NCBI RefSeq assembly: GCF_058153355.1
Contig: NZ_CM177019.1
Reading direction: 5' to 3' (one strand)
DNA length: 64,000 nucleotides
Shown here: positions 1 to 64,000 of the stretch, piece after piece
Layout of the letters: every line of letters starts with the position of its first letter
How positions within the stretch are numbered: the first letter of the stretch is position 1
The notes under the pieces: model-generated
Seen by the model: only the letters and a program-made list of their open reading frames with translations
The model's database searches: none
What the model was told of the DNA's origin: nothing
Translations under genes and position numbers: made by a program

Positions 1-610
1 TAGCTGTGAAGCAAATTAGTCCCAGCGTTTTGACATATCCTCTGGCGGAAATAAAGGTCAGTACTATTGCCCAGACTAACAAAGCCCACCAACCGCTAAA
101 GGGCAAAGGGTGATCGGTCGGTGTTATCGCTTCTAAATTATTCCCCGTCAGACGATTATCAATATCGCTTATTCCCTTTTGCAAGCCGCCAGCAAGGTCG
201 CCATTTTTAAATGCCGGAATAATACTGTTGCGAATAATTTTCCCGGACTGCGCATCCGTAATAACGCCTTCCAGTCCGTAACCGATTTCAATACGCACGG
301 TATGATCCTGCCAGGCGACTAACAGTAGAACGCCATCATCGCGGTCTTTATCACCCGGTTTCCAGCTATCGAATACCCGCGTAGCGTACTGCTCGATGGT
401 TTCATCGCCCGTTGTTTCAACCACTAACACGACCAGTTGTGCGTGGCTTTTTTGCATCAGCTCTTTAATCTGATTGGTCAACGTATTTACTTCATCGTTC
501 GTCAATTTGCCGGTTAAGTCATTCACATACCTGGGTGATTCAGGTACTGGAATTTGTATGGCAAACACAGATGAACAAAAGAAAGCCATAAGGAAGATAA
601 AATTTCGCAC
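1..610 (-). CDS. ygcG: TPM-domain protein (YgcG-like), partial; 3' end runs off the window edge
   Basis: Minus-strand frame open to position 1; GTG start at 610 preceded by GAGGAAG; N-terminus MRNFIFLMAFFCSSVFA is signal-peptide-like; not in ORF track because it has no stop in the window. Confidence 0.6.
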   Translation of the reverse strand, partial: MRNFIFLMAFFCSSVFAIQIPVPESPRYVNDLTGKLTNDEVNTLTNQIKELMQKSHAQLVVLVVETTGDETIEQYATRVFDSWKPGDKDRDDGVLLLVAWQDHTVRIEIGYGLEGVITDAQSGKIIRNSIIPAFKNGDLAGGLQKGISDIDNRLTGNNLEAITPTDHPLPFSGWWALLVWAIVLTFISARGYVKTLGLICFTA

Positions 611-623
611 AGGACTTCCTCGC

Positions 624-1226
624 TTAATGAGCATTAGCATTCTGGCTAAAATCTATTGTTGGGGTTTTACTCACAGCGGCGACATCATCCGGCAAATAAT
701 TTTTCTTCGGTGTGTAATCCATGACTTTTGCGGTTAACACTGCGGGGAATTTGCGGATAGTGACATTATATTGTTCGATGGCTTTAATATATCTTCCTCG
801 CGCAACGGCAATTCGATTTTCACTTCCTTCGAGCTGTACCATCAAATTTTGATAGAGTTCCTGGGCCTTTAGCTCAGGGTAACGTTCACTAATTATCGTT
901 AACTGACCGAGAGTGCGAGACACCTGCGCCTGAGCTTGTTGCCAGGTTTGTAATTTTTGTTCATCTCCCGGAGTTTGCTGAAGAGCACTACTGGCGCGAT
1001 TAGCCTGACTACGTGCCAATGTTACGGCTTCCAGTACCTCTTGTTCATGGCTGGAATAACCTTTAATACTGGCGACAAGATTAGGAATAAGATCGGCGCG
1101 ACGTTGATATTGATTTAATACCTCAGACCAGGAAGCGTTAACCTGCTCATCATAGGTTTGAATATCGTTATATCCACAGCCTGATAAATTGAAAATAAAT
1201 ATAATTACGATGAATATTCTGAGCAT
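624..1226 (-). CDS. LemA-family protein, probable lipoprotein
   Basis: 200 aa ORF with N-terminal hydrophobic segment ending LSGC (lipobox-like); sits 13 bp upstream of the TPM gene, a common LemA-TPM pairing. Confidence 0.7.
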   Translation of the reverse strand: MLRIFIVIIFIFNLSGCGYNDIQTYDEQVNASWSEVLNQYQRRADLIPNLVASIKGYSSHEQEVLEAVTLARSQANRASSALQQTPGDEQKLQTWQQAQAQVSRTLGQLTIISERYPELKAQELYQNLMVQLEGSENRIAVARGRYIKAIEQYNVTIRKFPAVLTAKVMDYTPKKNYLPDDVAAVSKTPTIDFSQNANAH

Positions 1227-1398
1227 GGTTAAATTCCTTTTAATTAATTTCTTAAAACATAATACGCCACTTCATTTTATTCTTTATGATCTAATCCACT
1301 TTTTGCCTTAAACCTGCCTGTAACAGAATGTTAATAAGACATGATTGTTGTGGCAGGATCTGCAATAATTAACAATTATCCACTTCACAGAGAATGCT

Positions 1399-2070
1399 AT
1401 GCAGTACCCGATTAACGAGATGTTCCAGACCCTGCAAGGTGAGGGTTACTTTACCGGCGTCCCCGCCATTTTTATTCGTTTACAGGGATGCCCGGTCGGC
1501 TGTGCCTGGTGCGACACCAAACACACCTGGGAAAAGCTTGAGGATCGGGAAGTCTCCCTTTTCAGCATTCTGGCGAAGACCAAAGAGAGTGATAAGTGGG
1601 GGGCGGCGAGCAGTGAAGATTTGCTGGCTGTCATTGGTCGTCAGGGATACACCGCGCGGCATGTGGTGATTACGGGTGGTGAGCCTTGCATTCATGATTT
1701 GCTGCCACTGACTGACCTGCTCGAAAAGAACGGTTTTAGCTGCCAGATCGAAACCAGCGGTACTCATGAAGTACGCTGCACGCCGAATACCTGGGTTACC
1801 GTATCGCCAAAGCTGAACATGCGCGGCGGCTATGAAGTGTTGTCACAGGCACTGGAGCGAGCCAACGAAATCAAGCATCCAGTGGGACGCGTACGTGATA
1901 TTGAAGCACTGGATGAACTATTGGCGACGCTGACCGATGATAAACCACGAGTCATTGCACTGCAGCCAATTAGCCAAAAGGATGATGCCACACGTTTGTG
2001 CATTGAAACTTGCATTGCGCGTAACTGGCGTTTGTCGATGCAAACACATAAATATTTAAATATTGCCTGA
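1399..2070 (+). CDS. queE: 7-carboxy-7-deazaguanine synthase QueE (radical SAM)
   Basis: 223 aa ORF; N-terminus MQYPINEMFQTLQGEGYFTGVPAIFIRLQGCPVGCAWCDTKHTW carries the cysteine motif. Confidence 0.9.
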   Translation: MQYPINEMFQTLQGEGYFTGVPAIFIRLQGCPVGCAWCDTKHTWEKLEDREVSLFSILAKTKESDKWGAASSEDLLAVIGRQGYTARHVVITGGEPCIHDLLPLTDLLEKNGFSCQIETSGTHEVRCTPNTWVTVSPKLNMRGGYEVLSQALERANEIKHPVGRVRDIEALDELLATLTDDKPRVIALQPISQKDDATRLCIETCIARNWRLSMQTHKYLNIA

Positions 2071-2353
2071 CAGGTAATGTGAGTAGAGGTTGTGACGATT
2101 AAGCCTCTACTCTTACATCAATCTGTAAATGCCCCATTTTCTCCTCTCTTTGGTCCGACTCCGCAATTTCGTATATTTTTCAATAGTGTTAATGTTTTGT
2201 CCAAGTAAAAATTACCAGACATTCGGAGGTTTTTAACTAACATTTATAGTGGGTAAATTGGTGGGATACGCTTAACCTTAAAAAATCAATATAAACAATA
2301 GGTTATGATTGGTGTTTGTCTTATCGGATGAACTAATTTAAATGGAGTACTAA

Positions 2354-2617
2354 ATGGCTACTTTAATGGAAAAAGATTCTCTCCTGAATGGCGTAAGTCA
2401 AAATATTGCATTTTTATCAAATGTATCAGAAATGATTTACAAGTCCCAGAATGAAGAATTACAAAAGGAGATATATGAATTGGTGAGTTATAGAGACTAT
2501 TTATATTCAACAGGCCATGAACTCGTTGATTTCAAGGAAGGAGTATTGCGATTTCAGCAAGTTAGAAAAAAATACATGCAGGATCTAAAAGCGCTAGGTT
2601 ATCCCGCAACCAATTGA
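2354..2617 (+). CDS. hypothetical small protein in an AT-rich intergenic islet
   Basis: 87 aa ORF in a markedly AT-rich segment (about 2100-2790); no recognisable motif. Confidence 0.3.
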   Translation: MATLMEKDSLLNGVSQNIAFLSNVSEMIYKSQNEELQKEIYELVSYRDYLYSTGHELVDFKEGVLRFQQVRKKYMQDLKALGYPATN

Positions 2618-2797
2618 TAAATATGTCTTTATATTAATTTTAGGATGTGGATAACCTGCTGAAATTTATATTAAAAATGAAATAAAAATATTAAATTCAT
2701 ATCATGCTTGCGTTTTGTTCTCGATAACGCGTAATTTTGTTGAATGCTTTCTCCTGTGAATGCAAAACCAGGCAGTTTCCCGCCCGGCCTTCCTCAC

Positions 2798-4282
2798 TTA
2801 CGCATTCGACCAGCTCTGGATCGAATCTTCATTCCCCAGCTCACCATGCATCACTTCATACGATTTTTTCAGGATCACATCAGTGTGTTTGGTTAGGTCT
2901 TTGAAAATGCCTTTATTCATCGCGTCGTAGCGTTTGGCGTTGCTCTCAACAGGCATAAAGATATCTTTCACGCGAACCATTTTGTCGACAGCCGTTGCGT
3001 AATCCGGGTATAGCCCCAGACCTACCGCCGTATTAATCGCTGCCCCCAGGCTTGCACAACCGTTAATGGCGTTACGTCGTGCCGGAAGGTTGAACACGTC
3101 GGCAAAAATTTGCATAAACAGATCGCTGTTCGAACCGCCGCCAGTAATGATCACATGTTTCGCAAAGTGATTCATTTCATGACACATATTGTCGTAATTG
3201 TTCTTCAGCGTCAGCGTCAGCGCCACGCTTTCCAGTATCGAACGATATATCCATGCGTAATCCATGCTGGAATCAAAGCCGATCATAATCCCGCGTTTGT
3301 ACGGTTCCCACGGATTGGTCAGCCAGTCCAGCACCGTCATCAGACCATTACAGCCAGGCGGCACACAACAAGCTTTTTTGTTGAGCAAATCTTCCGGTGA
3401 AAGATCCTGCGCCCTGGCATCCTGAATTAACGATTCGCCTAGCATGTCGCGCAGCCAACTCACCGTCCACATGCCTTTGCGAATACCGTAACCTTCATAC
3501 AGCAAGGTTTGCGGAATAGAAGACATAATCGGCCAGTACGCTACCGGATCTTTCGGCAGTACTTTGCCGTTCATCATCAACGCGATGTAAGTGCCAAGAG
3601 AAATTACCGCAGTTTCATCATCCAGTAACCCGGCTCCCAGTGCTTCTACCGGTTTATCACTGGTGGTACAAACAACCGGCAGCCCAGCCGGGAAATGTGT
3701 CGCCAGCGCGGCTTGTGGTGTGATATGCCCAAGAACAGTGCCCGGCATTTGCACATCAAAAAGCATCTGTTGGGGAATATTAAACTTCTCCATTACCGCG
3801 GTATCTTCGCTCCATGCCCAGGTCTTATAATCCACCGGCCACTGACCAAAATAGTTGGCGATATTGTCTTTAAACTCGCCGGTTAAACGGTGTGTCAGAT
3901 AACCTGAAAAAGAGGTGACATATGCCACATCAGGATTGGTGTGCTCGTAGGGACGTGTTACGCGTGCATCCTGCCAGCTAATCAACGGCGCAGCTGGCGT
4001 GCCATCGGCTTTCAATAACGCACGGCAGCAACGGATAGATCCCAGACCAATGCCGACAATATCTTCTTTATTCCCGGCAAACTGGCTCATCAAATCGTGA
4101 CCAGCAAAACATAATGATGCCCATAAATCATCGTCAGGATGTTCTGCGGTATCGGCATCTGGAGTGTGCATCGGTTGTAATAAGCCTTTGCCTTCGCAAA
4201 CCACGTTACCTTCCAGATCGTACATCACCACTTTTGTGCTCTGACTTCCGCCATCAATCCCTATGATGTATTTTTTCGACAT
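2798..4282 (-). CDS. ygcE: FGGY-family carbohydrate kinase
   Basis: 494 aa ORF; N-terminal IGIDGGSQSTK kinase signature. Confidence 0.85.
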   Translation of the reverse strand: MSKKYIIGIDGGSQSTKVVMYDLEGNVVCEGKGLLQPMHTPDADTAEHPDDDLWASLCFAGHDLMSQFAGNKEDIVGIGLGSIRCCRALLKADGTPAAPLISWQDARVTRPYEHTNPDVAYVTSFSGYLTHRLTGEFKDNIANYFGQWPVDYKTWAWSEDTAVMEKFNIPQQMLFDVQMPGTVLGHITPQAALATHFPAGLPVVCTTSDKPVEALGAGLLDDETAVISLGTYIALMMNGKVLPKDPVAYWPIMSSIPQTLLYEGYGIRKGMWTVSWLRDMLGESLIQDARAQDLSPEDLLNKKACCVPPGCNGLMTVLDWLTNPWEPYKRGIMIGFDSSMDYAWIYRSILESVALTLTLKNNYDNMCHEMNHFAKHVIITGGGSNSDLFMQIFADVFNLPARRNAINGCASLGAAINTAVGLGLYPDYATAVDKMVRVKDIFMPVESNAKRYDAMNKGIFKDLTKHTDVILKKSYEVMHGELGNEDSIQSWSNA

Positions 4283-4308
4283 GATTTTTCTCCTGTAATT
4301 TTCCTGGC

Positions 4309-5586
4309 TTACTTGCTGCTAGCCATTGCGGGGGCGCTATCAGCAGTACGAATTTTTTGGAACAGCAAAAAGGTAAAGACGATCACCATGGCAAGCGCCG
4401 CCATGCCCATCAGCCACATATTGCGGTAGGCTTCTGCCGCGGGCAGGGTGTCTTGCCAGTGGCCGATAATTGGGTAAACGAAGACATCCGGCAGAAATCC
4501 AATCACCGAACAAATACCTACCGTGGTGCCCATAATGTAAGACGGTGTTCTCGCTTCGCCGGGGCAGGCCCAGTACAGCCCGCGGGAGGCGTAGCAGGTG
4601 AATCCCAGTAGTAAAATCAGGCCAATCCCCATCGCGACCGATTGCGGGTTAGAGTTCGTGATGAGCAGGGCAGTTAACGCCAGCAGGCCGAGTACGGAAA
4701 GGATTTGGATCACGCGGGTAGGGGATTTCACTTTGCTGTAGGTGGTGATAATGCCACCAAGTGGGCCGCACAGTGCGCGGAAGATTTTGTTGATCACAAT
4801 CCCCATGTAGCTCGCCGCCACCAGCGACATGCCGTACATTTCGGTCAGATAGTTGGTGGAGTAACTCAGAATGGCGTAGATGGTGAAGACGCCAAAAATC
4901 ACCATGCTGCAGTACCATGTGGTGCTGATACGCAAAACGGCAAGGATGTCGCTAAGCTGGAATGACTGTTTTTCTTCGGTGTTGGTATTGCGCAGGTTGT
5001 TGTTATCGCTAACAAAAAACCAGCACAGAATCCCCAACAAGATGTAAACCACACTATAGATGATAATGACCGTTTTCAGGCTGGCGCTGTCATCCGGTGC
5101 AAAGCGAGAAAAGACCCACATGGTAAACACCGCCAGCGACATTACACCGACGCCGCGCAGCCCTTCCATCCAGCCCATAATTTTCCCCTGCTCGCTATGA
5201 TCGCCAAGCAACGATGCGGCTTTAATCGACACCGACCACAGCATTAAAATCGTCGTTATCGCAAAGGCGACCTGAATACAGAGCATTACCCACAGCGGTG
5301 GATACGTTGCCATTAACAGACCCAGCAATCCGGTAATGATCATCGCGGAAGTAATCATTTTGCGGTGTGAAAATTTATCGGCAATAACGCTGCTGGGGGC
5401 ATAAAGAATAATAGCCGCAATACCAAAGGTACTCATTATTAAACCTATCTCGGTATTGCTGAATCCCATAAATTTCGCCATGGGAATTTGATAAATATAA
5501 CGTAAATAAGCCAGGTCGAAACTAACGCCGCCGCTAAAACTAATTATCGCGAGGGTTATCCAACGGCGATATGAGTTGTGTTGCAT
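4309..5586 (-). CDS. yqcE: MFS transporter
   Basis: 425 aa ORF, strongly hydrophobic with multiple predicted TM segments. Confidence 0.8.
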   Translation of the reverse strand: MQHNSYRRWITLAIISFSGGVSFDLAYLRYIYQIPMAKFMGFSNTEIGLIMSTFGIAAIILYAPSSVIADKFSHRKMITSAMIITGLLGLLMATYPPLWVMLCIQVAFAITTILMLWSVSIKAASLLGDHSEQGKIMGWMEGLRGVGVMSLAVFTMWVFSRFAPDDSASLKTVIIIYSVVYILLGILCWFFVSDNNNLRNTNTEEKQSFQLSDILAVLRISTTWYCSMVIFGVFTIYAILSYSTNYLTEMYGMSLVAASYMGIVINKIFRALCGPLGGIITTYSKVKSPTRVIQILSVLGLLALTALLITNSNPQSVAMGIGLILLLGFTCYASRGLYWACPGEARTPSYIMGTTVGICSVIGFLPDVFVYPIIGHWQDTLPAAEAYRNMWLMGMAALAMVIVFTFLLFQKIRTADSAPAMASSK

Positions 5587-5764
5587 ATCGTATTCCCATT
5601 TGTAATAGACAAAAAAAAGAGAAAAGTAAGCCGCCCTTTCAGGTGGATTACTTTTCTCAGGTCTCTAGTAATTGCAGTAAGAAATAACATGGAAAGCAGT
5701 GGTGTTGTGTGAGAGTAATCACGCTTCTGCTTTTTAAAATTATTTGACAATTCGAATATCACAC

Positions 5765-5780
5765 TGTGATTACGATCACA
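5765..5780. promoter_or_regulatory. candidate CRP binding site in the yqcE/ygcW divergent region
   Basis: TGTGA-ttacga-TCACA, perfect match to both half-sites of the CRP consensus. Confidence 0.45.
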
Positions 5781-5832
5781 TTAGCGCTTATGCCCTTATG
5801 CTAAAAATTATCTCCAGTTACCAGAGATAATG

Positions 5833-5880
5833 AGAAAGGTAACTTCCCTCTCGCGGGGGAAGTTACCTTTCTTTTTTTTT
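5833..5880 (+). terminator. intrinsic terminator-like hairpin with T-tract, 25 nt upstream of the ygcW start codon (possible leader attenuator)
   Basis: ggtaacttccc-tctcgcgg-gggaagttacc stem-loop followed by tttcttttttttttg on the + strand. Confidence 0.5.
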
Positions 5881-5904
5881 GCCTTACGGAAATTGGAGCT
5901 AACT

Positions 5905-6690
5905 ATGTCAATCGAATCTCTCAATGCGTTCTCAATGGATTTTTTCTCCCTGAAAGGTAAAACCGCAATTGTTACCGGCGGGAATAGCGGTTTAGGCCAG
6001 GCATTTGCCATGGCACTCGCAAAAGCAGGCGCAAATATCTTTATTCCAAGTTTCGTTAAAGATAATGGCGAAACAAAGGAAATGATTGAAAAACAGGGTG
6101 TTGAGGTGGACTTCATGCAGGTGGATATCACCGCAGAAGGCGCGCCGCAGAAGATAATTACCGCCTGTTGTGAACGTTTCGGCACCGTCGATATTCTGGT
6201 TAACAATGCCGGTATATGTAAGCTGAATAAGGTGCTGGATTTCGGTCGTGCCGACTGGGACCCGATGATTGACGTGAACCTGACCGCCGCATTCGAGTTA
6301 AGCTATGAAGCGGCAAAAATTATGATCCCGCAGAAAAGCGGTAAAATCATTAATATCTGTTCATTATTCTCTTACTTAGGTGGACAATGGTCACCTGCAT
6401 ATTCTGCCACTAAACATGCTCTTGCCGGATTCACCAAAGCTTATTGTGATGAACTAGGTCAATATAATATTCAGGTAAATGGTATTGCCCCTGGCTATTA
6501 TGCAACAGATATCACCCTGGCGACACGCAGTAATCCAGAAACCAATCAGCGCGTTCTTGATCATATTCCGGCAAACCGTTGGGGCGATACTCAGGATTTA
6601 ATGGGCGCAGCCGTATTCCTCGCAAGTCCGGCTTCAAATTATGTTAACGGGCATTTATTAGTGGTCGATGGCGGTTATTTAGTGCGCTAA
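5905..6690 (+). CDS. ygcW: short-chain dehydrogenase/reductase (KduD-like)
   Basis: 261 aa from ATG 5905; TGGNSGLG Rossmann motif; the ORF-track start at 5830 is an upstream in-frame extension. Confidence 0.85.
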   Translation: MSIESLNAFSMDFFSLKGKTAIVTGGNSGLGQAFAMALAKAGANIFIPSFVKDNGETKEMIEKQGVEVDFMQVDITAEGAPQKIITACCERFGTVDILVNNAGICKLNKVLDFGRADWDPMIDVNLTAAFELSYEAAKIMIPQKSGKIINICSLFSYLGGQWSPAYSATKHALAGFTKAYCDELGQYNIQVNGIAPGYYATDITLATRSNPETNQRVLDHIPANRWGDTQDLMGAAVFLASPASNYVNGHLLVVDGGYLVR

Positions 6691-6759
6691 TCCATAACGG
6701 TGGTTTCTGATTTCTTTTATTAATGACTATTCCATTTTTATTATCAGGAAGGAATTACT

Positions 6760-8214
6760 ATGTCTTTATCTCGCGCAGCGATTGTCGACCAGCTAAAGGA
6801 AATTGTTGGTGCAGATCGCGTAATTACCGATGAAACGGTATTGAAGAAAAACAGTATTGATCGTTTTCGTAAATTTCCGGATATTCATGGTATTTATACT
6901 TTGCCTATTCCGGCAGCGGTCGTAAAACTCGGTTCCACAGAGCAAGTGTCCCGTGTGCTGAATTTTATGAATGCACACAAAATTAACGGCGTACCACGTA
7001 CCGGTGCTTCCGCTACCGAAGGCGGGCTGGAAACTGTTGTGGAAAACTCGGTGGTGCTCGATGGCTCTGCAATGAATCAAATCATTAATATTGATATAGA
7101 GAATATGCAGGCCACGGCGCAATGTGGCGTTCCGTTGGAAGTGCTGGAAAACGCGTTGCGTGAAAAAGGCTATACCACGGGGCATTCTCCGCAGTCAAAA
7201 CCGTTGGCGCAGATGGGTGGGTTGGTAGCTACCCGCAGCATCGGGCAGTTCTCCACACTCTACGGCGCAATCGAGGATATGGTCGTTGGCCTGGAAGCAG
7301 TACTGGTTGATGGCACCGTGACACGCATTAAAAACGTGCCACGACGCGCGGCGGGCCCGGACATTCGTCACATCATCATCGGCAACGAAGGTGCATTGTG
7401 CTATATCACTGAAATAACAGTGAAAATATTTAAATTCACTCCCGAAAACAACCTCTTTTATGGCTATATCCTGGAAGACATGAAGACCGGCTTCAACATC
7501 CTGCGTGAAATCATGGTGGAAGGATATCGTCCGTCGATCGCTCGTTTGTATGACGCTGAAGATGGCACCCAACACTTCACCCATTTTGCCGACGGAAAAT
7601 GCGTGCTGATCTTTATGGCTGAAGGTAACCCTCGCATTGCGAAGGCGACGGGCGAAGGGATTGCAGAAATCGTGGCACGTTACCCGCAATGCCAGCGCGT
7701 GGACAGTAAGCTGATCGAAACCTGGTTTAACAACCTGAACTGGGGACCGGATAAAGTGGCTGCCGAACGTGTGCAGATCCTCAAAACCGGCAACATGGGC
7801 TTTACCACCGAAGTGTCCGGCTGCTGGAGTTGCATACACGAAATCTACGAAAGCGTTATTAACCGTATTCGTACCGAGTTCGCGCACGCCGACGACATCA
7901 CCATGCTGGGCGGTCACTCCTCTCATAGCTATCAGAACGGCACCAACATGTACTTCGTCTACGACTACAACGTTGTTGACTGTAAGCCGGAAGAGGAAAT
8001 CGACAAATACCACAATCCGCTCAACAAAATCATCTGCGAAGAAACCATTCGCCTCGGCGGTTCGATGGTACACCATCACGGTATCGGTAAACATCGTGTT
8101 CACTGGAGCAAACTGGAACACGGCAGCGCGTGGACATTGCTGGAAGGGCTGAAAAAACAGTTCGATCCTAACGGTATTATGAATACGGGTACTATCTATC
8201 CGATTGAAAAATAA
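6760..8214 (+). CDS. ygcU: FAD-linked oxidoreductase
   Basis: 484 aa ORF; assignment from recalled similarity to K-12 YgcU. Confidence 0.8.
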   Translation: MSLSRAAIVDQLKEIVGADRVITDETVLKKNSIDRFRKFPDIHGIYTLPIPAAVVKLGSTEQVSRVLNFMNAHKINGVPRTGASATEGGLETVVENSVVLDGSAMNQIINIDIENMQATAQCGVPLEVLENALREKGYTTGHSPQSKPLAQMGGLVATRSIGQFSTLYGAIEDMVVGLEAVLVDGTVTRIKNVPRRAAGPDIRHIIIGNEGALCYITEITVKIFKFTPENNLFYGYILEDMKTGFNILREIMVEGYRPSIARLYDAEDGTQHFTHFADGKCVLIFMAEGNPRIAKATGEGIAEIVARYPQCQRVDSKLIETWFNNLNWGPDKVAAERVQILKTGNMGFTTEVSGCWSCIHEIYESVINRIRTEFAHADDITMLGGHSSHSYQNGTNMYFVYDYNVVDCKPEEEIDKYHNPLNKIICEETIRLGGSMVHHHGIGKHRVHWSKLEHGSAWTLLEGLKKQFDPNGIMNTGTIYPIEK

Positions 8215-8307
8215 TGTGTCAGGCAGCGTTTCGCGATGACGGGGCGTTGTCTTTTCGGCTTCTCAACCGGGAAGCCGTTCTTATTACCGGACAATGAAGG
8301 GGTAAAG

Positions 8308-9645
8308 ATGAACACTTCACCGGTGCGAATGGATGATTTACCGCTTAACCGTTTTCACTGTCGAATTGCTGCGCTGACTTTCGGCGCACACCTGACCGAC
8401 GGTTATGTTCTCGGCGTCATTGGTTACGCCATAATTCAGCTTACTCCAGCCATGCAACTGACGCCGTTTATGGCGGGAATGATTGGTGGCTCGGCGCTAC
8501 TTGGCCTGTTTATCGGCAGCCTGGTTTTGGGGTGGATCTCCGACCATATCGGGCGGCAAAAAATCTTCACCTTCAGCTTTATGCTGATTACGCTCGCCTC
8601 GTTCCTGCAATTTTTTGCCACCACGCCAGAGCATCTTATTGGACTACGCATTTTGATCGGCATTGGTCTGGGAGGCGACTATTCAGTAGGTCACACCTTG
8701 CTGGCTGAATTTTCCCCGCGCCGCCATCGCGGTATTTTGCTAGGCGCTTTCAGCGTGGTGTGGACCGTAGGCTATGTGTTGGCAAGTCTTGCCGGACATC
8801 ACTTTATTAGCGAAAGCCCCGAAGCCTGGCGATGGTTACTTGCATCGGCGGCATTTCCTGCCCTGTTGATTACGTTGTTACGTTGGGGAACGCCAGAATC
8901 GCCACGCTGGCTACTGCGCCAGGGGCGTTTTGCAGAAGCTCACGCTATCGTGCATCGCTATTTTGGTCCCCATGTTTTACTGGGCGATGAAGTGGCAACG
9001 GCGACCCATAAACACATCAAAACCTTGTTCTCTTCGCGCTACTGGCGGCGCACGGCGTTTAACAGCGTCTTCTTTGTCTGCCTCGTAATCCCATGGTTTG
9101 TGATTTATACCTGGCTGCCAACTATCGCCCAGACTATTGGACTGGAAGATGCGCTGACTGCCAGCCTGATGCTTAATGCGTTGTTAATTGTGGGCGCGCT
9201 GCTGGGATTATTTCTGACGCACCTGCTGGCACATCGCAAATTTTTACTTGGCAGTTTTTTGTTGCTGGCGGCAACGCTGGTAGTGATGGCCTGTTTGCCT
9301 TCTGCCTGTTCATTAACGCTGCTGCTTTTTGTTCTCTTCAGTACCACCATTTCGGCAGTCAGTAATCTGGTGGGCATTTTGCCTGCGGAAAGTTTTCCTA
9401 CTGACATTCGCTCGCTGGGTGTCGGTTTTGCCACTGCCATGAGTCGGTTGGGGGCGGCGGTAAGTACTGGCCTGCTGCCGTGGGTGCTGGCGCAGTGGGG
9501 AATGCAAGTCACCTTATTGCTCCTGGCGGCAGTGTTGTTGGTTGGTTTTGTTGTGACCTGGCTATGGGCGCCAGAAACCAAAGCACTCCCGCTGGTGGCG
9601 GCGGGAAATGTAGGAGGTACTAATGAACATTCTGTTAGCATTTAA
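8308..9645 (+). CDS. ygcS: MFS sugar/metabolite transporter
   Basis: Hydrophobic ORF; likely start ATG 8308 (MNTSPVRMDDL), ORF-track start 8236 is an upstream extension. Confidence 0.8.
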   Translation: MNTSPVRMDDLPLNRFHCRIAALTFGAHLTDGYVLGVIGYAIIQLTPAMQLTPFMAGMIGGSALLGLFIGSLVLGWISDHIGRQKIFTFSFMLITLASFLQFFATTPEHLIGLRILIGIGLGGDYSVGHTLLAEFSPRRHRGILLGAFSVVWTVGYVLASLAGHHFISESPEAWRWLLASAAFPALLITLLRWGTPESPRWLLRQGRFAEAHAIVHRYFGPHVLLGDEVATATHKHIKTLFSSRYWRRTAFNSVFFVCLVIPWFVIYTWLPTIAQTIGLEDALTASLMLNALLIVGALLGLFLTHLLAHRKFLLGSFLLLAATLVVMACLPSACSLTLLLFVLFSTTISAVSNLVGILPAESFPTDIRSLGVGFATAMSRLGAAVSTGLLPWVLAQWGMQVTLLLLAAVLLVGFVVTWLWAPETKALPLVAAGNVGGTNEHSVSI

Positions 9646-10402
9646 AGCCGAACCAGATGCCGGAATGCTGGCAGAAAAAGAGTGGCAGGTGGCGGCTCAG
9701 GGTAATCGCGGACCGGATGTTTCGCTGCTGCGAAGTTTACTCGGTGCTGATGAACAGGCCGCTGCCGCGCTTCTGTTAGCGCAGAGAAAAAACGGTACGC
9801 CGATGTCTTTAACCGCGTTGAGCATGGGGGATGAACGGGCGTTGCACTGGCTGCGCTATCTTATGGCGTTGGGGTTTGAGAAGGCAGTATTGCTGGAGAC
9901 GGCGGCAGATCTGCGCTTTGCACCGGAATTTGTCGCCCGGCATATTGCCGAATGGCAGTGCCAGAATCCGCTGGATCTGATAATTACCGGCTGCCAGAGC
10001 AGCGAAGGGCAGAACGGGCAAACGCCATTTTTGCTGGCGGAAATGCTGACCTGGCCCTGTTTTACCCAGGTGGAGCGTTTTACTCTCGACGCACCGTTTA
10101 TCTCGCTCGAACAGCGTACTGAACATGGATTACGCTGTTGTCGGGTTCGCTTGCCTGCGGTGATTGCCGTGCGCCAGTGTGGCGAGGTGGCCTTGCCAGT
10201 ACCGGGAATGCGCCAGCGAATGGCTGCGGGGAAAGCTGAAATTATCCGCAAAACTGTTACTGCTGAATCGTCTGCGATGCAGTGCCGGCAACTGGAAAGG
10301 CCAGAGCAACGACGCGGTGCAACGCTTCTTGATGGACAAACGGTAGCAGAAAAAGCGCAAAAGCTATGGCAGGACTATTTACGCCAAAGGATGCAGCCAT
10401 GA
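9623..10402 (+). CDS. ygcR: electron-transfer flavoprotein beta-subunit-like protein (FixA-like)
   Basis: 259 aa ORF; stop overlaps next start (ATGA). Confidence 0.8.
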   Translation: MNILLAFKAEPDAGMLAEKEWQVAAQGNRGPDVSLLRSLLGADEQAAAALLLAQRKNGTPMSLTALSMGDERALHWLRYLMALGFEKAVLLETAADLRFAPEFVARHIAEWQCQNPLDLIITGCQSSEGQNGQTPFLLAEMLTWPCFTQVERFTLDAPFISLEQRTEHGLRCCRVRLPAVIAVRQCGEVALPVPGMRQRMAAGKAEIIRKTVTAESSAMQCRQLERPEQRRGATLLDGQTVAEKAQKLWQDYLRQRMQP

Positions 10403-11259
10403 ATATCGCCATTGTGACAATAAATCAGGAACATGCCGCAATAGCGGGCTGGCTGGCGGAGCAGGATTTCAGCGGCAGCACATTAACGCACTGGCAAATC
10501 GAGCCGCAGCCGATGGTCGCGGAACAGGTGCTGGATGCGCTGGTAGAACAGTGGCAGCGAACGCCTGCGGACGTTGTTCTCTTTCCGCCGGGAACGTTTG
10601 GCGATGAACTGGCTACCCGCCTGTCCTGGCGTTTACATGGTGCCAGTATATGCCAGGTGACTTCATTAAATATTCCAACCGGAAGCGTACGCAAATCCCA
10701 CTGGGGAAATGCGCTAACGGCGACGCTGCAAACAGAAAAACGCCCGCTATGCTTCTCCCTGGCGCGTCAGGCGGGAGCAGATAAAAACGCCTCGTTGCCC
10801 CCGGGTATGCAGCAACTGAACATTGTCCCAGGTGCGCTTCCCGGCTGGCTGGTTAGCATAGTGAACCTGAAAAATGTTACCCGTGACCCATTAGCTGAGG
10901 CCAGACGGGTGCTGGTGGTGGGGCAGGGCGGAGAGGCAGATAACCAGGAAATCGCTATGCTGGCAGAAAAGCTGGGAGCCGAAGTGGGCTACAGTCGGGC
11001 GCGAGTAATGAACGGTGGCGTTGATGCCGAAAAAGTGATTGGTATTTCCGGACATCTGCTGGCACCTGAGGTGTGTATTGTTGTTGGCGCTTCCGGCGCA
11101 GCAGCGTTAATGGCGGGCGTCCGCAATAGCAAGTTTGTGGTGGCGATTAATCATGACGCCAGCGCGGCGGTATTTTCACAGGCAGATGTTGGCGTGGTTG
11201 ATGACTGGAAAGCGGTGCTGGAGGCACTGGTGACAACCATTCACGCAGATTGCCAATAA
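10399..11259 (+). CDS. ygcQ: electron-transfer flavoprotein alpha-subunit-like protein (FixB-like)
   Basis: Start ATG 10399 (MNIAIVT) overlapping the ygcR stop. Confidence 0.8.
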   Translation: MNIAIVTINQEHAAIAGWLAEQDFSGSTLTHWQIEPQPMVAEQVLDALVEQWQRTPADVVLFPPGTFGDELATRLSWRLHGASICQVTSLNIPTGSVRKSHWGNALTATLQTEKRPLCFSLARQAGADKNASLPPGMQQLNIVPGALPGWLVSIVNLKNVTRDPLAEARRVLVVGQGGEADNQEIAMLAEKLGAEVGYSRARVMNGGVDAEKVIGISGHLLAPEVCIVVGASGAAALMAGVRNSKFVVAINHDASAAVFSQADVGVVDDWKAVLEALVTTIHADCQ

Positions 11260-11261
11260 CG

Positions 11262-11390
11262 TGCTGCCGGATGATCCTGCCTACGGTTCTGGGCTGGGGA
11301 CTTGTAAGCCTGATAAGACGCGTCAAGCGTCGTATCAGGCGCTGAATGTCGGATGTGGCGTGCAGCCTACAAATCACACAAATTCAATTC
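11262..11390. repeat. REP/BIME-like palindromic units
   Basis: gcctgataagacgcgtcaagcgtcgtatcaggcgc and gccggatg/ggcctac-type palindromes. Confidence 0.55.
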
Positions 11391-11405
11391 GTTACGATTA
11401 TCTCG

Positions 11406-11981
11406 TCAAAGCAATTTTTTCGCTAACGTCCAGACCCCGGTATTCGTGGTAGAAAGCGCCACTACACCGGCGTTAATCGCATTACGCGCATCTTCTTCAT
11501 CGCACACCAGCCCGCCAGCAATCAGCGGCTGGTGGATTTTCTCCGTTACCCAGCCCAGTACTTTAGGCATACAGCCTGGCAGAATTTCAATACAATCCGG
11601 GTTCGATTGCGCAACCTGTTTATCAATGTTGTGAAATGAAATCGAATCAACAATAAACAAGCGATGAATACAGAAAAAGCCTTCCGCTCTCGCCGCTTTT
11701 AGCATTGACGCTTTGGTACTGATAATGCCGTCCGCCTCGGTCACCAGTTTCAGAAACTGAATTACTACTTCTTTATTTGACGCGCCTTCCAGCAAATCGA
11801 CATGAATAAAAGCATATTTTCCGGCGTTCTTAATCTTTTTGACGATATGACTGATGGTGCAAATATTGCCGTATAACACGGAAATAAACTGGCATTCAGA
11901 ATCGATTGCCAACTGCAGGCTGGCATTATCTTTAACGGCAGCAATCACCGGATTCTGGCGGAGCAGGTGTAAGAGGGGCAT
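11406..11981 (-). CDS. ygcP: GlpP-family glycerol-3-phosphate-responsive antiterminator-like protein
   Basis: 191 aa ORF; assignment from recalled similarity to K-12 YgcP. Confidence 0.8.
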   Translation of the reverse strand: MPLLHLLRQNPVIAAVKDNASLQLAIDSECQFISVLYGNICTISHIVKKIKNAGKYAFIHVDLLEGASNKEVVIQFLKLVTEADGIISTKASMLKAARAEGFFCIHRLFIVDSISFHNIDKQVAQSNPDCIEILPGCMPKVLGWVTEKIHQPLIAGGLVCDEEDARNAINAGVVALSTTNTGVWTLAKKLL

Positions 11982-11997
11982 AAATTATCCTTATTAT

Positions 11998-12258
11998 TTA
12001 TCCAAAGCGGTAGGTGATGCCGAATCCGGAAGGCGGATAGCGCCACTGTTGTAGCGTTTTTTCATCGCACAGCAAACGGCAGGTGCCGCACTCCAGACAA
12101 TTACGATAATCAACGTGCAAATCACCTTCCGGTGTGAGCGAAAAAAGACCAGCCGGACAAGCGTTAATCAACCGTTCTGCCGTCTGGCGCTCAACGGAGT
12201 CAGCCGGAACAATATGTGGCGCATCAGCAGCGCGCCAGAGATTACGGGCTACAGACAT
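11998..12258 (-). CDS. ygcO: ferredoxin-like protein (FixX-like)
   Basis: Cys motif CLECGTCRLLCDEK; likely start MSVARNL. Confidence 0.75.
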   Translation of the reverse strand: MSVARNLWRAADAPHIVPADSVERQTAERLINACPAGLFSLTPEGDLHVDYRNCLECGTCRLLCDEKTLQQWRYPPSGFGITYRFG

Positions 12259-13520
12259 CGAATACTCCTGACAACATCGCCCGCCAGATGCCACAGGCCA
12301 TGACGACGTAAATGACGCCAGAGCAACTGGCGCAGCGGCGGAACAGGTTTATCACCTTGATCCCATAAATCACGGGAAATATCCTGCATTAACACAGGCC
12401 ACTTACGGTACCAGCCCGGGCGTTGCAAAAGCGCCGGAACATGCTGATAGCGCTGTAGAACATCCCACAGCAGGCTGCGCTCTACGTTGTAATGATAAAG
12501 CGGAAACAGATTTTGCGGCTCGCGGTGCTGGCAGGCGCTTATCAGCGTTTGTGCCGCCGCCTGCGCGCCAGTTAGCGCCATATCCATGCCGCGCACGGAA
12601 ATTCCGGTATTGACGCAACTGCGCAACGTATCGCCCACCAGCAGCCAGCCGTTACCGGCGTATTGCACCGGCATACTGTGCAGGCCACCTTCCGGCACCA
12701 GATGCGCGCCATACTCCAGCGATTCCGCGCTTTTGATAAGCTGGCGCACTGCCGGATGCGTTTTAAAGCGGGCCAGCAGCTCGCTTGCCGGAACACGACT
12801 TTGCGTAAGTGAAGAGAGCGGGCAAACAATCCCTAACGAGAGCGTTTGTTGATTAGTATAAAGAAATGCGCCGCCGGGTAAGTCATCACAGATTCCGCCG
12901 CTGAACAGCAACGCTGCGCCTTCGTTATTCTCCAGATGAAAACGTTCTTCAATAGCGGATGTTTCCAGTGAAAGAACTTCTTTGATCCCCAACGCCATCG
13001 CTTCGCCAGCAGGACGAGTCACTAACCCGTGACGCTCAGCCAGGACGCTGTTGGCACCTTCTGCCAGCACCACATAACGGGCGCGGAGAATATCGTCACC
13101 ACAAATAACGCCGCAAACTCTGCCGTTTTCTTCATACAGCGCATCTACCGTCGCACCAGGGATGCATTCGACACCTTCTTTTTCGGCTTCGGCAACCAGC
13201 CACGGATCGAACCGTGCACGTAATACGCTCCAGGATTCACCGCCGGGCTGTAAGCTGGAAAACGTCGTTGCGCCATCCGGCGTTAGCAGAGAAAGACTTT
13301 CGTGAGTGATGCGTCGTTCAAGAGGCGCGGTCAGGTGAAACTGAGGGAGGAGTTCCGCGAGCGCATGGGTGTATAAACGCCCGCCGGAAAGGTTTTTACT
13401 GCCGGGAATTTCAGCGCGTTCCAGTAACAGAACGGATAAACCTGCCCGCGCGCAGCGTAAAGCACAAGCGGTGCCTGCTATACCCGCACCAATAATAATA
13501 ATGTCGCAGTCGTCTTCCAT
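12249..13520 (-). CDS. ygcN: FAD-dependent oxidoreductase (FixC-like)
   Basis: DIIIIGAGIAGTACA dinucleotide-binding motif; likely start MEDDCD. Confidence 0.8.
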   Translation of the reverse strand: MEDDCDIIIIGAGIAGTACALRCARAGLSVLLLERAEIPGSKNLSGGRLYTHALAELLPQFHLTAPLERRITHESLSLLTPDGATTFSSLQPGGESWSVLRARFDPWLVAEAEKEGVECIPGATVDALYEENGRVCGVICGDDILRARYVVLAEGANSVLAERHGLVTRPAGEAMALGIKEVLSLETSAIEERFHLENNEGAALLFSGGICDDLPGGAFLYTNQQTLSLGIVCPLSSLTQSRVPASELLARFKTHPAVRQLIKSAESLEYGAHLVPEGGLHSMPVQYAGNGWLLVGDTLRSCVNTGISVRGMDMALTGAQAAAQTLISACQHREPQNLFPLYHYNVERSLLWDVLQRYQHVPALLQRPGWYRKWPVLMQDISRDLWDQGDKPVPPLRQLLWRHLRRHGLWHLAGDVVRSIRCL

Positions 13521-13597
13521 GTCATGCCCCAGATATCCAGAGCGCAACACCCTAACATAGCGTTACTTAAGGGAAATTGACCGCCGACACACTCTTA

Positions 13598-13963
13598 TCA
13601 TTCGCCGCGATAGATGCAACCTGCGGTGCAGGTTTCTTTCACCATAACCGCACTTAACAGCGGAACAACCGGTTTAACCTGATCCCAAATCCATTTTGCT
13701 AAAACCTCGCTGGTCGGGTTTTCCAGGCCAGGAATATCATTGAGATAATAGTGATCGAGGCGATCATAGGTTGGTTTAAATGCCGCTTTCAGTTCAGCGA
13801 AATCGATAATCCAGCCCGTATGCGGATCGACTTCCCCGGTAATTTCCAGTCGCACCATAAAGGAATGCCCATGCAGGCGACCACATTTATGTCCTTCCGG
13901 GACGTGTGGTAAGCGGTGAGCGGCTTCGAAGGTGAAATCTTTAAATAACGTGGTGGACATCAT
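13598..13963 (-). CDS. queD: 6-carboxy-5,6,7,8-tetrahydropterin synthase QueD
   Basis: 121 aa from [18 protein letters not shown]; CGRLHGHSF zinc motif; ORF-track start 14047 is an upstream extension. Confidence 0.85.
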
Positions 13964-14278
13964 AATTTCTCTACATGACGATAAAACCGCCGTAGAGTAC
14001 CGGAAAGGCTGTTTTTTCGCATTATCTAAAACGACTTTGTTGCGCAAAATCGCTGATTTATCTTAATGATTGGCTAAATTCATTTGTTTTTCATTGGGTT
14101 GGTTAATCTGTTTTGTTGTTAAAGACTATTGCTAAAACAGGTTAGTCGATTTGGTTATTAGTTATCGCTATCCCGTCTTTAATCCACACCGTTCACCCCG
14201 TTAACCTTACCTTCTCTTCTGTTTTATGGGCGCTGACAGGGCGCAGAAACAGCTTTGCTTACTGGAACATAACGACGC

Positions 14279-16084
14279 ATGACGACACAGGTCCCACCTT
14301 CCGCGTTGCTTCCGTTGAACCCGGAGCAACTGGCACGCCTTCAGGCGGCCACGACCGATTTAACTCCCACCCAGCTTGCCTGGGTTTCTGGCTATTTCTG
14401 GGGCGTGCTCAACCAACAGCCTGCTGCGCTTACAGCGACGCCAGCGCCCGCCCCCGCCGCAGAAATGCCGGGTATAACTATTATCTCCGCTTCGCAAACC
14501 GGCAATGCGCGCCGGGTTGCTGAAACATTACGCGATGATTTATTAGCGGCAAAACTGAACGTTAAGCTGGTGAACGCGGGCGACTATAAATTCAAACAAA
14601 TCGCCAGCGAAAAACTGCTCATCGTGGTGACGTCAACGCAAGGTGAAGGGGAACCGCCGGAGGAGGCCGTCGCGCTGCATAAGTTCCTGTTCTCCAAAAA
14701 AGCGCCGAAGCTGGAAAACACCGCGTTTGCCGTGTTTAGTCTCGGCGATAGCTCTTATGAATTTTTCTGCCAGTCCGGGAAAGATTTCGATAGCAAGCTG
14801 GCGGAACTGGGCGGTGAACGCCTGCTCGACCGTGTCGATGCCGACGTTGAATACCAGGCCGCTGCCAGCGAGTGGCGCGCCCGCGTAGTAGATGCTCTTA
14901 AATCGCGTTCGCCTGTCGCGGCACCTTCGCAATCCGTCGCTACTGGCGCGGTAAATGAAATCCACACCAGCCCGTACAGCAAAGACGCGCCGCTGGTGGC
15001 GAGCCTCTCTGTTAACCAGAAAATTACTGGGCGTAACTCTGAAAAAGACGTTCGCCATATCGAAATTGACCTGGGCGACTCTGGCCTGCGTTACCAGCCT
15101 GGCGATGCGCTGTGCGTCTGGTATCAGAACGATCCGGCGCTGGTGAAAGAACTTGTCGAATTGCTGTGGCTGAAAGGCGATGAACCTGTCACCGTCGAGG
15201 GCAAAACGTTGCCTCTGAACGAGGCCCTACAGTGGCACTTCGAACTGACCGTCAACACCTCCAACATCGTTGAGAACTACGCCACGCTAACCCGCAGTGA
15301 AACGCTGCTGCCGCTGGTGGGCGATAAATCGAAGTTACAGCATTACGCCGCGACGACGCCGATTGTCGATATGGTGCGTTTCTCTCCGGCACAGCTTGAC
15401 GCTGAAGCCCTGATTAACTTGCTGCGCCCGCTGACGCCGCGCCTGTATTCCATCGCCTCCTCGCAGGCGGAAGTCGAGAACGAAGTACACGTCACCGTTG
15501 GTGTCGTTCGTTATGACATTGAAGGCCGCGCCCGTGCCGGTGGTGCCTCCAGCTTCCTCGCGGACCGTGTGGAAGAAGAGGGCGAAGTCCGCGTATTTAT
15601 CGAACATAACGACAACTTCCGCCTGCCCGCTAACCCGGAAACGCCGGTGATTATGATTGGCCCAGGCACCGGCATCGCGCCTTTCCGCGCCTTTATGCAG
15701 CAACGCGCCGCTGACGAAGCGCCGGGCAAAAACTGGCTGTTCTTCGGCAACCCACACTTTACCGAAGATTTCCTCTACCAGGTGGAGTGGCAGCGCTATG
15801 TCAAAGAGGGCGTGCTGACACGTATCGATCTTGCCTGGTCGCGCGATCAAAAAGAAAAAATTTACGTACAAGACAAACTGCGCGAACAGGGCGCAGAGCT
15901 GTGGCGCTGGATCAATGACGGTGCCCACATTTATGTCTGCGGCGACGCTAATCGCATGGCGAAAGACGTTGAACAGGCACTTCTGGAAGTGATTGCCGAA
16001 TTTGGTGGCATGGACACCGAAGCGGCGGATGAATTTTTAAGTGAGCTGCGCGTAGAGCGCCGTTATCAGCGAGATGTCTACTAA
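14279..16084 (+). CDS. cysJ: sulfite reductase [NADPH] flavoprotein alpha subunit
   Basis: 601 aa ORF with flavodoxin and FNR-like domains; stop overlaps the cysI start. Confidence 0.95.
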
Positions 16085-17796
16085 TGAACGAAAAACATCC
16101 AGGGCCTTTAGTGGTCGCAGGAAAACTGACAGACGCCGAGCGCATGAAGCTTGAAAGCAACTACCTGCGCGGCACCATTGCGGAAGATTTAAACGACGGT
16201 CTGACCGGCGGCTTTAAGGGCGATAACTTTCTGCTGATCCGCTTCCACGGCATGTATCAGCAGGATGACCGCGACATTCGCGCCGAACGTGCTGAACAGA
16301 AGCTGGAGCCGCGCCACGCGATGCTGCTGCGTTGTCGTCTGCCGGGTGGGGTGATTACCACTAAACAGTGGCAGGCGATCGATAAATTTGCCGGTGAAAA
16401 CACCATTTATGGCAGCATTCGCCTGACCAACCGCCAGACGTTCCAGTTCCACGGCATTCTGAAAAAGAACGTCAAACCGGTGCACCAGATGCTGCACTCG
16501 GTCGGTCTTGATGCGCTGGCGACTGCTAACGACATGAACCGTAACGTACTCTGCACCTCGAACCCTTACGAGTCGCAGCTGCACGCGGAAGCCTATGAAT
16601 GGGCGAAGAAAATCTCTGAACATCTGCTGCCGCGTACCCGCGCCTACGCGGAGATCTGGCTCGATCAGGAGAAAGTCGCCACCACCGATGAAGAACCGAT
16701 CCTCGGTCAGACCTACCTGCCGCGTAAATTCAAAACCACGGTAGTGATCCCACCGCAGAACGATATCGATCTGCACGCCAACGACATGAACTTTGTGGCG
16801 ATCGCGGAAAACGGCAAGCTGGTGGGCTTCAACCTGCTGGTGGGCGGTGGGCTTTCTATCGAACACGGCAACAAGAAAACCTACGCCCGCACGGCGAGCG
16901 AGTTTGGCTATCTGCCACTGGAGCATACGCTGGCGGTGGCGGAAGCGGTCGTTACCACTCAGCGTGACTGGGGTAATCGTACTGACCGTAAAAACGCCAA
17001 AACCAAATACACGCTGGAGCGCGTGGGGGTTGAGACGTTTAAAGCAGAAGTGGAACGTCGCGCGGGGATCAAATTTGAGCCGATCCGTCCATATGAATTT
17101 ACCGGGCGCGGCGATCGTATCGGCTGGGTAAAAGGGATCGACGACAAATGGCACCTGACGCTGTTTATCGAAAATGGCCGAATTCTTGATTATCAGGGGC
17201 GTCCGCTGAAAACCGGCCTGCTGGAGATCGCGAAGATCCACAAAGGTGATTTCCGCATTACGGCGAACCAGAATCTGATCATCGCCGGTGTACCGGAAAG
17301 CGAGAAAGCGAAGATTGAGAAGATCGCCAAAGAGAGCGGATTGATGAATGCCGTCACGCCGCAGCGCGAAAATTCAATGGCCTGCGTGTCATTCCCGACT
17401 TGCCCGTTGGCGATGGCGGAAGCGGAGCGTTTCCTGCCGTCGTTTATCGATAACATCGATAATTTAATGGCGAAACATGGTGTCAGCGATGAGCACATCG
17501 TGATGCGTGTAACAGGCTGCCCGAACGGTTGTGGTCGCGCGATGCTGGCGGAAGTGGGCCTGGTGGGTAAAGCGCCGGGTCGCTACAACCTGCATCTTGG
17601 TGGCAACCGCATTGGGACACGTATCCCACTGATGCATAAAGAAAACATCACCGAGCCGGAAATCCTGGCGACGCTTGATGAACTGATAGGGCGCTGGGCG
17701 AAAGAACGTGAAGCGGGTGAAGGCTTCGGCGACTTTACGGTGCGTGCGGGCATCATTCGCCCGGTGCTCGATCCGGCGCGTGATTTGTGGGATTAA
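16084..17796 (+). CDS. cysI: sulfite reductase [NADPH] hemoprotein beta subunit
   Basis: 570 aa ORF; operon context with cysJ and cysH. Confidence 0.95.
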
Positions 17797-17812
17797 CCAT
17801 CAGTCCAGTCTT

Positions 17813-17850
17813 GTAGGCCTGATAAGACGCGTAAGCGTCGCATCAGGCAA
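17813..17850. repeat. REP palindromic unit
   Basis: gtaggcctgataagacgcgtaagcgtcgcatcaggc. Confidence 0.6.
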
Positions 17851-17869
17851 GGCAAACAGTGAGGAATCT

Positions 17870-18604
17870 ATGTCCAAACTCGATCTAAATGCCCTGAACG
17901 AACTGCCGAAGGTAGATCGCATTCTGGCGCTGGCGGAAACTAACGCCGAGCTTGAAAAACTGGATGCTGAAGGCCGCGTTGCCTGGGCGCTGGATAATCT
18001 GCCCGGTGAATATGTGCTTTCTTCCAGCTTCGGTATCCAGGCGGCGGTTAGCCTGCATCTGGTGAATCAGATTCGCCCGGATATTCCGGTGATCCTCACC
18101 GATACCGGTTATCTGTTTCCGGAAACCTACCGCTTTATTGACGAGTTAACGGACAAACTCAAGCTCAACCTGAAAGTGTACCGCGCTACCGAAAGCGCCG
18201 CCTGGCAGGAAGCACGCTACGGCAAACTGTGGGAGCAGGGCGTTGAAGGCATTGAAAAGTACAACGATATCAACAAAGTCGAACCGATGAACCGGGCGCT
18301 GAAAGAACTGAACGCACAAACGTGGTTTGCTGGCCTGCGCCGTGAACAATCCGGCAGCCGCGCTAATTTACCGGTGTTGGCAATTCAGCGTGGCGTATTT
18401 AAAGTGCTGCCGATTATCGACTGGGATAACCGAACTATTTATCAGTATCTGCAAAAACATGGCCTGAAATATCACCCATTATGGGACGAAGGATATTTAT
18501 CGGTTGGTGATACCCATACAACCCGTAAATGGGAACCTGGTATGGCGGAAGAAGAAACGCGTTTCTTTGGCTTAAAAAGGGAATGTGGGCTGCACGAAGG
18601 GTAA
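17870..18604 (+). CDS. cysH: phosphoadenosine phosphosulfate reductase
   Basis: 244 aa from [14 protein letters not shown]; ORF-track start 17708 is an upstream extension across the REP. Confidence 0.9.
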
Positions 18605-18770
18605 ATATTGCCGGATAAAATAAACGCCTCTGTCAGAAATGATGGGGGCGTTTTTATTTTGCGAGCCGCATTCCGGCATTTAAACGTGAATATAGCAGGG
18701 GAAATCAACAGTTATAGAATGGCGTCGGGTGCTTGAGGCTGTCTGGTGTTGAGCATTCGCGAGGTTCCAG

Positions 18771-18874
18771 ATGGACAAAAGCCCCAGGCGATATATCTAT
18801 CAACCTGAGGCTTACGTTCGAACCCAAACAATTCGAATGTTAGTCTCTTCTTTGCAGGGAGGCAAGACATGCTG
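18771..18874 (+). CDS. Mok-like leader ORF overlapping the hok start (translational coupling)
   Basis: ATG 18771 to TGA 18872-18874, overlapping the hok ATG at 18869; arrangement typical of hok/mok loci. Confidence 0.3.
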
Positions 18875-19021
18875 ACAAAATATGCCCTTGTGGCAATCAT
18901 CGTACTGTGTTGTACAGTACTGGGATTCACGCTGATGGTAGGCGACTCGTTGTGTGAGTTGAGTATCAGAGAACGTGGTATGGAGTTTAAGGCAGTTCTC
19001 GCTTACGAACCGAAGAAGTAG
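18869..19021 (+). CDS. Hok/Gef-family type I toxin (HokE-like membrane peptide)
   Basis: 50 aa [50 protein letters not shown]; close to my recollection of K-12 HokE (not checked against a database); below the ORF-track length cutoff. Confidence 0.7.
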
Positions 19022-19259
19022 CCACCACGCGGGGGTAAAACCCCGCGTATTGAATTGTGATGGTTTGGTCTCCTGCACCCTTTTTTTCATTTATATTGTT
19101 TTTGTGAATATTATGCCTGTGTTTATTATTTATATATATCACAGATGAAAATCATTGAATTATTCATAATGTAAATATTTTATTGAACGATATATATCAC
19201 AGATAATTTTTAATATATGCGTAAATATCCTTTAAGTTTTACTGAAGGATAAAAACATT

Positions 19260-20936
19260 GTGACTTTCTTTGATTTCTGGGGAAAAACCCGACGTGGCGA
19301 GAAAGAGGGTGGCGACGATTATCACCTTCTTTGCTGGCATTCGCTGGATGTAGCCGCGATAGGCTATTTAATGGTCAAAAACAACTGTTTCGGGCTGGCT
19401 GACTATTTTCGTCAATTAGGTTTCGCTGACACGGATCAGGCAGCACAATTTTTCGCCTGGTTGTTGTGCTGGCACGATACTGGAAAATTTGCCCGCTCAT
19501 TTCAGCAACTTTACCTGCACCCACAACTCAAGGTTCCGGAAGGCGCAAGAAAGAATTACGAAAAGATCTCTCATTCAACGCTGGGTTACTGGTTGTGGCA
19601 TCATTATTTAATTGAATGTGAAGAGTTGCTTCCTTCATCTTCACTCTCTTTGCGCAAACTTAAACGGGTAATAGATATGTGGATGCCCGTGACGACCGGG
19701 CATCATGGTCGGCCTCCTGACCGTATCGATGAACTGGACAACTTTCTACCTGAAGACAAAGCTGCCGCACGAGATTTTCTCCTTGAAATCAAGGTACTGT
19801 TTCCGCTCATCGAGATCCCTACATTCTGGGATGATGACGAGGGCGTTGAACTTATAAAACATCTTTCCTGGTATATATCTGCAACCGTCGTACTCGCAGA
19901 CTGGACGGGATCGTCAACGCGGTTTTTTCCACGCGTCGCACATGTAATGGATATTAAAGATTACTGGCAGAATGCTTTAGCTCAGGCTCAAAACGCATTA
20001 ACCGTCTTTCCTCCAAAAGCAGAAACCGCACCTTTCACTGGAATTAACACGCTGTTTCCTTTTATTGAGAACCCAACACCGTTACAGCAAAAGGTGCTGG
20101 ATCTGGATATCAGCCAGCCAGGACCGCAGTTGTTTATTCTGGAAGATGTGACTGGCGCAGGTAAAACAGAAGCGGCGCTTATCTTGGCGCACAGGTTGAT
20201 GTCTGCGGGGAAAGCACAGGGTTTGTTTTTTGGCCTGCCAACAATGGCAACGGCCAATGCCATGTACGATAGGCTGGTAAAAACCTAGCTTGCTTTCTAT
20301 TCGCCACAATCCCGCCCCAGCCTGGTGCTGGCACACAGCGCTCGTTCGCTAATGGATCGCTTTAACGCATCGCTGTGGTCTGGTGATTTTGTGGGGTCAG
20401 AAGAACCGGATGAACAAGCGTTCAGTCAGGGATGTGCGGCCTGGTTTGCTGACAGTAACAAGAAGGCGTTGCTGGCTGAAATTGGCGTCGGCACGCTGGA
20501 TCAGGCGATGATGGCGGTGATGCCGTTCAAACATAATAATCTGCGGCTTCTGGGGCTGAGTAACAAAATCCTGCTAGCCGATGAGATCCACGCCTGTGAC
20601 GCTTATATGTCGTGCATTCTTGAAGGGCTGATCGAGCGGCAGGCGCGTGGCGGAAACAGCGTTATTTTGCTTTCTGCTACGTTGTCTCAACAGCAGCGTG
20701 ACAAACTCGTCGCCGCCTTTGCGCGTGGTGCAGAGGGCCAGCAAGAAGCTCCGTTGCTGGAAAAAGATGATTATCCCTGGCTGACGCATGTCACGAAATC
20801 CGATGTGCATTCGCACCGGGTAGCGACGCGCAAAGACGTTGAGCGCAGCGTGAGTGTGGGTTGGCTTCATAGCGAACAAGAGTGTATTGCGCGTATCGAA
20901 TCGGCGGTAAGGTGTTCCCCGCGCCAGCGGGGATAA
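19260..20936 (+). pseudogene. cas3: cas3 (type I-E) pseudogene: in-frame TAG at 20286-20288 and 3' truncation into a CRISPR repeat
   Basis: HD-nuclease motifs (WHSLDVAA, WHDTGKF) and helicase Walker A (TGAGKTEAAL); ORFs 19260-20288 and 20325-20936 are in the same frame separated by one amber codon; the frame ends inside the first repeat; total about 557 codons versus about 890 expected. Confidence 0.75.
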
Positions 20937-21062
20937 ACCGTCGACAATGGATAAGTTGACTTCAGGTCTGGGGAGTTCCCCGCGCTAGCGGGAATAAACC
21001 GTGCAGTACGCCTGATGACAAACCAAGCATCGGGAGTTCCCCCGCGTCAGCGGGGGAACTCC
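20912..21062 (+). CRISPR. minimal type I-E CRISPR array: 3 repeats, 2 spacers of 32 bp; last repeat degenerate
   Basis: Repeats gtgttccccgcgccagcggggataaaccg (20912-20940), gagttccccgcgctagcgggaataaaccg (20973-21001), degenerate gagttcccccgcgtcagcgggggaactc (from 21034); spacers 20941-20972 and 21002-21033. Confidence 0.85.
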
Positions 21063-21083
21063 CAGCTCCCATTTTCAAACGCC

Positions 21084-22121
21084 TCATGACGCCTTCGCCA
21101 GTTCCTTCACTAGCGGTAGCATTATCCGCATAACGTCACGGCAGCGACGTTCTATTCTTCCAGGAAGCGCCTTATCAATATGCTGTTGATTATCAAGCCT
21201 TACATCATGCCAGCTATTTCCCGCCGGGAAGGCCGGTGTTTTTGCGCGTTGCTGATAACCATCCTTATTTCCAAGATTCCAGTTGGTCGCCTCCACCGAA
21301 AGTACCGCAATACCGGCTTTGTCGAAAACTTCTGCATCGTTACAACACCCAGTGCCTTTCGGATAGTTTTTATTCAAACCTGGATTTGTTGTCGCTGCAA
21401 TCCCATGATTATGCGCAATTGCCAGCGCTCGATCACGGGTTAATTTCCTGACAGCCTCTGGTGTATTTACACCACTATTAAAATACAATTTATCGCCAAC
21501 AATTAAGTTATCGAGATTAATCACCAGCAGCGTATTTTTCTTTTCAGTATCGCTCATGCGCTTGAGTAAATTCTCAGCGCCTAATTTCCCTTCTTCTTCT
21601 CCACTGGTTGCCACAAAACGAATACCATACTCGGTAGGCGTATTTTTCAGACGTTCAGCCAGTTCCAGCATGACACCTAAACCTGCGGCGTTATCATCCA
21701 TTCCTTGTAATGTCAGCCCGCCGAGATTGGCATCGGCGTCGGCATCGCTCAGTGGAGCGTACGTATCAAGATGCGCCATAATAATGATCTGCTGCGGCGC
21801 TTTGCCTTCATGAGCGGCAATCACCGTACTTCCCGTCACGTTGTGCCAGTTTTTGCGGTTATCGCGGGCGGTGTAAATATATCGGCTATTAAATGTCCGA
21901 ATATCACTGCGATAACCCATCTGTTGAAACTGTTGGCGAATATAATCGGCAGATAACATTTCTGCAGGAGTTCCGGTCATGCGTCCCGGAAAGAAAGTAG
22001 CAATATGTCGTGCCTGTGTATTAGCAAAATCACCAGGTTTAGGTGACGAGGCGTGTACGGGGAGAATAAAGCATACGCCGAGCGCCAGGGCAGCGGTACG
22101 GTGGCGCAATGCGGAAAACAT
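21084..22121 (-). CDS. iap: alkaline phosphatase isozyme conversion aminopeptidase
   Basis: 345 aa ORF with signal peptide; position next to the CRISPR array as in K-12. Confidence 0.85.
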   Translation of the reverse strand: MFSALRHRTAALALGVCFILPVHASSPKPGDFANTQARHIATFFPGRMTGTPAEMLSADYIRQQFQQMGYRSDIRTFNSRYIYTARDNRKNWHNVTGSTVIAAHEGKAPQQIIIMAHLDTYAPLSDADADANLGGLTLQGMDDNAAGLGVMLELAERLKNTPTEYGIRFVATSGEEEGKLGAENLLKRMSDTEKKNTLLVINLDNLIVGDKLYFNSGVNTPEAVRKLTRDRALAIAHNHGIAATTNPGLNKNYPKGTGCCNDAEVFDKAGIAVLSVEATNWNLGNKDGYQQRAKTPAFPAGNSWHDVRLDNQQHIDKALPGRIERRCRDVMRIMLPLVKELAKAS

Positions 22122-22372
22122 AGTGAGTCCTTAAATACCATGCAAATTTTTTTACCGCCATAGTATGAAACTGCCGCTGCGCTAAAACAATTTCAAATCT
22201 TCCTAAACGCCCGAAATCCGGTGCCTTAAGCACTTTTTGATATTAGCTTTGCCAAATCGTTATTCCGTTAAGGAACTACTCATTCTAATTGGTAATTTCA
22301 TTCGTTCTCTTACGCTCCCTATAGTCGAAACATCTGATGGCAAGAAAATAGCGGTATTGCAAAGGAACGGTT

Positions 22373-23281
22373 ATGGATCAAAAACGACTTACTCACCTGC
22401 GGCAACTGGAGGCGGAAAGCATCCACATTATTCGCGAGGTGGCGGCAGAATTCTCAAATCCGGTGATGCTCTACTCTATCGGTAAAGATTCCAGCGTCAT
22501 GCTGCATCTGGCGCGCAAGGCGTTTTATCCGGGTACGCTGCCTTTCCCTCTGCTGCATGTTGATACTGGCTGGAAATTCCGCGAGATGTATGAGTTTCGC
22601 GATCGTACGGCTAAAGCCTATGGCTGCGAGTTGCTGGTGCATAAAAACCCGGAAGGCGTGGCGATGGGGATTAATCCATTCGTACACGGCAGCGCAAAAC
22701 ATACCGATATTATGAAAACCGAAGGTTTGAAGCAGGCGTTGAACAAGTACGGTTTTGATGCCGCCTTCGGTGGCGCACGTCGTGACGAAGAGAAATCCCG
22801 CGCTAAAGAGCGTATCTACTCTTTCCGTGATCGCTTCCATCGCTGGGACCCGAAAAATCAGCGCCCGGAACTGTGGCACAACTACAACGGGCAAATTAAC
22901 AAAGGCGAAAGTATTCGTGTCTTCCCGCTCTCTAACTGGACCGAGCAGGATATCTGGCAATACATCTGGCTGGAAAATATTGACATTGTCCCACTGTATC
23001 TCGCCGCTGAACGTCCGGTTCTGGAACGCGACGGTATGTTGATGATGATTGATGACAACCGTATCGACCTGCAACCGGGCGAAGTGATTAAAAAACGGAT
23101 GGTGCGTTTCCGTACGCTGGGCTGCTGGCCGCTGACCGGCGCGGTGGAGTCAAATGCGCAAACACTGCCGGAAATCATCGAAGAGATGCTGGTTTCCACC
23201 ACTAGTGAACGTCAGGGGCGCGTGATTGACCGCGACCAGGCGGGATCCATGGAGCTGAAAAAACGTCAGGGGTATTTTTAA
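22373..23281 (+). CDS. cysD: sulfate adenylyltransferase subunit 2
   Basis: 302 aa ORF; PAPS-reductase-like fold signature. Confidence 0.95.
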
Positions 23282-23282
23282 G

Positions 23283-24710
23283 ATGAACACCGTACTTGCA
23301 CAACAAATCGCCAACGAAGGCGGCGTCGAAGCCTGGATGATTGCGCAACAACATAAAAGCCTGCTGCGTTTTCTGACCTGTGGTAGCGTCGATGACGGCA
23401 AAAGTACCCTGATTGGTCGCCTGCTGCACGATACCCGCCAAATCTACGAAGATCAGCTCTCATCACTGCATAACGACAGTAAACGTCACGGCACCCAGGG
23501 CGAAAAACTGGATCTGGCCCTGCTGGTGGACGGCCTGCAAGCTGAGCGTGAACAGGGCATCACCATTGATGTGGCTTACCGCTATTTCTCCACCGAGAAG
23601 CGTAAATTTATCATTGCCGACACTCCCGGGCACGAGCAGTACACCCGCAATATGGCGACTGGCGCATCGACATGCGAACTGGCGATCTTACTGATCGATG
23701 CCCGTAAAGGCGTGCTCGATCAAACCCGTCGTCACAGTTTTATCTCCACGCTGTTGGGTATCAAACATCTGGTCGTGGCGATCAACAAAATGGATCTGGT
23801 GGGTTACAGCGAAGAGACGTTCACCCGCATTCGTGAAGATTATCTGACCTTTGCCGGGCAGCTGCCGGGTAATCTGGATATCCGCTTTGTGCCGCTCTCC
23901 GCACTGGAAGGCGACAACGTGGCTTCGCAAAGTGAAAGTATGCCGTGGTACAGCGGTCCGACACTGCTCGAAGTGCTGGAAACCGTGGAAATCCAGCGAG
24001 TGGTGGATGCTCAGCCAATGCGCTTTCCGGTGCAGTACGTTAACCGCCCGAATCTCGATTTTCGTGGCTACGCCGGAACGCTGGCATCCGGTCGCGTGGA
24101 AGTCGGGCAACGTGTCAAAGTGCTGCCCTCTGGTGTGGAATCAAACGTCGCGCGGATCGTGACCTTTGATGGCGATCGCGAAGAAGCCTTTGCCGGAGAA
24201 GCGATCACCCTGGTGCTGACGGATGAGATCGACATCAGCCGTGGCGATCTGCTGCTGGCGGCAGACGAAGCGTTACCGGCAGTGCAGAGCGCGTCGGTGG
24301 ATGTGGTGTGGATGGCGGAACAGCCGCTTTCCCCTGGACAAAGCTACGACATCAAAATTGCCGGTAAGAAGACGCGTGCCCGTGTTGATAGTATTCGCTA
24401 TCAGGTTGATATTAATAACCTTACTCAACACGAAGTTGAAAATCTGCCGCTAAACGGCATTGGTTTGGTGGATCTCACTTTTGACGAGCCGCTGGTGTTA
24501 GATCGTTATCAGCAAAACCCGGTTACTGGTGGTCTGATTTTTATCGATCGCCTGAGCAATGTGACCGTGGGTGCCGGTATGGTGCACGAGCCAGTTAGCC
24601 AGGCTACTGCTGTGCCATCTGAATTCAGTGCATTCGAACTGGAATTGAATGCCCTGGTCCGTCGTCATTTCCCGCACTGGGGCGCTCGCGATTTACGGGG
24701 AGATAAATAA
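23283..24710 (+). CDS. cysN: sulfate adenylyltransferase subunit 1 (GTPase)
   Basis: 475 aa ORF; GSVDDGKST and DTPGHEQY GTPase motifs. Confidence 0.95.
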
Positions 24711-25315
24711 TGGCGCTGCATGACGAAAACGTCGTCTGGCATAGCCATCCGGTCACAGTGCAACAACGCGAGCAACACCACGGTCATCGTGGTGTTGTGT
24801 TGTGGTTTACCGGCCTATCCGGGTCCGGTAAATCCACGGTCGCCGGGGCGCTGGAGGAGGCGTTACATAAACTTGGCGTCAGTACGTATTTGCTGGATGG
24901 CGACAACGTTCGCCACGGATTATGCAGCGATCTCGGTTTTAGTGATGCCGATCGTAAAGAAAATATCCGTCGCGTCGGTGAAGTGGCGAATTTAATGGTT
25001 GAAGCTGGACTGGTGGTGCTGACCGCGTTTATCTCGCCACACCGCGCCGAACGCCAGATGGTTCGCGAACGCGTAGGAGAAGGGCGTTTTATCGAAGTGT
25101 TTGTCGATACGCCGCTGGCGATTTGCGAGGCCCGCGATCCAAAAGGCTTATATAAGAAAGCACGTGCCGGTGAACTGCGTAACTTTACGGGAATAGATTC
25201 CGTTTACGAAGCACCTGAATCGGCAGAAATTCATCTCAATGGTGAACAATTAGTAACAAATTTGGTACAGCAATTATTAGATCTGTTGAGACAGAACGAT
25301 ATTATCAGATCCTGA
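24710..25315 (+). CDS. cysC: adenylyl-sulfate kinase
   Basis: 201 aa ORF; [10 protein letters not shown]-loop. Confidence 0.95.
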
Positions 25316-25364
25316 GACACCACCGGGTTTCCATGCCCGGTCCGTCAAAGTTACAGGATCAAAT

Positions 25365-25688
25365 ATGCGTAATAGCCATAACATTACACTAACAAATAAC
25401 GACAGCCTTACTGAGGATGAAGAAACCACATGGTCACTGCCAGGTGCTGTGGTCGGTTTTGTCTCCTGGTTATTTGCGCTGGCGATGCCGATGTTGATTT
25501 ATGGCTCTAACACGCTGTTCTTCTTTATCTACACCTGGCCTTTCTTTCTGGCACTGATGCCTGTCGCGGTGGTGGTGGGGATTGCACTGCATTCATTGAT
25601 GGACGGAAAGCTACGCTACAGTATTGTTTTCACCCTGGTGACAGTCGGCATTATGTTTGGCGCACTGTTTATGTGGCTACTGGGCTAA
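25365..25688 (+). CDS. ygbE: inner-membrane protein YgbE
   Basis: 107 aa hydrophobic ORF. Confidence 0.75.
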   Translation: MRNSHNITLTNNDSLTEDEETTWSLPGAVVGFVSWLFALAMPMLIYGSNTLFFFIYTWPFFLALMPVAVVVGIALHSLMDGKLRYSIVFTLVTVGIMFGALFMWLLG

Positions 25689-25881
25689 TTTGTACTTTCC
25701 CGTCTCCTCTGTTCATAATTCAAACCGTAACGAATAATGAGATTATGTTCTGCACGCCCTGGGTATACGTAACAATGGACAAATGTGGTACATTTGCCCG
25801 CGTTGTCGCGGTATCCCCAACAGAGGATGTAGAGTCGTCTTCGGATGCATGGGATGAAGATGCCGTTTTTCAGGGGGCAGG

Positions 25882-26193
25882 ATGGGTAAACTAACGCTGC
25901 TGTTGCTGGCTATTCTGGTCTGGCTACAGTATTCGCTGTGGTTCGGTAAGAACGGTATACATGACTATACCCGCGTCAATGATGATGTGGCGGCACAGCA
26001 AGCTACAAACGCGAAACTTAAAGCGCGAAACGATCAACTTTTTGCCGAAATTGACGATCTCAATGGCGGCCAGGAGGCGCTCGAAGAGCGTGCGCGTAAT
26101 GAACTCAGCATGACCAGGCCGGGCGAAACTTTTTATCGTCTGGTGCCTGACGCGTCGAAACGCGCACAGTCTGCGGGGCAAAACACTCGATAA
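25882..26193 (+). CDS. ftsB: cell division protein FtsB
   Basis: 103 aa ORF with N-terminal TM segment and coiled-coil region. Confidence 0.9.
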
Positions 26194-26211
26194 ATCAGCC
26201 CGGGAATTAAC

Positions 26212-26922
26212 ATGGCAACCACTCATTTGGATGTTTGCGCCGTGGTTCCGGCGGCCGGATTTGGCCGTCGAATGCAAACGGAATGTCCTAAGCAATATCT
26301 CTCAATCGGTAATCAAACCATTCTTGAACACTCGGTGCATGCGCTGCTGGCGCATCCCCGGGTGACTCGTGTCGTCATTGCCATAAGTCCTGGCGATAGC
26401 CGCTTTGCACAACTTCCTCTGGCGAATCATCCGCAAATCACCGTTGTAGATGGCGGTAATGAGCGTGCCGATTCCGTGCTGGCAGGTCTGAAAGCCGCTG
26501 ACGGCGCGCAGTGGGTATTGGTGCATGACGCCGCTCGTCCTTGTCTGCATCAGGATGACCTTGCGCGATTGTTGGCGTTGAGCGAAACCAGTCGCACAGG
26601 GGGGATCCTCGCCGCACCGGTGCGCGATACCATGAAACGTGCCGAACCTGGCAAAAATGCCATTGCTCATACCGTTGATCGCAACGGCTTATGGCACGCG
26701 CTGACGCCGCAATTTTTCCCTCGTGAGCTGTTACATGACTGTCTGACGCGCGCTTTAAATGAAGGTGCGACTATTACCGACGAAGCCTCGGCGCTGGAAT
26801 ATTGCGGATTCCATCCGCAGTTGGTCGAAGGCCGCGCGGATAACATTAAAGTCACGCGTCCGGAAGATTTGGCACTGGCCGAGTTTTACCTCACCCGAAC
26901 CATCCATCAGGAGAATACATAA
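26212..26922 (+). CDS. ispD: 2-C-methyl-D-erythritol 4-phosphate cytidylyltransferase
   Basis: 236 aa ORF; [11 protein letters not shown] motif. Confidence 0.9.
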
Positions 26923-27401
26923 TGCGAATTGGACACGGTTTTGACGTACACGCCTTTGGCGGTGAAGGCCCAATTATCATTGGTGGCGTACGCATTCCTT
27001 ACGAAAAAGGGTTGCTGGCGCATTCTGATGGCGACGTGGCGTTACATGCACTGACCGATGCATTGCTTGGTGCAGCGGCGTTGGGGGATATCGGCAAGCT
27101 GTTCCCGGATACCGATCCATCATTTAAAGGGGCCGACAGCCGCGAATTGCTGCGCGAAGCCTGGCGTCGTATTCAGGCGAAGGGTTATACCCTTGGTAAC
27201 GTCGATGTCACTATCATCGCTCAGGCACCGAAGATGTTGCCGCATATTCCACAAATGCGCGTGTTTATTGCCGAAGATCTCGGCTGCCATATGGATGATG
27301 TTAACGTGAAAGCCACTACTACGGAAAAATTAGGATTTACCGGGCGTGGGGAAGGGATTGCCTGTGAAGCGGTGGCGCTACTCATTAAGGCAACAAAATG
27401 A
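26922..27401 (+). CDS. ispF: 2-C-methyl-D-erythritol 2,4-cyclodiphosphate synthase
   Basis: 159 aa ORF; [10 protein letters not shown] motif. Confidence 0.9.
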
Positions 27402-28427
27402 TTGAGTTTGATAATCTCACTTACCTCCACGGTAAACCGCAAGGTACCGGGCTGCTGAAAGCCAATCCGGAAGACTTTGTGGTGGTGGAAGATTTGGGCT
27501 TTGAGCCTGATGGTGAAGGTGAGCATATTCTGGTTAGAATCCTCAAAAACGGCTGTAATACCCGTTTTGTGGCGGATGCACTGGCGAAATTCCTGAAAAT
27601 TCATGCCCGTGAAGTCAGCTTCGCTGGGCAAAAAGACAAACATGCTGTTACGGAACAGTGGTTATGCGCTCGCGTGCCAGGCAAAGAGATGCCCGATCTC
27701 AGTGCTTTTCAACTGGAAGGTTGTCAGGTGCTGGAGTATGCGCGGCACAAGCGTAAGCTGCGTTTAGGGGCGCTGAAAGGTAACGCTTTTACCCTGGTAC
27801 TCCGCGAAGTGAGCAATCGTGATGACGTTGAACAACGTCTGATCGATATTTGCGTAAAAGGTGTACCGAACTACTTTGGTGCCCAACGTTTTGGTATTAG
27901 CGGCAGCAACTTGCAGGGTGCGCTGCGCTGGGCGCAAACCCATACTCCGGTGCGTGATCGCAATAAACGGAGTTTTTGGTTGTCGGCAGCCCGCAGTGCG
28001 TTGTTTAATCAGATTGTTGCTGAGCGCCTCAAAAAAGCAGACGTTAATCAAGTTGTTGACGGCGATGCGCTACAATTAGCCGGACGTGGTAGCTGGTTTG
28101 TTGCAACCACCGAAGAACTGGCGGAATTACAGCGTCGCGTCAACGATAAAGAGCTGATGATTACTGCTGCATTGCCGGGCAGTGGCGAATGGGGAACTCA
28201 GCGTGAAGCGCTGGCATTCGAACAAGCAGCTGTCGCCGAAGAAACTGAATTGCAAGCCTTACTGGTGCGCGAAAAAGTTGAAGCCGCGCGCAGAGCGATG
28301 CTGCTGTATCCGCAACAATTAAGCTGGAACTGGTGGGATGACGTCACCGTAGAAATCCGTTTCTGGCTTCCGGCAGGCAGTTTTGCGACCAGCGTTGTCA
28401 GGGAACTTATCAACACAACAGGTGATT

Positions 28428-28447
<20 letters not shown>
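27398..28447 (+). CDS. truD: tRNA pseudouridine13 synthase
   Basis: 349 aa ORF. Confidence 0.9.
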
Positions 28448-29809
<1,362 letters not shown>

Positions 29810-29948
29810 AACGTGAGGAAATACCTGGATTTTTCCTGGTTATTTTGCCGCAGGTCAGCGTATCGTGAACATCTTTTCCAGTGTTCAGTATGGTGCCTTG
29901 CACGGTAATTATGTCACTGGTTATTAACCAATTTTTCTTGGGGGATAA

Positions 29949-31088
29949 ATGAGCGCGGGAAGCCCAAAATTCACCGTTCGCCGCATTGCGGCTTTGTCAC
30001 TGGTTTCGCTATGGCTGGCAGGCTGTTCTGACACTTCAAATCCACCGGCACCGGTCAGCTCCGTTAATGGCAATGCGTCTGCAAACACCAATTCTGGTAT
30101 GTTGATTACGCCGCCGCCGAAAATGGGGACGACGTCTACAACGCAGCAACCGCAAATTCAGCCGGTACAGCAGCCACAAATTCAATCTGCACAACAACCG
30201 CAAATCCAGCCGGTGCAGCCAGTTGCTCAGCCGCCGGTACAGATGGAAAACGGACGCATCGTCTACAACCGTCAGTATGGGAACATTCCGAAAGGCAGTT
30301 ATAGCGGCAGTACATACACCGTGAAAAAAGGCGACACACTTTTCTATATCGCCTGGATTACTGGCAATGATTTCCGTGACCTTGCTCAGCGCAACAATAT
30401 TCAGGCACCATACGCGCTGAATGTAGGTCAGACCTTACAGGTGGGTAATGCTTCCGGTACGCCAATCACTGGTGGAAATGCCATTACCCAGGCCGATGCA
30501 GCAGAGCAAGGAGTTGTGATCAAGCCTGCACAAAATTCCACCGTTGCTGTTGCGTCGCAACCGACAATTACGTATTCTGAGTCTTCGGGTGAACAGAGTG
30601 CTAACAAAATGTTGCCGAACAACAAGCCAACTGGGACCACGGTCACAGCGCCTGTAACGGTACCAACAGCAAGCACAACCGAGCCGACTGTCAGCAGTAC
30701 ATCAACCAGTACGCCTATCTCCACCTGGCGCTGGCCGACTGAGGGCAAAGTGATCGAAACTTTTGGTGCTTCTGAGGGGGGCAACAAGGGGATTGATATC
30801 GCGGGCAGCAAAGGACAGGCAATTATCGCGACCGCAGATGGCCGCGTTGTTTATGCTGGTAACGCGCTGCGCGGCTACGGTAATCTGATTATCATCAAAC
30901 ATAATGATGATTACCTGAGTGCCTACGCCCATAACGACACAATGCTGGTCCGGGAACAACAAGAAGTGAAGGCGGGGCAAAAAATAGCGACTATGGGTAG
31001 CACCGGAACCAGTTCAACACGCTTGCATTTTGAAATTCGTTACAAGGGGAAATCCGTAAACCCGCTGCGCTATTTGCCGCAGCGATAA
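29949..31088 (+). CDS. nlpD: murein hydrolase activator lipoprotein NlpD (LysM + M23 domains)
   Basis: 379 aa ORF; lipobox LAGC, Gln/Pro-rich repeats, LysM and peptidase-M23-like C-terminus. Confidence 0.9.
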
Positions 31089-31150
31089 ATCGGCGGAACC
31101 AGGCTTTTGCTTGAATGTTCCGTCAAGGGATCACGGGTAGGAGCCACCTT

Positions 31151-32143
31151 ATGAGTCAGAATACGCTGAAAGTTCATGATTTAAATGAAGATGCGGAATT
31201 TGATGAGAACGGAGTTGAGGTTTTTGACGAAAAGGCCTTAGTAGAAGAGGAACCCAGTGATAACGATTTGGCCGAAGAGGAACTGTTATCGCAAGGGGCC
31301 ACACAGCGTGTGTTGGACGCGACTCAGCTTTACCTTGGTGAGATTGGTTATTCACCACTGTTAACGGCCGAAGAAGAAGTTTATTTTGCGCGTCGCGCAC
31401 TGCGAGGAGATGTTGCCTCCCGCCGCCGGATGATCGAGAGTAACTTACGTCTGGTGGTAAAAATTGCCCGCCGTTATGGCAATCGTGGTCTGGCTTTGCT
31501 GGATCTTATCGAAGAGGGCAACCTGGGGCTGATCCGCGCGGTAGAGAAGTTTGACCCGGAACGTGGTTTCCGCTTCTCAACATACGCAACCTGGTGGATT
31601 CGCCAGACGATCGAACGGGCGATTATGAACCAAACCCGTACTATTCGTTTGCCGATTCACATCGTAAAGGAGCTGAACGTTTACCTGCGAACCGCACGTG
31701 AGTTGTCCCATAAGCTGGACCACGAACCAAGTGCGGAAGAGATCGCAGAGCAGCTGGATAAGCCAGTTGATGACGTCAGCCGTATGCTTCGTCTTAACGA
31801 GCGCATTACCTCGGTAGACACCCCGCTGGGTGGAGATTCCGAAAAAGCGTTGCTGGACATCCTGGCCGATGAAAAAGAAAACGGCCCGGAAGATACCACG
31901 CAAGATGACGATATGAAACAAAGCATCGTCAAATGGCTGTTCGAACTGAACGCCAAACAGCGTGAAGTACTGGCACGTCGATTCGGTTTGCTGGGGTACG
32001 AAGCGGCAACACTGGAAGATGTAGGTCGTGAAATTGGCCTCACCCGTGAACGTGTTCGCCAGATTCAGGTTGAAGGCCTGCGCCGTTTGCGCGAAATCCT
32101 GCAAACGCAGGGGCTGAATATCGAAGCGTTGTTCCGCGAATAA
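31151..32143 (+). CDS. rpoS: RNA polymerase sigma factor RpoS (sigma-38), apparently intact
   Basis: 330 aa from [22 protein letters not shown] with no internal stop; ORF-track start 31115 is an upstream extension. Confidence 0.95.
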
Positions 32144-32157
32144 GTAAGCATCTGTTA

Positions 32158-32195
32158 GAAAGGCCAGTCTCTTATGAGGCTGGCCTTTTTCTTTT
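32158..32195 (+). terminator. rho-independent terminator of rpoS
   Basis: aggccag-tctcttatgagg-ctggcct stem-loop followed by ttttcttttg. Confidence 0.7.
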
Positions 32196-32263
32196 GTATG
32201 GGGAGTTGGTGTGTTTCGTCGCCTGGATAAGACACGTCAGCGTCCCATCCGGCAATCAACATC

Positions 32264-32671
32264 CTATTTGCTCATCATCTTGCGCACCAGCTGCATAAAC
32301 AGCTCCTGCTCTTCTCCACTCAAACGCCCCAAAAATTCCTCATCCACACTGTCGCCAATCGGTATCGCCGCAGCAAGTACCTTTTCTCCTTCGGCAGTCA
32401 GCCAGACAAAGCGTCGCCGCTTATCAGCGGTGTCATGTTCACGTCTGACTAAGCCACGATTTTCCATTCTTGCCAACATTTCTGCCAGCGTTGCTTTGGT
32501 GCTGACGGCTGCTTCCATCAGTGCCACCTGTTCGATACCAGGTTTATCAGCAATGGCGCGCATCACCGCGTACTGTGGTTTGGTCAGGTCAGGTAACTCG
32601 TGCTGCCAGCGGGCCGTATGCTGCTGAAAAAGCTGTCGTAACTGATGGAACGCTTTATTTCGTAACGCCAT
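32264..32671 (-). CDS. MarR-family transcriptional regulator, divergent from the decarboxylase operon
   Basis: 135 aa ORF; assignment by reading the translation, no domain search run. Confidence 0.75.
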   Translation of the reverse strand: MALRNKAFHQLRQLFQQHTARWQHELPDLTKPQYAVMRAIADKPGIEQVALMEAAVSTKATLAEMLARMENRGLVRREHDTADKRRRFVWLTAEGEKVLAAAIPIGDSVDEEFLGRLSGEEQELFMQLVRKMMSK

Positions 32672-32787
32672 GTAAACTCCGGGCTAATTCTCTGTCGCTA
32701 TCATAGCGGTTTTTCAGTGACGAAGAAGATGTTGTTACTTTTCAATCCTTGCCGCTGTGGAAATGAAGGAGTATGCTAATAATAACG

Positions 32788-32799
32788 TTCGTATACGAA
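32788..32799. promoter_or_regulatory. perfect 12-bp palindrome TTCGTATACGAA in the MarR/decarboxylase divergent promoter region (candidate operator)
   Basis: Self-complementary 12-mer located 19-30 bp upstream of the UbiX-like start codon. Confidence 0.3.
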
Positions 32800-32817
32800 C
32801 AATTAAGAGAGTAAGCA

Positions 32818-33411
32818 ATGAAACTGATCGTCGGGATGACAGGGGCTACCGGTGCGCCTCTTGGTGTGGCATTACTGCAAGCGCTGCGGGAGATGCCGAA
32901 TGTCGAGACTCATCTGGTGATGTCGAAGTGGGCGAAAACCACTATTGAACTGGAAACGCCTTACAGCGCTCGCGATGTTGCCGCCCTCGCTGACTTCAGC
33001 CATAACCCGGCGGATCAGGCTGCGACCATCTCTTCCGGCTCCTTTCGTACCGACGGCATGATCGTTATTCCATGCAGTATGAAAACGCTCGCCGGTATCC
33101 GCGCTGGTTACGCCGATGGTCTCGTAGGGCGCGCGGCGGACGTCGTGCTCAAAGAAGGCCGCAAACTGGTGCTGGTGCCGCGTGAAATGCCGCTTAGCAC
33201 CATCCATCTCGAAAATATGCTCGCACTTTCGCGCATGGGCGTGGCGATGGTGCCGCCGATGCCTGCCTTTTATAACCATCCCGAAACGGTAGATGACATT
33301 GTCCACCACGTGGTAGCCCGCGTGCTGGATCAATTTGGCCTCGAACATCCTCACGCCAGGCGCTGGCAAGGGTTGCCGCAGGCCCGGAATTTTTCTCAGG
33401 AGAATGAATAA
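32818..33411 (+). CDS. UbiX/Pad1-family flavin prenyltransferase (decarboxylase subunit B; EcdB-like)
   Basis: 197 aa ORF; MKLIVGMTGATGAPLG flavoprotein motif. Confidence 0.85.
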   Translation: MKLIVGMTGATGAPLGVALLQALREMPNVETHLVMSKWAKTTIELETPYSARDVAALADFSHNPADQAATISSGSFRTDGMIVIPCSMKTLAGIRAGYADGLVGRAADVVLKEGRKLVLVPREMPLSTIHLENMLALSRMGVAMVPPMPAFYNHPETVDDIVHHVVARVLDQFGLEHPHARRWQGLPQARNFSQENE

Positions 33412-34838
33412 TGGCATTTGATGATTTACGCAGCTTCTTACAGGCGCTTGATGACCACGGCCAGTTACTGAAAATCAGCGAAGAGGTGAACGCGGAACCG
33501 GATCTGGCAGCCGCTGCCAACGCCACCGGGCGTATCGGCGACGGCGCGCCCGCGCTGTGGTTTGATAATATTCGCGGCTTTATCGATGCCCGCGTGGCGA
33601 TGAACACCATCGGCTCCTGGCAGAACCACGCGATTTCCCTCGGGCTGCCACCGAACACACCGGTTAAAAAACAGATTGATGAGTTTATCCGCCGCTGGGA
33701 TAACTTTCCCATTGCCCCGGAACGCCGCGCCAATCCTGCCTGGGCGCAGAACACCGTCGATGGTGACGAGATCAACCTGTTCGATATTCTGCCACTGTTT
33801 CGTTTAAACGATGGCGATGGCGGTTTCTATCTCGACAAAGCGTGCGTGGTTTCCCGCGATCCGCTCGATCCGGATAACTTCGGCAAGCAGAACGTCGGCA
33901 TCTATCGCATGGAAGTGAAGGGTAAGCGTAAGCTCGGCCTGCAACCGGTGCCGATGCACGATATCGCCCTGCATCTGCATAAAGCGGAAGAACGTGGTGA
34001 AGATTTGCCAATTGCCATCACGCTGGGTAACGATCCGATCATCACCCTGATGGGCGCCACCCCGCTGAAATATGATCAATCGGAGTACGAAATGGCGGGC
34101 GCGCTACGCGAAAGCCCGTACCCGATCGCCACCGCCCCGCTGACCGGTTTTGATGTGCCGTGGGGTTCAGAAGTGATCCTCGAAGGGGTTATCGAAAGCC
34201 GCAAACGTGAAATCGAAGGGCCGTTCGGTGAGTTTACCGGGCACTACTCCGGTGGGCGCAACATGACCGTAGTGCGCATCGATAAAGTCTCTTACCGCAC
34301 CAAACCGATTTTTGAATCGCTCTATCTCGGTATGCCGTGGACCGAAATCGACTACCTGATGGGGCCTGCCACCTGCGTGCCGCTTTACCAGCAGTTGAAA
34401 GCCGAGTTCCCGGAAGTGCAGGCGGTGAACGCTATGTACACCCACGGCCTGCTGGCGATTATCTCCACCAAAAAACGCTATGGCGGCTTTGCCCGCGCAG
34501 TGGGCCTGCGTGCGATGACCACGCCGCACGGTCTGGGTTATGTGAAGATGGTGATTATGGTCGATGAAGACGTTGACCCGTTCAACCTGCCGCAGGTGAT
34601 GTGGGCGCTCTCGTCGAAAGTGAACCCGGCAGGGGATCTGGTGCAGTTGCCGAATATGTCAGTACTGGAACTCGACCCTGGCTCAAGCCCGGCGGGGATC
34701 ACCGATAAGCTGATTATCGACGTCACCACGCCTGTCGCCCCGGACAACCGTGGTCACTACAGCCAGCCGGTGGTGGACTTACCGGAAACCAAAGCCTGGG
34801 CTGAAAAACTGACCGCTATGCTGGCCGCACGTAAATAA
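33411..34838 (+). CDS. UbiD-family non-oxidative aromatic acid decarboxylase (subunit C; EcdC-like)
   Basis: 475 aa ORF; assignment from recalled UbiD-family similarity. Confidence 0.85.
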   Translation: MAFDDLRSFLQALDDHGQLLKISEEVNAEPDLAAAANATGRIGDGAPALWFDNIRGFIDARVAMNTIGSWQNHAISLGLPPNTPVKKQIDEFIRRWDNFPIAPERRANPAWAQNTVDGDEINLFDILPLFRLNDGDGGFYLDKACVVSRDPLDPDNFGKQNVGIYRMEVKGKRKLGLQPVPMHDIALHLHKAEERGEDLPIAITLGNDPIITLMGATPLKYDQSEYEMAGALRESPYPIATAPLTGFDVPWGSEVILEGVIESRKREIEGPFGEFTGHYSGGRNMTVVRIDKVSYRTKPIFESLYLGMPWTEIDYLMGPATCVPLYQQLKAEFPEVQAVNAMYTHGLLAIISTKKRYGGFARAVGLRAMTTPHGLGYVKMVIMVDEDVDPFNLPQVMWALSSKVNPAGDLVQLPNMSVLELDPGSSPAGITDKLIIDVTTPVAPDNRGHYSQPVVDLPETKAWAEKLTAMLAARK

Positions 34839-34848
34839 GGAGAACAAG

Positions 34849-35085
34849 ATGATTTGTCCACGTTGTGCCGATGAAAAGATTGAAGTGATGGCGAAATCGC
34901 CGGTGAAAAATGTCTGGACGGTCTACCAGTGCCAGCATTGCCTCTATACATGGCGCGATACCGAACCGCTGCGCCGCACCAGCCGCGAACATTATCCCGA
35001 AGCGTTCCGCATGACGCAGAAAGATATTGATGACGCGCCGATGGTGCCGAGCATTCCGCCGCTGCTGGCGGCAGATAAGCGCTAA
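34849..35085 (+). CDS. small zinc-ribbon subunit of the hydroxyarylic acid decarboxylase (subunit D; EcdD-like)
   Basis: 78 aa ORF with CPRC...CQHC cysteine pairs, immediately downstream of the UbiD-like gene. Confidence 0.7.
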   Translation: MICPRCADEKIEVMAKSPVKNVWTVYQCQHCLYTWRDTEPLRRTSREHYPEAFRMTQKDIDDAPMVPSIPPLLAADKR

Positions 35086-35126
35086 TAAAAAAGGGCCGGG
35101 TAGAGGCTTTGCTTTACCCGGCCACG

Positions 35127-35783
35127 TTATTTGATTTTATAAAACGACAGCCGCCCGCTTTTCGGCGATCCGGTATCAATATAAATCTGGTTTGCGAACG
35201 TCTGGATGTTATCAAACATCATATGACCGAAGATAAAGCAGTCGGCGCCGTTTATTTCCTGTAACTCGCCTTTGAGCGATTTCAGTACGCGATCAACAGG
35301 CCAGAGCAATTCTCTCTCCGCTATTTCTTTGCCAAAGAGATATTCATTCCCCGGATAATCTGCATGCGCGATGACATATTTTATTATGTCGTTAGTGATT
35401 TCAACAATATGCGGAAGATTATGAAAACGTAGCAACAGGTCTATTGCTTCTTTTTGTTCCGTATCACTTAACTCAAAGAACCAGTCGCCACCGCTGGCAA
35501 GCCACATATTGCCATCGCCGGTCGCGAACGCATCCAATGCCATCGCTTCATGGTTGCCTTTAACCGATGTAAACCAGGGCTGGTTTAGCAGGCGCAGCAC
35601 GTTAAGACTCTCCGGCCCACGATCAATATTATCGCCGACAGAAATAAGTAAGTCGGTTTCAGGACAAAAAGATAATTGGTGCAGGCGGGATTGCAATAAT
35701 TGATAATCTCCATGAATGTCACCTACCACCCAGATATGGCGATAATGAGTGGTTTCAATTTTACGATAACGAATATCTGGCAT
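35127..35783 (-). CDS. pphB: serine/threonine protein phosphatase 2
   Basis: 218 aa from MPDIRYRKIET; GDIHGD and GNHE metallophosphatase motifs; ORF-track start 35921 is an upstream extension. Confidence 0.85.
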   Translation of the reverse strand: MPDIRYRKIETTHYRHIWVVGDIHGDYQLLQSRLHQLSFCPETDLLISVGDNIDRGPESLNVLRLLNQPWFTSVKGNHEAMALDAFATGDGNMWLASGGDWFFELSDTEQKEAIDLLLRFHNLPHIVEITNDIIKYVIAHADYPGNEYLFGKEIAERELLWPVDRVLKSLKGELQEINGADCFIFGHMMFDNIQTFANQIYIDTGSPKSGRLSFYKIK

Positions 35784-35805
35784 TGATCGCGCTCCGTAAA
35801 AAGAA

Positions 35806-36669
35806 TTATTCCGGCTTATGAAACAGAATGGTGTTAATCTCGACATCAGTGATTGCGCCAGCTGCTTCTGCTTTATGTAACCAGTATAGCGCTTTGTCTT
35901 TATCCACACCGTTCTCATCAATGCCCCAGGCGTAAATGCGGCCTAAGGATATTTGGGCATGAGGTAAATCTTGTGCGGCAGCTTTTTCAAACCAGTATTT
36001 AGCCTGTTTAATATCAGCGGGTACACCATCGCCCGTTAAAAAGAGCGTACCATAATTATACTGACCAATTTTGTCGCCTTTTTCTGCCGCAAACTTAAGA
36101 TATGTCGCAGCCTGGAGATAATTCTTTTCCTCGGCTGCGAGGAGCCCTAAATTAGCATGTGCAATGGGGTTTCCCTTTTGCGCCGCTTTAACGAGCCAGG
36201 ATTTTGCTTTATCGATATCATGGAACTTCTCTGGACCAAACTGATAGATATTGGCACAGTTTATCTGTGCCTGAAGATTTCCCTGTCTGGCTGATTTCTC
36301 ATACCAGTGAATGGCATTCTGGTAATCCGGCGGTGTGTCTTCATCTCCCTGATGATATAAAAGCCCGACATAAAATTGCGCAATGTCATCTCCCTGACTG
36401 GCTGCCAGATTAAACCAGTAAAATGCTTTATCGCGGTTTTTAACCCCCGTTACCCCTTCCTGGTAAACAATTCCCAATCCTTTTTGCGCAGATTTATCGC
36501 CGCCTTGTGCCCTTGCGATGATATTTTTCAGGTTTTCCTGTTTGTTTTTAGAATAACGTTGTTCAGCCTGGATAAGATCATCAAGCGAGGGTTCTTTGGC
36601 ACAATAACCTGTAAGAGGAAAATGCAAAATTAGTAGAGTAAATAAAATTAACTTTTTCATACATTCCAT
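35806..36669 (-). CDS. Sel1-repeat (TPR-like) secreted protein
   Basis: 287 aa ORF with signal peptide and repeated Sel1-type motifs (A..Y/W..A..G...AQ..LG..Y..G); not recalled at this position in K-12. Confidence 0.7.
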   Translation of the reverse strand: MECMKKLILFTLLILHFPLTGYCAKEPSLDDLIQAEQRYSKNKQENLKNIIARAQGGDKSAQKGLGIVYQEGVTGVKNRDKAFYWFNLAASQGDDIAQFYVGLLYHQGDEDTPPDYQNAIHWYEKSARQGNLQAQINCANIYQFGPEKFHDIDKAKSWLVKAAQKGNPIAHANLGLLAAEEKNYLQAATYLKFAAEKGDKIGQYNYGTLFLTGDGVPADIKQAKYWFEKAAAQDLPHAQISLGRIYAWGIDENGVDKDKALYWLHKAEAAGAITDVEINTILFHKPE

Positions 36670-36768
36670 GAATTAATTGTTGAGTCCTGATTTTAATTAT
36701 ACTCCATCTGTTATTGAGCCAATAATAATTAATAATCCCCGATGGGAAGGCCATCGGGAATTATGCCA

Positions 36769-39330
36769 TTACAGCAAACTCTTCAAGCGATAAATCCACT
36801 CCAGCGCCTGACGCGGAGTCAGTGAATCCGGGTCGAGATTTTCCAGTGCTTCGACCGCTGGCGAGGTTTCTTCCGGTACTGACAGCAAAGACATTTGCGT
36901 ACCATCCACTTGCGTAGCGGCGGCGTTCGGCGAAATGCTTTCCAGTTCACGCAGTTTTTGCCGTGCGCGCTTAATAACCTCTTTTGGCACGCCCGCCAGA
37001 GCAGCAACCGCCAGGCCGTAACTTTTGCTCGCCGCGCCATCCTGCACGCTATGCATAAAGGCAATGGTATCACCGTGCTCCAGCGCATCAAGATGCACGT
37101 TGGCGACGCCTTCCATTTTCTCCGGCAGTTGAGTCAGTTCAAAGTAGTGGGTAGCAAACAACGTCAACGCTTTAATCTTATTCGCCAGATTTTCAGCGCA
37201 CGCCCATGCCAGCGACAGACCATCGTAAGTGGACGTTCCGCGCCCAATCTCATCCATCAACACCAGGCTGTACTCCGTGGCGTTATGCAGAATATTAGCG
37301 GTTTCGGTCATCTCCACCATAAAGGTTGAACGCCCGGATGCCAGATCGTCAGCCGCGCCCACACGGGTAAAGATACGGTCAATCGGGCCAATCTCGACTT
37401 TTTGCGCCGGTACGTAGCTGCCGATATAGGCCATCAGCGCAATCAGTGCGGTCTGGCGCATATAGGTACTTTTACCGCCCATGTTCGGACCGGTGATGAT
37501 CAACATGCGACGCTGCGGCGACAGGTTCAGCGGGTTAGCGATAAACGGCTCATTCAGTACCTGTTCAACCACCGGATGGCGACCTTCGGTAATGCGAATG
37601 CCCGGTTTATCAATGAAGGTCGGGCAGGTGTAGTTCAGGGTATAGGCCCGTTCCGCCAGGTTTACCAGTACGTCGAGTTCTGCCAGTGCGCTCGCGCTCT
37701 GTTGCAACGCTTCCAGATGCGGCAACAACAGGTCGAACAACTCTTCATAAAGCTGTTTTTCCAGTGCCAGCGCTTTACCTTTCGAGGTGAGTACTTTGTC
37801 TTCATACTCTTTTAGCTCTGGAATAATGTAGCGTTCGGCGTTTTTCAGCGTCTGGCGACGCATATAGTTGATGGGTGCCAGATGGCTTTGTCCACGGCTA
37901 ATCTGAATGTAATAACCATGCACCGCGTTAAAGCCGACTTTCAGCGTGTCCAGGCCGGTACGTTCACGCTCGCGAACTTCCAGACGCTCCAGATAATCTG
38001 TCGCGCCGTCAGCCAGCGCTCGCCACTCATCCAGCTCTTCGTTATAGCCTGATGCGATAACACCACCGTCGCGTACCAGCACCGGCGGTGTGTCGATGAT
38101 TGCTCGCTCCAGCAGATCGCGCAGCTCTGCAAACTCGCCCATTTTCTCACGCAGCGCCTGTACCGGTGCACTAGCGACATTTTCTAACTGCGCACGCAGC
38201 TCCGGCAGTTGCTGGAAAGCGTGACGCATACGGGCCAGATCGCGTGGGCGGGCAGTCCGTAAAGCCAGACGTGCCAGAATACGTTCCAGGTCGCCGACCT
38301 GACGCAGTACCGGCTGCAGCTCAGCGGTGAAATCCTGCAATGCGCCAATAGTTTGCTGGCGCTCAAGCAACACGCGGGTATCGCGCACTGGCATATGCAG
38401 CCAGCGTTTCAGCATTCGACTCCCCATCGGCGTTACAGTGCAGTCGAGCACGGAAGCCAGCGTGTTTTCCGCACCGCCCGCCAGGTTCTGGGTAATTTCC
38501 AGGTTACGACGCGTCGCGGCATCCATAATGATGCTGTCCTGCTCACGTTCCATAGTGATAGAACGAATATGCGGCAGAGTCGTACGTTGAGTATCTTTCG
38601 CATACTGCAACAGACAACCGGCGGCACAAAGTCCGCGCGGCGCGTTCTCGACGCCAAAACCGACCAGATCGCGAGTGCCAAATTGTAGATTCAACTGCTG
38701 GCGCGCGGTGTCGATTTCAAACTCCCACAGCGGGCGACGGCGCAAGCCGCGACGACCTTCAATCAGCGACATTTCAGCAAAATCTTCTGCATACAGCAGT
38801 TCCGCCGGATTAGTGCGTTGCAGTTCTGCCGCCATCGTTTCGCGGTCAGCCGGTTCGCTCAGGCGAAAACGACCAGAACTGATATCCAGCGTCGCATAGC
38901 CGAATCCTTTGCTGTCCTGCCAGATAGCAGCCAGCAGGTTGTCCTGACGTTCCTGCAACAGCGCTTCATCGCTGATGGTGCCCGGCGTAACGATACGCAC
39001 AACTTTGCGCTCGACCGGCCCTTTGCTGGTCGCCGGATCGCCAATCTGTTCACAAATAGCAACGGACTCGCCCTGATTCACCAGTTTGGCGAGATAGTTT
39101 TCCACCGCATGGTAGGGAATCCCCGCCATCGGGATCGGCTCTCCCGCCGAAGCGCCGCGTTTGGTCAGTGAAATATCCAGCAGTTGTGACGCACGTTTTG
39201 CGTCGTCATAAAACAGTTCGTAAAAGTCACCCATCCGGTAGAACAGCAGGATCTCGGGATGCTGGGCTTTCAGCTTGAGATACTGCTGCATCATTGGCGT
39301 ATGGGCGTCAAAATTTTCTATTGCACTCAT
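36769..39330 (-). CDS. mutS: DNA mismatch repair protein MutS, apparently intact
   Basis: 853 aa ORF; [10 protein letters not shown] Walker A. Confidence 0.95.
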
Positions 39331-39576
39331 GGGGTTATGTCCGGTTCCCTGATATTAAATGGGGTGTGATGGTTTTTATTTTCGTTGTAATCACATAAGG
39401 CGCACATGATACCGGAGTTAATCATTTCAGGGGAAGAAGCGAACGGCGAGTTCTTGATGGTGATTCCGGGAAAGATGCTGTTTTGCAGCTTTTGCGTGAT
39501 GCTTATGAAGCAAGTACGCAAAATTGTATCAGTTGGCGACCCCTTCTTCTTCAGAGCCATAGTCCCCTTTCAAATT

Positions 39577-39599
39577 AAGTTGTAATATAAATACATCTT
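39577..39599. promoter_or_regulatory. candidate NsrR operator upstream of ygbA
   Basis: aagttgtaatataaatacatctta resembles the NsrR inverted-repeat consensus; ygbA is a recalled NsrR regulon member. Confidence 0.45.
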
Positions 39600-39616
39600 A
39601 ATGAGGTGGAGGCAGC

Positions 39617-39970
39617 ATGTCCGGCAAGCGTATCTCTCGTGAAAAACTGACGATTAAAAAAATGATCGATCTTTATCAAGCGAAATGCCCGCAGGCGTCA
39701 GCGGAGCCGGCGCATTACGAGGCATTGTTTGCTTATGCGCAAAAACGGCTGGATAAATGTGTGTTCGGCGAAGACAAACCCGCCTGTAAGCAGTGTCCGG
39801 TGCACTGTTACCAGTCTGCAAAGCGTGAAGAGATGAAACAGATTATGCGTTGGGCCGGGCCGCGCATGCTGTGGCGTCATCCGATCCTAACCGTACGCCA
39901 TCTCATTGATGACAAGCGTCCGGTGCCGGAGTTGCCAGAAAAATATCGCCCGAAAAAACCTCGTGAATAG
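39617..39970 (+). CDS. ygbA: nitrous-oxide-stimulated-promoter family protein YgbA
   Basis: 117 aa Cys-rich ORF. Confidence 0.85.
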   Translation: MSGKRISREKLTIKKMIDLYQAKCPQASAEPAHYEALFAYAQKRLDKCVFGEDKPACKQCPVHCYQSAKREEMKQIMRWAGPRMLWRHPILTVRHLIDDKRPVPELPEKYRPKKPRE

Positions 39971-39974
39971 TATA

Positions 39975-39996
39975 CCGGACAGGCAGATCTGTCCGG
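39975..39996. terminator. hairpin between the convergent ygbA and fhlA genes (possible bidirectional terminator)
   Basis: ccggacag-gcagat-ctgtccgg, 8-bp stem; no strong T-tract. Confidence 0.35.
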
Positions 39997-40008
39997 TACC
40001 TCATGCAG

Positions 40009-42084
40009 TTAAACCAATGCCGATTTATCAATCCCCAGTCGTTTCATCCGTGATAGCAGTGTGGTGCGTTTTAGTCCCAGACGTTGCGCCGCGCCTTTCG
40101 GCCCGGCAACCACGCCGTTAGTCTCTTTTAATACACGCACAATTAGCTGATATTCATCTTCGCCCTCCTGAGCGACGACCGTTGCAGTCGGCGGCGTTTT
40201 AGGTTCCGGTAAAGCAATATCAGGCAATGACAGCTGCAGCACGTTGCCACGTGTCAGCAATACCGCGCGCTCAATGACGTTTTCCAGCTCGCGTACGTTA
40301 CCTGGCCACTCCATATTGCTCAACGCGCGCAACGTTTCGGCAGGAATGCTGTCGATATTACGCCCCAGACGGCGGGCAATTTTAAAAGTAAAGGATTTTG
40401 CCAGCAGCGGAATATCTTCCGGACGCTCGCGTAGTGGCGGCAGGTGGATCGGGAATACGTTCAGGCGGTAATAGAGATCGCTACGGAACTCGCGGTCGGC
40501 AACCATTTTTTTCAGATCGCGGTTAGTCGCGGCAATTAAACGCACGTCCGTCTGTATAATTTTATTACTGCCGAGACGTTCAAACTCCTGTTCCTGTAAT
40601 ACACGCAGCAACTTCGGTTGTAACTCCAGCGGCATATCACCCACTTCATCGAGGAACAGGGAGCTTTTATCCGCCAGTTCAAAACGACCGATACGCTGGG
40701 CGCTGGCTCCGGTAAACGCACCACGCTCATGGCCAAACAGATCGCTTTCCAACAATCCGGCAGGCATCGCCGCGCAGTTCATTTTTACCATGCGGCGATT
40801 ATTACGCCCACTGAGATTATGGATCGCGCGGGCAATCAGCTCTTTACCAGTGCCAGTTTCACCGAGGATCAGAACTGTACTGTCACTTTGTGCCACCATT
40901 TCAACTTGTTTAAGCACGCTGTACATGGCTTCACTGCGACCAATAATCTCGCCAAATTCACTATCAACATTGTTGAGCTGCTCGGTCAGGGCGAGATTTT
41001 CATCAACCAGTCGTTCTTTCAGACGATGAATTTCCTGATAGGCAAGGGCGTTATCGACAGCGATTGCCACACGTTCAGCAATCTGGCGCAGTAAATTCAG
41101 ATTGGTCGTGGTAAACACTTTCTCTTCGCATTGCGCCAGTTTCAGCACGCCCAGCATGGTGTCGCCAGACATCAGCGGTAATAGGCACAAGGTTTGAATC
41201 TGGTTGCCCCAGGTGTCGAACAACATGCGTTCGTAAGGGGCTAAATTATCTCGCTCGTGGAGATTAATCAGCAGCATCTCTTTGCTTTTAAACACGCGTT
41301 CGGTGAGGGTTCCTGCTTCATCGACTTCGCTCTGTTCGTGAGCGGGATGCTGTTTATCAAGATAGTGAGTGGAGTAGATGTTGAGTTTGTTTTTACGGTG
41401 GCTGCGTAAGACGATGCTGATATCGTCAATGTCGAAATAGTAATGGATTTCTTTGGCGACTTCGCTGACCAGTTCGTCCATATCCAGGCGAGAAAGCACC
41501 GCGTTGGTGATGGCAACCAGGATGCGGAAGTTATCGCGTTCCCGGCATAACAACTCATAGTCGACATTATTGACGACGCGGCTCTGGATTTGTTCGGTGA
41601 CGACAGAAATGATCTGCGTAAAAGTTTGCAGGCGATTGAACTCTTTTTCACTCCACGGGCGATCGTCATAACGAATAAATTCACAGCCACCAAAAATATG
41701 CCCTTCCGCCGCCAGTGGCATCAGGCAATAGTGACCAAATTTGGGGTATAGCCCACCAGCGGCCAGCTGCGGCCAGGTTTCACAAAATTCTTCGTAACTG
41801 CAATGCAGTGTATCAGGGCGCGACAAAATGCTGCGCACCGGACCGTGTGCCAGAACAGTTTCGTCTTCATAATTTATGGGGGTGTCTTTTTCACGCGACG
41901 CGTAATAAGACGCACGTTGAGTCTGCGCTTGCCACAACACAATAGCTGCATTGTCGGCGAGCGCAGAACGCTTTACCAATTGCGAAAGAGCCTCACACAG
42001 CGAGGCCAGATCGGGCTGCTGCAATAGTGTCCGAGTGATGTCGAACAACCCTTGTTGTCCGAGATCACTCATCGGTGTATATGA
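40009..42084 (-). CDS. fhlA: formate hydrogenlyase transcriptional activator FhlA (sigma-54-dependent)
   Basis: 692 aa from MSYTPMSDLGQ; AAA+ sigma-54 activator motifs (GETGTGKE, GAFTGA) and C-terminal HTH. Confidence 0.95.
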   Translation of the reverse strand, partial: SYTPMSDLGQQGLFDITRTLLQQPDLASLCEALSQLVKRSALADNAAIVLWQAQTQRASYYASREKDTPINYEDETVLAHGPVRSILSRPDTLHCSYEEFCETWPQLAAGGLYPKFGHYCLMPLAAEGHIFGGCEFIRYDDRPWSEKEFNRLQTFTQIISVVTEQIQSRVVNNVDYELLCRERDNFRILVAITNAVLSRLDMDELVSEVAKEIHYYFDIDDISIVLRSHRKNKLNIYSTHYLDKQHPAHEQSEVDEAGTLTERVFKSKEMLLINLHERDNLAPYERMLFDTWGNQIQTLCLLPLMSGDTMLGVLKLAQCEEKVFTTTNLNLLRQIAERVAIAVDNALAYQEIHRLKERLVDENLALTEQLNNVDSEFGEIIGRSEAMYSVLKQVEMVAQSDSTVLILGETGTGKELIARAIHNLSGRNNRRMVKMNCAAMPAGLLESDLFGHERGAFTGASAQRIGRFELADKSSLFLDEVGDMPLELQPKLLRVLQEQEFERLGSNKIIQTDVRLIAATNRDLKKMVADREFRSDLYYRLNVFPIHLPPLRERPEDIPLLAKSFTFKIARRLGRNIDSIPAETLRALSNMEWPGNVRELENVIERAVLLTRGNVLQLSLPDIALPEPKTPPTATVVAQEGEDEYQLIVRVLKETNGVVAGPKGAAQRLGLKRTTLLSRMKRLGIDKSALV

Positions 42085-42160
42085 CATTTTGTTCTTCCAG
42101 GAAAGCACCGCAAAGCGGTGCAAAAGGTCATTGACTAACTATAGGAGATTTAGAATTTTA

Positions 42161-43171
42161 TTAGCATATACGCGGAAGCGGTTCGGCGTGTGGTAAATCG
42201 AGGGTTCGTTTCACGCCATACAGACCGGCAAGACGAACACCTTTACGTTCCACCACTTCACCAATCAGCGCCGCGTCTTTCCCCAGTGGATGGGAATGTA
42301 ACGCCGCCAGCACTTGCTCTGCTGCGTTGCGTTCAACGGCGATCACCAGTTTGCCTTCGTTGGCAAAGTTAAGGGCGTCCAGCCCCAGCAGTTCGCAAAC
42401 GCCGCGCACGGCAGGTTTAACCGGCAGTGCCGCTTCTGAAATTTCAATACCACAACCGCAGGCTGCCGCGAACTCATGAACTACCGCGTTCACTCCACCA
42501 CGGGTGGCGTCACGCAGTGCCTTCACACCGGGAATATCACGCAGCGTCTGGATGAGCGGCGTCAGCACTGCGCAGTCGCTGACCAGTTCGCCATCCAGCC
42601 CCAGTTGCTCGCGCAGATTAAGAATAGTTGCTCCGTGGTCGCCGAGAGTTCCACTCACCAGCAGAACATCGCCTGCGGTTAGCGTCTGTGCGCCCCAGTG
42701 AATATTCGCCGGGATCGCGCCCATGCCAGCGGTGTTGATAAACAGTTTATCTGCCGCGCCGCGTTGCACCACTTTAGTGTCGCCTGTAACGATGGCAATG
42801 CCTGCCGCGCGGGCGGTTTCTGCCATGCTGGTCACCACGGCTTTTAGCGTCTCCATCGGCAATCCCTCTTCGAGGATAAAGCCACAAGAGAGATAGCGCG
42901 GAATAGCGCCACTGACCGCAACGTCATTCGCGGTGCCACAAATCGCCAGCTTGCCAATATTGCCACCAGGAAAGAACAGCGGGTCGATGACGTAGCTGTC
43001 GGTGGAGAACGCCAGACGGTCGCCTTCTGCCACCAGCTGCGCCAGCTCAAGGCGCGCCTGGTCTTCCTGTTCTGCCAGCCACGGATTGGCAAAAGCTTCC
43101 ATAAACAGGCTGTTGATTAATTGCTGCATCGCCTGGCCGCCGCTGCCGTGGGCGAGTTGGATATTATTCAC
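42161..43171 (-). CDS. hypE: hydrogenase maturation protein HypE
   Basis: 336 aa ORF. Confidence 0.9.
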   Translation of the reverse strand: MNNIQLAHGSGGQAMQQLINSLFMEAFANPWLAEQEDQARLELAQLVAEGDRLAFSTDSYVIDPLFFPGGNIGKLAICGTANDVAVSGAIPRYLSCGFILEEGLPMETLKAVVTSMAETARAAGIAIVTGDTKVVQRGAADKLFINTAGMGAIPANIHWGAQTLTAGDVLLVSGTLGDHGATILNLREQLGLDGELVSDCAVLTPLIQTLRDIPGVKALRDATRGGVNAVVHEFAAACGCGIEISEAALPVKPAVRGVCELLGLDALNFANEGKLVIAVERNAAEQVLAALHSHPLGKDAALIGEVVERKGVRLAGLYGVKRTLDLPHAEPLPRIC

Positions 43172-44289
43172 GCTTCACTCTCCTGCTGACGATACTGATA
43201 CCACGCGGCGCATGCTCCCTCGGAGGAAACCATCAGCGCGCCAAACGCGGTTTGAGGATTACAGGTGTTACCAAACAGCGGGCATTGATGCGGCTTACAT
43301 TTGCCCGTCAATACTTCGCCACAACGTGCGCGCGGGTCATCGCAAACCTGCTGCGGTGCCGGGCGGAAATGCGCTTCGGCGTCAAATCGTTGATAGTCTG
43401 GCGTCAGGTGTACACCAGAAGATTCAATCACGCCTAAGCCGCGCCATTCGCTGTCGCCGTTGACACAGAACACATCCGCAATCGCCTGTTGCGCCAGCAG
43501 GTTACCGGCATCTGGCACCACCCGCCGATACTGATTTTCTACCTTGCTGTGGGCCGCTATTTTCTGCTCCACCAGCATGACCACGCCTTGTAGTAGATCA
43601 AGCGGTTCGAATCCAGCAACCACCAGAGGACGATGAAAATCACTGGCGATAAAATTATAGGCGTCGGTGCCGATAACCATACTGACGTGGCCCGGCGCGA
43701 GGAACGCATCGATACCGTTATCCGGCTGTTCCAGCAAACTGCGTAGCGTTGGGATCAGCGTAATATGCTGGCAGAAAAAGTAAAAATTTTGCACATCGCG
43801 GGCTTTCGCCTGTTGCAGAGTGATGGCCGTCGTCGGCATGGTGGTTTCAAACCCTAAGCCGAAGAACACCACTTTACGAGTTGGATTCTCCTGCGCCAGT
43901 TTCAACGCATCCATTGGCGAGTAAACGATGCGAACATCGGCACCGCGCGCTTTTGCCTGTAACAGCGACCCTTGTTTCCCTGGTACGCGCATGGCGTCGC
44001 CAAAGGTACAGAAGATGACTTCCGGATGGCTGGCAATCTCCACGCAAGTGTCGATTCTTCCCATCGGCAGTACACATACCGGGCAACCCGGACCGTGGAT
44101 AAACTCGACGTTTTCCGGCAGCAACTGGTCGAGGCCGAATTTAAAAATGGCGTGGGTATGACCGCCGCACACTTCCATAATCCGCAGAGGGCGTTCGGCG
44201 GTGTAAGAGAGATGTGAAGCACGTTCGCGTAGATGCTCAATTAACTGCATCACCTGTTCCGGCGCGCGATATTCATCAACAAAACGCAT
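43168..44289 (-). CDS. hypD: hydrogenase maturation protein HypD
   Basis: 373 aa ORF; CGxH and CPVC motifs. Confidence 0.9.
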   Translation of the reverse strand: MRFVDEYRAPEQVMQLIEHLRERASHLSYTAERPLRIMEVCGGHTHAIFKFGLDQLLPENVEFIHGPGCPVCVLPMGRIDTCVEIASHPEVIFCTFGDAMRVPGKQGSLLQAKARGADVRIVYSPMDALKLAQENPTRKVVFFGLGFETTMPTTAITLQQAKARDVQNFYFFCQHITLIPTLRSLLEQPDNGIDAFLAPGHVSMVIGTDAYNFIASDFHRPLVVAGFEPLDLLQGVVMLVEQKIAAHSKVENQYRRVVPDAGNLLAQQAIADVFCVNGDSEWRGLGVIESSGVHLTPDYQRFDAEAHFRPAPQQVCDDPRARCGEVLTGKCKPHQCPLFGNTCNPQTAFGALMVSSEGACAAWYQYRQQESEA

Positions 44290-44561
44290 TATTTTTCCTC
44301 GCCATACAACAGCGCGCCGACATCCGGCTCAACGTCAAACATGTTTTGTAAGGCGTCGAGGGTGTCGCGCGCTTCGGCTTCATTAATTACGCTCATGGCA
44401 AAGCCAACGTGAACCAGTACCCACTGGCCCACGCGTGGCTGACCGTTTTCATCGCAGCTGCCGACTAACGTTAGGTCGACGTCGCGCTGAATACCGCAGA
44501 CGTCGACTTTCGCCTGGTTGCCGTCAATGGTGCGGATCTGGCCGGGAACGCCTATGCACAT
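44289..44561 (-). CDS. hypC: hydrogenase maturation chaperone HypC
   Basis: 90 aa from MCIGVPGQI. Confidence 0.9.
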
Positions 44562-45424
44562 CGCTGTGTCTCCAGCCAGTTCAGCCACTGGTCCATCCCT
44601 TCGCCGCTGGTGGCGGAAATAAGGATGATTTCAATTTCTGGATTGACTTCGCGGGCGCAGGCGATGCACTTCTCAACGTCGAAATTGAGATACGGTAGCA
44701 GGTCAACTTTGTTGAGCAGCATCAGTGAGGCGGCGGCAAACATATGTGGATATTTCAGCGGTTTGTCTTCACCTTCGGTAACGGAAAGCACCGCCACTTT
44801 GTGTTTTTCACCGAGATCGAAGCTCGCCGGACATACGAGGTTGCCAACGTTTTCGATAAACAGAATACCGTTATCGTCCAGTGGCAGGCGCGGCGCGGCG
44901 TCGGCGATCATCTGTGCGTCAAGATGGCAACCTTTACCGGTATTCACCTGAATCGCTGGCGTGCCGGTAGCGCGAATGCGCGCGGCATCGTTCACGGTTT
45001 GCTGGTCGCCTTCAATCACCGCACACGGAACGCTATCTTTCAGGCGCATTAAGGTTTCAGTCAGCAGCGTGGTTTTACCGGAACCAGGGCTGGAAACCAG
45101 GTTGAGTACCAACTGATTGCGGGCAGCAAAGCGCGCTCGGTTGCGTTCAGCCAGACGGTTGTTTTTGTCCAGCACGTCAATTTCGACTTCCAGCATCCGA
45201 CGCTGGCTCATGCCCGGCGCGTGAGTGCCCGCTTCGCCATGACCGTAATGCAGGTCGCCTTCTTCAGTCTGGCTGGGGGTAAATTCAGGCGCTTTAATGC
45301 CGGTGATTTTCATCTTCGGGCGTGCCGCCGGGGCAAATGGCGCGCTACGAAACGCGGAATGAGGGTTATGTTCATCACCCTCGATATACAGGTTGCCTTC
45401 ACCGCAACCGCATGTTGTACACAT
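44552..45424 (-). CDS. hypB: hydrogenase nickel-incorporation GTPase HypB
   Basis: 290 aa ORF; His-rich N-terminus and [10 protein letters not shown]-loop. Confidence 0.9.
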
Positions 45425-45427
45425 CGC

Positions 45428-45778
45428 TCACTCCTGGTCTATTTCTATCCGCCGAATCTGTAAACCGTCGTCTGCCACAATTTGTAGCATGTCGCCATGA
45501 CACTGTGGACAGCGTCGGACGCGCTGGGTTAATAGCGTCACATATTGTTGGCATGTTTCGCACCAGCATTCGGCCTCTTGTTCTTCGAGGTGCAGTTTAC
45601 AACCTTCCGCTACGCTGCCGCGGCAAACCAGATCAAAACAAAAGGCAAGAGAGCTGGTTTCGACACAAGAAAATGCGCCAATTTTGAGCCAGACCCCAGT
45701 TACGCGTTTTGCACCGTGTTTTGCGGCCTGCTGTTCGATCAATTCCAGTGCCCGTTGGCAGAGGGTTATTTCGTGCAT
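45428..45778 (-). CDS. hypA: hydrogenase nickel-insertion protein HypA
   Basis: 116 aa from MHEITLCQRALELIE; CxxC...CPxC zinc motif. Confidence 0.9.
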   Translation of the reverse strand: MHEITLCQRALELIEQQAAKHGAKRVTGVWLKIGAFSCVETSSLAFCFDLVCRGSVAEGCKLHLEEQEAECWCETCQQYVTLLTQRVRRCPQCHGDMLQIVADDGLQIRRIEIDQE

Positions 45779-45809
45779 ATCGCCTCCCATTAACTATTGC
45801 CAGCTACAA

Positions 45810-45824
45810 GCAATAATTGTGCCA
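45810..45824 (-). promoter_or_regulatory. candidate sigma-54 promoter for hypA
   Basis: Minus-strand TGGCAC-aattat-TGC, about 30 bp upstream of hypA. Confidence 0.45.
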
Positions 45825-45850
45825 GTGTTGATTATCCCTAAAGTGAATAA

Positions 45851-45890
45851 TGTCGATGATGTCGAAATGACACGTCGACACGGCGACGAA
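45851..45890. promoter_or_regulatory. FhlA upstream activating sequence (UAS) in the hypA/hycA divergent region
   Basis: Repeated tgtcgaaatgaca-type motifs, also seen at 46501-46558. Confidence 0.45.
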
Positions 45891-45937
45891 ATTCACCAGA
45901 ATCCTAAAAATCTCTTTTATAACAATAAATTAAAAGT

Positions 45938-45953
45938 TGGCACAAAAAATGCT
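45938..45953 (+). promoter_or_regulatory. candidate sigma-54 promoter for the hyc operon
   Basis: TGGCAC-aaaaaa-TGCT with GG/GC spacing matching the -24/-12 consensus, about 40 bp upstream of hycA. Confidence 0.5.
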
Positions 45954-45989
45954 TAAAGCTGGCATCTCTGTTAAACGGGTAACCTGACA

Positions 45990-46451
45990 ATGACTATTTG
46001 GGAAATAAGCGAGAAAGCCGATTACATCGCACAGCGGCATCGTCGCCTACAGGACCAGTGGCATCTCTACTGCAATTCGCTGGTTCAGGGGATCACGTTA
46101 TCGAAAGCGCGCCTGCATCACGCCATGAGCTGTGCGCCAGACAAAGAACTCTGTTTCGTCCTTTTTGAACATTTTCGCATTTACGTCACCCTGGCGGATG
46201 GCTTTAACAGCCACACCATCGAGTATTACGTCGAAACGAAAGAGGGTGAAGAAAAACAGCGGATTGCGCAGGCACAATTGAGCATTGACGGAATGATAGA
46301 TGGCAAGGTCAACATCCGCGATCGCGAACAGGTACTGGAACACTATCTCGAAAAAATCGCTGGCGTTTACGACAGCTTATACACCGCCATTGAAAACAAT
46401 GTACCGGTGAATTTAAGCCAACTGGTAAAGGGACAAAGCCCGGCGGCATGA
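45990..46451 (+). CDS. hycA: formate hydrogenlyase regulatory protein HycA
   Basis: 153 aa ORF. Confidence 0.9.
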   Translation: MTIWEISEKADYIAQRHRRLQDQWHLYCNSLVQGITLSKARLHHAMSCAPDKELCFVLFEHFRIYVTLADGFNSHTIEYYVETKEGEEKQRIAQAQLSIDGMIDGKVNIRDREQVLEHYLEKIAGVYDSLYTAIENNVPVNLSQLVKGQSPAA

Positions 46452-46500
46452 GCTGAGGCTTTGCCCGTTTTGCAGGCGTTACGCCTGTTTGGGGATGGGC

Positions 46501-46558
46501 GTGTCGATGAGTGTCGAAAATGACATTTCATCGGCATGTTTTCGTCAAAAATGACAAT
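46501..46558. promoter_or_regulatory. second FhlA UAS-like motif cluster in the hycA-hycB intergenic region
   Basis: gtgtcgaaaatgaca and tcgtcaaaaatgaca repeats resembling those at 45851-45890. Confidence 0.4.
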
Positions 46559-46575
46559 CACCTGAGGAATGCCTG

Positions 46576-47098
46576 GTGAATCGTTTTGTAATTGCTGACT
46601 CCACGCTCTGTATCGGCTGCCACACCTGTGAGGCCGCCTGTTCAGAGACGCATCGCCAGCACGGCCTGCAATCAATGCCGCGCCTGCGAGTGATGCTAAA
46701 TGAAAAAGAATCTGCGCCGCAGCTCTGTCACCACTGTGAAGATGCACCCTGTGCGGTGGTCTGCCCGGTTAACGCTATCACCCGCGTTGATGGGGCAGTG
46801 CAGCTGAATGAAAGCCTGTGCGTAAGCTGCAAACTGTGCGGCACCGCCTGCTCCGGCGCGTGTCAGCACGTTGCTTGACTGGGTGCCGGGTATACGCGCG
46901 ATCGCCGTCAAATGTGACCTCTGTAGCTTTGATGAACAAGGTCCAGCCTGCGTGCGGATGTGCCCAACCAAAGCCCTGCATCTGGTGGATAACACCGATA
47001 TCGCCCGCGTCAGCAAGCGTAAGCGTGAGCTGACCTTTAACACGGACTTTGGCGATCTCACCTTGTTTCAGCAGGCTCAAAGTGGAGAGGCTAAATGA
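46576..47098 (+). pseudogene. hycB: hycB (formate hydrogenlyase 4Fe-4S subunit) disrupted by a frameshift, consistent with an internal deletion of about 89 bp
   Basis: N-terminal 100 aa frame (two complete Cx2Cx2Cx3CP clusters and the start of a third) stops at 46878; the C-terminal 75 aa (LLDWVPGIRAIAVKCDLCSFDEQGPACVRMCP...) continues in another frame; combined span 523 bp versus about 612 bp expected. Confidence 0.6.
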
Positions 47099-48921
47099 GC
47101 GCAATTTCCCTGATCAATAGCGGCGTGGCGTGGTTTGTTGCTGCCGCTGTTCTGGCATTTCTCTTTTCTTTTCAAAAGGCGTTAAGCGGCTGGATTGCCG
47201 GAATTGGCGGCGCGGTGGGTAGCCTGTATACGGCAGCCGCAGGCTTCACTGTGCTGACTGGCGCGGTTGGCGTGAGCGGCGCGTTGTCGCTGGTAAGCTA
47301 CAATGTGCAAATCTCTCCGCTTAATGCGATTTGGCTGATAACCCTCGGCCTGTGCGGTCTGTTTGTCAGCCTTTACAACATTGACTGGCATCGCCATGCG
47401 CAGGTGAAATGCAACGGTTTGCAAATCAATATGTTGATGGCTGCTGCCGTCTGTGCCGTCATTGCCAGCAATCTGGGCATGTTCGTAGTAATGGCAGAAA
47501 TCATGGCCCTGTGTGCGGTGTTCCTCACCAGCAACAGCAAAGAGGGCAAACTGTGGTTTGCGCTGGGGCGTCTTGGCACTTTGCTGCTGGCGATTGCTTG
47601 CTGGCTGCTGTGGCAACGTTACGGCACGCTGGATCTGCGCCTGCTGGATATGCGCATGCAACAGCTGCCGCTTGGTTCCGATATCTGGCTGCTCGGTGTG
47701 ATTGGTTTTGGCCTGCTGGCCGGGATTATCCCGCTGCACGGCTGGGTGCCACAGGCTCATGCTAACGCCTCTGCGCCAGCTGCCGCGCTGTTTTCCACGG
47801 TGGTGATGAAAATTGGCCTGCTGGGTATTTTAACCCTGTCTCTGCTGGGCGGTAATGCGCCGCTGTGGTGGGGAATTGCACTTCTGGTACTCGGCATGAT
47901 CACCGCGTTCGTCGGCGGTCTGTATGCGCTGATGGAGCACAACATTCAGCGTCTGCTGGCTTACCACACTCTGGAAAATATCGGCATCATCCTGCTGGGG
48001 CTGGGCGCTGGCGTAACGGGTATCGCGCTTGAACAACCGGCGCTGATTGCCCTTGGTCTGGTCGGTGGTCTGTACCATCTGCTTAACCATAGCCTGTTCA
48101 AGAGCGTACTGTTCCTCGGGGCTGGGAGCGTCTGGTTCCGTACCGGTCATCGCGATATTGAAAAACTCGGCGGTATTGGCAAAAAAATGCCGGTTATCTC
48201 CATCGCCATGTTGGTCGGTCTGATGGCAATGGCTGCGCTGCCACCGCTGAACGGTTTTGCCGGGGAATGGGTTATCTATCAATCCTTCTTCAAACTGAGC
48301 AATAGTGGCGCGTTTGTTGCTCGTCTTCTCGGGCCGCTGCTCGCCGTGGGGCTGGCAATTACCGGTGCGCTGGCAGTGATGTGTATGGCGAAAGTTTATG
48401 GCGTTACTTTCCTTGGCGCGCCGCGTACCAAAGAAGCCGAAAACGCCACCTGTGCGCCGCTCCTGATGAGCGTAAGCGTAGTGGCACTGGCGATTTGCTG
48501 CGTGATTGGCGGTGTTGCTGCGCCGTGGCTGCTGCCGATGTTGTCTGCTGCCGTACCTCTGCCGCTGGAGCCTGCTAATACAACCGTTTCTCAACCAATG
48601 ATCACGTTGCTGCTGATTGCCTGCCCACTTCTGCCATTCATCATTATGGCGATTTGCAAAGGCGACCGTCTGCCGTCGCGTTCCCGCGGCGCTGCCTGGG
48701 TATGTGGCTACGACCATGAAAAATCAATGGTGATTACCGCTCACGGTTTTGCCATGCCGGTGAAACAGGCATTTGCGCCAGTGCTGAAACTGCGCAAATG
48801 GCTGAATCCGGTGTCGCTGGTACCAGGCTGGCAGTGCGAGGGGAGTGCGTTGCTGTTTCGCCGGATGGCGCTGGTTGAACTGGCGGTGCTGGTGGTGATT
48901 ATTGTTTCACGAGGAGCCTGA
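47095..48921 (+). CDS. hycC: formate hydrogenlyase membrane subunit 3 (NuoL-like)
   Basis: 608 aa polytopic membrane ORF. Confidence 0.9.
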   Translation: MSAISLINSGVAWFVAAAVLAFLFSFQKALSGWIAGIGGAVGSLYTAAAGFTVLTGAVGVSGALSLVSYNVQISPLNAIWLITLGLCGLFVSLYNIDWHRHAQVKCNGLQINMLMAAAVCAVIASNLGMFVVMAEIMALCAVFLTSNSKEGKLWFALGRLGTLLLAIACWLLWQRYGTLDLRLLDMRMQQLPLGSDIWLLGVIGFGLLAGIIPLHGWVPQAHANASAPAAALFSTVVMKIGLLGILTLSLLGGNAPLWWGIALLVLGMITAFVGGLYALMEHNIQRLLAYHTLENIGIILLGLGAGVTGIALEQPALIALGLVGGLYHLLNHSLFKSVLFLGAGSVWFRTGHRDIEKLGGIGKKMPVISIAMLVGLMAMAALPPLNGFAGEWVIYQSFFKLSNSGAFVARLLGPLLAVGLAITGALAVMCMAKVYGVTFLGAPRTKEAENATCAPLLMSVSVVALAICCVIGGVAAPWLLPMLSAAVPLPLEPANTTVSQPMITLLLIACPLLPFIIMAICKGDRLPSRSRGAAWVCGYDHEKSMVITAHGFAMPVKQAFAPVLKLRKWLNPVSLVPGWQCEGSALLFRRMALVELAVLVVIIVSRGA

Positions 48922-48923
48922 GA

Positions 48924-49847
48924 ATGAGTGTTTTATATCCGTTAATTCAGGCGCTGGTGTTATTTGCCGTTGCGCCGCTGCTCTCCGGTATTACCCGCGT
49001 GGCGCGCGCCCGCTTGCATAACCGTCGCGGGCCGGGCGTGTTGCAGGAGTATCGCGACATTATCAAACTGCTGGGTCGTCAGAGCGTTGGTCCCGATGCC
49101 TCCGGCTGGGTGTTCCGCCTGACACCGTACGTAATGGTTGGCGTCATGTTGACTATCGCTACCGCGCTGCCGGTAGTGACTGTCGGTTCTCCGCTGCCGC
49201 AACTGGGGGATTTGATCACTTTACTGTATCTCTTCGCCATTGCGCGTTTCTTCTTTGCCATTTCTGGTCTGGATACCGGTAGTCCGTTTACTGCTATTGG
49301 CGCGAGCCGTGAAGCGATGCTGGGCGTGCTGGTTGAACCGATGCTGCTGCTTGGTCTGTGGGTCGCCGCGCAGGTGGCCGGTTCCACCAACATCAGCAAC
49401 ATCACCGACACCGTTTATCACTGGCCGCTGAGCCAGAGCATTCCGCTGGTGCTGGCGCTCTGTGCCTGCGCATTCGCCACCTTTATCGAAATGGGCAAAC
49501 TGCCGTTCGACCTGGCGGAAGCCGAGCAGGAGCTGCAGGAAGGTCCGCTCTCTGAGTACAGCGGCAGCGGCTTTGGCGTCATGAAATGGGGTATCAGCCT
49601 GAAACAGCTGGTGGTGTTACAGATGTTCGTCGGGGTGTTTATTCCGTGGGGACAAATGGAAACCTTCACTGCCGGTGGGCTGCTGCTGGCGCTGGTGATT
49701 GCCATCGTCAAACTGGTGGTCGGCGTACTGGTTATCGCGCTGTTCGAAAACAGCATGGCCCGTCTGCGTCTTGATATTACACCACGCATTACCTGGGCTG
49801 GTTTTGGCTTTGCATTTTTAGCGTTCGTCTCCTTGCTGGCGGCGTGA
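48924..49847 (+). CDS. hycD: formate hydrogenlyase membrane subunit 4 (NuoH-like)
   Basis: 307 aa membrane ORF. Confidence 0.9.
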   Translation: MSVLYPLIQALVLFAVAPLLSGITRVARARLHNRRGPGVLQEYRDIIKLLGRQSVGPDASGWVFRLTPYVMVGVMLTIATALPVVTVGSPLPQLGDLITLLYLFAIARFFFAISGLDTGSPFTAIGASREAMLGVLVEPMLLLGLWVAAQVAGSTNISNITDTVYHWPLSQSIPLVLALCACAFATFIEMGKLPFDLAEAEQELQEGPLSEYSGSGFGVMKWGISLKQLVVLQMFVGVFIPWGQMETFTAGGLLLALVIAIVKLVVGVLVIALFENSMARLRLDITPRITWAGFGFAFLAFVSLLAA

Positions 49848-49864
49848 TTAAAGAGAGTTTGAGC

Positions 49865-51574
49865 ATGTCTGAAGAAAAATTAGGTCAACATTATCTCGCC
49901 GCGCTGAATGAGGCATTTCCGGGCGTCGTGCTGGACCACGCCTGGCAGACCAAAGATCAGCTGACTGTCACCGTGAAGGTGAACTATCTGCCGGAAGTGG
50001 TGGAGTTCCTCTACTACAAGCAGGGGGGCTGGCTGTCGGTGCTGTTTGGTAACGACGAACGCAAACTGAATGGTCATTACGCCGTTTATTACGTGCTGTC
50101 GATGGAGAAGGGCACCAAGTGTTGGATTACGGTTCGCGTCGAAGTTGACGCCAACAAACCAGAATATCCGTCCGTGACGCCGCGCGTTCCGGCGGCGGTG
50201 TGGGGCGAGCGTGAAGTGCGCGATATGTACGGTTTGATTCCGGTAGGGCTTCCGGATGAACGCCGTCTGGTGCTGCCGGATGACTGGCCGGATGAACTCT
50301 ACCCTCTGCGTAAAGACAGCATGGATTATCGTCAACGTCCGGCACCAACTACTGATGCTGAAACCTACGAGTTCATCAACGAACTGGGCGATAAGAAAAA
50401 CAATGTCGTGCCGATTGGTCCGCTGCACGTCACTTCTGACGAACCGGGCCACTTCCGTCTGTTCGTTGATGGCGAAAACATTATCGACGCCGACTACTGC
50501 CTGTTCTATGTCCATCGCGGCATGGAAAAACTGGCGGAAACCCGCATGGGTTACAACGAAGTGACCTTCCTCTCTGACCGAGTTTGTGGGATCTGCGGCT
50601 TTGCCCACAGCACCGCTTACACCACATCGGTGGAAAACGCGATGGGTATTCAGGTGCCAGAACGTGCGCAGATGATCCGCGCCATTTTGCTGGAAGTGGA
50701 ACGCCTGCACTCGCATCTGCTCAACCTTGGCCTTGCCTGCCACTTTACTGGCTTTGACTCCGGTTTTATGCAGTTCTTCCGCGTGCGTGAAACCTCCATG
50801 AAAATGGCGGAGATCCTTACCGGTGCGCGTAAAACCTACGGCCTGAACCTGATCGGCGGGATTCGTCGCGATCTGCTGAAAGACGACATGATCCAGACCC
50901 GTCAACTGGCGCAACAAATGCGTCGTGAAGTACAGGAGCTGGTGGATGTGCTGCTGAGTACGCCAAACATGGAACAGCGCACTGTCGGCATTGGTCGTCT
51001 GGACCCGGAAATTGCCCGCGACTTCAGTAACGTCGGCCCGATGGTCCGCGCCAGTGGTCACGCCCGCGATACCCGCGCCGATCACCCGTTTGTTGGCTAT
51101 GGCTTACTGCCAATGGAAGTTCACAGTGAGCAGGGCTGCGATGTGATTTCCCGTCTGAAAGTGCGTATCAACGAAGTCTATACCGCGCTGAACATGATTG
51201 ACTACGGTCTGGATAACCTGCCGGGCGGCCCGCTGATGGTGGAAGGCTTTACCTACATTCCGCACCGTTTTGCGCTGGGCTTTGCCGAAGCGCCGCGTGG
51301 CGATGATATCCACTGGAGTATGACCGGCGACAACCAGAAGCTGTACCGCTGGCGCTGCCGTGCCGCGACCTACGCGAACTGGCCGACCCTGCGCTACATG
51401 CTGCGCGGCAACACCGTTTCTGATGCGCCGCTGATTATTGGTAGCCTGGACCCTTGCTACTCCTGTACCGACCGCATGACCGTGGTCGATGTGCGTAAGA
51501 AGAAGAGCAAAGTGGTGCCGTACAAAGAACTTGAGCGCTACAGCATTGAGCGTAAAAACTCGCCGCTGAAATAA
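49865..51574 (+). CDS. hycE: hydrogenase 3 large subunit
   Basis: 569 aa from MSEEKLGQHYL; N- and C-terminal Cys motifs; ORF-track start 49844 is an upstream extension. Confidence 0.9.
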   Translation: MSEEKLGQHYLAALNEAFPGVVLDHAWQTKDQLTVTVKVNYLPEVVEFLYYKQGGWLSVLFGNDERKLNGHYAVYYVLSMEKGTKCWITVRVEVDANKPEYPSVTPRVPAAVWGEREVRDMYGLIPVGLPDERRLVLPDDWPDELYPLRKDSMDYRQRPAPTTDAETYEFINELGDKKNNVVPIGPLHVTSDEPGHFRLFVDGENIIDADYCLFYVHRGMEKLAETRMGYNEVTFLSDRVCGICGFAHSTAYTTSVENAMGIQVPERAQMIRAILLEVERLHSHLLNLGLACHFTGFDSGFMQFFRVRETSMKMAEILTGARKTYGLNLIGGIRRDLLKDDMIQTRQLAQQMRREVQELVDVLLSTPNMEQRTVGIGRLDPEIARDFSNVGPMVRASGHARDTRADHPFVGYGLLPMEVHSEQGCDVISRLKVRINEVYTALNMIDYGLDNLPGGPLMVEGFTYIPHRFALGFAEAPRGDDIHWSMTGDNQKLYRWRCRAATYANWPTLRYMLRGNTVSDAPLIIGSLDPCYSCTDRMTVVDVRKKKSKVVPYKELERYSIERKNSPLK

Positions 51575-51583
51575 GGAATCGCC

Positions 51584-52126
51584 ATGTTTACCTTTATCAA
51601 AAAAGTCATCAAAACCGGCACGGCGACCTCGTCTTACCTGCTGGAGCCGATTGCGGTTGATAAAAACTTCCGTGGTAAGCCAGAGCAGAACCCGCAGCAG
51701 TGCATCGGCTGTGCAGCCTGCGTCAATGCCTGCCCGTCAAACGCCTTAACGGTTGAAACTGACCTCGCCACCGGTGAGCTGGCGTGGGAGTTCAATCTTG
51801 GACGCTGCATCTTCTGTGGACGCTGCGAAGAAGTCTGCCCGACGGCGGCGATCAAACTGTCGCAAGAGTACGAACTGGCGGTGTGGAAGAAAGAAGATTT
51901 CCTGCAACAGTCTCGCTTCGCGCTGTGCAACTGCCGCATCTGTAATCGTCCTTTCGCCGTCCAGAAAGAGATCGACTACGCCATTGCGCTGCTTAAGCAC
52001 AATGGTGACAGCCGTGCGGAAAACCACCGCGAAAGCTTTGAGACTTGCCCGGAATGTAAGCGCCAGAAATGCCTGGTGCCGTCCGACCGTATTGAACTGA
52101 CTCGCCATATGAAAGAGGCCATCTGA
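51584..52126 (+). CDS. hycF: formate hydrogenlyase iron-sulfur subunit
   Basis: 180 aa ORF with 4Fe-4S motifs. Confidence 0.9.
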
Positions 52127-52893
52127 TGAGCAATTTATTAGGCCCCCGTGACGCCAACGGCATTCCGGTCCCGATGACGGTGGATGAATCCATCGCCAGT
52201 ATGAAGGCGTCGTTACTGAAAAAAATCAAACGTTCTGCCTACGTTTACCGCGTGGACTGCGGCGGCTGCAACGGCTGCGAAATTGAAATTTTCGCAACCT
52301 TATCGCCGCTGTTCGATGCAGAACGCTTCGGCATTAAAGTCGTTCCGTCTCCGCGTCATGCGGATATTTTACTGTTTACCGGCGCGGTCACCCGTGCAAT
52401 GCGATCCCCTGCGCTGCGTGCGTGGCAGTCCGCGCCGGACCCGAAAATCTGTATCTCCTACGGTGCCTGCGGTAACAGCGGCGGGATCTTCCACGATCTC
52501 TACTGCGTGTGGGGGGGGACGGATAAAATCGTCCCGGTGGATGTCTACATTCCGGGGTGCCCGCCAACGCCAGCCGCCACGCTGTACGGCTTTGCAATGG
52601 CGCTCGGCCTGCTGGAGCAGAAAATTCACGCCCGTGGGCCGGGTGAACTGGATGAACAACCGGCAGAGATCCTGCATGGCGATATGGTGCAGCCGCTGCG
52701 TGTAAAAGTAGATCGCGAAGCACGCCGCCTGGCGGGTTATCGTTACGGTCGCCAGATTGCCGATGATTTCCTGACGCAGTTAGGGCAGGGTGAAGAGCAG
52801 GTTGCACGCTGGCTGGAAGCGGAAAACGATCCGCGTCTGAACGAGATTGTCAGCCATCTGAATCATGTTGTTGAAGAGGCGCGTATTCGATGA
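52126..52893 (+). CDS. hycG: hydrogenase 3 small subunit
   Basis: 255 aa ORF. Confidence 0.9.
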
Positions 52894-53300
52894 GTGAAAA
52901 GGTGGTGTTCAGTCAACTGAGCCGTAAATTTATTGATGAGAACGATGCTACGCCCGCCGAGGCGCAGCAGGTGGTCTATTACAGCCTGGCGATTGGTCAC
53001 CACCTTGGGGTTATCGATTGCCTGGAAGCCGCGCTCACCTGCCCGTGGGATGAATATCTGGCATGGATTGCCACTCTGGAGGCGGGCAGCGAAGCCCGCC
53101 GCAAAATGGAAGGCGTGCCAAAATATGGTGAGATCGTTATCGACATTAACCATGTGCCGATGCTGGCCAACGCATTCGATAAAGCCCGGGCAGCGCAAAC
53201 TTCGCAGCAGAAGGAATGGAGTACCATGCTGTTAAGTATGCTGCATGATATTTATCAGGAAAATGCCATCTATTTGATGGTGAGGAGACTGCGTGACTGA
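52890..53300 (+). CDS. hycH: formate hydrogenlyase maturation protein HycH
   Basis: 136 aa ORF. Confidence 0.85.
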
Positions 53301-53763
53301 CGTTTTACTCTGTGTTGGCAATAGCATGATGGGCGATGATGGCGCAGGTCCGCTGCTGGCGGAAAAGTGCGCCGCCGCGCCGAAAGGTAACTGGGTGGTG
53401 ATTGACGGCGGAAGCGCACCGGAAAATGACATTGTCGCCATCCGCGAACTGCGCCCGACGCGACTGCTGATTGTCGACGCTACGGATATGGGGCTAAACC
53501 CCGGCGAGATCCGCATCATCGACCCGGATGACATCGCTGAGATGTTTATGATGACTACCCATAACATGCCGCTGAACTACCTTATCGACCAGTTAAAAGA
53601 AGACATTGGCGAAGTGATTTTCCTCGGCATCCAGCCGGATATCGTCGGTTTTTACTACCCGATGACCCAGCCGATTAAAGATGCGGTAGAAACCGTTTAT
53701 CAACGACTTGAAGGCTGGGAAGGGAATGGTGGATTTGCGCAGTTAGCGGTGGAAGAAGAGTAG
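53293..53763 (+). CDS. hycI: hydrogenase 3 maturation endopeptidase
   Basis: 156 aa ORF. Confidence 0.9.
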   Translation: MTDVLLCVGNSMMGDDGAGPLLAEKCAAAPKGNWVVIDGGSAPENDIVAIRELRPTRLLIVDATDMGLNPGEIRIIDPDDIAEMFMMTTHNMPLNYLIDQLKEDIGEVIFLGIQPDIVGFYYPMTQPIKDAVETVYQRLEGWEGNGGFAQLAVEEE

Positions 53764-53805
53764 TTTTTCAGTAAGGAATTCAGGGAATTGAAAATCAGAA
53801 CAGGG

Positions 53806-54156
53806 ATGTGCGCTTTTTTATTTTGCTTAGTGCTTCCTACGCAGGCTACCAGCTTTACCGAATATCTGCCAATGAGTGACAGCGAATACGCGCAAAAGCG
53901 GGCGCTGAAACCTCTCCTGACTATGCCTTATTATACCGAGCAAACCTGGCATTTTAGAAAAGTGGGCGTTGCTGGCGTGACGCTTGAGAAGATGCCAAAT
54001 GAAGAGGATTACTGGCAATTAACTGCTAAAGACCGCGCCGGTAAATCCTGGAAGGTGCCTGTGGGTATGCTGGCAAATATGGCGGGCAAAGGGCAACTCT
54101 ATCGCGCCGATCTGGATCGTAACGGCATTCAGGATCTGGTTACCAAGTGCTGGTAA
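53806..54156 (+). CDS. hypothetical secreted protein (islet ORF 1)
   Basis: ORF 53788-54156 with signal-peptide-like N-terminus MCAFLFCLVLPTQA from ATG 53806; no recognised domain. Confidence 0.4.
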   Translation: MCAFLFCLVLPTQATSFTEYLPMSDSEYAQKRALKPLLTMPYYTEQTWHFRKVGVAGVTLEKMPNEEDYWQLTAKDRAGKSWKVPVGMLANMAGKGQLYRADLDRNGIQDLVTKCW

Positions 54157-54187
54157 TGGTCTGGCTCCTTATGCACATTTAATCCTT

Positions 54188-54553
54188 ATGACGTTCACGC
54201 GCGATGGTCGTCCCTGTGTCTTTGAACCCTGGGGATTCTACACCGCAAGCAAAACTGGCGTAGATGATTTGCTGGATTTGCAAGGCAATGGCCACACACA
54301 ATTGCTGGATATGCAGTTTAATTCTGGTTACTGGATAACCAGTCTGTATCAGGTAAAAGACGCCAAATGGCAACGTGTTCACGGCTGGTTTGGCAAGTTA
54401 AGCTATCCCGCGCTCACGCGTTTTACTTATACCCCCAACCGTAAACTCGTCCTCAAACCCATTGCCGGGCGTGACCCGCAAACGGAAGATTTAGCGCTGA
54501 CGCAGCGTTGTTTGATAACAGGGGATGTGCTTGATGGGGTGAATCAGAACTGA
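54188..54553 (+). CDS. hypothetical protein (islet ORF 2); possibly the C-terminal part of a frameshifted gene with ORF 1
   Basis: 121 aa ORF; its frame is open upstream to 54023, overlapping ORF 1 in another frame. Confidence 0.35.
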   Translation: MTFTRDGRPCVFEPWGFYTASKTGVDDLLDLQGNGHTQLLDMQFNSGYWITSLYQVKDAKWQRVHGWFGKLSYPALTRFTYTPNRKLVLKPIAGRDPQTEDLALTQRCLITGDVLDGVNQN

Positions 54554-54715
54554 CTTTTTGCAGAGTGGGTATGAGGATTTTGGGGGAGAATTATATCGCG
54601 CGCAAGTGTTTACATATTGTGAACTTGGATTTGGTGAGCTATAGTTTCTGAACACATAAGGATAGAACTCGCAGATGTGGCTGTTTACTTACTATAAGGA
54701 AGTTAAAACTTAAAA

Positions 54716-55027
54716 ATGCACATCATTTCGAAAGCGCCATTTGAAGAGTCTGCGCGCAAATATCCTAACGACGCTCTGGCTCTACACTCATTGTATCGGG
54801 TTATTAAGGAAACGGATTTTTCTACGCCAGAAGAAATGCGAACGGCGTTTCCCAACCTCGACAATTTTAAATATCGCAACAAATGGTACGTTCTGGATGT
54901 CGGCGGGAACAATCTTAGGGTTATTGCCTACATAAACTTTGTTAATAAGCGGTTCTTTGTGAAGCACATAACGAATCATGCCGAGTATGACAAACTGACA
55001 CGTTACTACAGAGAGAACAAAGAATGA
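54716..55027 (+). CDS. higB: HigB-family type II toxin (RelE/ParE superfamily)
   Basis: 103 aa; shares FPNLDNFKY and VGGNNLRV with my recollection of K-12 HigB. Confidence 0.8.
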   Translation: MHIISKAPFEESARKYPNDALALHSLYRVIKETDFSTPEEMRTAFPNLDNFKYRNKWYVLDVGGNNLRVIAYINFVNKRFFVKHITNHAEYDKLTRYYRENKE

Positions 55028-55443
55028 CTGCTAATGCTGCACGCGCTGTTAAAGCAACAAGAGAACTGGTCAATGCAGTCCCCTTTCTGGGAGGCAGTGA
55101 CTCAGAAGATGATTATCGTGAAGCACTGGAACTGGTCGAATATTTGATTGAAGAAGATGACACCAATCCACTTATCGACTTTCTGGCGAGCCGCATTGCA
55201 GAGTATGAAAACAACCACGAAAAGTTTGCAGAGTTCGACAAAGCCGTTGCTGCAATGCCGGTTGGCGTGGCGTTACTTCGCACGTTGATTGATCAACATA
55301 ATCTGACCTATGCGGATTTGAAGAACGAAATCGGCTCTAAATCCCTGGTCAGTCAGATTTTGTCTGGACAAAGATCCCTGACGATATCCCACATTAAGGC
55401 ACTTTCAGCCCGATTTGGCGTTAAGCCGGAATGGTTTCTTTGA
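55024..55443 (+). CDS. higA: HigA-family antitoxin (HTH, XRE family)
   Basis: 139 aa; start overlaps the higB stop (ATGA); recalled HigA-like motifs including IGSKSLVSQILSG. Confidence 0.8.
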   Translation: MTANAARAVKATRELVNAVPFLGGSDSEDDYREALELVEYLIEEDDTNPLIDFLASRIAEYENNHEKFAEFDKAVAAMPVGVALLRTLIDQHNLTYADLKNEIGSKSLVSQILSGQRSLTISHIKALSARFGVKPEWFL

Positions 55444-55488
55444 TTTTGACTGATGCCAAACGCCAGATTGCCCGATGCGCAACGCTTA

Positions 55489-56718
<1,230 letters not shown>

Positions 56719-56748
56719 CATGCCTGCAATCTGGGAAACCGGGGTAGA

Positions 56749-56779
<31 letters not shown>

Positions 56780-56792
56780 TGTCGCACGAACT

Positions 56793-56830
56793 ATGTAGGC
56801 CGGATAAGGCGTTCACGCCGCATCCGGCAC
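56793..56830. repeat. REP palindromic unit downstream of ascB
   Basis: tgtaggccggataaggcgttcacgccgcatccggca. Confidence 0.6.
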
Positions 56831-56836
56831 GTTTGC

Positions 56837-59727
<2,891 letters not shown>

Positions 59728-59986
59728 CGGATTTTATCCTGTTATCAGTAGGGTAGAGGTAGTTGTTATCAGTCGACGTGACGGGAAATTGCCGATGCTG
59801 AAACGGAATTAAGAAACCGGTTTCACAAAATCATGAATAGTTGATACTGATTAAGCAAGAGAGTTAATTGCTCATTTTTTATATTTGTGAAACCGGTCAC
59901 CTGAATATTTTTCCCGCTGCTTGCGCAAGGACAATCAGCCAACGGTGCAGTACACTGCGTTGATTGCGTGTAAAGGGATGAAAATG

Positions 59987-60997
59987 ATGACGACGATGCT
60001 GGAAGTGGCGAAGCGCGCCGGGGTTTCAAAAGCGACCGTTTCCCGCGTGCTTTCAGGTAATGGCTACGTCAGCCAGGAAACTAAAGATCGCGTGTTTCAG
60101 GCGGTGGAAGAGAGCGGCTACCGCCCAAATTTGCTGGCGCGCAATCTGTCAGCGAAGAGTACCCAGACGCTGGGGCTGGTAGTGACCAACAGGCTTTACC
60201 ACGGCATTTATTTTAGTGAATTACTGTTTCATACCGCGAGAATGGCGGAAGAGAAAGGGCGTCAGCTGCTATTGGCAGATGGCAAACATAGCGCCGAAGA
60301 AGAACGCCAGGCGATTCAGTATCTACTGGATCTGCGCTGCGACGCCATTATGATTTACCCGCGCTTTTTAAGCGTGGATGAGATTGATGACATCATTGAT
60401 GCACACAATCAGCCGATAATGGTGCTCAATCGCCGCCTGCGCAAAAACAGTAGCCATAGCGTCTGGTGCGATCATAAACAGACCAGCTTTAACGCCGTGG
60501 CAGAGTTGATAAACGCCGGACATCAGGAGATTGCTTTCCTTACCGGTTCGATGGATTCCCCCACCAGCATTGAACGCCTTGCCGGATATAAAGACGCGCT
60601 GGCGCAGCATGGTATTGCACTCAATGAAAAACTTATCGCTAACGGTAAATGGACGCCTGCCAGCGGGGCCGAAGGGGTAGAAACGTTGCTCGAACGTGGG
60701 GCTAAATTTAGCGCGTTAGTTGCCAGTAACGACGATATGGCGATAGGTGCGATGAAAGCGTTGCATGACCGTGGTGTAGCGGTGCCGGAGCAAGTATCGG
60801 TTATTGGATTTGATGATATCGCAATTGCCCCCTACACCGTTCCGGCGCTCTCCAGCGTAAAAATTCCGGTGACTGAGATGATTCAGGAAATAATTGGGCG
60901 GCTGATATTTATGCTCGATGGTGGTGCTTACACACCGCCGAAAACCTTCAGCGGAAAACTGATCCGCCGCGACTCCCTCATTGATCTTTCGCGATAA
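59987..60997 (+). CDS. ascG: LacI-family repressor AscG, apparently intact
   Basis: 336 aa from MTTMLEVAKRAGVSKATVSRVLSG with HTH; ORF-track start 59921 is an upstream extension. Confidence 0.85.
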   Translation: MTTMLEVAKRAGVSKATVSRVLSGNGYVSQETKDRVFQAVEESGYRPNLLARNLSAKSTQTLGLVVTNRLYHGIYFSELLFHTARMAEEKGRQLLLADGKHSAEEERQAIQYLLDLRCDAIMIYPRFLSVDEIDDIIDAHNQPIMVLNRRLRKNSSHSVWCDHKQTSFNAVAELINAGHQEIAFLTGSMDSPTSIERLAGYKDALAQHGIALNEKLIANGKWTPASGAEGVETLLERGAKFSALVASNDDMAIGAMKALHDRGVAVPEQVSVIGFDDIAIAPYTVPALSSVKIPVTEMIQEIIGRLIFMLDGGAYTPPKTFSGKLIRRDSLIDLSR

Positions 60998-61010
60998 GCA
61001 TTGTCATCAC

Positions 61011-61046
61011 ATGTCATCGTCACTAGTGTCGATGACATCGTTTTTT
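61011..61046 (+). terminator. rho-independent terminator downstream of ascG
   Basis: atgtcatcg-tcactagtgt-cgatgacat stem-loop followed by cgttttttct. Confidence 0.55.
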
Positions 61047-61145
61047 CTGCATTGCAGAATTTAATTTCTTTAAATAACAATCAATTAAAAATTGGCATGA
61101 TTTGTGAATGTATCGGCGCATTAACTGTCATTGCTGGAGAATTTG

Positions 61146-61673
61146 ATGAACCGTTTCATCATTGCTGACGCGAGTAAATGTATTGGTTGTCGTACCTGTG
61201 AAGTGGCGTGCGTGGTTTCTCATCAGGAGAATCAGGACTGTGCATCGCTGACCCCGGAAACTTTTTTACCGCGAATCCATGTCATTAAAGGTGTGAACAT
61301 TTCCACGGCGACAGTCTGCCGTCAGTGTGAAGATGCACCGTGCGCTAACGTCTGCCCGAATGGTGCTATCAGCCGTGATAAAGGGTTTGTTCATGTCATG
61401 CAGGAACGTTGCATTGGTTGCAAAACCTGCGTTGTGGCTTGCCCGTATGGTGCGATGGAAGTGGTAGTGCGTCCGGTGATTCGCAACAGCGGCGCAGGGC
61501 TTAACGTACGCGCTGACAAAGCCGAAGCTAATAAATGCGACCTCTGTAACCATCGTGAAGACGGCCCGGCCTGTATGGCTGCTTGCCCGACCCATGCGCT
61601 GATTTGTGTCGATCGTAATAAACTTGAACAACTGAGCGCAGAAAAACGCCGCCGCACGGCGCTGATGTTCTAA
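61146..61673 (+). CDS. hydN: electron-transport iron-sulfur protein HydN
   Basis: 175 aa from [22 protein letters not shown] with four 4Fe-4S motifs; ORF-track start 61131 is an upstream extension. Confidence 0.9.
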
Positions 61674-61825
61674 AAATCTTACAGAACTGTTCTGGCATCA
61701 AAGGAATTCCCGGAAATATTCGTAGAATACGGAGCGGGCGGTATCGCCAACCTGTGACTACCGGATGCGACGCGGTCGTGTCCGGCTGGGCGGGTTACGC
61801 AATTCATGATGGCGGGAATAACTCA

Positions 61826-64000
61826 ATGGCAAAAAACACATCTTGCGGTGTCCAACTGCGTATTCGTGGCAAAGTGCAGGGCGTCGGTTTTCGTCCCTTT
61901 GTCTGGCAACTGGCACAGCAATTAAATCTTCACGGCGATGTCTGTAATGACGGCGATGGCGTAGAAGTCCGGCTGCTGGAAGACCCGGAAACGTTTCTTG
62001 TTCAATTGCATCAGGATTGTCCGCCGCTGGCGCGTATTGATAGCGTCGAATGTGAGCCGTTTATCTGGATGCAGCCGCCCACTGAGTTCATCATCCGCCA
62101 GAGTGCGGGCGGCGTCATGAATACGCAAATTGTTCCCGATGCCGCTACTTGTCCTGCCTGTCTTGCCGAAATGAATACCCCAGGCGAACGGCGTTATCGT
62201 TATCCGTTTATCAACTGTACCCATTGCGGCCCGCGTTTCACCATTATTCGCGCGATGCCTTACGACCGTCCATTTACCGTGATGGCGGCGTTTCCGCTAT
62301 GTCCGGCCTGCGATAAAGAATATCGCGACCCGCTCGATCGTCGCTTCCACGCCCAGCCGGTGGCCTGCCCGGAGTGTGGCCCACATCTTGAATGGCTAAG
62401 TCATGGTGAACATGCGAAACAAGAGGCGGCATTACAGGCGGCTATCGCTCAGTTAAAAATGGGCAACATTGTCGCTATCAAAGGGATTGGCGGATTTCAT
62501 CTCGCCTGCGATGCGCGTAACAGTAGCGCGGTGGCGACACTACGGGCGCGCAAACATCGCCCGGCGAAACCGCTGGCGGTTATGTTGCCAACGGCAGAAG
62601 GTTTGCCCGACGCTGCCCGTCAGTTGCTCACCACGCCCGCCGCGCCGATTGTACTGGTGGATAAAATATATGTTCCGGAACTTTGTGACGATATCGCCCC
62701 TGGCCTTAACGAAGTCGGGGTGATGTTGCCTGCGAATCCGCTCCAGCATTTGCTGTTACAGGAACTGCAATGCCCACTGGTGATGACCTCCGGCAACCTG
62801 AGCGGTAAACCACCGGCTATCAGCAACGAACAGGCGCTGGAGGACTTGCAGGACATTGCCGACGGATTCTTGATTCATAACCGCGACATCGTGCAGCGGA
62901 TGGATGATTCAGTGGTGCGCGAAAGTGGCGAAATGTTGCGCCGCTCGCGGGGGTATGTACCGGATGCGCTGGCTTTGCCTCCGGGCTTTAAAAATATTCC
63001 TCCTGTGCTGTGTCTCGGTGCGGATCTGAAAAATACCTTCTGTCTGGTGCGTGGTGAACAGTCGGTGTTGAGTCAACATTTGGGCGATTTAAGTGACGAT
63101 GGCATTCAGATGCAGTGGCGCGAAGCGTTGCGCCTGATGCAAAACATCTACGATTTTACTCCACAGTTTGTGGTGCATGATGCGCATCCGGGCTATGTCT
63201 CCAGCCAGTGGGCGCGTGAGATGAATCTGCCGACGCAAACGGTGCTGCATCACCATGCCCACGCGGCGGCGTGTCTGGCAGAACATCACTGGCCGCTGGA
63301 TGGCGGTGATGTCATTGCTTTGACGCTCGACGGTATTGGTATGGGCGAGAACGGCGCTTTATGGGGCGGCGAGTGCTTGCGGGTGAACTATCGCGAATGC
63401 CAGCACCTGGGCGGTTTGCCTGCGGTGGCGCTTGCTGGTGGCGATTTGGCTGCAAAGCAGCCGTGGCGAAACCTGCTGGCGCAGTGCCTGCGCTTTGTAC
63501 CGGAGTGGCAGAATTACCCTGAAACGGCAAGTGTGCAACAGCAAAACTGGAGCGTGCTGGCGCGGGCCATTGAGCGTGGAATTAACGCGCCGCTGGCGTC
63601 ATCGTGTGGGCGTTTGTTCGATGCTGTGGCGGCGGCACTGGGCTGTGCGCCAGCCACGTTAAGTTATGAAGGTGAAGCGGCTTGTGCTCTGGAGGCGCTC
63701 GCAGCTTCGTGCCACGGAGTGACGCATCCGGTGACGATGCTGCTGGTGGACAATCAACTGGATCTCGCCACTTTCTGGCAGCAGTGGCTGAACTGGCAGG
63801 CACCGGTTAATCAACGCGCGTGGGCATTTCATGATGCGCTGGCGCAGGGTTTTGCCGCGTTGATGCGTGAGCAGGCCACGATGTGCGGTATCACTACGCT
63901 GGTATTTAGCGGTGGGGTTATTCATAACCGTTTGCTGCGTGCACGTCTGGCGCATTATCTTGCTGATTTTACGTTGCTCTTCCCGCAGAGTTTACCGGCG
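61826..64000 (+). CDS. hypF: carbamoyltransferase HypF, partial; 3' end runs off the window edge
   Basis: ATG 61826, [25 protein letters not shown] acylphosphatase domain then zinc-finger CxxC pairs; frame open to the window end, so absent from the ORF track. Confidence 0.9.

What the first reader, a model, noticed from the sequence alone, without database searches (positions are those of the whole stretch)
1..1226. LemA-TPM gene pair upstream of queE
A LemA-family lipoprotein gene (624-1226) is followed 13 bp later by a TPM-domain gene with a signal peptide and a GTG start. I do not recall a LemA gene at this position in K-12, so the pair is worth checking as a possible envelope-associated accessory module.
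Basis: partly seen in the sequence, partly recalled or inferred. Interest (0 to 1): 0.25.

Follow-up and report, generated by a model that had tools for sequence, protein, structure and literature searches.

The report
Ancestral LemA–TPM envelope operon beside queE
This is an ordinary, already annotated two-gene operon (a LemA lipoprotein plus a membrane-anchored TPM-domain protein) that about a quarter of E. coli genomes carry next to queE; K-12 keeps only a stump of lemA, the small gene yqcG, and a very different TPM gene, ygcG.

Summary
On the minus strand, lemA (624-1226; Pfam LemA, E 2.6e-48; lipobox LSGC) is followed after a 13-nt spacer containing GAGGA by a GTG-started TPM-domain gene (610 to <1; E 1.7e-40). 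The window edge cuts that gene at codon 203 of about 224.

K-12 has no lemA here. It has the 46-codon yqcG plus ygcG, a TPM protein only 43% identical to the window's.

The pair is not an inserted island:
- Klebsiella has queE/lemA/TPM/eno at the same site, and E. albertii has lemA and TPM1 beside queE.
- LemA followed by TPM is conserved in 72 of 80 proteobacterial species loci, and in Thermotoga and Bacillota.
- Of 5,426 complete E. coli genomes, 1,449 carry the LemA form (O157:H7 among them) and 3,924 the K-12 form.

K-12's yqcG aligns to the lemA leader and codons 1-21 with the lipobox cysteine lost, so it is a lemA relic.

Both window genes are under purifying selection (dN/dS about 0.1 and 0.2).

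Function is inferred only: a periplasm-facing, stress-regulated membrane-maintenance pair.

Verdict: known gene families, already annotated, low interest. The yqcG origin and the locus polymorphism are the only mildly new points.

The parts
1..610 (-). 5' 203 codons of a TPM-domain membrane protein gene ('TPM1'), GTG start at 610-608. The window edge cuts it; orthologues are 224 aa. Predicted layout: signal peptide, periplasmic TPM domain (aa 29-152), then transmembrane helices.
   Evidence: Pfam PF04536 E 1.7e-40. 96% aa identity to the strain 2013C-4282 orthologue and 91% to the O157:H7 orthologue. PDB relatives 7TBR, BA41 (5ANP) and 2KW7 for the O157 orthologue. Hydropathy segments at 3-23 and 169-193. 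dN/dS about 0.2.
611..623 (-). 13-nt intercistronic spacer GCGAGGAAGTCCT with a Shine-Dalgarno-like GAGGA 6 nt before the GTG, as expected for an operon junction.
   Evidence: Read directly from the sequence. K-12 has the same 13-nt spacing between yqcG and ygcG.
624..1226 (-). lemA: a 200-aa LemA-family lipoprotein. Lipobox LSGC with Cys17 and Gly at +2; helical-bundle domain aa 22-178.
1227..1398 (.). Divergent lemA/queE intergenic region holding both promoters. AAGGA lies 8 nt upstream of the lemA ATG. A 2-codon mini-ORF (ATGTTTTAA) here is homologous to the start of K-12 yqcG.
   Evidence: Alignment to K-12: identical over the roughly 93 nt next to queE, about 85% overall. In K-12 this region binds sigma-S RNA polymerase (PMC4447067 and PMC5493296) and PhoP (PMC4974570). 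The sigma-70 consensus scan was no better than chance.
1309..1325 (-). PhoP-box-like direct repeat TGTTACAGGCAGGTTTA (2 mismatches to consensus), identical in K-12. A hint only.
   Evidence: Window-wide count was 19 against 12.2 expected, so the site is not significant on its own. It lies in the K-12 fragment X1 that PhoP-P shifted.
1164..1226 (-). lemA codons 1-21 (signal peptide and lipobox). This is the stretch still recognisable in K-12 as the body of yqcG, and it marks the left edge of the segment that differs between haplotypes.
   Evidence: blastn: 85% over 209 nt, ending near window 1192. Global alignment extends homology to the YND codons (41 of 58 nt). Nine-sequence alignment A3.
1399..2070 (+). 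queE (7-carboxy-7-deazaguanine synthase). Conserved flanking gene, included for context only.
   Evidence: dN is about 0 against K-12.

Best explanation
Window 1-1226 holds the promoter-proximal part of an ancient, widely conserved lemA-TPM operon at its ancestral site between queE and eno.

Shown:
- lemA encodes a lipoprotein-type LemA helical bundle.
- The next gene, coupled through a 13-nt spacer with a Shine-Dalgarno-like GAGGA, encodes a protein with a signal peptide, a periplasmic TPM domain and C-terminal transmembrane helices.
- Both genes evolve under purifying selection.
- In E. coli the interval from lemA codon ~21 to the last ~24 codons of the final TPM gene exists as very divergent haplotypes:
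  (i) lemA + three TPM genes (O157:H7, and the window's nearest relative);
  (ii) lemA + TPM1 + a 120-aa ORF;
  (iii) the K-12 form, where lemA is reduced to a 5' relic read as the small protein YqcG, followed by the divergent TPM gene ygcG.

Inferred mechanism:
- The two proteins act together on the periplasmic face of the envelope. The TPM protein is anchored in the inner membrane. LemA is lipid-anchored and, by the E. coli +2 rule (Gly at +2), probably sorted to the outer membrane.
- They form a stress-induced module that helps assemble, repair or stabilise membrane or membrane-protein complexes, rather than acting as a metabolic enzyme.
- Expression is probably driven from the shared queE-proximal region, which in K-12 binds sigma-S polymerase and PhoP and drives the envelope-stress-named yqcG.

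The biochemical activity is unknown.
For: Identity:
- Pfam LemA 164 bits and TPM 138 bits.
- PDB 2ETD at E 7e-33. 7TBR, BA41 (5ANP) and 2KW7 at E 1e-19 to 3e-22 for the full-length O157 orthologue of TPM1, 91% identical.
- Lipobox, spacer, start codon and transmembrane segments.

Conserved pairing:
- A TPM ORF lies downstream on the same strand within 1.5 kb in 72 of 80 LemA loci from different proteobacterial species. About 40 loci have a second TPM ORF roughly 1 kb further on.
- The pair is directly adjacent in Pseudomonas, Thermotoga (the 2ETD protein itself), Neobacillus and Thermincola.

Ancestral site:
- Klebsiella has queE / lemA (83% aa identity) / 296-aa TPM / eno.
- E. albertii aligns over window 1-2070 at 88.9%.

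Polymorphism:
- 1,449, 3,924 and 1,102 of 5,426 genomes carry the LemA form, the K-12 form and the four-gene form respectively.
- YgcG is only 43% identical to TPM1 and to TPM3.

yqcG relic.

Selection: dN/dS 0.09-0.14 for lemA and 0.17-0.24 for TPM1.

Regulation, by homology of the promoter region:
- sigma-S ChIP-seq and SELEX peaks.
- PhoP gel shifts, and the effect of deleting yqcG on queE.

Functional analogies from the literature:
- MamQ, a LemA-family protein, is needed for magnetosome membrane formation (PMC4902198 and PMC3905215).
- TPM proteins TLP18.3 and Psb32 act in photosystem II repair, and YdjH is a partner of PspA; a chaperone-like role has been proposed (PMC11237479; bioRxiv 2024.10.28.620569).
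- lemA and a TPM gene are both up-regulated in an envelope-stressed Flavobacterium sppA mutant (PMC13236525).
Against: - No experiment bears on the E. coli proteins. The function is inferred from gene context and distant homologues.
- MamQ and Psb32 equivalog models are far below their cut-offs (90.6 against 250 bits; 35 against 160 bits), so those functions cannot be transferred.
- The consensus promoter scan found nothing above chance upstream of lemA, and the PhoP-like site has 2 mismatches.
- TPM1 orthologues lack the Gly-rich C-terminal tail that every full-length partner carries. Similarity to the Klebsiella protein continues past the TPM1 stop codon. RefSeq marks TPM1 as 'missing C-terminus' in two strains. 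The window's TPM gene may therefore be a shortened, partly disabled copy.
- Some purified TPM domains show weak phosphatase or ATPase activity (papers cited), so an enzymatic role is not excluded.
- Outer-membrane sorting of LemA is only a rule-of-thumb prediction.
Confidence: 0.75

Rival explanations
1. One reading: a horizontally acquired accessory envelope module inserted next to queE in this strain, absent from the ancestral K-12-like locus.
For: - K-12 lacks lemA, and only 27% of complete E. coli genomes have it.
- GC content is 41-48%, slightly below the flanking genes at about 51-54%.
- The haplotypes are extremely divergent: TPM1 dS reaches 0.7 between E. coli strains, and YgcG is 43% identical to TPM1. 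This suggests some of the alleles were imported by recombination.
Against: - Klebsiella carries lemA-TPM in the same queE-eno slot, and E. albertii has lemA and TPM1 beside queE. LemA proteins 92-95% identical are named in E. marmotae and E. albertii.
- K-12 retains the lemA leader and codons 1-21 as a decayed relic. That is only explicable if lemA was there first.
- No integrase, IS element or other mobility gene is annotated in the interval in the LemA-form strains examined.
Confidence: 0.08
2. The TPM protein is a true periplasmic phosphatase or nucleotidase, and LemA is its regulator or substrate-presenting partner. On this view the module is enzymatic rather than a chaperone or scaffold.
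For: - The Pfam family is named 'TPM_phosphatase'.
- BA41, the PDB relative at E 3e-20, was reported to have ATPase/ADPase activity, and BA42 and TLP18.3 to have phosphatase activity (papers cited).
- Several TPM structures bind metals.
Against: [quoted passage not shown]
- The metal sites differ between structures.
- From general knowledge, the periplasm has no obvious ATP pool.
- The catalytic residues are not defined, so they could not be checked here.
Confidence: 0.12
3. The pair in this lineage is a decaying remnant with no current function, on the same path that reduced lemA to yqcG in K-12.
For: - TPM1 is C-terminally truncated relative to the family and is flagged as a pseudogene in two strains.
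- In O157:H7 the lemA ATG is mutated to ACG.
- The window versus 2013C-4282 TPM1 pair gives dN/dS 0.80, though from very few changes.
- The locus is clearly prone to loss.
Against: - Both reading frames are intact in the window, with good ribosome-binding sites.
- dN/dS is 0.09-0.14 for lemA and 0.17-0.24 for TPM1 over deeper comparisons.
- The 224-aa form of TPM1 is conserved in length across alleles with dS 0.7.
Confidence: 0.05

Closest known systems
RefSeq-annotated 'LemA family protein' / 'TPM domain-containing protein' genes of E. coli O157:H7 and about 1,450 other complete E. coli genomes (for example WP_000944222.1 in strain 2013C-4282)
   Same: Same genes at the same locus. LemA is 99.5% aa identical to the 2013C-4282 protein and 96.5% to O157:H7. 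TPM1 is 96% and 91% identical respectively. The 13-nt spacer is the same.
   Different: The window's allele is unusual: only one complete genome is at least 98.9% identical over 1-1400. The start is GTG instead of ATG for TPM1. The lemA ATG is intact, whereas O157:H7 has ACG.
E. coli K-12 yqcG-ygcG (b4682-b2778)
   Same: Same chromosomal slot between queE and eno, same orientation, same 13-nt spacing. The promoter-proximal region is homologous. ygcG is also a signal peptide + TPM + transmembrane protein.
   Different: lemA is reduced to a relic (leader plus codons 1-21, lipobox Cys changed to Phe) that is read as the 46-aa YqcG. YgcG is only 43% identical to TPM1 and, unlike TPM1, keeps the Gly-rich C-terminal tail.
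Thermotoga maritima LemA TM0961 (PDB 2ETD) and its downstream TPM gene
   Different: Thermotoga LemA is anchored by an N-terminal transmembrane helix rather than a lipobox. Its TPM partner has one transmembrane helix and the Gly-rich tail ...SSGGGGASRGW.
MamQ (the magnetosome LemA-family protein)
   Same: Shares the LemA domain; the NCBIfam MamQ model hits at E 9e-26. It is described as the only LemA-family member tied to a cellular process, magnetosome membrane formation (PMC4902198).
   Different: The score of 90.6 bits is far below the 250-bit equivalog cut-off. There is no magnetosome gene context. MamQ is anchored by a transmembrane helix and has a specific insert found only in magnetotactic bacteria.
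BA41/BA42 (Bizionia argentinensis), TLP18.3/Psb32 and B. subtilis YdjH TPM-domain proteins
   Same: Same TPM fold family. Of these, BA41 matches best, at E 3e-20. All are extracytoplasmic or lumenal domains associated with membranes.
   Different: The Psb32 equivalog is not met (35 against 160 bits). YdjH sits in a PspA operon, not a LemA operon. The reported enzymatic activities are not established for the enterobacterial proteins.

Membership tests
LemA family (Pfam PF04011) | Profile HMM match above the curated gathering score over the whole domain | tested here: met
   164.1 bits against a cut-off of 26.2; profile positions 1-149 of 149.
LemA family (Pfam PF04011) | Helical-bundle fold of the solved member 2ETD, and the conserved motifs RRADLxPNL and ENRIxVAR | tested here: met
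LemA family (Pfam PF04011) | N-terminal membrane anchor with the helical domain outside the cytoplasm | tested here: met
   Lipobox LSGC at residues 14-17 after a hydrophobic segment. L14, G16 and C17 are at least 90% conserved in proteobacterial homologues. Monoderm and Thermotoga homologues have a transmembrane helix instead. Actual lipidation and localisation cannot be tested here.
TPM domain family (Pfam PF04536) | Profile HMM match above the gathering score | tested here: met
   138.3 bits against 22.1; profile positions 1-124 of 125. PDB relatives 7TBR, 5ANP and 2KW7 for the O157 orthologue.
TPM domain family (Pfam PF04536) | Phosphatase or ATPase activity, as implied by the family name | not testable with these tools
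   No agreed catalytic residues. The literature reports no consensus on function.
YgcG-type full-length LemA partners (signal peptide + TPM + transmembrane segment(s) + Gly-rich tail ending ...GGGGSSGGGGASGRW) | Conserved Gly-rich C-terminal tail | tested here: not met
   The tail is present in YgcG, O157 TPM2 and TPM3, and in the Klebsiella, Pseudomonas, Brenneria, Thermotoga, Neobacillus and Thermincola partners. It is absent from the 224-aa TPM1 orthologues. Similarity to the Klebsiella protein runs past the TPM1 stop codon. The window's own copy is cut at codon 203, so this is inferred from orthologues 91-96% identical.
Conserved lemA-TPM operon | TPM gene immediately downstream of lemA on the same strand, recurring across distant lineages | tested here: met
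   13-nt spacer in the window. 72 of 80 species loci. Also Klebsiella, Pseudomonas, Thermotoga, Neobacillus and Thermincola. Brenneria is an exception, with a divergent arrangement.
   The K-12 derivative RP437 has yqcG (46 aa, no Pfam or NCBIfam hit) and ygcG (43% identical to TPM1). It has no LemA-family CDS.
MamQ equivalog (NCBIfam NF040966) | Score at or above the curated equivalog cut-off | tested here: not met
   90.6 bits against 250.
Psb32 photosystem II repair protein (NCBIfam NF047379) | Score at or above the curated equivalog cut-off | tested here: not met
   35 bits against 160 for O157 TPM1.
Known anti-phage defence systems (considered because a CRISPR locus is adjacent) | Match to any PADLOC-DB protein model | tested here: not met
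   No hit for LemA, TPM1, TPM2 or TPM3. The only hit was a sub-threshold DrmB match for YgcG, E 0.0075.
Genomic island / mobile element | Mobility genes or a lineage-specific insertion site | tested here: not met
   No integrase, transposase or other mobility gene is annotated in the interval in the LemA-form strains examined. Klebsiella has the pair in the same queE-eno slot, and E. albertii has lemA and TPM1 beside queE. att-type repeats were not searched for.

The most novel reading that the evidence does not exclude
Three linked readings remain open.

1. The queE-eno interval is an old multi-allelic polymorphism of Escherichia. K-12's stress-induced small protein YqcG is a new ORF assembled from the lemA leader and a decayed signal peptide.
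2. The haplotypes differ in the DNA 130-600 bp upstream of queE, where PhoP binds in K-12 and where deleting yqcG de-represses queE. Strains with the LemA haplotype (O157:H7 among them) may therefore differ from K-12 in the PhoQ- and antimicrobial-peptide-triggered, QueE-mediated block of cell division.
3. LemA-TPM is itself an ancient extracytoplasmic membrane-maintenance system, conserved from Thermotoga to Proteobacteria and not characterised in any organism. It possibly spans the periplasm, from an outer-membrane LemA to an inner-membrane TPM protein.
Probability: 0.3. Interest if true: 0.45.

Novelty: already known. Interest (0 to 1): 0.22.

Why it matters
As a finding it mostly closes a question: the pair is real, belongs to two known families and is already annotated in over a thousand E. 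coli genomes. It is not a new island.

Three modest points remain useful:
- K-12, the reference for E. coli envelope biology, lacks a lemA gene that roughly a quarter of the species, including O157:H7, and neighbouring genera retain. K-12-based screens therefore cannot say what LemA does.
- The K-12 small protein YqcG, named a 'cell envelope stress response protein', is explained here as a lemA relic. That implies the stress-responsive promoter originally served lemA-TPM.
- LemA followed by TPM is one of the more widely conserved bacterial gene pairs with no assigned function. A LemA-haplotype E. coli strain would be a tractable organism in which to find it.

Tried and rejected
- PADLOC scan, run because the CRISPR2 locus is adjacent: nothing.
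- Rfam scan of window 1-3000 at E <= 1: nothing.
- Sigma-70 promoter and terminator consensus scan of window 1-1500: counts at chance level, and no convincing lemA promoter called.
- PhoP-box pattern search: one 2-mismatch site conserved with K-12, but not significant by count.
- Attempt to extend yqcG/lemA homology beyond lemA codon ~21, or to the lemA 3' end, with a gap-tolerant global alignment. Only short, scattered blocks resulted, and I rejected them as spurious.
- Attempt to explain K-12 ygcG as a simple deletion fusion of TPM1 and TPM3. Rejected because YgcG is about 43% identical to both throughout. Only the last ~24 codons and the intergenic DNA toward eno are shared at the DNA level.
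- Literature searches for LemA with TPM, for ygcG, for yqcG, and for LemA with O157. They yielded no functional study of the E. coli genes.
- The papers I recalled as describing YqcG (Hemm et al., ids tried from memory) could not be retrieved.
- Antisense ORFs 474-737(+) and 957-1118(+) lie inside the two real genes. I did not pursue them.
Full report
OBSERVATION

The ORF list and the raw sequence show a 200-codon ORF at 624-1226 on the minus strand. It is a full-length match to Pfam LemA (PF04011, E 2.6e-48, 164 bits against a cut-off of 26.2). Its N-terminus, MLRIFIVIIFIFNLSGCGYN, carries a canonical lipobox (L-S-G-C, Cys17).

Its TAA stop (626-624) is followed by the 13-nt spacer GCGAGGAAGTCCT and then GTG at 610-608. 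From there the frame stays open to the window edge, 203 codons. It matches Pfam TPM (PF04536, E 1.7e-40). The product has a signal-peptide-like N-terminus (…SSVFA/IQ) and a hydrophobic segment at 169-193.

Orthologues are 224 aa, so the window cuts off the last ~21 codons and everything between this gene and eno. In O157:H7 and strain W2-5 the start codon at the same position is ATG, and GAGGA lies 6 nt upstream. Both facts support the GTG start. The pair is transcribed divergently from queE (1399-2070, +) across 172 bp.

COMPARISON WITH K-12 AND OTHER E. COLI

Megablast of window 1-1400 against 5,426 complete E. coli genomes found at least 80% coverage in 1,449 of them. The best hit is only 98.9% identical (strain 2013C-4282). 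In the remaining genomes only window 1192-1400 aligns, at about 85%.

The annotated loci differ as follows:
- The K-12 derivative RP437 has eno / ygcG (TPM, 290 aa) / yqcG (46 aa, 'cell envelope stress response protein') / queE.
- O157:H7 and 2013C-4282 have eno / TPM (304 aa) / TPM (382 aa) / 233-bp gap / TPM1 (224 aa) / LemA / queE.
- Strain W2-5 has LemA, TPM1 and a 120-aa hypothetical protein.

Counting each form among the 5,426 genomes gives 3,924 with the K-12 form, 1,449 with the LemA form, and 1,102 with the full four-gene form.

YgcG is only about 43% identical to TPM1 and about 43% to TPM3. K-12 therefore does not have 'the same two genes', but it does have a TPM gene at this place. 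DNA homology between the haplotypes resumes only in the last ~24 codons of the final TPM gene and in the spacer toward eno. That stretch encodes the shared tail GGFSGGGGSSGGGGASGRW.

yqcG IS A lemA RELIC

blastn of the gene-oriented regions and a nine-sequence alignment show the following:
- The K-12 and window sequences are identical over the ~93 nt next to queE, then about 75-85% identical through the lemA ribosome-binding site and into lemA.
- The ATG of K-12 yqcG corresponds to a two-codon mini-ORF (ATGTTTTAA) in the lemA leader.
- K-12 has a 1-nt deletion just after the position of the lemA ATG. This puts the upstream ATG in frame with the old lemA frame, so YqcG …KIIFIF… corresponds to LemA …VIIFIF….
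- A gap-tolerant alignment extends the homology to the codons for G-Y-N-D (41 of 58 nt). The lipobox cysteine codon TGT has become TTT.
- yqcG-type alleles without the 1-nt deletion keep the lemA-homologous ATG in frame. RefSeq flags them as 'frameshifted'.
- Beyond lemA codon ~21 no credible homology remains.

I found no statement of this origin in the searchable literature. The original YqcG papers could not be opened, so I do not claim priority.

WHICH FORM IS OLDER

Klebsiella quasipneumoniae has queE / LemA (196 aa, 83% identical) / a 296-aa TPM protein with the Gly-rich tail / eno at the same site. E. albertii aligns with window 1-2070 at 88.9%. LemA proteins 92-95% identical are named in E. 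marmotae and E. albertii. No mobility gene is annotated in the interval, and GC content is only mildly low at 41-48%.

Together with the relic in K-12, this makes the LemA form ancestral and the K-12 form derived. The very high divergence between alleles (TPM1 dS 0.7 between E. coli strains; 43% identity to YgcG) indicates that old or imported alleles have been exchanged by recombination at this site.

The window's own lineage is unusual. Its flanking ygc genes are at most 98.0% identical to any complete E. coli genome and 90-95% identical to most.

A CONSERVED MODULE

I scanned one genome per species with a LemA alignment, which returned 80 loci, mostly beta-, gamma- and alphaproteobacteria with 45-53% identity. 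A TPM HMM built here was then run on their six-frame ORFs. The results were:
- 72 loci have a TPM ORF downstream on the same strand within 1.5 kb, usually less than 150 nt from the LemA domain;
- 2 have it upstream;
- 1 has it farther away;
- 3 contigs end too soon to tell;
- 2 have none;
- about 40 have a second, weaker TPM hit about 1 kb further on.

Outside the Proteobacteria, the Thermotoga LemA whose structure is 2ETD is followed immediately by a TPM gene. So are LemA genes in Neobacillus and Thermincola. In Thermincola the pair sits next to NfeD and flotillin genes.

All the full-length partners examined share one architecture: an N-terminal signal, a TPM domain, one to three hydrophobic segments, and a Gly-rich tail ending …SSGGGGAS(R)GW or a close variant. 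Proteobacterial LemA has a lipobox, whereas monoderm and Thermotoga LemA has an N-terminal transmembrane helix.

E. coli TPM1 lacks the tail. Its similarity to the Klebsiella protein runs past the stop codon, so it is a shortened copy. Even so, dN/dS is 0.09-0.14 for lemA and 0.17-0.24 for TPM1 in deeper comparisons, which indicates that both are maintained by selection.

HOW IT MOST LIKELY WORKS (INFERRED)

Both globular domains are predicted to face the periplasm. The TPM protein would be held in the inner membrane. LemA would be lipid-anchored and, with Gly at +2, probably sent to the outer membrane; this rests on the textbook Lol rule and was not tested.

The literature offers no consensus biochemical function for either family. 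The relevant points are:
- MamQ is described as the only LemA-family protein tied to a process, magnetosome membrane formation.
- TPM proteins act in photosystem II repair (TLP18.3, Psb32) or partner with PspA (YdjH). A chaperone-like assembly role has been proposed against a phosphatase role.
- BA41, a close PDB relative of TPM1, was reported to be an ATPase/ADPase.

The promoter-proximal DNA shared with K-12 binds sigma-S polymerase in ChIP-seq and SELEX experiments and binds PhoP-P. Deleting yqcG raises queE expression. A PhoP-box-like repeat is conserved at window 1309-1325.

I therefore favour a stress-induced, periplasm-facing membrane-maintenance pair. I consider an enzymatic role for the TPM domain possible but less likely. 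The equivalog models for MamQ and Psb32 are clearly not met, so this is a working resemblance, not membership.

NEGATIVE RESULTS

- PADLOC gave no hit for the LemA-haplotype proteins.
- Rfam gave no hit.
- The promoter consensus scan was at chance level.

VERDICT

This is a real but ordinary feature: two known families in a known, widely conserved arrangement, already annotated in RefSeq for about 27% of complete E. coli genomes. The mildly new points are the three-haplotype structure of the queE-eno interval, the origin of yqcG as a lemA relic, and the possible consequence for PhoP control of queE.

Noticed in passing
window 2071-2797 (queE-ygcE spacer), ORF 2354-2617(+): K-12 and many other strains have a CRISPR array between queE and ygcE. 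The window instead has an AT-rich stretch (32-35% GC) with an 87-aa ORF that has no Pfam, NCBIfam or PADLOC hit. I read this stretch by eye but ran no repeat or CRISPR search on it. Only 8 of 5,426 complete E. coli genomes have anything similar (79% identity over 63% of the stretch). In one of them the ORF sits right after a short CRISPR array.
   Followed up: partly
L003 (E. coli O157:H7 DEC4E) about 5224-5244; alignment A3 columns about 236-240: In O157:H7 the lemA start codon is ACG instead of ATG. RefSeq therefore annotates a 206-aa protein from an upstream non-canonical start whose first residue translates as Ile. LemA may be poorly translated in this lineage.
   Followed up: no
L001 3928-4068 (K-12 yqcG); L005 3929-4070; L092 1331-1472: yqcG alleles that RefSeq flags as 'frameshifted' lack K-12's 1-nt deletion and keep the lemA-homologous ATG in frame. 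On that evidence the K-12 reading frame of YqcG is the derived one.
   Followed up: partly
L003 3703-3935 (233-bp gap after TPM1 in O157:H7), outside the window: tblastn similarity of the Klebsiella 296-aa TPM protein to TPM1 continues about 23 codons past the TPM1 stop. The 'gap' therefore looks like the decayed 3' end of a once longer TPM1 gene. RefSeq flags TPM1 as 'missing C-terminus' in two strains.
   Followed up: partly
window 2798-12000 (ygcE-ygcU region): This core region is at most 98.0% identical to any of 5,426 complete E. coli genomes and 90-95% identical to 4,831 of them. The window seems to come from a lineage at the edge of, or outside, mainstream E. coli.
   Followed up: no
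L095 3501-7312 (Thermincola contig): The LemA-TPM pair is followed directly by NfeD and flotillin (FloA) genes. That is another membrane-organisation context for the pair.
   Followed up: no
L004 3299-3661 (E. coli W2-5), outside the window: A third haplotype replaces TPM2 and TPM3 with a 120-aa hydrophobic hypothetical protein that has no family hit. The counts suggest about 350 genomes carry a short LemA form.
   Followed up: no
C-termini of TPM partners in L001, L003, L006, L008, L011, L093-L095: A strikingly conserved C-terminal motif, GG(F)xGGGGSSGGGGA(S/G)(R)GW, follows the last transmembrane helix in LemA-associated TPM proteins from Thermotoga to E. coli. I know of no assigned function for it.
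   Followed up: no

What the first reader, a model, noticed from the sequence alone, without database searches (positions are those of the whole stretch)
2100..2790. AT-rich intergenic islet with a small ORF downstream of queE
The segment between queE and ygcE is strongly AT-rich relative to its flanks and holds an 87 aa ORF (2354-2617) with no recognisable motif. AT-rich islands of this kind are often horizontally acquired or H-NS-bound and may encode small proteins or regulatory RNAs.
Basis: seen in the sequence. Interest (0 to 1): 0.3.

Follow-up and report, generated by a model that had tools for sequence, protein, structure and literature searches.

The report
Orphan EzeT-type antitoxin gene replacing CRISPR-II
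The AT-rich gap between queE and ygcE holds a real, selectively maintained 87-codon gene: a stand-alone copy of the antitoxin half of the E. coli zeta-toxin system EzeT, with no toxin beside it, in the slot where most E. coli keep a CRISPR array. This makes it an ordinary kind of object (an orphan antitoxin) that had not been annotated.

Summary
Bases 2071-2767 have 32% G+C against 52% for the window, the lowest of any stretch that size, and ORF 2354-2617 (87 aa) is intact.

The segment is not a typical E. coli intergenic region. It replaces the whole CRISPR-II locus (leader plus the CRISPR2.3/2.2 arrays) found there in most E. coli genomes. Only 8 of 5,426 complete genomes carry a relative, at about 79% identity.

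The ORF is a gene. Alleles in E. coli, Escherichia sp. E1V33 and E. fergusonii keep 87 codons, apart from a truncated E. fergusonii copy. dN/dS is 0.11-0.18 with dS up to about 0.8.

The protein is 55% identical, without gaps, to residues 1-78 of EzeT (WP_000212693.1). That region is the experimentally defined antitoxin domain, which also works in trans. It is 66% identical over its full length to free-standing antitoxins that overlap separate zeta-toxin genes on mobile elements. The predicted fold is a three-helix bundle, and the best PDB match is the antitoxin PezA.

No kinase remnant is present. The best reading is an orphan antitoxin left by toxin loss, probably neutralising EzeT-family kinases in trans. 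That activity is untested.

Novelty: new member of a known kind. Interest is modest.

The parts
2071..2767 (.). Strain-specific AT-rich segment (32.4% G+C). It replaces the CRISPR-II leader and arrays of typical E. coli.
   Evidence: Similarity to typical E. coli loci stops exactly at the queE stop codon (2070) and resumes at 2768. No I-E repeat lies inside it. It is the lowest-G+C stretch of the window. Bases 2071-2353 have no match in 5,426 E. coli genomes even in distant mode.
2076..2120 (+). Stable hairpin just after queE. It may be a queE terminator or attenuator, but no U-tract follows it.
   Evidence: Folding energy is -21.5 kcal/mol with z = -4.9, and 0 of 200 shuffles fold as well. 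It is conserved in L013. The terminator scan did not call it.
2304..2309 (+). Candidate -10 hexamer TATGAT for the small gene, with no convincing -35 (inferred).
   Evidence: T, A, T, A and T of this hexamer are invariant (TATTAT in L001 and L015), while the rest of the upstream region aligns poorly. The consensus scan found no full sigma-70 site upstream of the ORF. ezeT itself is reported to have a -10 without a -35 (PMC4803016).
2344..2347 (+). Shine-Dalgarno GGAG, 6 nt before the ATG.
   Evidence: Position. DNA homology with ezeT (AGGAG) runs through this site into the start codon.
2354..2617 (+). 87-aa orphan antitoxin gene, a homologue of the EzeT N-terminal antitoxin domain.
2618..2767 (.). 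26% G+C spacer in the position where the toxin gene lies in bicistronic relatives. No coding remnant is detectable.
   Evidence: tblastn with EzeT and with two free-standing zeta toxins found nothing better than E = 0.17 in this stretch or in L013 and L001. DNA homology to the L019 module ends at 2609, about where its toxin ORF begins.
2768..2797 (-). Intrinsic terminator of ygcE: a hairpin followed by UUUU on the minus strand. This is the right-hand boundary of the islet.
   Evidence: On the minus strand the folding energy is -24.7 kcal/mol with z = -4.2. The plus strand does not fold better than shuffles. Homology to typical E. coli resumes here.

Best explanation
ORF 2354-2617 is a solo (orphan) antitoxin of the EzeT/zeta-toxin family. 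Its ancestor was the first gene of a two-gene antitoxin plus zeta-kinase module of the type still found on conjugative elements. The kinase gene was lost, and the antitoxin has been kept at the queE-ygcE locus of several Escherichia lineages under purifying selection.

By analogy with EzeT(1-82), which blocks the UDP-GlcNAc kinase domain in cis and in trans, the 87-aa three-helix protein most likely binds EzeT-family kinases encoded elsewhere. Candidates are the ezeT gene next to lysC, present in about a quarter of E. coli, or incoming plasmid and ICE modules. Binding would prevent toxic phosphorylation of the cell-wall precursor, which is an 'anti-addiction' or immunity role.

Shown here: homology, fold, absence of a toxin in cis, selection, and synteny. 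Inferred: toxin binding, the target, expression, and the order of events.

In this genome the islet takes the place of CRISPR-II, alongside a decayed I-E cas locus. No functional link to CRISPR is implied.
For: Identity of the reference protein. EzeT is WP_000212693.1 (PMC10532202), which is the 308-aa protein annotated next to lysC in L009. Its Zeta_toxin Pfam domain covers residues 101-282. EzeT(1-82) neutralises EzeTdeltaN83 in trans (PMC4803016).

Homology. ORF87 aligns without gaps to EzeT residues 1-78 at 55% identity. Identity is 20/23 in residues 1-23 and 16/18 in residues 43-60. The DNA homology includes the ribosome-binding site.

Free-standing relatives. P0022 and P0023 overlap by 11 bp the start of separate Zeta_toxin genes that are 68% identical to EzeT residues 85-304. 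Their contexts are a conjugative element and a plasmid. ORF87 shares its C-terminal LGYPA tail and its stop position with P0022.

Family census in species-representative genomes: 3 fused, 6 paired with an intact kinase plus 1 with a decayed one, and 4 solo with adequate flanks. ORF87 keeps every family-wide conserved residue.

Structure. The model is a three-helix bundle. PezA is the top hit of 48,164 PDB chains.

Selection and synteny. dN/dS is 0.11-0.18 across alleles with dS of 0.26-0.79. All alleles are solo, all lie downstream of queE, and all share the downstream flank.

No toxin in cis. No kinase remnant occurs in the window or in allelic loci.
Against: No experiment and no expression data are available, and no clear promoter was found.

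No cognate toxin can be shown in this genome, because the window is only 64 kb. Co-occurrence with ezeT is loose: 5 of 8 complete genomes carrying the homologue also have ezeT, against 26% overall. The Escherichia sp. E1V33 representative yielded only this one family member.

ORF87 is only 55% identical to the EzeT antitoxin domain, and its middle part (residues 24-42) is unrelated. Cross-neutralisation is therefore uncertain, and antitoxin specificity is often narrow.

The E. fergusonii allele carries two premature stops, so the gene is dispensable in at least one lineage.

Confidence: 0.6

Rival explanations
1. The gene is an evolutionary relic. It is a former antitoxin with no current partner or function, or it has been co-opted for a job unrelated to zeta kinases, such as a small regulator or adaptor.
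For: No toxin lies in cis. The link with ezeT presence is not strict. The E. fergusonii copy is truncated by stop codons. Residues 24-42 have diverged completely from EzeT. Orphan antitoxins are abundant in E. coli and are mostly uncharacterised (PMC10790755).
Against: A functionless relic is hard to reconcile with dN/dS of 0.11-0.18 over dS up to about 0.8 and a preserved 87-codon frame in three allele classes. The residues kept are exactly the family-wide ones, which are also kept in toxin-linked members. That pattern argues for a retained toxin-binding surface rather than a new function.
Confidence: 0.25
2. It is a 5' fragment (pseudogene) of a fused ezeT-like gene whose kinase part was deleted.
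For: The first 78 residues and the ribosome-binding site align with ezeT. Many truncated 'zeta toxin, partial' entries exist.
Against: ORF87 is closer to free-standing antitoxins (66% against 55%). It shares their C-terminal tail and natural stop position, which EzeT lacks. The truncated entries are contig-end or frameshift artefacts of ezeT at lysC. ORF87 is under purifying selection.
Confidence: 0.08
3. The segment is non-coding AT-rich spacer, H-NS-bound or encoding a regulatory RNA, and the ORF is a chance one.
For: It has the lowest G+C in the window. An ORF this long arises in 3.3% of shuffles. No clear promoter or terminator was found for the ORF.
Against: Homology to EzeT at E = 2e-26. 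Strong excess of synonymous changes, with substitutions at codon positions 1/2/3 of 8/8/26. Confident fold prediction. No Rfam match.
Confidence: 0.03

Closest known systems
EzeT of Escherichia coli (WP_000212693.1), N-terminal cis-acting antitoxin domain, residues 1-82 (Rocker & Meinhart 2015, as reported in PMC4803016, PMC4826407 and PMC10532202)
   Same: Clear sequence homology over residues 1-78, including the MATLMEKD N-terminus and the SYRDYLYST..ELVDF block. The ribosome-binding site is homologous. Both are helical domains of the same size. The EzeT domain is known to work as a separate polypeptide.
   Different: ORF87 is a separate 87-aa protein, not fused to a kinase. It lies at queE-ygcE rather than next to lysC. 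Its C-terminal tail differs, and its middle segment is unrelated. Activity is untested.
Free-standing antitoxins of bicistronic EzeT-like zeta modules on mobile elements (P0022 in L019, P0023 in L020; uncharacterised)
   Same: Same length. 66% and 59% identity. P0022 has the same C-terminal LGYPA tail and stop position. These are the likely ancestral form.
   Different: Those genes overlap a downstream zeta-kinase gene. ORF87 has 150 bp of 26% G+C spacer there and no kinase remnant.
Epsilon and PezA antitoxins of the epsilon/zeta and PezAT systems (PDB 2p5t)
Chromosomal anti-addiction modules and orphan antitoxins (for example ccdEch against F-plasmid ccd; PMC2654758; surveys PMC10790755 and PMC7354431)
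   Same: A chromosomal antitoxin related to toxin-antitoxin modules on mobile elements, and the concept of neutralisation in trans.
   Different: ccdEch is a complete toxin-antitoxin pair. Here only the antitoxin remains, and protection has not been shown.
CRISPR-II locus (CRISPR2.2/2.3 plus leader) between ygcE and ygcF/queE in E. coli (PMC3903273)
   Same: Same chromosomal slot. In the E. fergusonii-like alleles the gene lies next to the array.
   Different: The window has no leader and no repeat there. The published survey reported essentially invariant flanks at this locus, so this layout is a rare variant.

Membership tests
EzeT-type (MATLMEKD) antitoxin domain family | Significant sequence homology to the experimentally defined antitoxin domain EzeT(1-82) | tested here: met
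   BLASTP gives 43/78 identical residues, no gaps, E = 2e-26. The profile search recovers fused and free-standing members. All family-invariant residues are retained: M1, T3, L4, M5, L10, plus E6, K7, L43, L50, Y51, D59 and Y74.
EzeT-type (MATLMEKD) antitoxin domain family | Small all-helical (three-helix bundle) fold like the epsilon and PezA antitoxins | tested here: met
EzeT-type (MATLMEKD) antitoxin domain family | Genetic linkage to a zeta-toxin kinase, either fused or immediately downstream | tested here: not met
   There is no Zeta_toxin homology in the 64-kb window or downstream of any ORF87 allele. This makes it an orphan member, not a complete toxin-antitoxin module.
EzeT-type (MATLMEKD) antitoxin domain family | Neutralises the UDP-GlcNAc kinase activity or toxicity of the partner | not testable with these tools
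   Requires co-expression or rescue experiments, or binding assays.
Complete type II epsilon/zeta (PezAT) toxin-antitoxin module | Presence of both a toxin gene and an antitoxin gene in one operon | tested here: not met
   Only the antitoxin homologue is present.
Epsilon antitoxin (Pfam PF08998) / PezA | Match to the curated sequence model | tested here: not met
   The Pfam scan returned only DUF5452, at 16.3 bits against a cutoff of 27. NCBIfam returned nothing.
CRISPR-II locus of E. coli | Type I-E repeats and the CRISPR2.3 leader between queE and ygcE | tested here: not met
   No repeat with up to 3 mismatches lies in 2071-2797. There is no similarity to the leader or array regions of L002 and L003.

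The most novel reading that the evidence does not exclude
The solo antitoxin is an actively maintained immunity gene. It has been kept in the chromosome since before the divergence of Escherichia species, and it disarms zeta-kinase addiction or abortive-infection modules carried by incoming conjugative elements, or the resident cold-active EzeT. The toxin-less homologues on small mobilisable pB1000-type plasmids, which sit next to a solo VbhA antitoxin, would do the same job for the plasmid. Together they would form a class of portable 'anti-toxin-antitoxin' cassettes.
Probability: 0.25. Interest if true: 0.55.

Novelty: new member of a known kind. Interest (0 to 1): 0.35.

Why it matters
The finding gives a name and a testable function to a gene annotated everywhere as 'hypothetical protein'.

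It supplies the missing two-gene relatives that support the proposal that EzeT arose by fusion of a bicistronic operon.

It defines an antitoxin family with the MATLMEKD N-terminus that Pfam, NCBIfam and PADLOC do not cover. That family occurs in Proteobacteria, Campylobacterota and Spirochaetes.

It documents a rare allele of the E. coli CRISPR-II typing locus in which the array and leader are absent altogether. This matters for CRISPR-based typing schemes that assume conserved flanks.

If the protein does neutralise EzeT-family kinases in trans, it would be a clean natural case of an antitoxin kept long after toxin loss.

Tried and rejected
- **Curated libraries on ORF87.** Pfam, NCBIfam and PADLOC gave nothing usable.
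- **Rfam on 1800-3000 at E <= 1.** No match, so a known regulatory RNA is not supported.
- **Promoter and terminator scan.** No plus-strand promoter upstream of the ORF and no terminator were called. The only supported signals are the conserved -10-like hexamer, the SD, and the minus-strand ygcE terminator.
- **Search for a toxin remnant.** tblastn with EzeT and two free-standing zeta toxins, plus an HMM of four kinase domains, found nothing in the window, L013, L001 or L015.
- **Origin of the upstream 283 bp (2071-2353).** No match in 5,426 E. coli genomes in distant mode, and no match to the L019 module beyond 10 nt upstream of the ATG. Its origin is unexplained.
- **Co-occurrence test with a concatenated query.** The result is usable but small: 5 of 8 genomes. 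Part of the query also matched the universal queD flank, so the 'places' count had to be interpreted by hand.
- **Calibration with cysJ.** An indel put the window copy out of register, so only the non-window pairs were used.
- **Rocker & Meinhart 2015.** The paper is not held in the library. Its results are cited through three open reviews.
- **A functional link to CRISPR.** I considered this because of the gene's position. I rejected it for lack of any evidence beyond adjacency.

Full report
**1. The observation**

queE is 1399-2070 (+) and ygcE, a FGGY kinase, is 2798-4282 (-). The 727 bp between them have 34% G+C. The part specific to this strain, 2071-2767, has 32.4% G+C against 51.9% for the window. 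It is the only place in the 64 kb where a 697-bp stretch falls below 36%.

The ORF at 2354-2617 is 87 codons. It starts at the first ATG after an in-frame TAA, and GGAG lies 6 nt upstream. ORF length alone is not strong evidence: 3.3% of shuffles give an ORF at least that long.

**2. What the segment is relative to other genomes**

The flanks match E. coli at up to 98.5% identity, in 5,422 of 5,426 complete genomes. Bases 2071-2767 match none of them. Similarity stops at the queE stop codon and resumes at 2768, at the ygcE terminator.

In typical E. coli this slot holds 1.1-1.9 kb with the CRISPR-II locus, meaning the leader plus the CRISPR2.3/2.2 arrays (PMC3903273). That paper reports essentially invariant flanks and leaders at this locus.

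The window has no I-E repeat here. Elsewhere in the window the I-E system is decayed:
- a split cas3 remnant lies at 19260-20936;
- it runs into two repeats at 20912-21001 and then iap;
- cse1 through cas2 are absent.

Only 8 of 5,426 complete genomes have a relative of 2333-2793, at about 79% identity. The exact layout of the window (queE, 283 bp, ORF, ygcE, yqcE) recurs in at least 12 other contigs.

**3. The ORF is a gene**

Homologues of exactly 87 aa exist at 99, 90, 82 and 77% identity. Every one that I traced to a contig lies downstream of queE. I found three layouts:
- the window type, with an intact ygcE;
- an Escherichia sp. E1V33-like type (L013, L014, L029), with an internally deleted ygcE-ygcN region;
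- an E. fergusonii-like type (L001, L011, L012, L015), ordered queE, leader, CRISPR, ORF, ygcE 3' remnant, queD.

Nei-Gojobori dN/dS between allele classes is 0.11-0.18, with dS of 0.26-0.79. For window against L001 there are 23.5 synonymous changes on 52 sites and 18.5 non-synonymous changes on 209 sites (Fisher p = 9e-9). Substitutions fall 8/8/26 on codon positions 1/2/3.

The dS between allele classes is at least as large as that of queE or cysJ between the same genomes, which is 0.05-0.56. The solo gene is therefore old at this locus, though only 52 synonymous sites are available. The E. fergusonii copies have two premature stops and encode 75 aa.

**4. What it encodes**

The next-best hits after the 87-aa forms are N-terminal fragments of 'zeta toxin' proteins. 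Those genes lie next to lysC. The full-length 308-aa protein there is WP_000212693.1, which is EzeT itself (PMC10532202). Its Zeta_toxin domain covers residues 101-282.

EzeT residues 1-82 are the cis-acting antitoxin domain. Expressed separately, this domain neutralises the toxic EzeTdeltaN83 (PMC4803016; PMC4826407).

ORF87 aligns without gaps to EzeT residues 1-78 at 55% identity, E = 2e-26. Identity is 20/23 in residues 1-23 and 16/18 in residues 43-60, but only 1/19 in residues 24-42. The DNA homology runs through the Shine-Dalgarno sequence.

A profile search of 1.8 billion representative proteins found 23 relatives. Several findings follow from them:
- P0022 (88 aa) is 66% identical over 86 aa and has the same LGYPA tail. 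P0023 is 82 aa.
- Each of these two overlaps by 11 bp a separate Zeta_toxin gene that is 68% identical to EzeT residues 85-304.
- Their neighbours are a T4SS coupling protein and Toprim genes for one, and ParB and PsiA genes for the other.
- More distant members (P0033, P0037) also precede zeta kinases.

A scan of species-representative genomes gave 16 loci:
- 3 fused;
- 6 paired with an intact kinase;
- 1 paired with a decayed kinase;
- 4 solo with flanks long enough to judge, among them the ORF87 orthologue in Escherichia sp. E1V33 (L029);
- 2 not assessable (an 863-bp contig and a truncated 21-aa copy).

The family signature is M-[AS]-T-L-M-E-K-D..L, then LYS, then DF, then Y. ORF87 keeps all of it.

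**5. No toxin in cis**

tblastn with EzeT and with the two free-standing kinases, plus an HMM of four kinase domains, found nothing in the window or in the allelic loci. DNA homology to the bicistronic module ends at 2609, about where that module's toxin ORF starts. It is followed by 150 bp of 26% G+C and then the ygcE terminator.

**6. Most likely mechanism**

Shown here: the gene is a conserved, free-standing member of the EzeT-type antitoxin family without a linked kinase.

Inferred: it derives from a bicistronic module by loss of the toxin gene. The decayed kinase in L040 shows the same process under way in another lineage.

I also infer that the protein still binds EzeT-family kinases. 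The best-conserved part is the N-terminal helix. In the epsilon/zeta and PezAT structures that element occludes the nucleotide site; this last point comes from established knowledge and was not tested here.

Targets could be the resident ezeT or incoming modules. ezeT is present in 1,433 of 5,426 genomes, and in 5 of the 8 genomes that carry the ORF87 homologue. Neutralising incoming modules would be the anti-addiction role described in PMC2654758.

The link to ezeT is not obligatory. Three of the 8 genomes lack it, and the E1V33 representative yielded no second family member. That fits an immunity role or a relic better than a dedicated regulator of EzeT.

**7. Comparison, novelty and score**

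Orphan antitoxins are common in E. coli (PMC10790755), so the kind is known.

New here:
- the assignment of this 'hypothetical protein' to the EzeT antitoxin family;
- the bicistronic relatives that support the fusion origin proposed for EzeT (PMC4826407);
- a family not covered by Pfam, NCBIfam or PADLOC;
- a CRISPR-II-less allele of the queE-ygcE locus.

I rate it a new member of a known kind, with interest about 0.35.

Noticed in passing
window 19260-21001: Two consecutive ORFs (342 aa and 203 aa) are the split N-terminal two-thirds of Cas3e. They run straight into two I-E repeats (20912-20940 and 20973-21001) and then iap (21084-22121, minus strand). cse1 through cas2 are missing, so the I-E system of this genome is a deletion remnant, and CRISPR-II is absent altogether.
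   Followed up: partly
L022 1791-2194 (pB1000, H. influenzae); L023 2528-2931 (pCCK3259): Small mobilisable Pasteurellaceae resistance plasmids carry a 68-aa solo member of the same antitoxin family. Its N-terminus, MATLMEKDSLINGISQ, is nearly identical to that of ORF87. It is followed directly by a VbhA-family antitoxin gene, and no toxin gene is on the plasmid. This may be an anti-toxin cassette.
   Followed up: partly
L019 2071-3064; L020 4001-5039: These are two-gene versions of EzeT: an 82-88 aa antitoxin overlapping a 245-266 aa zeta kinase that is 68% identical to EzeT residues 85-304. They lie in conjugative-element and plasmid contexts. They look like the unfused ancestors that Rocker & Meinhart postulated.
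   Followed up: partly
L015 5001-5264; L016 643-906 (E. fergusonii): The E. fergusonii allele has two premature stops (codons 76 and 83), leaving a 75-aa product. The near-identical E. coli allele (L001, L011, L012) is intact.
   Followed up: partly
L040 3001-3566 (Conchiformibius MAG); L033 3001-3240 (Neisseria MAG): In L040 a family antitoxin is followed only by a short decayed kinase fragment. The related Neisseria gene in L033 has no kinase at all. Toxin loss that leaves the antitoxin behind seems to recur.
   Followed up: no
L031 202-1128: A contig assigned to a Collinsella MAG (Actinobacteria) encodes a protein identical over the 95 residues shown to E. coli EzeT. This is almost certainly binning contamination.
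   Followed up: no
window 2076-2120: A very stable hairpin (-21.5 kcal/mol) lies right after the queE stop, inside the strain-specific segment, with no U-tract. Typical E. coli have unrelated sequence at this position, so queE 3' end formation may differ between alleles.
   Followed up: partly
window 1-1226 versus L001 2331-2472: The window keeps an intact LemA-family gene (624-1226, minus strand) and a TPM-domain gene upstream of queE. In L001 the LemA gene is reduced to a frameshifted fragment. This neighbourhood is variable on both sides of queE.
   Followed up: no
L015 3288-3959 versus L002 1399-2070: queE of the E. fergusonii record differs from an E. coli queE by dS of only 0.013, while cysJ differs from that of another E. 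coli strain (L001) by about 0.19. This suggests recent inter-species recombination at this locus.
   Followed up: no

What the first reader, a model, noticed from the sequence alone, without database searches (positions are those of the whole stretch)
5740..5904. Consensus CRP site and a strong terminator hairpin in the ygcW leader
A perfect TGTGA-N6-TCACA CRP site (5765-5780) next to a TTGACA hexamer is followed by a 11-bp-stem hairpin with a long T-tract (5833-5880) ending only 25 nt before the ygcW start codon. There is no + strand gene upstream to terminate, so this looks like a leader attenuator or a short regulatory RNA rather than an operon terminator. The downstream cluster includes a GlpP-like antiterminator (ygcP), which fits an antitermination-controlled catabolic locus.
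Basis: seen in the sequence. Interest (0 to 1): 0.4.

Follow-up and report, generated by a model that had tools for sequence, protein, structure and literature searches.

The report
Twin CRP-driven antitermination leaders, ygcW/yqcE
The hairpin in front of ygcW is a real early transcription stop signal, one of a mirror-image pair flanking two CRP-activated promoters; each carries a conserved "anti-stop" helix found from E. coli to Firmicutes wherever the GlpP-like protein YgcP is encoded, so it is very probably that orphan regulator's RNA target.

Summary
There is a perfect CRP site at 5765-5780 and a 16-19 bp hairpin plus T9 at 5832-5880, 24 nt before the ygcW ATG.

The pieces were already seen separately. 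CRP binding at this site is published. So are short RNAs ecr2774 and ecr2775, and Rho-independent Term-seq 3' ends in both 5' UTRs. None of these has been explained.

New here:
- A paralogous element lies on the minus strand before yqcE (5611-5679).
- Each element starts about 4 nt after a class II CRP promoter (CRP at -41.5, extended -10). The TTGACA hexamer is not conserved.
- Each has a 6-7 bp antiterminator helix (5816-5822 with 5838-5844) that competes with the terminator's 5' arm. It encloses a near-invariant AGAG..GAGAAA loop.
- The helix is 92-94% paired across about 110 elements and shows compensatory changes.
- The element occurs in Enterobacterales and Firmicutes only where a ygcP (PF04309) homolog is present: 54 of 54 loci with ygcP, against 3 of 26 without.
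- It is not in Rfam and is single-copy per genome.

Best explanation: YgcP-dependent antitermination layered on CRP activation. It is a new variant of the GlpP type. YgcP binding and the inducer are inferred, not shown.

The parts
5765..5780 (.). CRP site 2 (perfect TGTGA-N6-TCACA), centred at 5772.5. This is -41.5 relative to the inferred ygcW start, so it is the class II activator site for the ygcW promoter.
   Evidence: Sequence and pattern search. ChIP-seq peak in ETEC (PMC4287617). In vitro Kd of 1.7 nM (PMC12871828). A CRP site lies 43.5-46.5 nt from the element in every Enterobacterales locus.
5708..5723 (.). CRP site 1 (TGTGAGAGTAATCACG, 9 of 10), centred at 5715.5. This is about -41.5 relative to the inferred minus-strand yqcE start.
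   Evidence: It is conserved at 43.5-45.5 nt from the yqcE-side element in all Enterobacterales loci.
5799..5807 (+). Extended -10 of the ygcW promoter: TG at 5799-5800, one base, then TAAAAA at 5802-5807.
   Evidence: A TGnTAnnn motif is conserved 17-19 nt upstream of the element in all Enterobacterales loci. Consensus reasoning only; not mapped by 5' RACE.
5811..5816 (+). Inferred ygcW transcription start, about 5814.
   Evidence: It lies 7 nt after the -10 hexamer and 41.5 nt from the CRP centre. The 5' edge of RNA ecr2774 maps to about 5811-5812.
5816..5844 (+). Antiterminator hairpin P1. AGUUACC (5816-5822) pairs with GGUAACU (5838-5844). The loop AGAGAUAAUGAGAAA (5823-5837) is the candidate protein-binding site.
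   Evidence: The helix is 92-94% paired across 91-110 elements. Compensatory changes occur at two to three pairs. Slid-register controls give 15-54% pairing. P1 forms first in co-transcriptional folding, at -6.7 kcal/mol.
5832..5873 (+). Terminator stem-loop of the ygcW leader. The 5' arm is 5832-5850, the loop 5851-5854 and the 3' arm 5855-5873. The 5' arm overlaps the P1 3' strand and part of the P1 loop.
   Evidence: The Term-seq 3' end at K-12 2900311 corresponds to window 5867, with intrinsic terminator score 15.8 and Rho score 0.50.
5872..5880 (+). U9 tract of the ygcW leader terminator.
5896..5907 (+). ygcW Shine-Dalgarno sequence (GGAG, 5896-5899) and start codon (5905-5907).
   Evidence: RefSeq annotation of the orthologous K-12 locus.
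5681..5689 (-). Extended -10 of the yqcE promoter. The minus strand reads TGTTATTTC.
   Evidence: conserved TGnTAnnn 17-18 nt upstream of the element; sequence.
5672..5676 (-). Inferred yqcE transcription start, about 5674.
   Evidence: The 5' edge of the northern-validated RNA ecr2775 maps to about 5672.
5647..5672 (-). Antiterminator hairpin P1 of the yqcE leader. AUUACU (5672-5667) pairs with AGUAAU (5652-5647). The loop is AGAGACCUGAGAAA.
   Evidence: G-C to A-U changes relative to the ygcW copy keep the pairing.
5611..5658 (-). yqcE leader terminator: stem-loop 5658-5619 and U8 tract 5618-5611.
   Evidence: covariance-model hit, 79 bits. The Term-seq 3' end at K-12 2900556 corresponds to window 5622, with intrinsic score 11.4 and Rho score 0.61.
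11406..11981 (-). ygcP, a GlpP-family protein (PF04309) and the proposed trans-acting antiterminator.
   Evidence: Pfam E = 2e-62. RefSeq names it 'glycerol-3-phosphate responsive antiterminator'. It co-occurs with the element.

Best explanation
The 5740-5904 segment is the promoter and leader of ygcW. It is one half of a mirror-symmetric divergent control region; the other half serves yqcE-ygcE.

**Promoter.** Each half has a class II CRP-dependent promoter, with CRP centred at -41.5, an extended -10 and no -35. The transcript begins 2-4 nt before a conserved RNA element of about 67 nt.

**RNA element.** A short 5' hairpin, P1 (RUUACY paired with RGUAAY), encloses a near-invariant loop, AGAG-N4-5-GAGAAA. 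Both the 3' strand of P1 and the GAGAAA of the loop are also the 5' arm of a long terminator stem that is followed by U8-9.

**Default state.** The terminator displaces P1 and transcription stops 24 nt before the start codon. This releases the short RNAs ecr2774 and ecr2775.

**Induced state (inferred).** YgcP, the GlpP-family protein encoded in the cluster, binds P1 and its loop when loaded with an inducer. By analogy with GlpK, glycerol-3-phosphate and GlpP, the inducer would be a phosphorylated product of the FGGY kinase YgcE. Binding holds P1 closed, so only the upper terminator stem can form. That stem is then 12 nt from the U tract, and RNA polymerase reads into ygcWUSRQ and yqcE-ygcE.

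**Shown versus inferred.** Shown: the sequences, CRP binding, premature Rho-independent 3' ends, the short RNAs, both helices with covariation, and co-occurrence with ygcP. Inferred: the exact start sites, YgcP binding, the inducer, and the direction of regulation.
For: **Terminator in vivo**
- Term-seq 3' ends lie in both 5' UTRs. They are BCM-insensitive (Rho scores 0.50 and 0.61) and have intrinsic terminator scores 15.8 and 11.4 (PMC7815308).
- RNAs of 73 nt and 63 nt are listed at these positions, and the yqcE one was detected on a northern blot (PMC4681348).

**CRP**
- ChIP-seq shows binding in vivo and the in vitro Kd is 1.7 nM.
- A CRP site lies at a fixed 43.5-46.5 nt and an extended -10 at 17-19 nt from the element, on both sides, in all Enterobacterales loci.

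**Paralogy of the two leaders**
-.

**Antiterminator helix P1**
- It is 92.3% paired in alignment A1 and 94.0% in A2, against 15-54% in slid registers.
- Pair 8:38 is G-C in 71 elements and A-U in 33. Pair 13:33 is U-A in 75 and C-G in 24.
- Pair 11:35 changes from A-U to G-C in L025 and in Listeria.
- Column 38 pairs with its P1 partner in 104 of 109 elements but with its terminator partner in only 33 of 109.

**Folding**
- P1 forms first, then the terminator wins: -31.2 against -15.6 kcal/mol.

**Distribution**
- The covariance model finds the element (over 40 bits) in 54 of 54 ygcW loci that carry ygcP nearby, and in 3 of 26 without it. Two of those three are truncated contigs. In the third, a Serratia microhaemolytica YgcP homolog was found elsewhere by the protein search (P0051).
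- The uncorrected Fisher P is 4e-17.
- Outside that ygcW-based count, the two GlpP-first Listeria booriae loci (L084/L085, 23 bits) carry a diverged copy that keeps P1 by compensatory change.
- Firmicute copies sit just after consensus sigma-A promoters.
- A motif-first metagenome scan found the full element only in ygc clusters.
Against: - No experiment links YgcP to these leaders. The literature search found nothing on ygcP function.
- The RNA element does not resemble the leaders of two canonical-type GlpP loci I could examine (under 16 bits). The B. subtilis glpD/glpFK/glpTQ sites could not be fetched for comparison.
- Covariation rests on a few positions and probably a handful of independent events. 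The shuffle control ignores phylogeny.
- The Term-seq 3' ends fall 5-13 nt upstream of the expected U-tract stop, inside the AU-rich lower stem. I attribute this to 3' trimming but did not show it.
- The start sites are inferred from consensus and from RNA-seq coverage edges, not from 5' mapping.
- Co-occurrence with ygcP would also be expected if both simply belong to one mobile gene cluster.
Confidence: 0.7

Rival explanations
1. Protein-independent riboswitch. The P1 hairpin and its conserved AGAG..GAGAAA loop bind a small metabolite directly and stabilise the antiterminator. YgcP would do something else in the cluster.
For: - The loop nucleotides are near-invariant across phyla.
- The antiterminator/terminator layout is typical of riboswitches.
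- The GlpP fold resembles small-molecule-binding barrels, and two relatives solved in the PDB are annotated only by homology.
Against: - The putative aptamer is only about 29-35 nt with one helix.
- No Rfam family matches it.
- The element was found only where a ygcP homolog is present: 54 of 54 loci with ygcP, against 3 explainable cases among 26 without.
- ygcW/ygcU/ygcE clusters lacking ygcP also lack the element.
- B. subtilis GlpP is reported to act on the leader terminators of its target genes (PMC9604022); that it binds the leader RNA directly is from my own knowledge of Glatz et al. 1998, a paper I did not read here.
Confidence: 0.1
2. Constitutive leader terminators or stand-alone small RNAs. 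The hairpins simply damp or insulate divergent CRP-driven transcription, or the terminated 63-73 nt RNAs (ecr2774 and ecr2775) act in trans. There would be no regulated read-through.
For: - The short RNAs are abundant in LB, with 40,640 Term-seq reads, and one is visible on a northern blot.
- The terminator is far more stable than P1.
- Romero et al. listed them as candidate sRNAs.
Against: - A plain terminator does not need a conserved upstream strand that covaries with its 5' arm. Yet column 38 is kept paired with P1 rather than with its terminator partner.
- The element always sits directly upstream of catabolic or transport genes, 21-125 nt before the start codon.
- In Firmicutes it also occurs inside operons, ahead of ygcU.
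- No trans target is known.
Confidence: 0.12
3. Ribosome-mediated (leader-peptide) or Rho-dependent attenuation.
For: - Small ORFs exist: ATG 5790 (4 codons), ATG 5798 (10 codons), and ATG 5830 in frame with ygcW.
Against: - The 5790 and 5798 ORFs lie upstream of the inferred start at about 5814.
- The 5830 ATG is absent from the E. coli yqcE leader and from Firmicute copies, and has no Shine-Dalgarno sequence.
- Rho scores are 0.50 and 0.61, and neither 3' end is flagged as lying in a significant Rho termination region.
Confidence: 0.02
4. REP-like or mobile palindromic repeat, as suggested for 'simple stem-loop' RNAs by Romero et al.
For: - There are two related palindromes in inverted orientation in one intergenic region.
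- Romero et al. classed them as 'perhaps REP-like'.
Against: - There is one locus per genome in 5,061 E. coli genomes. The '2 places' reported are the two strands of the same palindrome.
- The window holds only two copies.
- The position relative to promoters and start codons is fixed across orders and phyla.
Confidence: 0.01

Closest known systems
Bacillus subtilis GlpP antitermination of the glpD, glpFK and glpTQ leaders
   Same: - The regulator is of the same protein family: YgcP matches PF04309 with E = 2e-62.
- The layout is the same: promoter, then a regulator site at the very 5' end of the transcript, then an intrinsic terminator in the 5' UTR (PMC9604022).
- It sits on top of global catabolite control: CcpA there, CRP here.
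- A kinase in the regulon could make the inducer.
- The first 36 nt of the glpD 5' UTR, known from a published primer, can be drawn with a similar AAAUUAC..GUAUUU hairpin. This is a lead, not a test.
   Different: - The regulon differs: SDR (YgcW), FAD oxidase (YgcU), FGGY kinase (YgcE), MFS or BCCT transporters and ETF proteins, not glpF/K/D/T/Q.
- YgcP-type proteins form their own subgroup, at least 50% identical from E. coli to Firmicutes, against about 28-42% identity to other family members.
- The RNA element scores under 16 bits in two canonical-type GlpP loci.
- The host is a Gram-negative using CRP class II promoters.
- The inducer is unknown and need not be glycerol-3-phosphate.
E. 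coli BglG / B. subtilis SacY-LicT RAT-terminator antitermination
   Same: It works the same way. A protein stabilises a short 5' hairpin that overlaps the 5' arm of a leader terminator, and the default state is termination.
   Different: - The protein family is unrelated. YgcP has only PF04309, with no CAT RNA-binding domain and no PRDs.
- The RNA has no sequence relation to RAT.
- No PTS link is evident.
HutP and TRAP, oligomeric proteins that read NAG/GAG triplet repeats in leaders
   Same: The conserved loop contains spaced GAG triplets (A-GAG-N5-GAG-AAA; in Firmicutes GAG-UU-GAG-A-GAA). The PDB entries for GlpP relatives contain 4-8 chains. Recognition of repeats by an oligomer is therefore conceivable.
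   Different: There are only two or three triplets. The protein folds are different. This is speculation with no test.
galP1-type class II CRP promoters with an extended -10
   Same: CRP is centred at -41.5, there is a TGn extended -10, and there is no -35 hexamer. This comparison rests on established knowledge of galP1.
   Different: Here two such promoters sit back to back, and each feeds directly into an attenuator.

Membership tests
Intrinsic (Rho-independent) terminator | A G+C-containing stem-loop followed directly by a U tract. | tested here: met
   A 19-bp stem with a 4-nt loop and a T9 tract. The twin has an 11+5 bp stem and T8.
Intrinsic (Rho-independent) terminator | RNA 3' ends in vivo at the structure, insensitive to Rho inhibition. 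| tested here: met
   Literature data mapped here. Term-seq 3' ends at 2900311(-) and 2900556(+) have Rho scores 0.50 and 0.61 ('No') and intrinsic scores 15.8 and 11.4. Caveat: the ends lie 5-13 nt upstream of the end of the U tract.
GlpP-type protein-mediated antitermination | A G3P_antiterm (PF04309) protein encoded with the regulated genes. | tested here: met
   YgcP matches PF04309 at 210 bits. Homologs are present in every locus that carries the element and has enough flanking sequence.
GlpP-type protein-mediated antitermination | A promoter-proximal intrinsic terminator in the 5' UTR of the target operons. | tested here: met
GlpP-type protein-mediated antitermination | The regulator binds the leader RNA. 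| not testable with these tools
   This needs EMSA or filter binding with purified YgcP.
GlpP-type protein-mediated antitermination | Glycerol-3-phosphate is the inducer. | not testable with these tools
   The gene content (SDR, FGGY kinase, FAD oxidase, MFS/BCCT) suggests a different substrate.
GlpP-type protein-mediated antitermination | The RNA site resembles that of the B. subtilis glp leaders. | tested here: inconclusive
   The B. subtilis leaders could not be fetched; only 36 nt are known, from a primer. Two canonical-type loci (L088, L089) score under 16 bits with model R1.
BglG/SacY RAT antitermination | A CAT RNA-binding domain plus PRD regulator, and a RAT sequence. | tested here: not met
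   YgcP matches only PF04309. The element is unrelated to RAT by inspection.
Known riboswitch or RNA family (Rfam 15) | A match to a curated covariance model. | tested here: not met
   Nothing approaches a gathering score in 5000-6500. The best match is 24 bits against thresholds of 90-100.
REP/BIME repetitive palindromes | Many copies per genome. | tested here: not met
   One locus per genome in 5,061 genomes.
Class II CRP-dependent promoter | A CRP site centred near -41.5 that replaces the -35, with CRP bound in vivo. | tested here: met
   The geometry is conserved on both sides. ChIP-seq and footprinting show binding. The start site is inferred from the extended -10 and the RNA-seq 5' edges, not mapped directly.
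Leader-peptide attenuation | A conserved translated leader ORF that overlaps the alternative structures. | tested here: not met
   No conserved ATG or Shine-Dalgarno sequence within the transcript.

The most novel reading that the evidence does not exclude
The 5' hairpin of about 35 nt with the invariant AGAG..GAGAAA loop is a very small, protein-independent riboswitch for a still-unknown metabolite of the ygc pathway. It would be conserved from E. coli to Clostridia and Bacilli. Alternatively, it is read by YgcP oligomers through GAG-triplet recognition in the manner of TRAP or HutP.
Probability: 0.1. Interest if true: 0.8.

Novelty: new variant of a known kind. Interest (0 to 1): 0.6.

Why it matters
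E. coli K-12 has an unstudied ten-gene cluster (ygcNOP, ygcQRSUW, yqcE-ygcE) with an orphan 'antiterminator'. It also has two unexplained short RNAs and two unexplained premature 3' ends. This analysis joins them into one testable circuit.

- CRP switches on two back-to-back promoters.
- Both transcripts stop after about 65 nt unless a conserved 5' hairpin is held closed, probably by YgcP.

If confirmed, this would matter in four ways.

- It would be a second protein-RNA antitermination system in E. coli besides BglG.
- It would be the first GlpP-type system described in Proteobacteria.
- It would define an RNA motif that is absent from Rfam and conserved across two phyla.
- It would supply a reporter (leader read-through) with which to find the unknown substrate of the ygc pathway.

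The compact 67-nt element is also a candidate portable switch, as the B. subtilis glpD leader has proved to be.

Tried and rejected
**Known families and repeats**
- The Rfam scan of 5000-6500 gave only chance-level hits.
- The REP or repeat idea was rejected by copy number.

**Other parts of the locus**
- I looked for the same element before ygcN/ygcP in the window. None is present.

**TTGACA promoter**
- The TTGACA-16-TGTGAT promoter proposed from genomic SELEX is not conserved outside Escherichia.
- It was therefore rejected as the conserved promoter. It could still be a minor E. coli start.

**Leader peptide**
- Rejected.

**B. subtilis glp leaders**
- I could not obtain them. The paper's figure is an image.
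- The review on antiterminators does not mention GlpP.
- The protein searches did not surface the B. subtilis protein.
- One look-up landed on a 1.3-kb contig.

**Literature**
- A search on ygcU/ygcE/ygcS/ygcN was swamped by unrelated abbreviations.
- The Thomason dRNA-seq paper is not held.

**Metagenome pattern scan**
- It returned a marine phage-like family and two other groups that match the 20 specified bases but lack the terminator and any ygc genes.
- I judged these to be chance matches.

Full report
**1. Observation**

The window is an E. coli chromosome segment, 97-99% identical to sequenced strains. Gene order is ygcE(-) 2798-4282, yqcE(-) 4309-5586, ygcW(+) 5905-6690, then ygcU, ygcS, ygcR, ygcQ(+) and ygcP(-) 11406-11981.

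- A perfect CRP palindrome, TGTGATTACGATCACA, lies at 5765-5780.
- TTGACA lies at 5744-5749.
- A hairpin of 16 perfect pairs (19 with extension, 5832-5873) is followed by T9 at 5872-5880. This leaves 24 nt before the ygcW ATG at 5905.
- The fold is far better than shuffles, with z = -5.4.
- A second near-consensus CRP site lies at 5708-5723.
- No Rfam family matches.
- The segment is single-copy. It occurs in 5,046 of 5,426 complete E. coli genomes. The '2 places per genome' for the hairpin are the two strands of the same palindrome.

**2. What was already published**

- *CRP site.* It was predicted by PhyloScan. It was bound in vivo in ETEC ChIP-seq. Footprint-seq measured an apparent Kd of 1.7 nM and listed it as a 'novel' site.
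- *Short RNAs.* Romero et al. 2014 list two RNAs in this intergenic region. ecr2774 (73 nt) is upstream of ygcW on the same strand. ecr2775 (63 nt) is upstream of yqcE on the same strand and was detected on a northern blot. Both were classed as 'simple stem-loop, perhaps REP-like'.
- *3' ends.* Adams et al. 2021 Term-seq (LB, OD 0.4) reports 3' ends at 2900311(-) with 40,640 reads and at 2900556(+) with 1,557 reads. These lie 38 and 36 nt before the two start codons. Neither falls in a Rho termination region (Rho scores 0.50 and 0.61). Intrinsic terminator scores are 15.8 and 11.4, and no regulatory element was assigned.
- *Mapping to the window.* Using the NC_000913.3 coordinates, these ends are window 5867 and 5622. 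The RNA-seq edges are about 5811-5885 on the plus strand and about 5672-5609 on the minus strand.
- *Consequence.* Plus-strand transcription and premature termination are experimentally supported.
- *Oddity.* The Term-seq ends lie inside the AU-rich lower stem, not in the U tract. I attribute this to 3' trimming but have not shown it.

**3. A twin element**

The minus strand upstream of yqcE carries GAGAAAAGUAAUCCACCUGAAAGGGCGGCUUACUUUUCUC followed by U8 (5658-5611). Its lower stem and 5' flank are homologous to the ygcW element:

- plus strand: CAGUUACCAGAGAUAAUGAGAAAGGUAAC
- minus strand: CAAUUACUAGAGACC-UGAGAAAAGUAAU

**4. Comparative genomics**

Eighty loci encoding YgcW relatives were fetched and typed by tblastn.

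- In Enterobacterales (Escherichia, Citrobacter, Klebsiella, Raoultella, Enterobacter, Serratia, Rahnella, Pantoea, Erwinia, Budvicia and others) the divergent yqcE/ygcW arrangement is kept. Both leaders carry the element.
- The element also stands in front of ygcW, ygcU and transporter genes in Firmicutes (Sporomusa, Cohnella, Geosporobacter, Halobacillus, Dethiosulfatibacter and several Clostridia MAGs). There it lies 5-15 nt after consensus TTGACA-17-TATAxT promoters.
- A covariance model (R1) finds it at over 40 bits in all 54 loci with a ygcP homolog nearby. It finds it in only 3 of 26 loci without one. Two of those three are truncated contigs, and in the third a YgcP homolog was found elsewhere by the protein search (P0051). 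The uncorrected Fisher P is 4e-17.
- ygcW/ygcE/ygcU clusters in Actinobacteria, Deltaproteobacteria and some Firmicutes that lack ygcP also lack the element.
- Listeria booriae, found through its YgcP homolog, has a diverged copy (23 bits) in which UUAC/GUAA has become UUGC/GCGA, which keeps the pairing.
- A motif-first scan of metagenomes returned 80 loci, 65 of them with the full element. Every one with informative flanks is a ygc cluster. The rest lack the terminator and look like chance matches.
- YgcP-type proteins (50% identity or more) always sit next to an SDR, an FGGY kinase, an FAD oxidase and a transporter. They are therefore a subgroup distinct from glycerol-regulon GlpP.

**5. Two mutually exclusive structures**

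- *Terminator.* On the alignment of 91 distinct elements (A1) the terminator helix is 90.8% paired, with 11 pairs showing double changes.
- *Antiterminator P1.* A second helix pairs the strand just after the start (AGUUACC, 5816-5822) with GGUAACU (5838-5844). The latter lies in the middle of the terminator's 5' arm.
- *Pairing of P1.* P1 is 92.3% paired in A1. It is 94.0% paired in the model-made alignment A2, in which these columns were not modelled as pairs. Slid registers give 15-54%.
- *Compensatory changes.* Pair 8:38 is G-C in 71 elements and A-U in 33. Pair 13:33 is U-A in 75 and C-G in 24. Pair 11:35 goes from A-U to G-C in L025 and in Listeria.
- *Three-way covariation.* Column 33 covaries with both its P1 partner and its terminator partner.
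- *Selection on P1 itself.* Column 38 pairs with its P1 partner in 104 of 109 rows but with its terminator partner in only 33 of 109.
- *Loop.* The loop AGAG-N4-5-GAGAAA is nearly invariant.
- *Folding order.* Stepwise folding shows P1 forming first, at -6.7 kcal/mol for ygcW and -1.4 for yqcE. It is displaced once the 3' arm is made: -31.2 against -15.6 kcal/mol with P1 enforced. With P1 held, only the upper stem forms, 12 nt from the U tract.
- *Caveat.* The number of independent compensatory events is small, and the controls are not phylogeny-aware.

**6. Promoters**

- In every Enterobacterales locus, on both sides, a CRP site is centred 43.5-46.5 nt upstream of the first U of UUAC. A TGnTAnnn extended -10 lies 17-19 nt upstream of that same U.
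- This places the start about 4 nt before UUAC and puts CRP at -41.5, the class II position.
- In the window the starts are about 5814 on the plus strand and about 5674 on the minus strand. Both are within 2-3 nt of the RNA-seq 5' edges.
- The spacing between the two CRP sites varies between genera (36-173 bp), so each promoter uses its own proximal site.
- TTGACA at 5744-5749 is not conserved.

**7. Mechanism and comparison**

The best-supported model is protein-mediated antitermination of the GlpP type, layered on CRP activation.

- The regulator family (PF04309) and the layout of promoter, 5' site and terminator match B. subtilis GlpP targets.
- The regulon, the host, the RNA sequence and probably the inducer differ. 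Two canonical-type GlpP loci score under 16 bits with R1.
- Functionally it also works like BglG/RAT, but the protein is unrelated.
- I found no paper on YgcP function or its RNA target.

Rivals:

- A tiny riboswitch is not excluded, but it is disfavoured by the strict co-occurrence with ygcP.
- Constitutive terminators or trans-acting sRNAs would not explain P1.
- Leader-peptide attenuation, Rho-dependent attenuation and REP repeats were tested and not supported.

**8. Verdict**

The individual pieces (CRP site, short RNAs, 3' ends) were already in the literature but had not been connected. The conserved antiterminator element, its twin, its cross-phylum distribution and its link to YgcP appear to be new. 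I rate it a new variant of a known kind, with interest 0.6.

Noticed in passing
window 5867 (+) and 5622 (-), equivalent to K-12 2900311 and 2900556: The published Term-seq 3' ends fall inside the AU-rich lower terminator stem, 5-13 nt before the end of the U tract. This may reflect exonuclease trimming, or the lower stem (GAGAAA) may be unpaired or occupied in vivo.
   Followed up: partly
window 5830-5904: An ATG at 5830 is in frame with ygcW, giving a 286-aa ORF that runs through the hairpin. An older array probe set for this intergenic region starts at 2898371, which I take to mean that older annotation started ygcW there. The ATG is not conserved in the paralogous or Firmicute elements.
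   Followed up: partly
L033 3087-3160 (Limnobaculum eriocheiris): The yqcE-ygcW intergenic region is collapsed to a single hairpin flanked by A9 and T9, so it matches the model on both strands. Both P1 strands, both promoters and both CRP sites are gone. This looks like a deletion between the two inverted elements that leaves a bidirectional terminator.
   Followed up: partly
L055 5624-5693(-), 5849-5912(+), 10523-10609(+); similar in L060, L062, L065, L057, L064: In Firmicute MAGs the element occurs up to three times per cluster. Divergent copies drive two BCCT-family transporters, and an internal copy sits ahead of the ygcU homolog. BCCT transporters usually carry quaternary amines, which is a hint about the unknown substrate.
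   Followed up: partly
L091, L101, L112, L115, L120, L123, L145, L152, L163 (marine metagenome contigs, e.g. L112 9677-9701): A family of AT-rich contigs dense in small ORFs (phage-like) has an exact 25-nt match to the P1-and-loop pattern (AUUACU AGAGGGCACGAGAAA AGUAAU), followed only by a weak AU hairpin. No ygc genes are nearby. I judged this to be chance, but the hairpin geometry is preserved.
   Followed up: partly
window 2060-2800, compared with L001 2185-2578: K-12 strains carry a CRISPR array between queE and ygcE. This window has no visible repeats there and instead has AT-rich DNA with an 87-aa ORF at 2354-2617.
   Followed up: no
L002 (E. coli PK8277): Three IS1 copies flank a deletion that removes ygcW through most of ygcP and truncates yqcE. 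About 7% of complete E. coli genomes lack the intergenic region altogether.
   Followed up: no
window 11290-11345: A REP-like palindrome (GCCTGATAAGACGCGTCAAGCGTCGTATCAGGC) lies between ygcQ and ygcP. It is a genuine multi-copy-type element, in contrast to the leader hairpins.
   Followed up: no
window 30632-30647 and 59886-59901: There are two more near-consensus CRP sites. Their reverse complements match sites listed in the ETEC ChIP-seq table: nlpD (one base different) and ascG/ascF (identical).
   Followed up: no
L089 5833-5920 (-): A more distant GlpP homolog (28% identity) is divergent from a GDPD (glpQ-like) plus TRAP transporter operon. That operon's leader has its own terminator (AAGCGAUAGCUA..UAGCUAUCGCUU followed by U8) with a different sequence. 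This suggests that each GlpP subgroup has its own RNA site.
   Followed up: partly

What the first reader, a model, noticed from the sequence alone, without database searches (positions are those of the whole stretch)
5905..13520. ygcN-ygcW cluster: an orphan ETF-linked catabolic module of unknown substrate
The cluster combines a FixABCX-like electron-transfer set (ygcR, ygcQ, ygcN, ygcO), a GlpP-like antiterminator (ygcP), an MFS transporter (ygcS), an FAD oxidoreductase (ygcU), an SDR dehydrogenase (ygcW), and nearby an FGGY kinase (ygcE) and a second MFS transporter (yqcE). This gene content suggests uptake and oxidation of a polyol or sugar acid, but I know of no defined substrate.
Basis: inference. 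Interest (0 to 1): 0.35.

Follow-up and report, generated by a model that had tools for sequence, protein, structure and literature searches.

The report
Orphan ygc catabolic regulon with antiterminator switch
The ygc/yqc genes are really there and still have no known substrate, but relatives in other bacteria suggest a pathway that feeds the glycerol-like end of a betaine- or choline-type compound into glycolysis using an ether-lipid-synthase-like flavoenzyme, switched on by a GlpP-type antiterminator protein acting on a conserved RNA hairpin not found in Rfam.

Summary
Every gene named lies at the stated coordinates, in a divergent Escherichia genome. No paper I could search assigns a substrate; a March 2026 paper still calls YgcU a plain "FAD-binding oxidoreductase".

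New points:
1. YgcU is not a generic GlcD-type oxidase. It keeps the three catalytic signatures of alkyl-DHAP synthase (AGPS): Arg, Tyr and the HHH loop.
2. ygcW, ygcE and ygcU form a core conserved at 43-82% identity across at least five phyla. ETF genes and ygcP usually accompany it.
3. Outside Enterobacterales the core sits in operons with quaternary-amine transporters (BCCT, OpuC-type ABC). Some loci add MttB-family, betaine-aldehyde-dehydrogenase-like or aspartase-like enzymes.
4. Both divergent operons (ygcWUSRQ, yqcE-ygcE) start with a CRP site and then a strong leader terminator. The terminator's 5' arm (GAGAAAAGUAAC) is conserved from E. coli to Firmicutes and Streptomyces. The motif was found in all 55 loci that encode YgcP.

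Best reading: a CRP-dependent catabolic regulon controlled by YgcP antitermination. The inferred steps are oxidation (YgcW), phosphorylation (YgcE), AGPS-type processing of a 1-substituted DHAP (YgcU), and electron transfer through YgcRQ and YgcNO to quinone. The substrate remains unproven.

The parts
2798..4282 (-). ygcE, FGGY-family kinase. Second gene of the yqcE-ygcE operon.
   Evidence: Pfam FGGY_N and FGGY_C. Best NCBIfam hits are XylB (136 bits) and the AI-2 kinase LsrK (133 bits), all far below their cut-offs. The only PDB relative is LsrK 5ya0. Found within 9 kb of ygcU in 71 of 83 loci.
4309..5586 (-). yqcE, MFS_1 transporter of the anion:cation-symporter type (D-galactonate-transporter-like).
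   Evidence: Paired with the kinase in Gammaproteobacteria. Co-exists with BCCT or OpuC transporters in Photobacterium L004, Vibrio L208, Eubacterium L081 and Enterococcus L207.
5610..5663 (-). yqcE leader: intrinsic-terminator hairpin carrying the conserved motif (GAGAAAAGUAAU...), followed by U8.
   Evidence: Model R1 scores 54.8 bits, E 9e-10. Folding energy -20.5 kcal/mol, z -4.7. The same element sits upstream of yqcE in the Enterobacterales loci and in Photobacterium.
5708..5723 (.). CRP-like site TGTGAGAGTAATCACG, one mismatch to the core. Probably serves the yqcE promoter.
   Evidence: A CRP-like site with at most one mismatch is present in 43 of 45 Enterobacterales yqcE-ygcW intergenic regions. 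yqcE-ygcE is listed as Crp-activated in PMC8085971.
5765..5780 (.). Perfect CRP core TGTGAttacgaTCACA. In class II geometry it would place the ygcW transcription start near 5814.
   Evidence: It is the only match in the 64-kb window, where 0.03 are expected by chance. PhyloScan ranks the yqcE/ygcW site second among predicted CRP sites (PMC1794230). The start position is inferred from geometry, not measured.
5827..5880 (+). ygcW leader: 19-bp intrinsic-terminator hairpin carrying the conserved motif (GAGAAAGGUAACUUCC...), followed by U9. It ends about 25 nt before the ygcW ATG.
   Evidence: Terminator scan. Model R1 scores 61.9 bits, E 2e-11. Folding energy -31 kcal/mol, z -7.4. No Rfam family matches.
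5905..6690 (+). ygcW, an SDR of the KduD / gluconate-5-dehydrogenase type.
   Evidence: Scores 350 bits against the KduD model PRK06935, just under its cut-off of 369. The closest PDB entries are 2-deoxy-D-gluconate 3-dehydrogenase and gluconate 5-dehydrogenase. 64-82% identical to orthologues in other phyla.
6760..8214 (+). ygcU, an AGPS-type FAD enzyme of the VAO/PCMH fold.
   Evidence: The best PDB relative is alkyl-DHAP synthase 4bby (profile E 1e-55). AGPS Arg419, Tyr578 and His615-617 align with YgcU R262, Y398 and H438-440. All are invariant in 10 orthologues from several phyla. The GlcD-type paralogue c16 lacks them.
8236..9645 (+). ygcS, a sugar-porter-type MFS transporter.
   Evidence: It hits aromatic-acid, sugar-porter and organic-cation (OCT/SV2) subfamilies, all below their cut-offs. 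Close orthologues occur only in Enterobacterales. It occupies the same operon slot (AKR-Fae-transporter) that a BCCT holds in SAR324 L050.
9623..10402 (+). ygcR, ETF beta subunit. Overlaps ygcS by 23 nt.
   Evidence: Pfam ETF. Weak FixA hit. ETF genes lie within 9 kb of ygcU in 61 of 83 loci, usually directly downstream as U-R-Q.
10399..11259 (+). ygcQ, ETF alpha subunit. Overlaps ygcR by 4 nt.
   Evidence: Pfam ETF_alpha. Hits FixB and YdiR-type models, below their cut-offs.
11406..11981 (-). ygcP, a GlpP-family (PF04309) putative RNA-binding antiterminator.
   Evidence: E 2e-62 over the full length of the profile. Matches Listeria GlpP 3KTS over residues 11-184 at E 9e-29, roughly 35-40% identity read from the alignment. 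39-61% identical to cluster-linked orthologues in other phyla. The RNA motif was found in all 55 loci that encode it.
11998..12258 (-). ygcO, a FixX-like ferredoxin.
   Evidence: NCBIfam FixX 77.9 bits, cut-off 166. Weak Fer4 Pfam hits.
12249..13520 (-). ygcN, a FixC-like ETF:quinone oxidoreductase.
   Evidence: NCBIfam PRK10015 376 bits and FixC 358 bits, both below cut-off. Pfam ETFQO_UQ-bd domain. Among the loci examined it occurs only in Enterobacterales-type clusters (37 loci).

Best explanation
The region is one catabolic regulon made of three transcription units: ygcWUSRQ (+), yqcE-ygcE (-) and ygcNOP (-).

Shown by tool results:
- The gene identities.
- The AGPS-type active-site residues of YgcU.
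- The two CRP sites.
- The two leader terminators that carry a conserved RNA motif.
- That motif was found in every locus that encodes a YgcP-type protein.
- Outside Enterobacterales, the orthologous W-E-U core sits next to, or in operons with, quaternary-amine transporters and enzymes.

Inferred mechanism:
1. Transcription starts at CRP-dependent promoters. It stops about 17 nt later at the leader terminators.
2. YgcP, loaded with a glycerol-3-phosphate-like pathway intermediate, binds the conserved 5' arm (GAGAAAAGUAAC) of the nascent hairpin. The terminator cannot form and RNA polymerase reads through.
3. A small polar compound with a glycerol-like end (X-CH2-CHOH-CH2OH) is imported by YgcS and/or YqcE. 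By comparative context, X is a betaine- or choline-type quaternary-ammonium group, possibly joined through an ether bond.
4. YgcW oxidises the secondary alcohol to a ketone.
5. YgcE phosphorylates the terminal CH2OH. The product is a 1-substituted dihydroxyacetone phosphate.
6. YgcU uses AGPS-type flavin chemistry at C1 to remove the substituent. A triose-phosphate-level product (DHAP) enters glycolysis.
7. Electrons leave YgcU through the ETF YgcRQ and pass through the FixCX-like YgcNO to the quinone pool.

The order of steps 4 and 5 is not known. The substrate is not identified.
For: Gene content.

YgcU as an AGPS-type enzyme:
- The best PDB match is AGPS, and Arg419, Tyr578 and the HHH loop are conserved.
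- They are invariant across several phyla and absent from the neighbouring GlcD-type paralogue.

YgcW and YgcE: YgcW is KduD / gluconate-5-dehydrogenase-like. These enzymes oxidise a secondary alcohol next to a terminal CH2OH (established knowledge of the family). YgcE is LsrK/XylB-like, a kinase type that phosphorylates a terminal CH2OH.

Conserved core: within 9 kb of ygcU in 83 loci, W occurs in 77, E in 71, ETF in 61 and P in 56. W and U are 64-82% identical between Escherichia and Firmicutes, Desulfobacterota and SAR324.

Link to quaternary amines:
- BCCT genes in 14 loci plus Vibrio L208.
- OpuC-type ABC transporters inside the operons of Virgibacillus L073, Enterococcus raffinosus L207 and Fodinisporobacter L209.
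- MttB-family genes inside the operon in L071/L162. In L074 an MttB-family gene is preceded by the motif; in L075 the ABC-transporter operon is.
- A BetI-type regulator in L072.
- A BADH-like ALDH, an ADH and an aspartase-like lyase upstream of BCCT-W-E-U in L002.
- Sources.
- In the conserved AKR-Fae-transporter operon, YgcS and a BCCT occupy the same slot.

Regulation:
- Terminator scan and folding z-scores of -7.4 and -4.7.
- The consensus structure has compensatory changes in 10 of 17 pairs. None of 500 shuffles reaches the observed values.
- Model R1 hits the 64-kb window only at the two leaders.
- The motif always lies on the sense strand upstream of cluster genes (W, yqcE, U, BCCT, MttB, ABC).
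- Motif against ygcP: 55 loci have both, none has ygcP alone, 20 have neither.
- The motif is also found in Streptomyces clavuligerus between P and W and in Vibrio hannami.
- The canonical mechanism is documented: GlpP with glycerol-3-phosphate disrupts a 5'-UTR terminator (PMC9604022).
- CRP.
Against: - There is no experimental evidence for any step. The substrate is unknown.
- The Escherichia cluster itself has no BCCT or OpuC transporter. The best subfamily hit of YgcS is the aromatic-acid/H+ symporters. The quaternary-amine inference for E. coli therefore rests on orthology and on the operon-slot argument.
- AGPS catalysis is redox-neutral, so the tight U-ETF linkage is not explained by simple AGPS chemistry. 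Several clusters (Pantoea/Erwinia type, Halobacillus type, Streptomyces) have no ETF genes at all.
- The ETF of Escherichia is only about 30% identical to the ETFs of other phyla.
- The loci examined are phylogenetically clustered; more than half are Enterobacterales. The motif-versus-ygcP counts are therefore not independent events.
- RNA binding by YgcP and its effector are untested.
- The leader start sites are inferred from CRP geometry only.
Confidence: 0.5

Rival explanations
1. One reading: uptake and oxidation of an uncharged polyol or a sugar acid, for example a tetritol or pentitol. YgcE makes a polyol phosphate. YgcU with ETF oxidises it, as EryA and EryB do in Brucella erythritol catabolism. 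YgcW adds a second dehydrogenation.
For: YgcS is a sugar-porter-type MFS and YqcE resembles the galactonate transporter. The kinase is XylB/LsrK-like and the SDR is KduD/Gno-like. CRP control is typical of secondary carbon sources. The Escherichia cluster has no quaternary-amine transporter.
Against: Orthologues with 65-82% identical W and U are embedded in BCCT, OpuC, MttB, BetI and BADH-like contexts in many unrelated lineages, some under the same RNA motif. The AGPS-type active site of YgcU implies a DHAP-like ketone phosphate, not a simple polyol-phosphate dehydrogenase. No sugar isomerase, aldolase or epimerase recurs in the clusters.
Confidence: 0.2
2. A glycerol-phosphate module. YgcU with ETF would be an alternative, quinone-linked dehydrogenase for glycerol-3-phosphate or sn-glycerol-1-phosphate. 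YgcP would sense glycerol-3-phosphate as GlpP does in Bacillus.
For: YgcP belongs to PF04309, whose characterised member responds to glycerol-3-phosphate. AGPS-type residues bind a triose-phosphate moiety. ETF plus ETF-QO is a plausible route to quinone.
Against: YgcE is not a GlpK orthologue (98 bits against a cut-off of 590). E. coli already has GlpD and GlpABC (my own knowledge). The RNA motif differs from the canonical glp leaders, where R1 scores only 8-9 bits on S. aureus glpF and glpD. An SDR and quaternary-amine transporters would have no role. YgcP is only distantly related to a canonical GlpP (E 9e-29 against Listeria 3KTS).
Confidence: 0.1
3. Catabolism of glycerophosphocholine-type phosphodiesters. 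Kinase and SDR would convert the free glycerol end to a DHAP whose C1 carries phosphocholine. YgcU would expel phosphocholine, as AGPS expels the fatty acid. Choline would then go to glycine betaine.
For: Glycerophosphocholine is an abundant zwitterion (my own knowledge). A phosphate ester is a leaving group comparable to the acyl group of the AGPS substrate (inference). Some loci carry BADH-like ALDH, ADH, a SurE phosphatase and an MttB homologue whose closest solved relative is glycine betaine methyltransferase.
Against: Simple glycerophosphodiesterases such as GlpQ and UgpQ already do this in one step (my own knowledge), so a three-enzyme route has no obvious rationale. BCCT and OpuC transporters are not known to carry glycerophosphocholine (my own knowledge). 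The aspartase-like lyase is unexplained.
Confidence: 0.07
4. YgcU is a true alkyl-DHAP synthase and the cluster makes ether lipids.
For: The AGPS catalytic residues are conserved. Some databases name orthologues 'alkyldihydroxyacetonephosphate synthase'.
Against: The N-terminal ~190 residues of AGPS and the segment 429-522 do not align; I take these to be the lipid-binding parts. No acyltransferase or fatty-acyl reductase is in any cluster. The cluster has transporters, a kinase, CRP control and substrate-type antitermination, all hallmarks of catabolism. E. coli is not known to make ether lipids (my own knowledge).
Confidence: 0.02
5. A decaying, non-functional remnant in Escherichia.
For: No phenotype has been reported. 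Many database entries hold truncated YgcU or YgcS, or fused gene calls.
Against: All ten ORFs are intact in the window. The cluster is present in at least 5080 of 5426 E. coli genomes. YgcU is 99% identical in protein while the DNA is about 91-92% identical, which indicates purifying selection. The regulatory RNA elements and CRP sites are conserved.
Confidence: 0.03

Closest known systems
Bacillus subtilis GlpP with the glpD, glpFK and glpTQ leaders (glycerol-3-phosphate-dependent antitermination)
   Same: Both use a PF04309 protein. In both, each regulated operon has a promoter followed closely by an intrinsic terminator in the 5' UTR. The S. aureus glpF and glpD leader terminators also have a conserved purine-rich 5' arm, so the layout is the same.
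   Different: YgcP is only distantly related to a canonical GlpP (E 9e-29 against Listeria 3KTS). The RNA motif differs in sequence: R1 scores 8-9 bits on canonical glp leaders against 55-70 bits on ygc-type leaders. The regulated genes are not glpF, glpK or glpD. The effector is unknown. The system occurs in Gram-negative bacteria and works together with CRP.
Alkyl-dihydroxyacetone-phosphate synthase (AGPS/ADPS; PDB 4BBY, 2UUU)
   Same: FAD_binding_4 plus FAD-oxidase_C fold. The catalytic Arg, Tyr and HHH loop are conserved.
   Different: YgcU has 484 residues against 658 in AGPS. The N-terminal region and the segment 429-522 do not align. It sits in a catabolic, transporter-containing, ETF-linked operon rather than among lipid-synthesis genes. 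The likely substrate is soluble and the reaction may involve net electron transfer.
VAO-family dehydrogenases that reduce ETF: LctBCD lactate dehydrogenase/ETF complex (PDB 7QH2) and D-2-hydroxyglutarate dehydrogenase
   Same: A VAO-fold flavoenzyme is encoded directly beside etfB and etfA (U-R-Q). LctD is a detectable relative (E 4.5e-21).
   Different: YgcU lacks the GlcD-type motifs (EHG, GHxxxNHxHxN). The co-occurring paralogue c16 has them. The Escherichia version adds a FixCX-type link to quinone instead of NAD/ferredoxin confurcation.
E. coli caiTABCDE-fixABCX (carnitine) and ydiQRST
   Same: An ETF (FixAB-like) plus a FixCX-like oxidoreductase is attached to a specialised catabolic operon. 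In the carnitine system the substrate is a quaternary amine imported by the BCCT transporter CaiT (my own knowledge).
   Different: YgcRQNO score below the equivalog cut-offs for FixABCX. There are no CoA-transferase, CoA-ligase or acyl-CoA-dehydrogenase genes. The partner enzyme is a VAO/AGPS-type flavoprotein.
Lignin beta-aryl-ether cleavage (LigD, LigE/F, LigG) and Brucella erythritol catabolism (EryA, EryB), as functional analogies only
   Same: The logic is shared. An SDR oxidises the alcohol next to a stable bond to activate it (LigD). A kinase followed by a flavin dehydrogenase acts on a polyol phosphate (EryA, EryB). This comparison rests on my own knowledge of those pathways.
   Different: There is no homology to the cleaving enzymes LigE/F, and EryB is GlpD-like rather than VAO-like. 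This is a resemblance in strategy, not family membership.

Membership tests
GlpP-type protein-dependent antitermination | Regulator with the PF04309 (G3P_antiterm) domain | tested here: met
   YgcP residues 12-184 match profile positions 1-173 of 173, E 2e-62. Also matches the PDB GlpP entries 3KTS and 1VKF.
GlpP-type protein-dependent antitermination | Intrinsic terminator in the 5' leader of each regulated operon | tested here: met
   Hairpin plus U-run at 5827-5880(+) and 5610-5663(-). These are predictions; termination was not measured.
GlpP-type protein-dependent antitermination | The RNA element and the protein occur together across genomes | tested here: met
   55 loci have both, none has ygcP without the motif, 20 have neither. 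Nine have the motif without a detected ygcP; at least four of these are truncated contigs and three are gene-calling failures. The loci are not phylogenetically independent.
GlpP-type protein-dependent antitermination | Same RNA target sequence as the canonical glp leaders | tested here: not met
   R1 gives only 8-9 bits on the S. aureus glpF and glpD leaders. Their conserved arm has a different sequence.
GlpP-type protein-dependent antitermination | Glycerol-3-phosphate as effector; RNA binding and read-through activity | not testable with these tools
   Needs binding and in vitro transcription assays.
Alkyl-DHAP synthase (AGPS) | VAO/PCMH FAD-binding domain plus cap domain | tested here: met
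   PF01565 and PF02913. AGPS is the top PDB match, profile E 1e-55.
Alkyl-DHAP synthase (AGPS) | Catalytic Arg419, Tyr578 and His615-617 (guinea-pig numbering) | tested here: met
   They align with R262, Y398 and H438-440. All are invariant in alignment A1 and absent from the GlcD-type paralogue.
Alkyl-DHAP synthase (AGPS) | N-terminal domain and hydrophobic tunnel for the fatty chains | tested here: not met
   YgcU has 484 residues against 658. AGPS residues 1 to about 190 and 429-522 have no aligned counterpart. That these parts form the lipid tunnel is my own knowledge of the AGPS structure.
Alkyl-DHAP synthase (AGPS) | Ether-lipid biosynthetic gene context (DHAP acyltransferase, fatty-acyl reductase) | tested here: not met
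   None was found among the recurrent neighbours in 83 loci.
FixABCX / ETF with ETF:quinone oxidoreductase | ETF beta and alpha, a FixC-like flavoprotein with the ETF-QO ubiquinone-binding domain, and a FixX-like ferredoxin | tested here: met
   Pfam ETF, ETF_alpha and ETFQO_UQ-bd. NCBIfam FixA, FixB, FixC and FixX hits.
FixABCX / ETF with ETF:quinone oxidoreductase | Equivalog-level identity to FixABCX | tested here: not met
   All scores are below the curated cut-offs: FixC 358 against 610, FixX 78 against 166, FixB 64 against 549, FixA 30 against 219.
ETF-dependent GlcD/LctD-type 2-hydroxy-acid dehydrogenase | GlcD-type active-site motifs | tested here: not met
   YgcU has HHHG where c16 has EHG. 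It also has a 13-residue Tyr-containing segment that c16 lacks. GlcD model: 144 bits against a cut-off of 568.
FGGY kinases of known specificity (GlpK, XylB, LsrK, GntK and others) | Score at or above the equivalog cut-off | tested here: not met
   Best hits are XylB 136 against 380, LsrK 133 against 528 and GlpK 98 against 590.
KduD / gluconate-5-dehydrogenase SDRs | Score at or above the equivalog cut-off | tested here: not met
   PRK06935 gives 350 bits against a cut-off of 369, a near miss. TIGR01832 gives 276 against 339. YgcW is close to the family but not a called member.
Quaternary-amine catabolic clusters (BCCT- or OpuC-linked) | A dedicated betaine/choline/carnitine-type transporter in the cluster | tested here: inconclusive
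   Not present in the window. Present in orthologous clusters of many lineages, some behind the same RNA motif.
Any Rfam RNA family | Match to a curated covariance model | tested here: not met
   Neither leader matches any family at E <= 1 in window 2500-14400.

The most novel reading that the evidence does not exclude
The ygc regulon is the Escherichia representative of a cross-phylum pathway that detaches the glycerol backbone from non-hydrolysable, ether-linked betaine head groups. The leading candidate substrate is glyceryl-N,N,N-trimethylhomoserine, the deacylated form of DGTS betaine lipids. An SDR and a kinase would turn the free glycerol end into an alkyl-DHAP. An AGPS-type flavoenzyme would then run ether-lipid-synthase chemistry in the cleaving direction and release DHAP plus the betaine alcohol. 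In some organisms the alcohol would go on through ADH, a BADH-like ALDH and an aspartase-like lyase to fumarate plus trimethylamine, or be demethylated by MttB-family enzymes. The whole system would be controlled by a previously undescribed GlpP-family protein and RNA-motif switch.
Probability: 0.15. Interest if true: 0.85.

Novelty: new variant of a known kind. Interest (0 to 1): 0.55.

Why it matters
This is one of the larger orphan operon sets left in E. coli: ten genes, present in at least 94% of complete genomes.

If the reading is right, four things follow:
- A concrete and narrow list of candidate substrates, namely quaternary-ammonium compounds with a glycerol-like end, replaces "unknown polyol".
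- It would be a catabolic use of alkyl-DHAP-synthase chemistry, so far known (to my knowledge) only from ether-lipid synthesis.
- It would add a GlpP-type protein-RNA antitermination switch to E. coli and define its RNA motif. GlpP is so far characterised in Firmicutes. The motif spans at least Pseudomonadota, Bacillota and Actinomycetota and could be added to Rfam or used as a portable genetic part.
- It would connect to microbial turnover of betaine- and choline-type compounds, and possibly to trimethylamine formation, in gut and marine habitats.

Tried and rejected
- **Literature.** Seven full-text searches found no paper that assigns a substrate or pathway. One search was wasted because 'ygce' matches a journal DOI string. 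The YgcS report on NMN production shows only an over-expression effect and says nothing about the native substrate.
- **Rfam.** An E-value scan of 2500-14400 gave only two weak, irrelevant hits.
- **Metagenome scan.** The 16-mer GAGAAAAGTAAYTTCC returned mostly chance matches. Only 4 of the 80 loci tested carry the real element, and all belong to the lineage already seen in L071.
- **YgcS homologues.** Close relatives are confined to Enterobacterales, so they give no independent context.
- **ygcN upstream region.** I looked for an R1 motif or a terminator upstream of ygcN and found none. ygcNOP is therefore probably not under antitermination.
- **Rejected ideas.** True ether-lipid synthesis, a simple GlcD-type 2-hydroxy-acid dehydrogenase, and gene decay. 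Reasons are given under the rival explanations.
- **Not done.** I did not predict the YgcU structure. The tools return no coordinates, so the active-site pocket could not be inspected, and the sequence match to AGPS was already decisive.
- **Not possible.** I used the S. aureus glp locus from the plasmid collection instead.

Full report
**Observation.** The ORF list and Pfam scan identify these genes:
- ygcE 2798-4282(-), FGGY kinase
- yqcE 4309-5586(-), MFS_1 transporter
- ygcW 5905-6690(+), SDR
- ygcU 6760-8214(+), FAD_binding_4 plus FAD-oxidase_C
- ygcS 8236-9645(+), sugar-porter MFS
- ygcR and ygcQ 9623-11259(+), ETF beta and alpha
- ygcP 11406-11981(-), PF04309, E 2e-62
- ygcO 11998-12258(-), FixX-like ferredoxin
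- ygcN 12249-13520(-), FixC-like with an ETF-QO ubiquinone-binding domain

RefSeq uses the same names for the syntenic region of strain EC42405. The region matches 5425 of 5426 complete E. coli genomes, and 5080 of them cover at least 80% of the query. The window itself comes from a divergent Escherichia lineage. It is about 91-92% identical in DNA to E. coli E69 and to E. albertii, and 97.6% identical to EC42405. YgcU is nevertheless 99% identical in protein to the E. coli form, which indicates purifying selection. Gene overlaps (ygcS/R 23 nt, ygcR/Q 4 nt, ygcO/N 10 nt) fit three transcription units: ygcWUSRQ, yqcE-ygcE and ygcNOP.

**Status in the literature.** Seven full-text searches found no substrate or pathway assignment. 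A March 2026 paper still describes ygcU only as "an additional FAD-binding oxidoreductase" (PMC13012123). YgcS appears only as a protein whose over-expression raises NMN production (PMC8601175). The CRP link is published: PhyloScan ranks the yqcE/ygcW site second (PMC1794230), and yqcE-ygcE is listed as Crp-activated (PMC8085971).

**The enzymes.** YgcU is the informative one.
- Its closest solved relatives are alkyl-DHAP synthases. A single-sequence search gives 4bby at E 9e-40 and the family profile gives E 1e-55. Glycolate oxidase and the ETF-dependent lactate dehydrogenase LctD follow.
- In the alignment to guinea-pig AGPS, Arg419, Tyr578 and the His615-617 loop align with YgcU R262, Y398 and H438-440. 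The identity of these residues as catalytic is confirmed by the deposited R419H and Y578F mutant chains.
- All of them are invariant in ten orthologues from several phyla.
- A second, GlcD-type FAD oxidase (c16) accompanies YgcU in anaerobes. It has EHG instead of HHHG and lacks the Tyr-containing segment. The AGPS signature is therefore specific to YgcU.
- AGPS residues 1 to about 190 and 429-522 have no aligned counterpart in YgcU. I take these to be the lipid-binding parts, from my own knowledge of the structure.
- YgcW falls just under the KduD model cut-off (350 against 369 bits) and resembles gluconate-5- and 2-deoxygluconate-3-dehydrogenases. These enzymes oxidise a secondary alcohol next to a terminal CH2OH.
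- YgcE is closest to xylulokinase and the AI-2 kinase LsrK, far below their cut-offs. Both phosphorylate a terminal CH2OH.
- Together the three enzymes fit this conversion: X-CH2-CHOH-CH2OH to X-CH2-CO-CH2-O-P, a 1-substituted DHAP. That is the class of compound on which AGPS acts. This is inference.

**Comparative genomics.** YgcU is unusually conserved: 65-75% identity in Firmicutes, Desulfobacterota, SAR324 and Vibrionaceae. A genome scan gave 80 loci out of 553 relatives found. I called ORFs in these loci and clustered them by BLAST. Within 9 kb of ygcU in 83 loci:

| Gene | Loci |
|---|---|
| ygcW | 77 |
| ygcE | 71 |
| ETF beta / alpha | 61 each |
| ygcP | 56 |
| yqcE | 47 |
| ygcS | 43 |
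| ygcN | 37 |
| BCCT transporter | 14 |
| second GlcD-type oxidase (c16) | 14 |

. W, E and U form the core, usually with P and ETF.

The transporter varies by lineage:
- YgcS occurs only in Enterobacterales.
- BCCT occurs in Photobacterium, Vibrio, Sporomusa, Geosporobacter, Dethiosulfatibacter, Halobacillus, Thalassobacillus, SAR324 and rumen Eubacterium.
- An OpuC/OpuA-type ABC system with an OpuAC binding protein sits inside the operon in Virgibacillus, Enterococcus raffinosus and Fodinisporobacter. It lies next to the cluster in several Bacillota MAGs.

Other recurrent neighbours:
- MttB-family methyltransferases, inside the operon in L071 and L162.
- A BetI-type TetR regulator.
- A BADH-like aldehyde dehydrogenase, an alcohol dehydrogenase and an aspartase-like lyase directly upstream of BCCT-W-E-U in Alkalihalobacillus oceani. 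The same lyase type, with MttB and an AKR, lies next to the cluster in Desulfopila.
- An AKR plus a formaldehyde-activating-enzyme homologue. These precede ygcS in Pantoea, Erwinia and Serratia, and precede a BCCT in SAR324. YgcS and BCCT therefore occupy the same operon slot.

This is the main reason to extend the quaternary-amine inference to the Escherichia cluster, which has no BCCT or OpuC of its own.

**The regulatory element.** The 318-bp divergent region 5587-5904 holds two CRP sites and two terminators.
- The perfect CRP core TGTGAttacgaTCACA lies at 5765-5780. It is the only one in 64 kb, where 0.03 are expected.
- A second CRP-like site lies at 5708-5723. A site with at most one mismatch is present in 43 of 45 Enterobacterales intergenic regions.
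- Class II geometry would put the two transcription starts near 5814 (+) and 5674 (-). Each would be about 17 nt upstream of a strong hairpin followed by a U-run. These starts are inferred, not measured.
- The ygcW hairpin is 5832-5873: 19 bp, -31 kcal/mol, z -7.4, followed by U9.
- The yqcE hairpin is 5658-5619: -20.5 kcal/mol, z -4.7, followed by U8.
- The stem sequence is conserved far beyond what a terminator needs. GAGAAA(A/G)GUAAC...GCUUUUCUC plus Us occurs upstream of W, yqcE, U, BCCT, MttB and ABC-transporter genes. It is found in Enterobacterales, Vibrionaceae, Bacillaceae, Clostridia and Negativicutes, and in Streptomyces clavuligerus, where the element is 46% G+C.
- In a 43-sequence alignment the 5' arm has seven invariant positions and the 3' arm has two. 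An unpaired A in UAAC is at least 90% conserved.
- Ten of 17 pairs show compensatory changes. None of 500 column shuffles reaches the observed values, and sliding the partners drops pairing from 95% to about 60%.
- Covariance model R1 hits the 64-kb window only at the two leaders: 61.9 bits (E 2e-11) and 54.8 bits (E 9e-10), plus reverse-strand echoes.
- No Rfam family matches.
- Across loci, 55 have both the motif and ygcP. None has ygcP without the motif. Twenty have neither. Nine have the motif without a detected ygcP; at least four of these are truncated contigs and three are gene-calling failures. These loci are phylogenetically clustered, so this is strong co-occurrence, not a formal probability.
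- The canonical S. aureus glpP-glpF-glpK-glpD locus scores only 8-9 bits with R1. Its two leader terminators share their own conserved 5' arm.
- The published model for B. subtilis is that GlpP with glycerol-3-phosphate disrupts a terminator immediately downstream of the promoter. Each target promoter has a GlpP site and an inherent 5'-UTR terminator (PMC9604022).
- The ygc system therefore has the same architecture with a different RNA specificity. The effector is presumably different too.

**Mechanism: what is shown and what is inferred.**
- Shown: gene identities, AGPS-type residues, CRP sites, leader terminators, motif conservation and covariation, co-occurrence of motif and ygcP, and the transporter and enzyme contexts.
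- Inferred, regulation: YgcP, loaded with a phosphorylated pathway intermediate that resembles glycerol-3-phosphate, binds the nascent 5' arm and prevents the terminator from forming.
- Inferred, pathway: the substrate is imported by YgcS and/or YqcE, oxidised by YgcW and phosphorylated by YgcE. YgcU then acts at C1 of the resulting DHAP derivative and yields a triose phosphate. Electrons flow through YgcRQ and YgcNO to quinone.
- ygcNOP has no motif and lies only 77 nt after queD with no terminator between them. The regulator is probably made independently of the inducer.

**The unexplained point.** AGPS chemistry is redox-neutral, yet U-R-Q is a conserved triad, and some lineages have no ETF genes at all. 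One possibility is an oxidative variant, as in nitroalkane oxidase. It would give a 2-oxoaldehyde phosphate that an AKR reduces to DHAP. The recurrent AKR does resemble methylglyoxal reductase and L-glyceraldehyde-3-phosphate reductase. This is speculation.

**Candidate substrates.** The most coherent specific candidate is the deacylated head group of betaine lipids (glyceryl-trimethylhomoserine).
- It is an ether, so hydrolases cannot cleave it.
- It is a zwitterionic quaternary amine, which suits BCCT and OpuC transporters.
- Cleavage would release a betaine alcohol. The ADH, BADH-like ALDH and aspartase-like lyase module could take this alcohol to fumarate plus trimethylamine.
- No tool result tests this. 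I give it about 15%.

**Rivals.** Each is set out with evidence in its own section:
- a plain polyol or sugar acid (0.2)
- a glycerol-phosphate module (0.1)
- glycerophosphocholine-type diesters (0.07)
- true ether-lipid synthesis (0.02)
- gene decay (0.03)

**Verdict.** The finding is real and the genes are already annotated, so the observation itself is not new. Three things appear to be undescribed in the literature and databases I could search: the AGPS-type nature of YgcU in a cross-phylum catabolic core, its link to quaternary-amine metabolism, and the conserved leader RNA motif paired with a GlpP-family protein in E. coli. I class it as a new variant of known kinds (GlpP-type antitermination; ETF-linked catabolic module), with interest 0.55.

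Noticed in passing
window 2070-2798: In E. coli EC42405 a CRISPR array lies between queE and ygcE (L001 1345-2167). In the window this position has no repeats. It holds AT-rich DNA with an 87-aa ORF at 2354-2617.
   Followed up: partly
window 2500-20000: The window comes from a divergent Escherichia lineage. It is 90-95% identical to almost all E. coli genomes, about 92% to E. albertii, and 97.6-97.7% to a few strains labelled E. coli, such as bovine EC42405.
   Followed up: partly
L005 and L028: A contig labelled 'Planctomycetota MAG' has a YgcU 99% identical to the window's. A contig labelled 'Chryseobacterium sp.' carries the complete Enterobacteriaceae-type cluster. Both are probably contamination or mis-binning.
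   Followed up: no
window 11308-11340 (-): A weak Rfam hit to naRNA4 (28 bits, below the gathering score) lies in the gap between the convergent ygcQ and ygcP genes. I suspect a REP-like element.
   Followed up: no
window 13521-13597: Only 77 nt separate queD from ygcN on the same strand. There is no terminator-like hairpin and no R1 motif. ygcNOP may be read through from queD.
   Followed up: partly
L206 8860-9010 and 11440-11610 (S. aureus glp locus): The glpF and glpD leaders share AAGTTAATA...GAGA(n)GAGATTT, which forms the 5' arm of their terminators. This may be the canonical GlpP target, and it has the same layout as the ygc-type motif.
   Followed up: partly
L003, L004, L063, L068 and other anaerobe loci: These clusters carry a second, GlcD-type FAD oxidase (c16). 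It often has its own second ETF pair, and in Photobacterium the alpha subunit has a faint ferredoxin-domain hit. Its substrate is unknown.
   Followed up: partly
L071, L074 and L162: An operon preceded by the motif in L074 (the matching operon in L071 runs off the contig end) encodes an MttB-family protein, a PanB-like hydroxymethyltransferase, an OpuC-type ABC transporter and a proline-racemase-family protein. No corrinoid protein was seen among the genes called in these loci.
   Followed up: partly
protein clusters P0009, P0029, P0241, P0255: Many E. coli records hold truncated YgcU (415 aa with 845 members; 412 aa with 328 members). Others hold fused YgcU-YgcS or YgcS-ETF gene calls. These may be frameshifts or annotation artefacts in part of the population.
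   Followed up: no
L001 18868-21916 (relative of the window): Strain EC42405 has a Hok/Gef toxin gene and a frameshifted cas3 just downstream of cysH. I did not check the corresponding part of the window.
   Followed up: no
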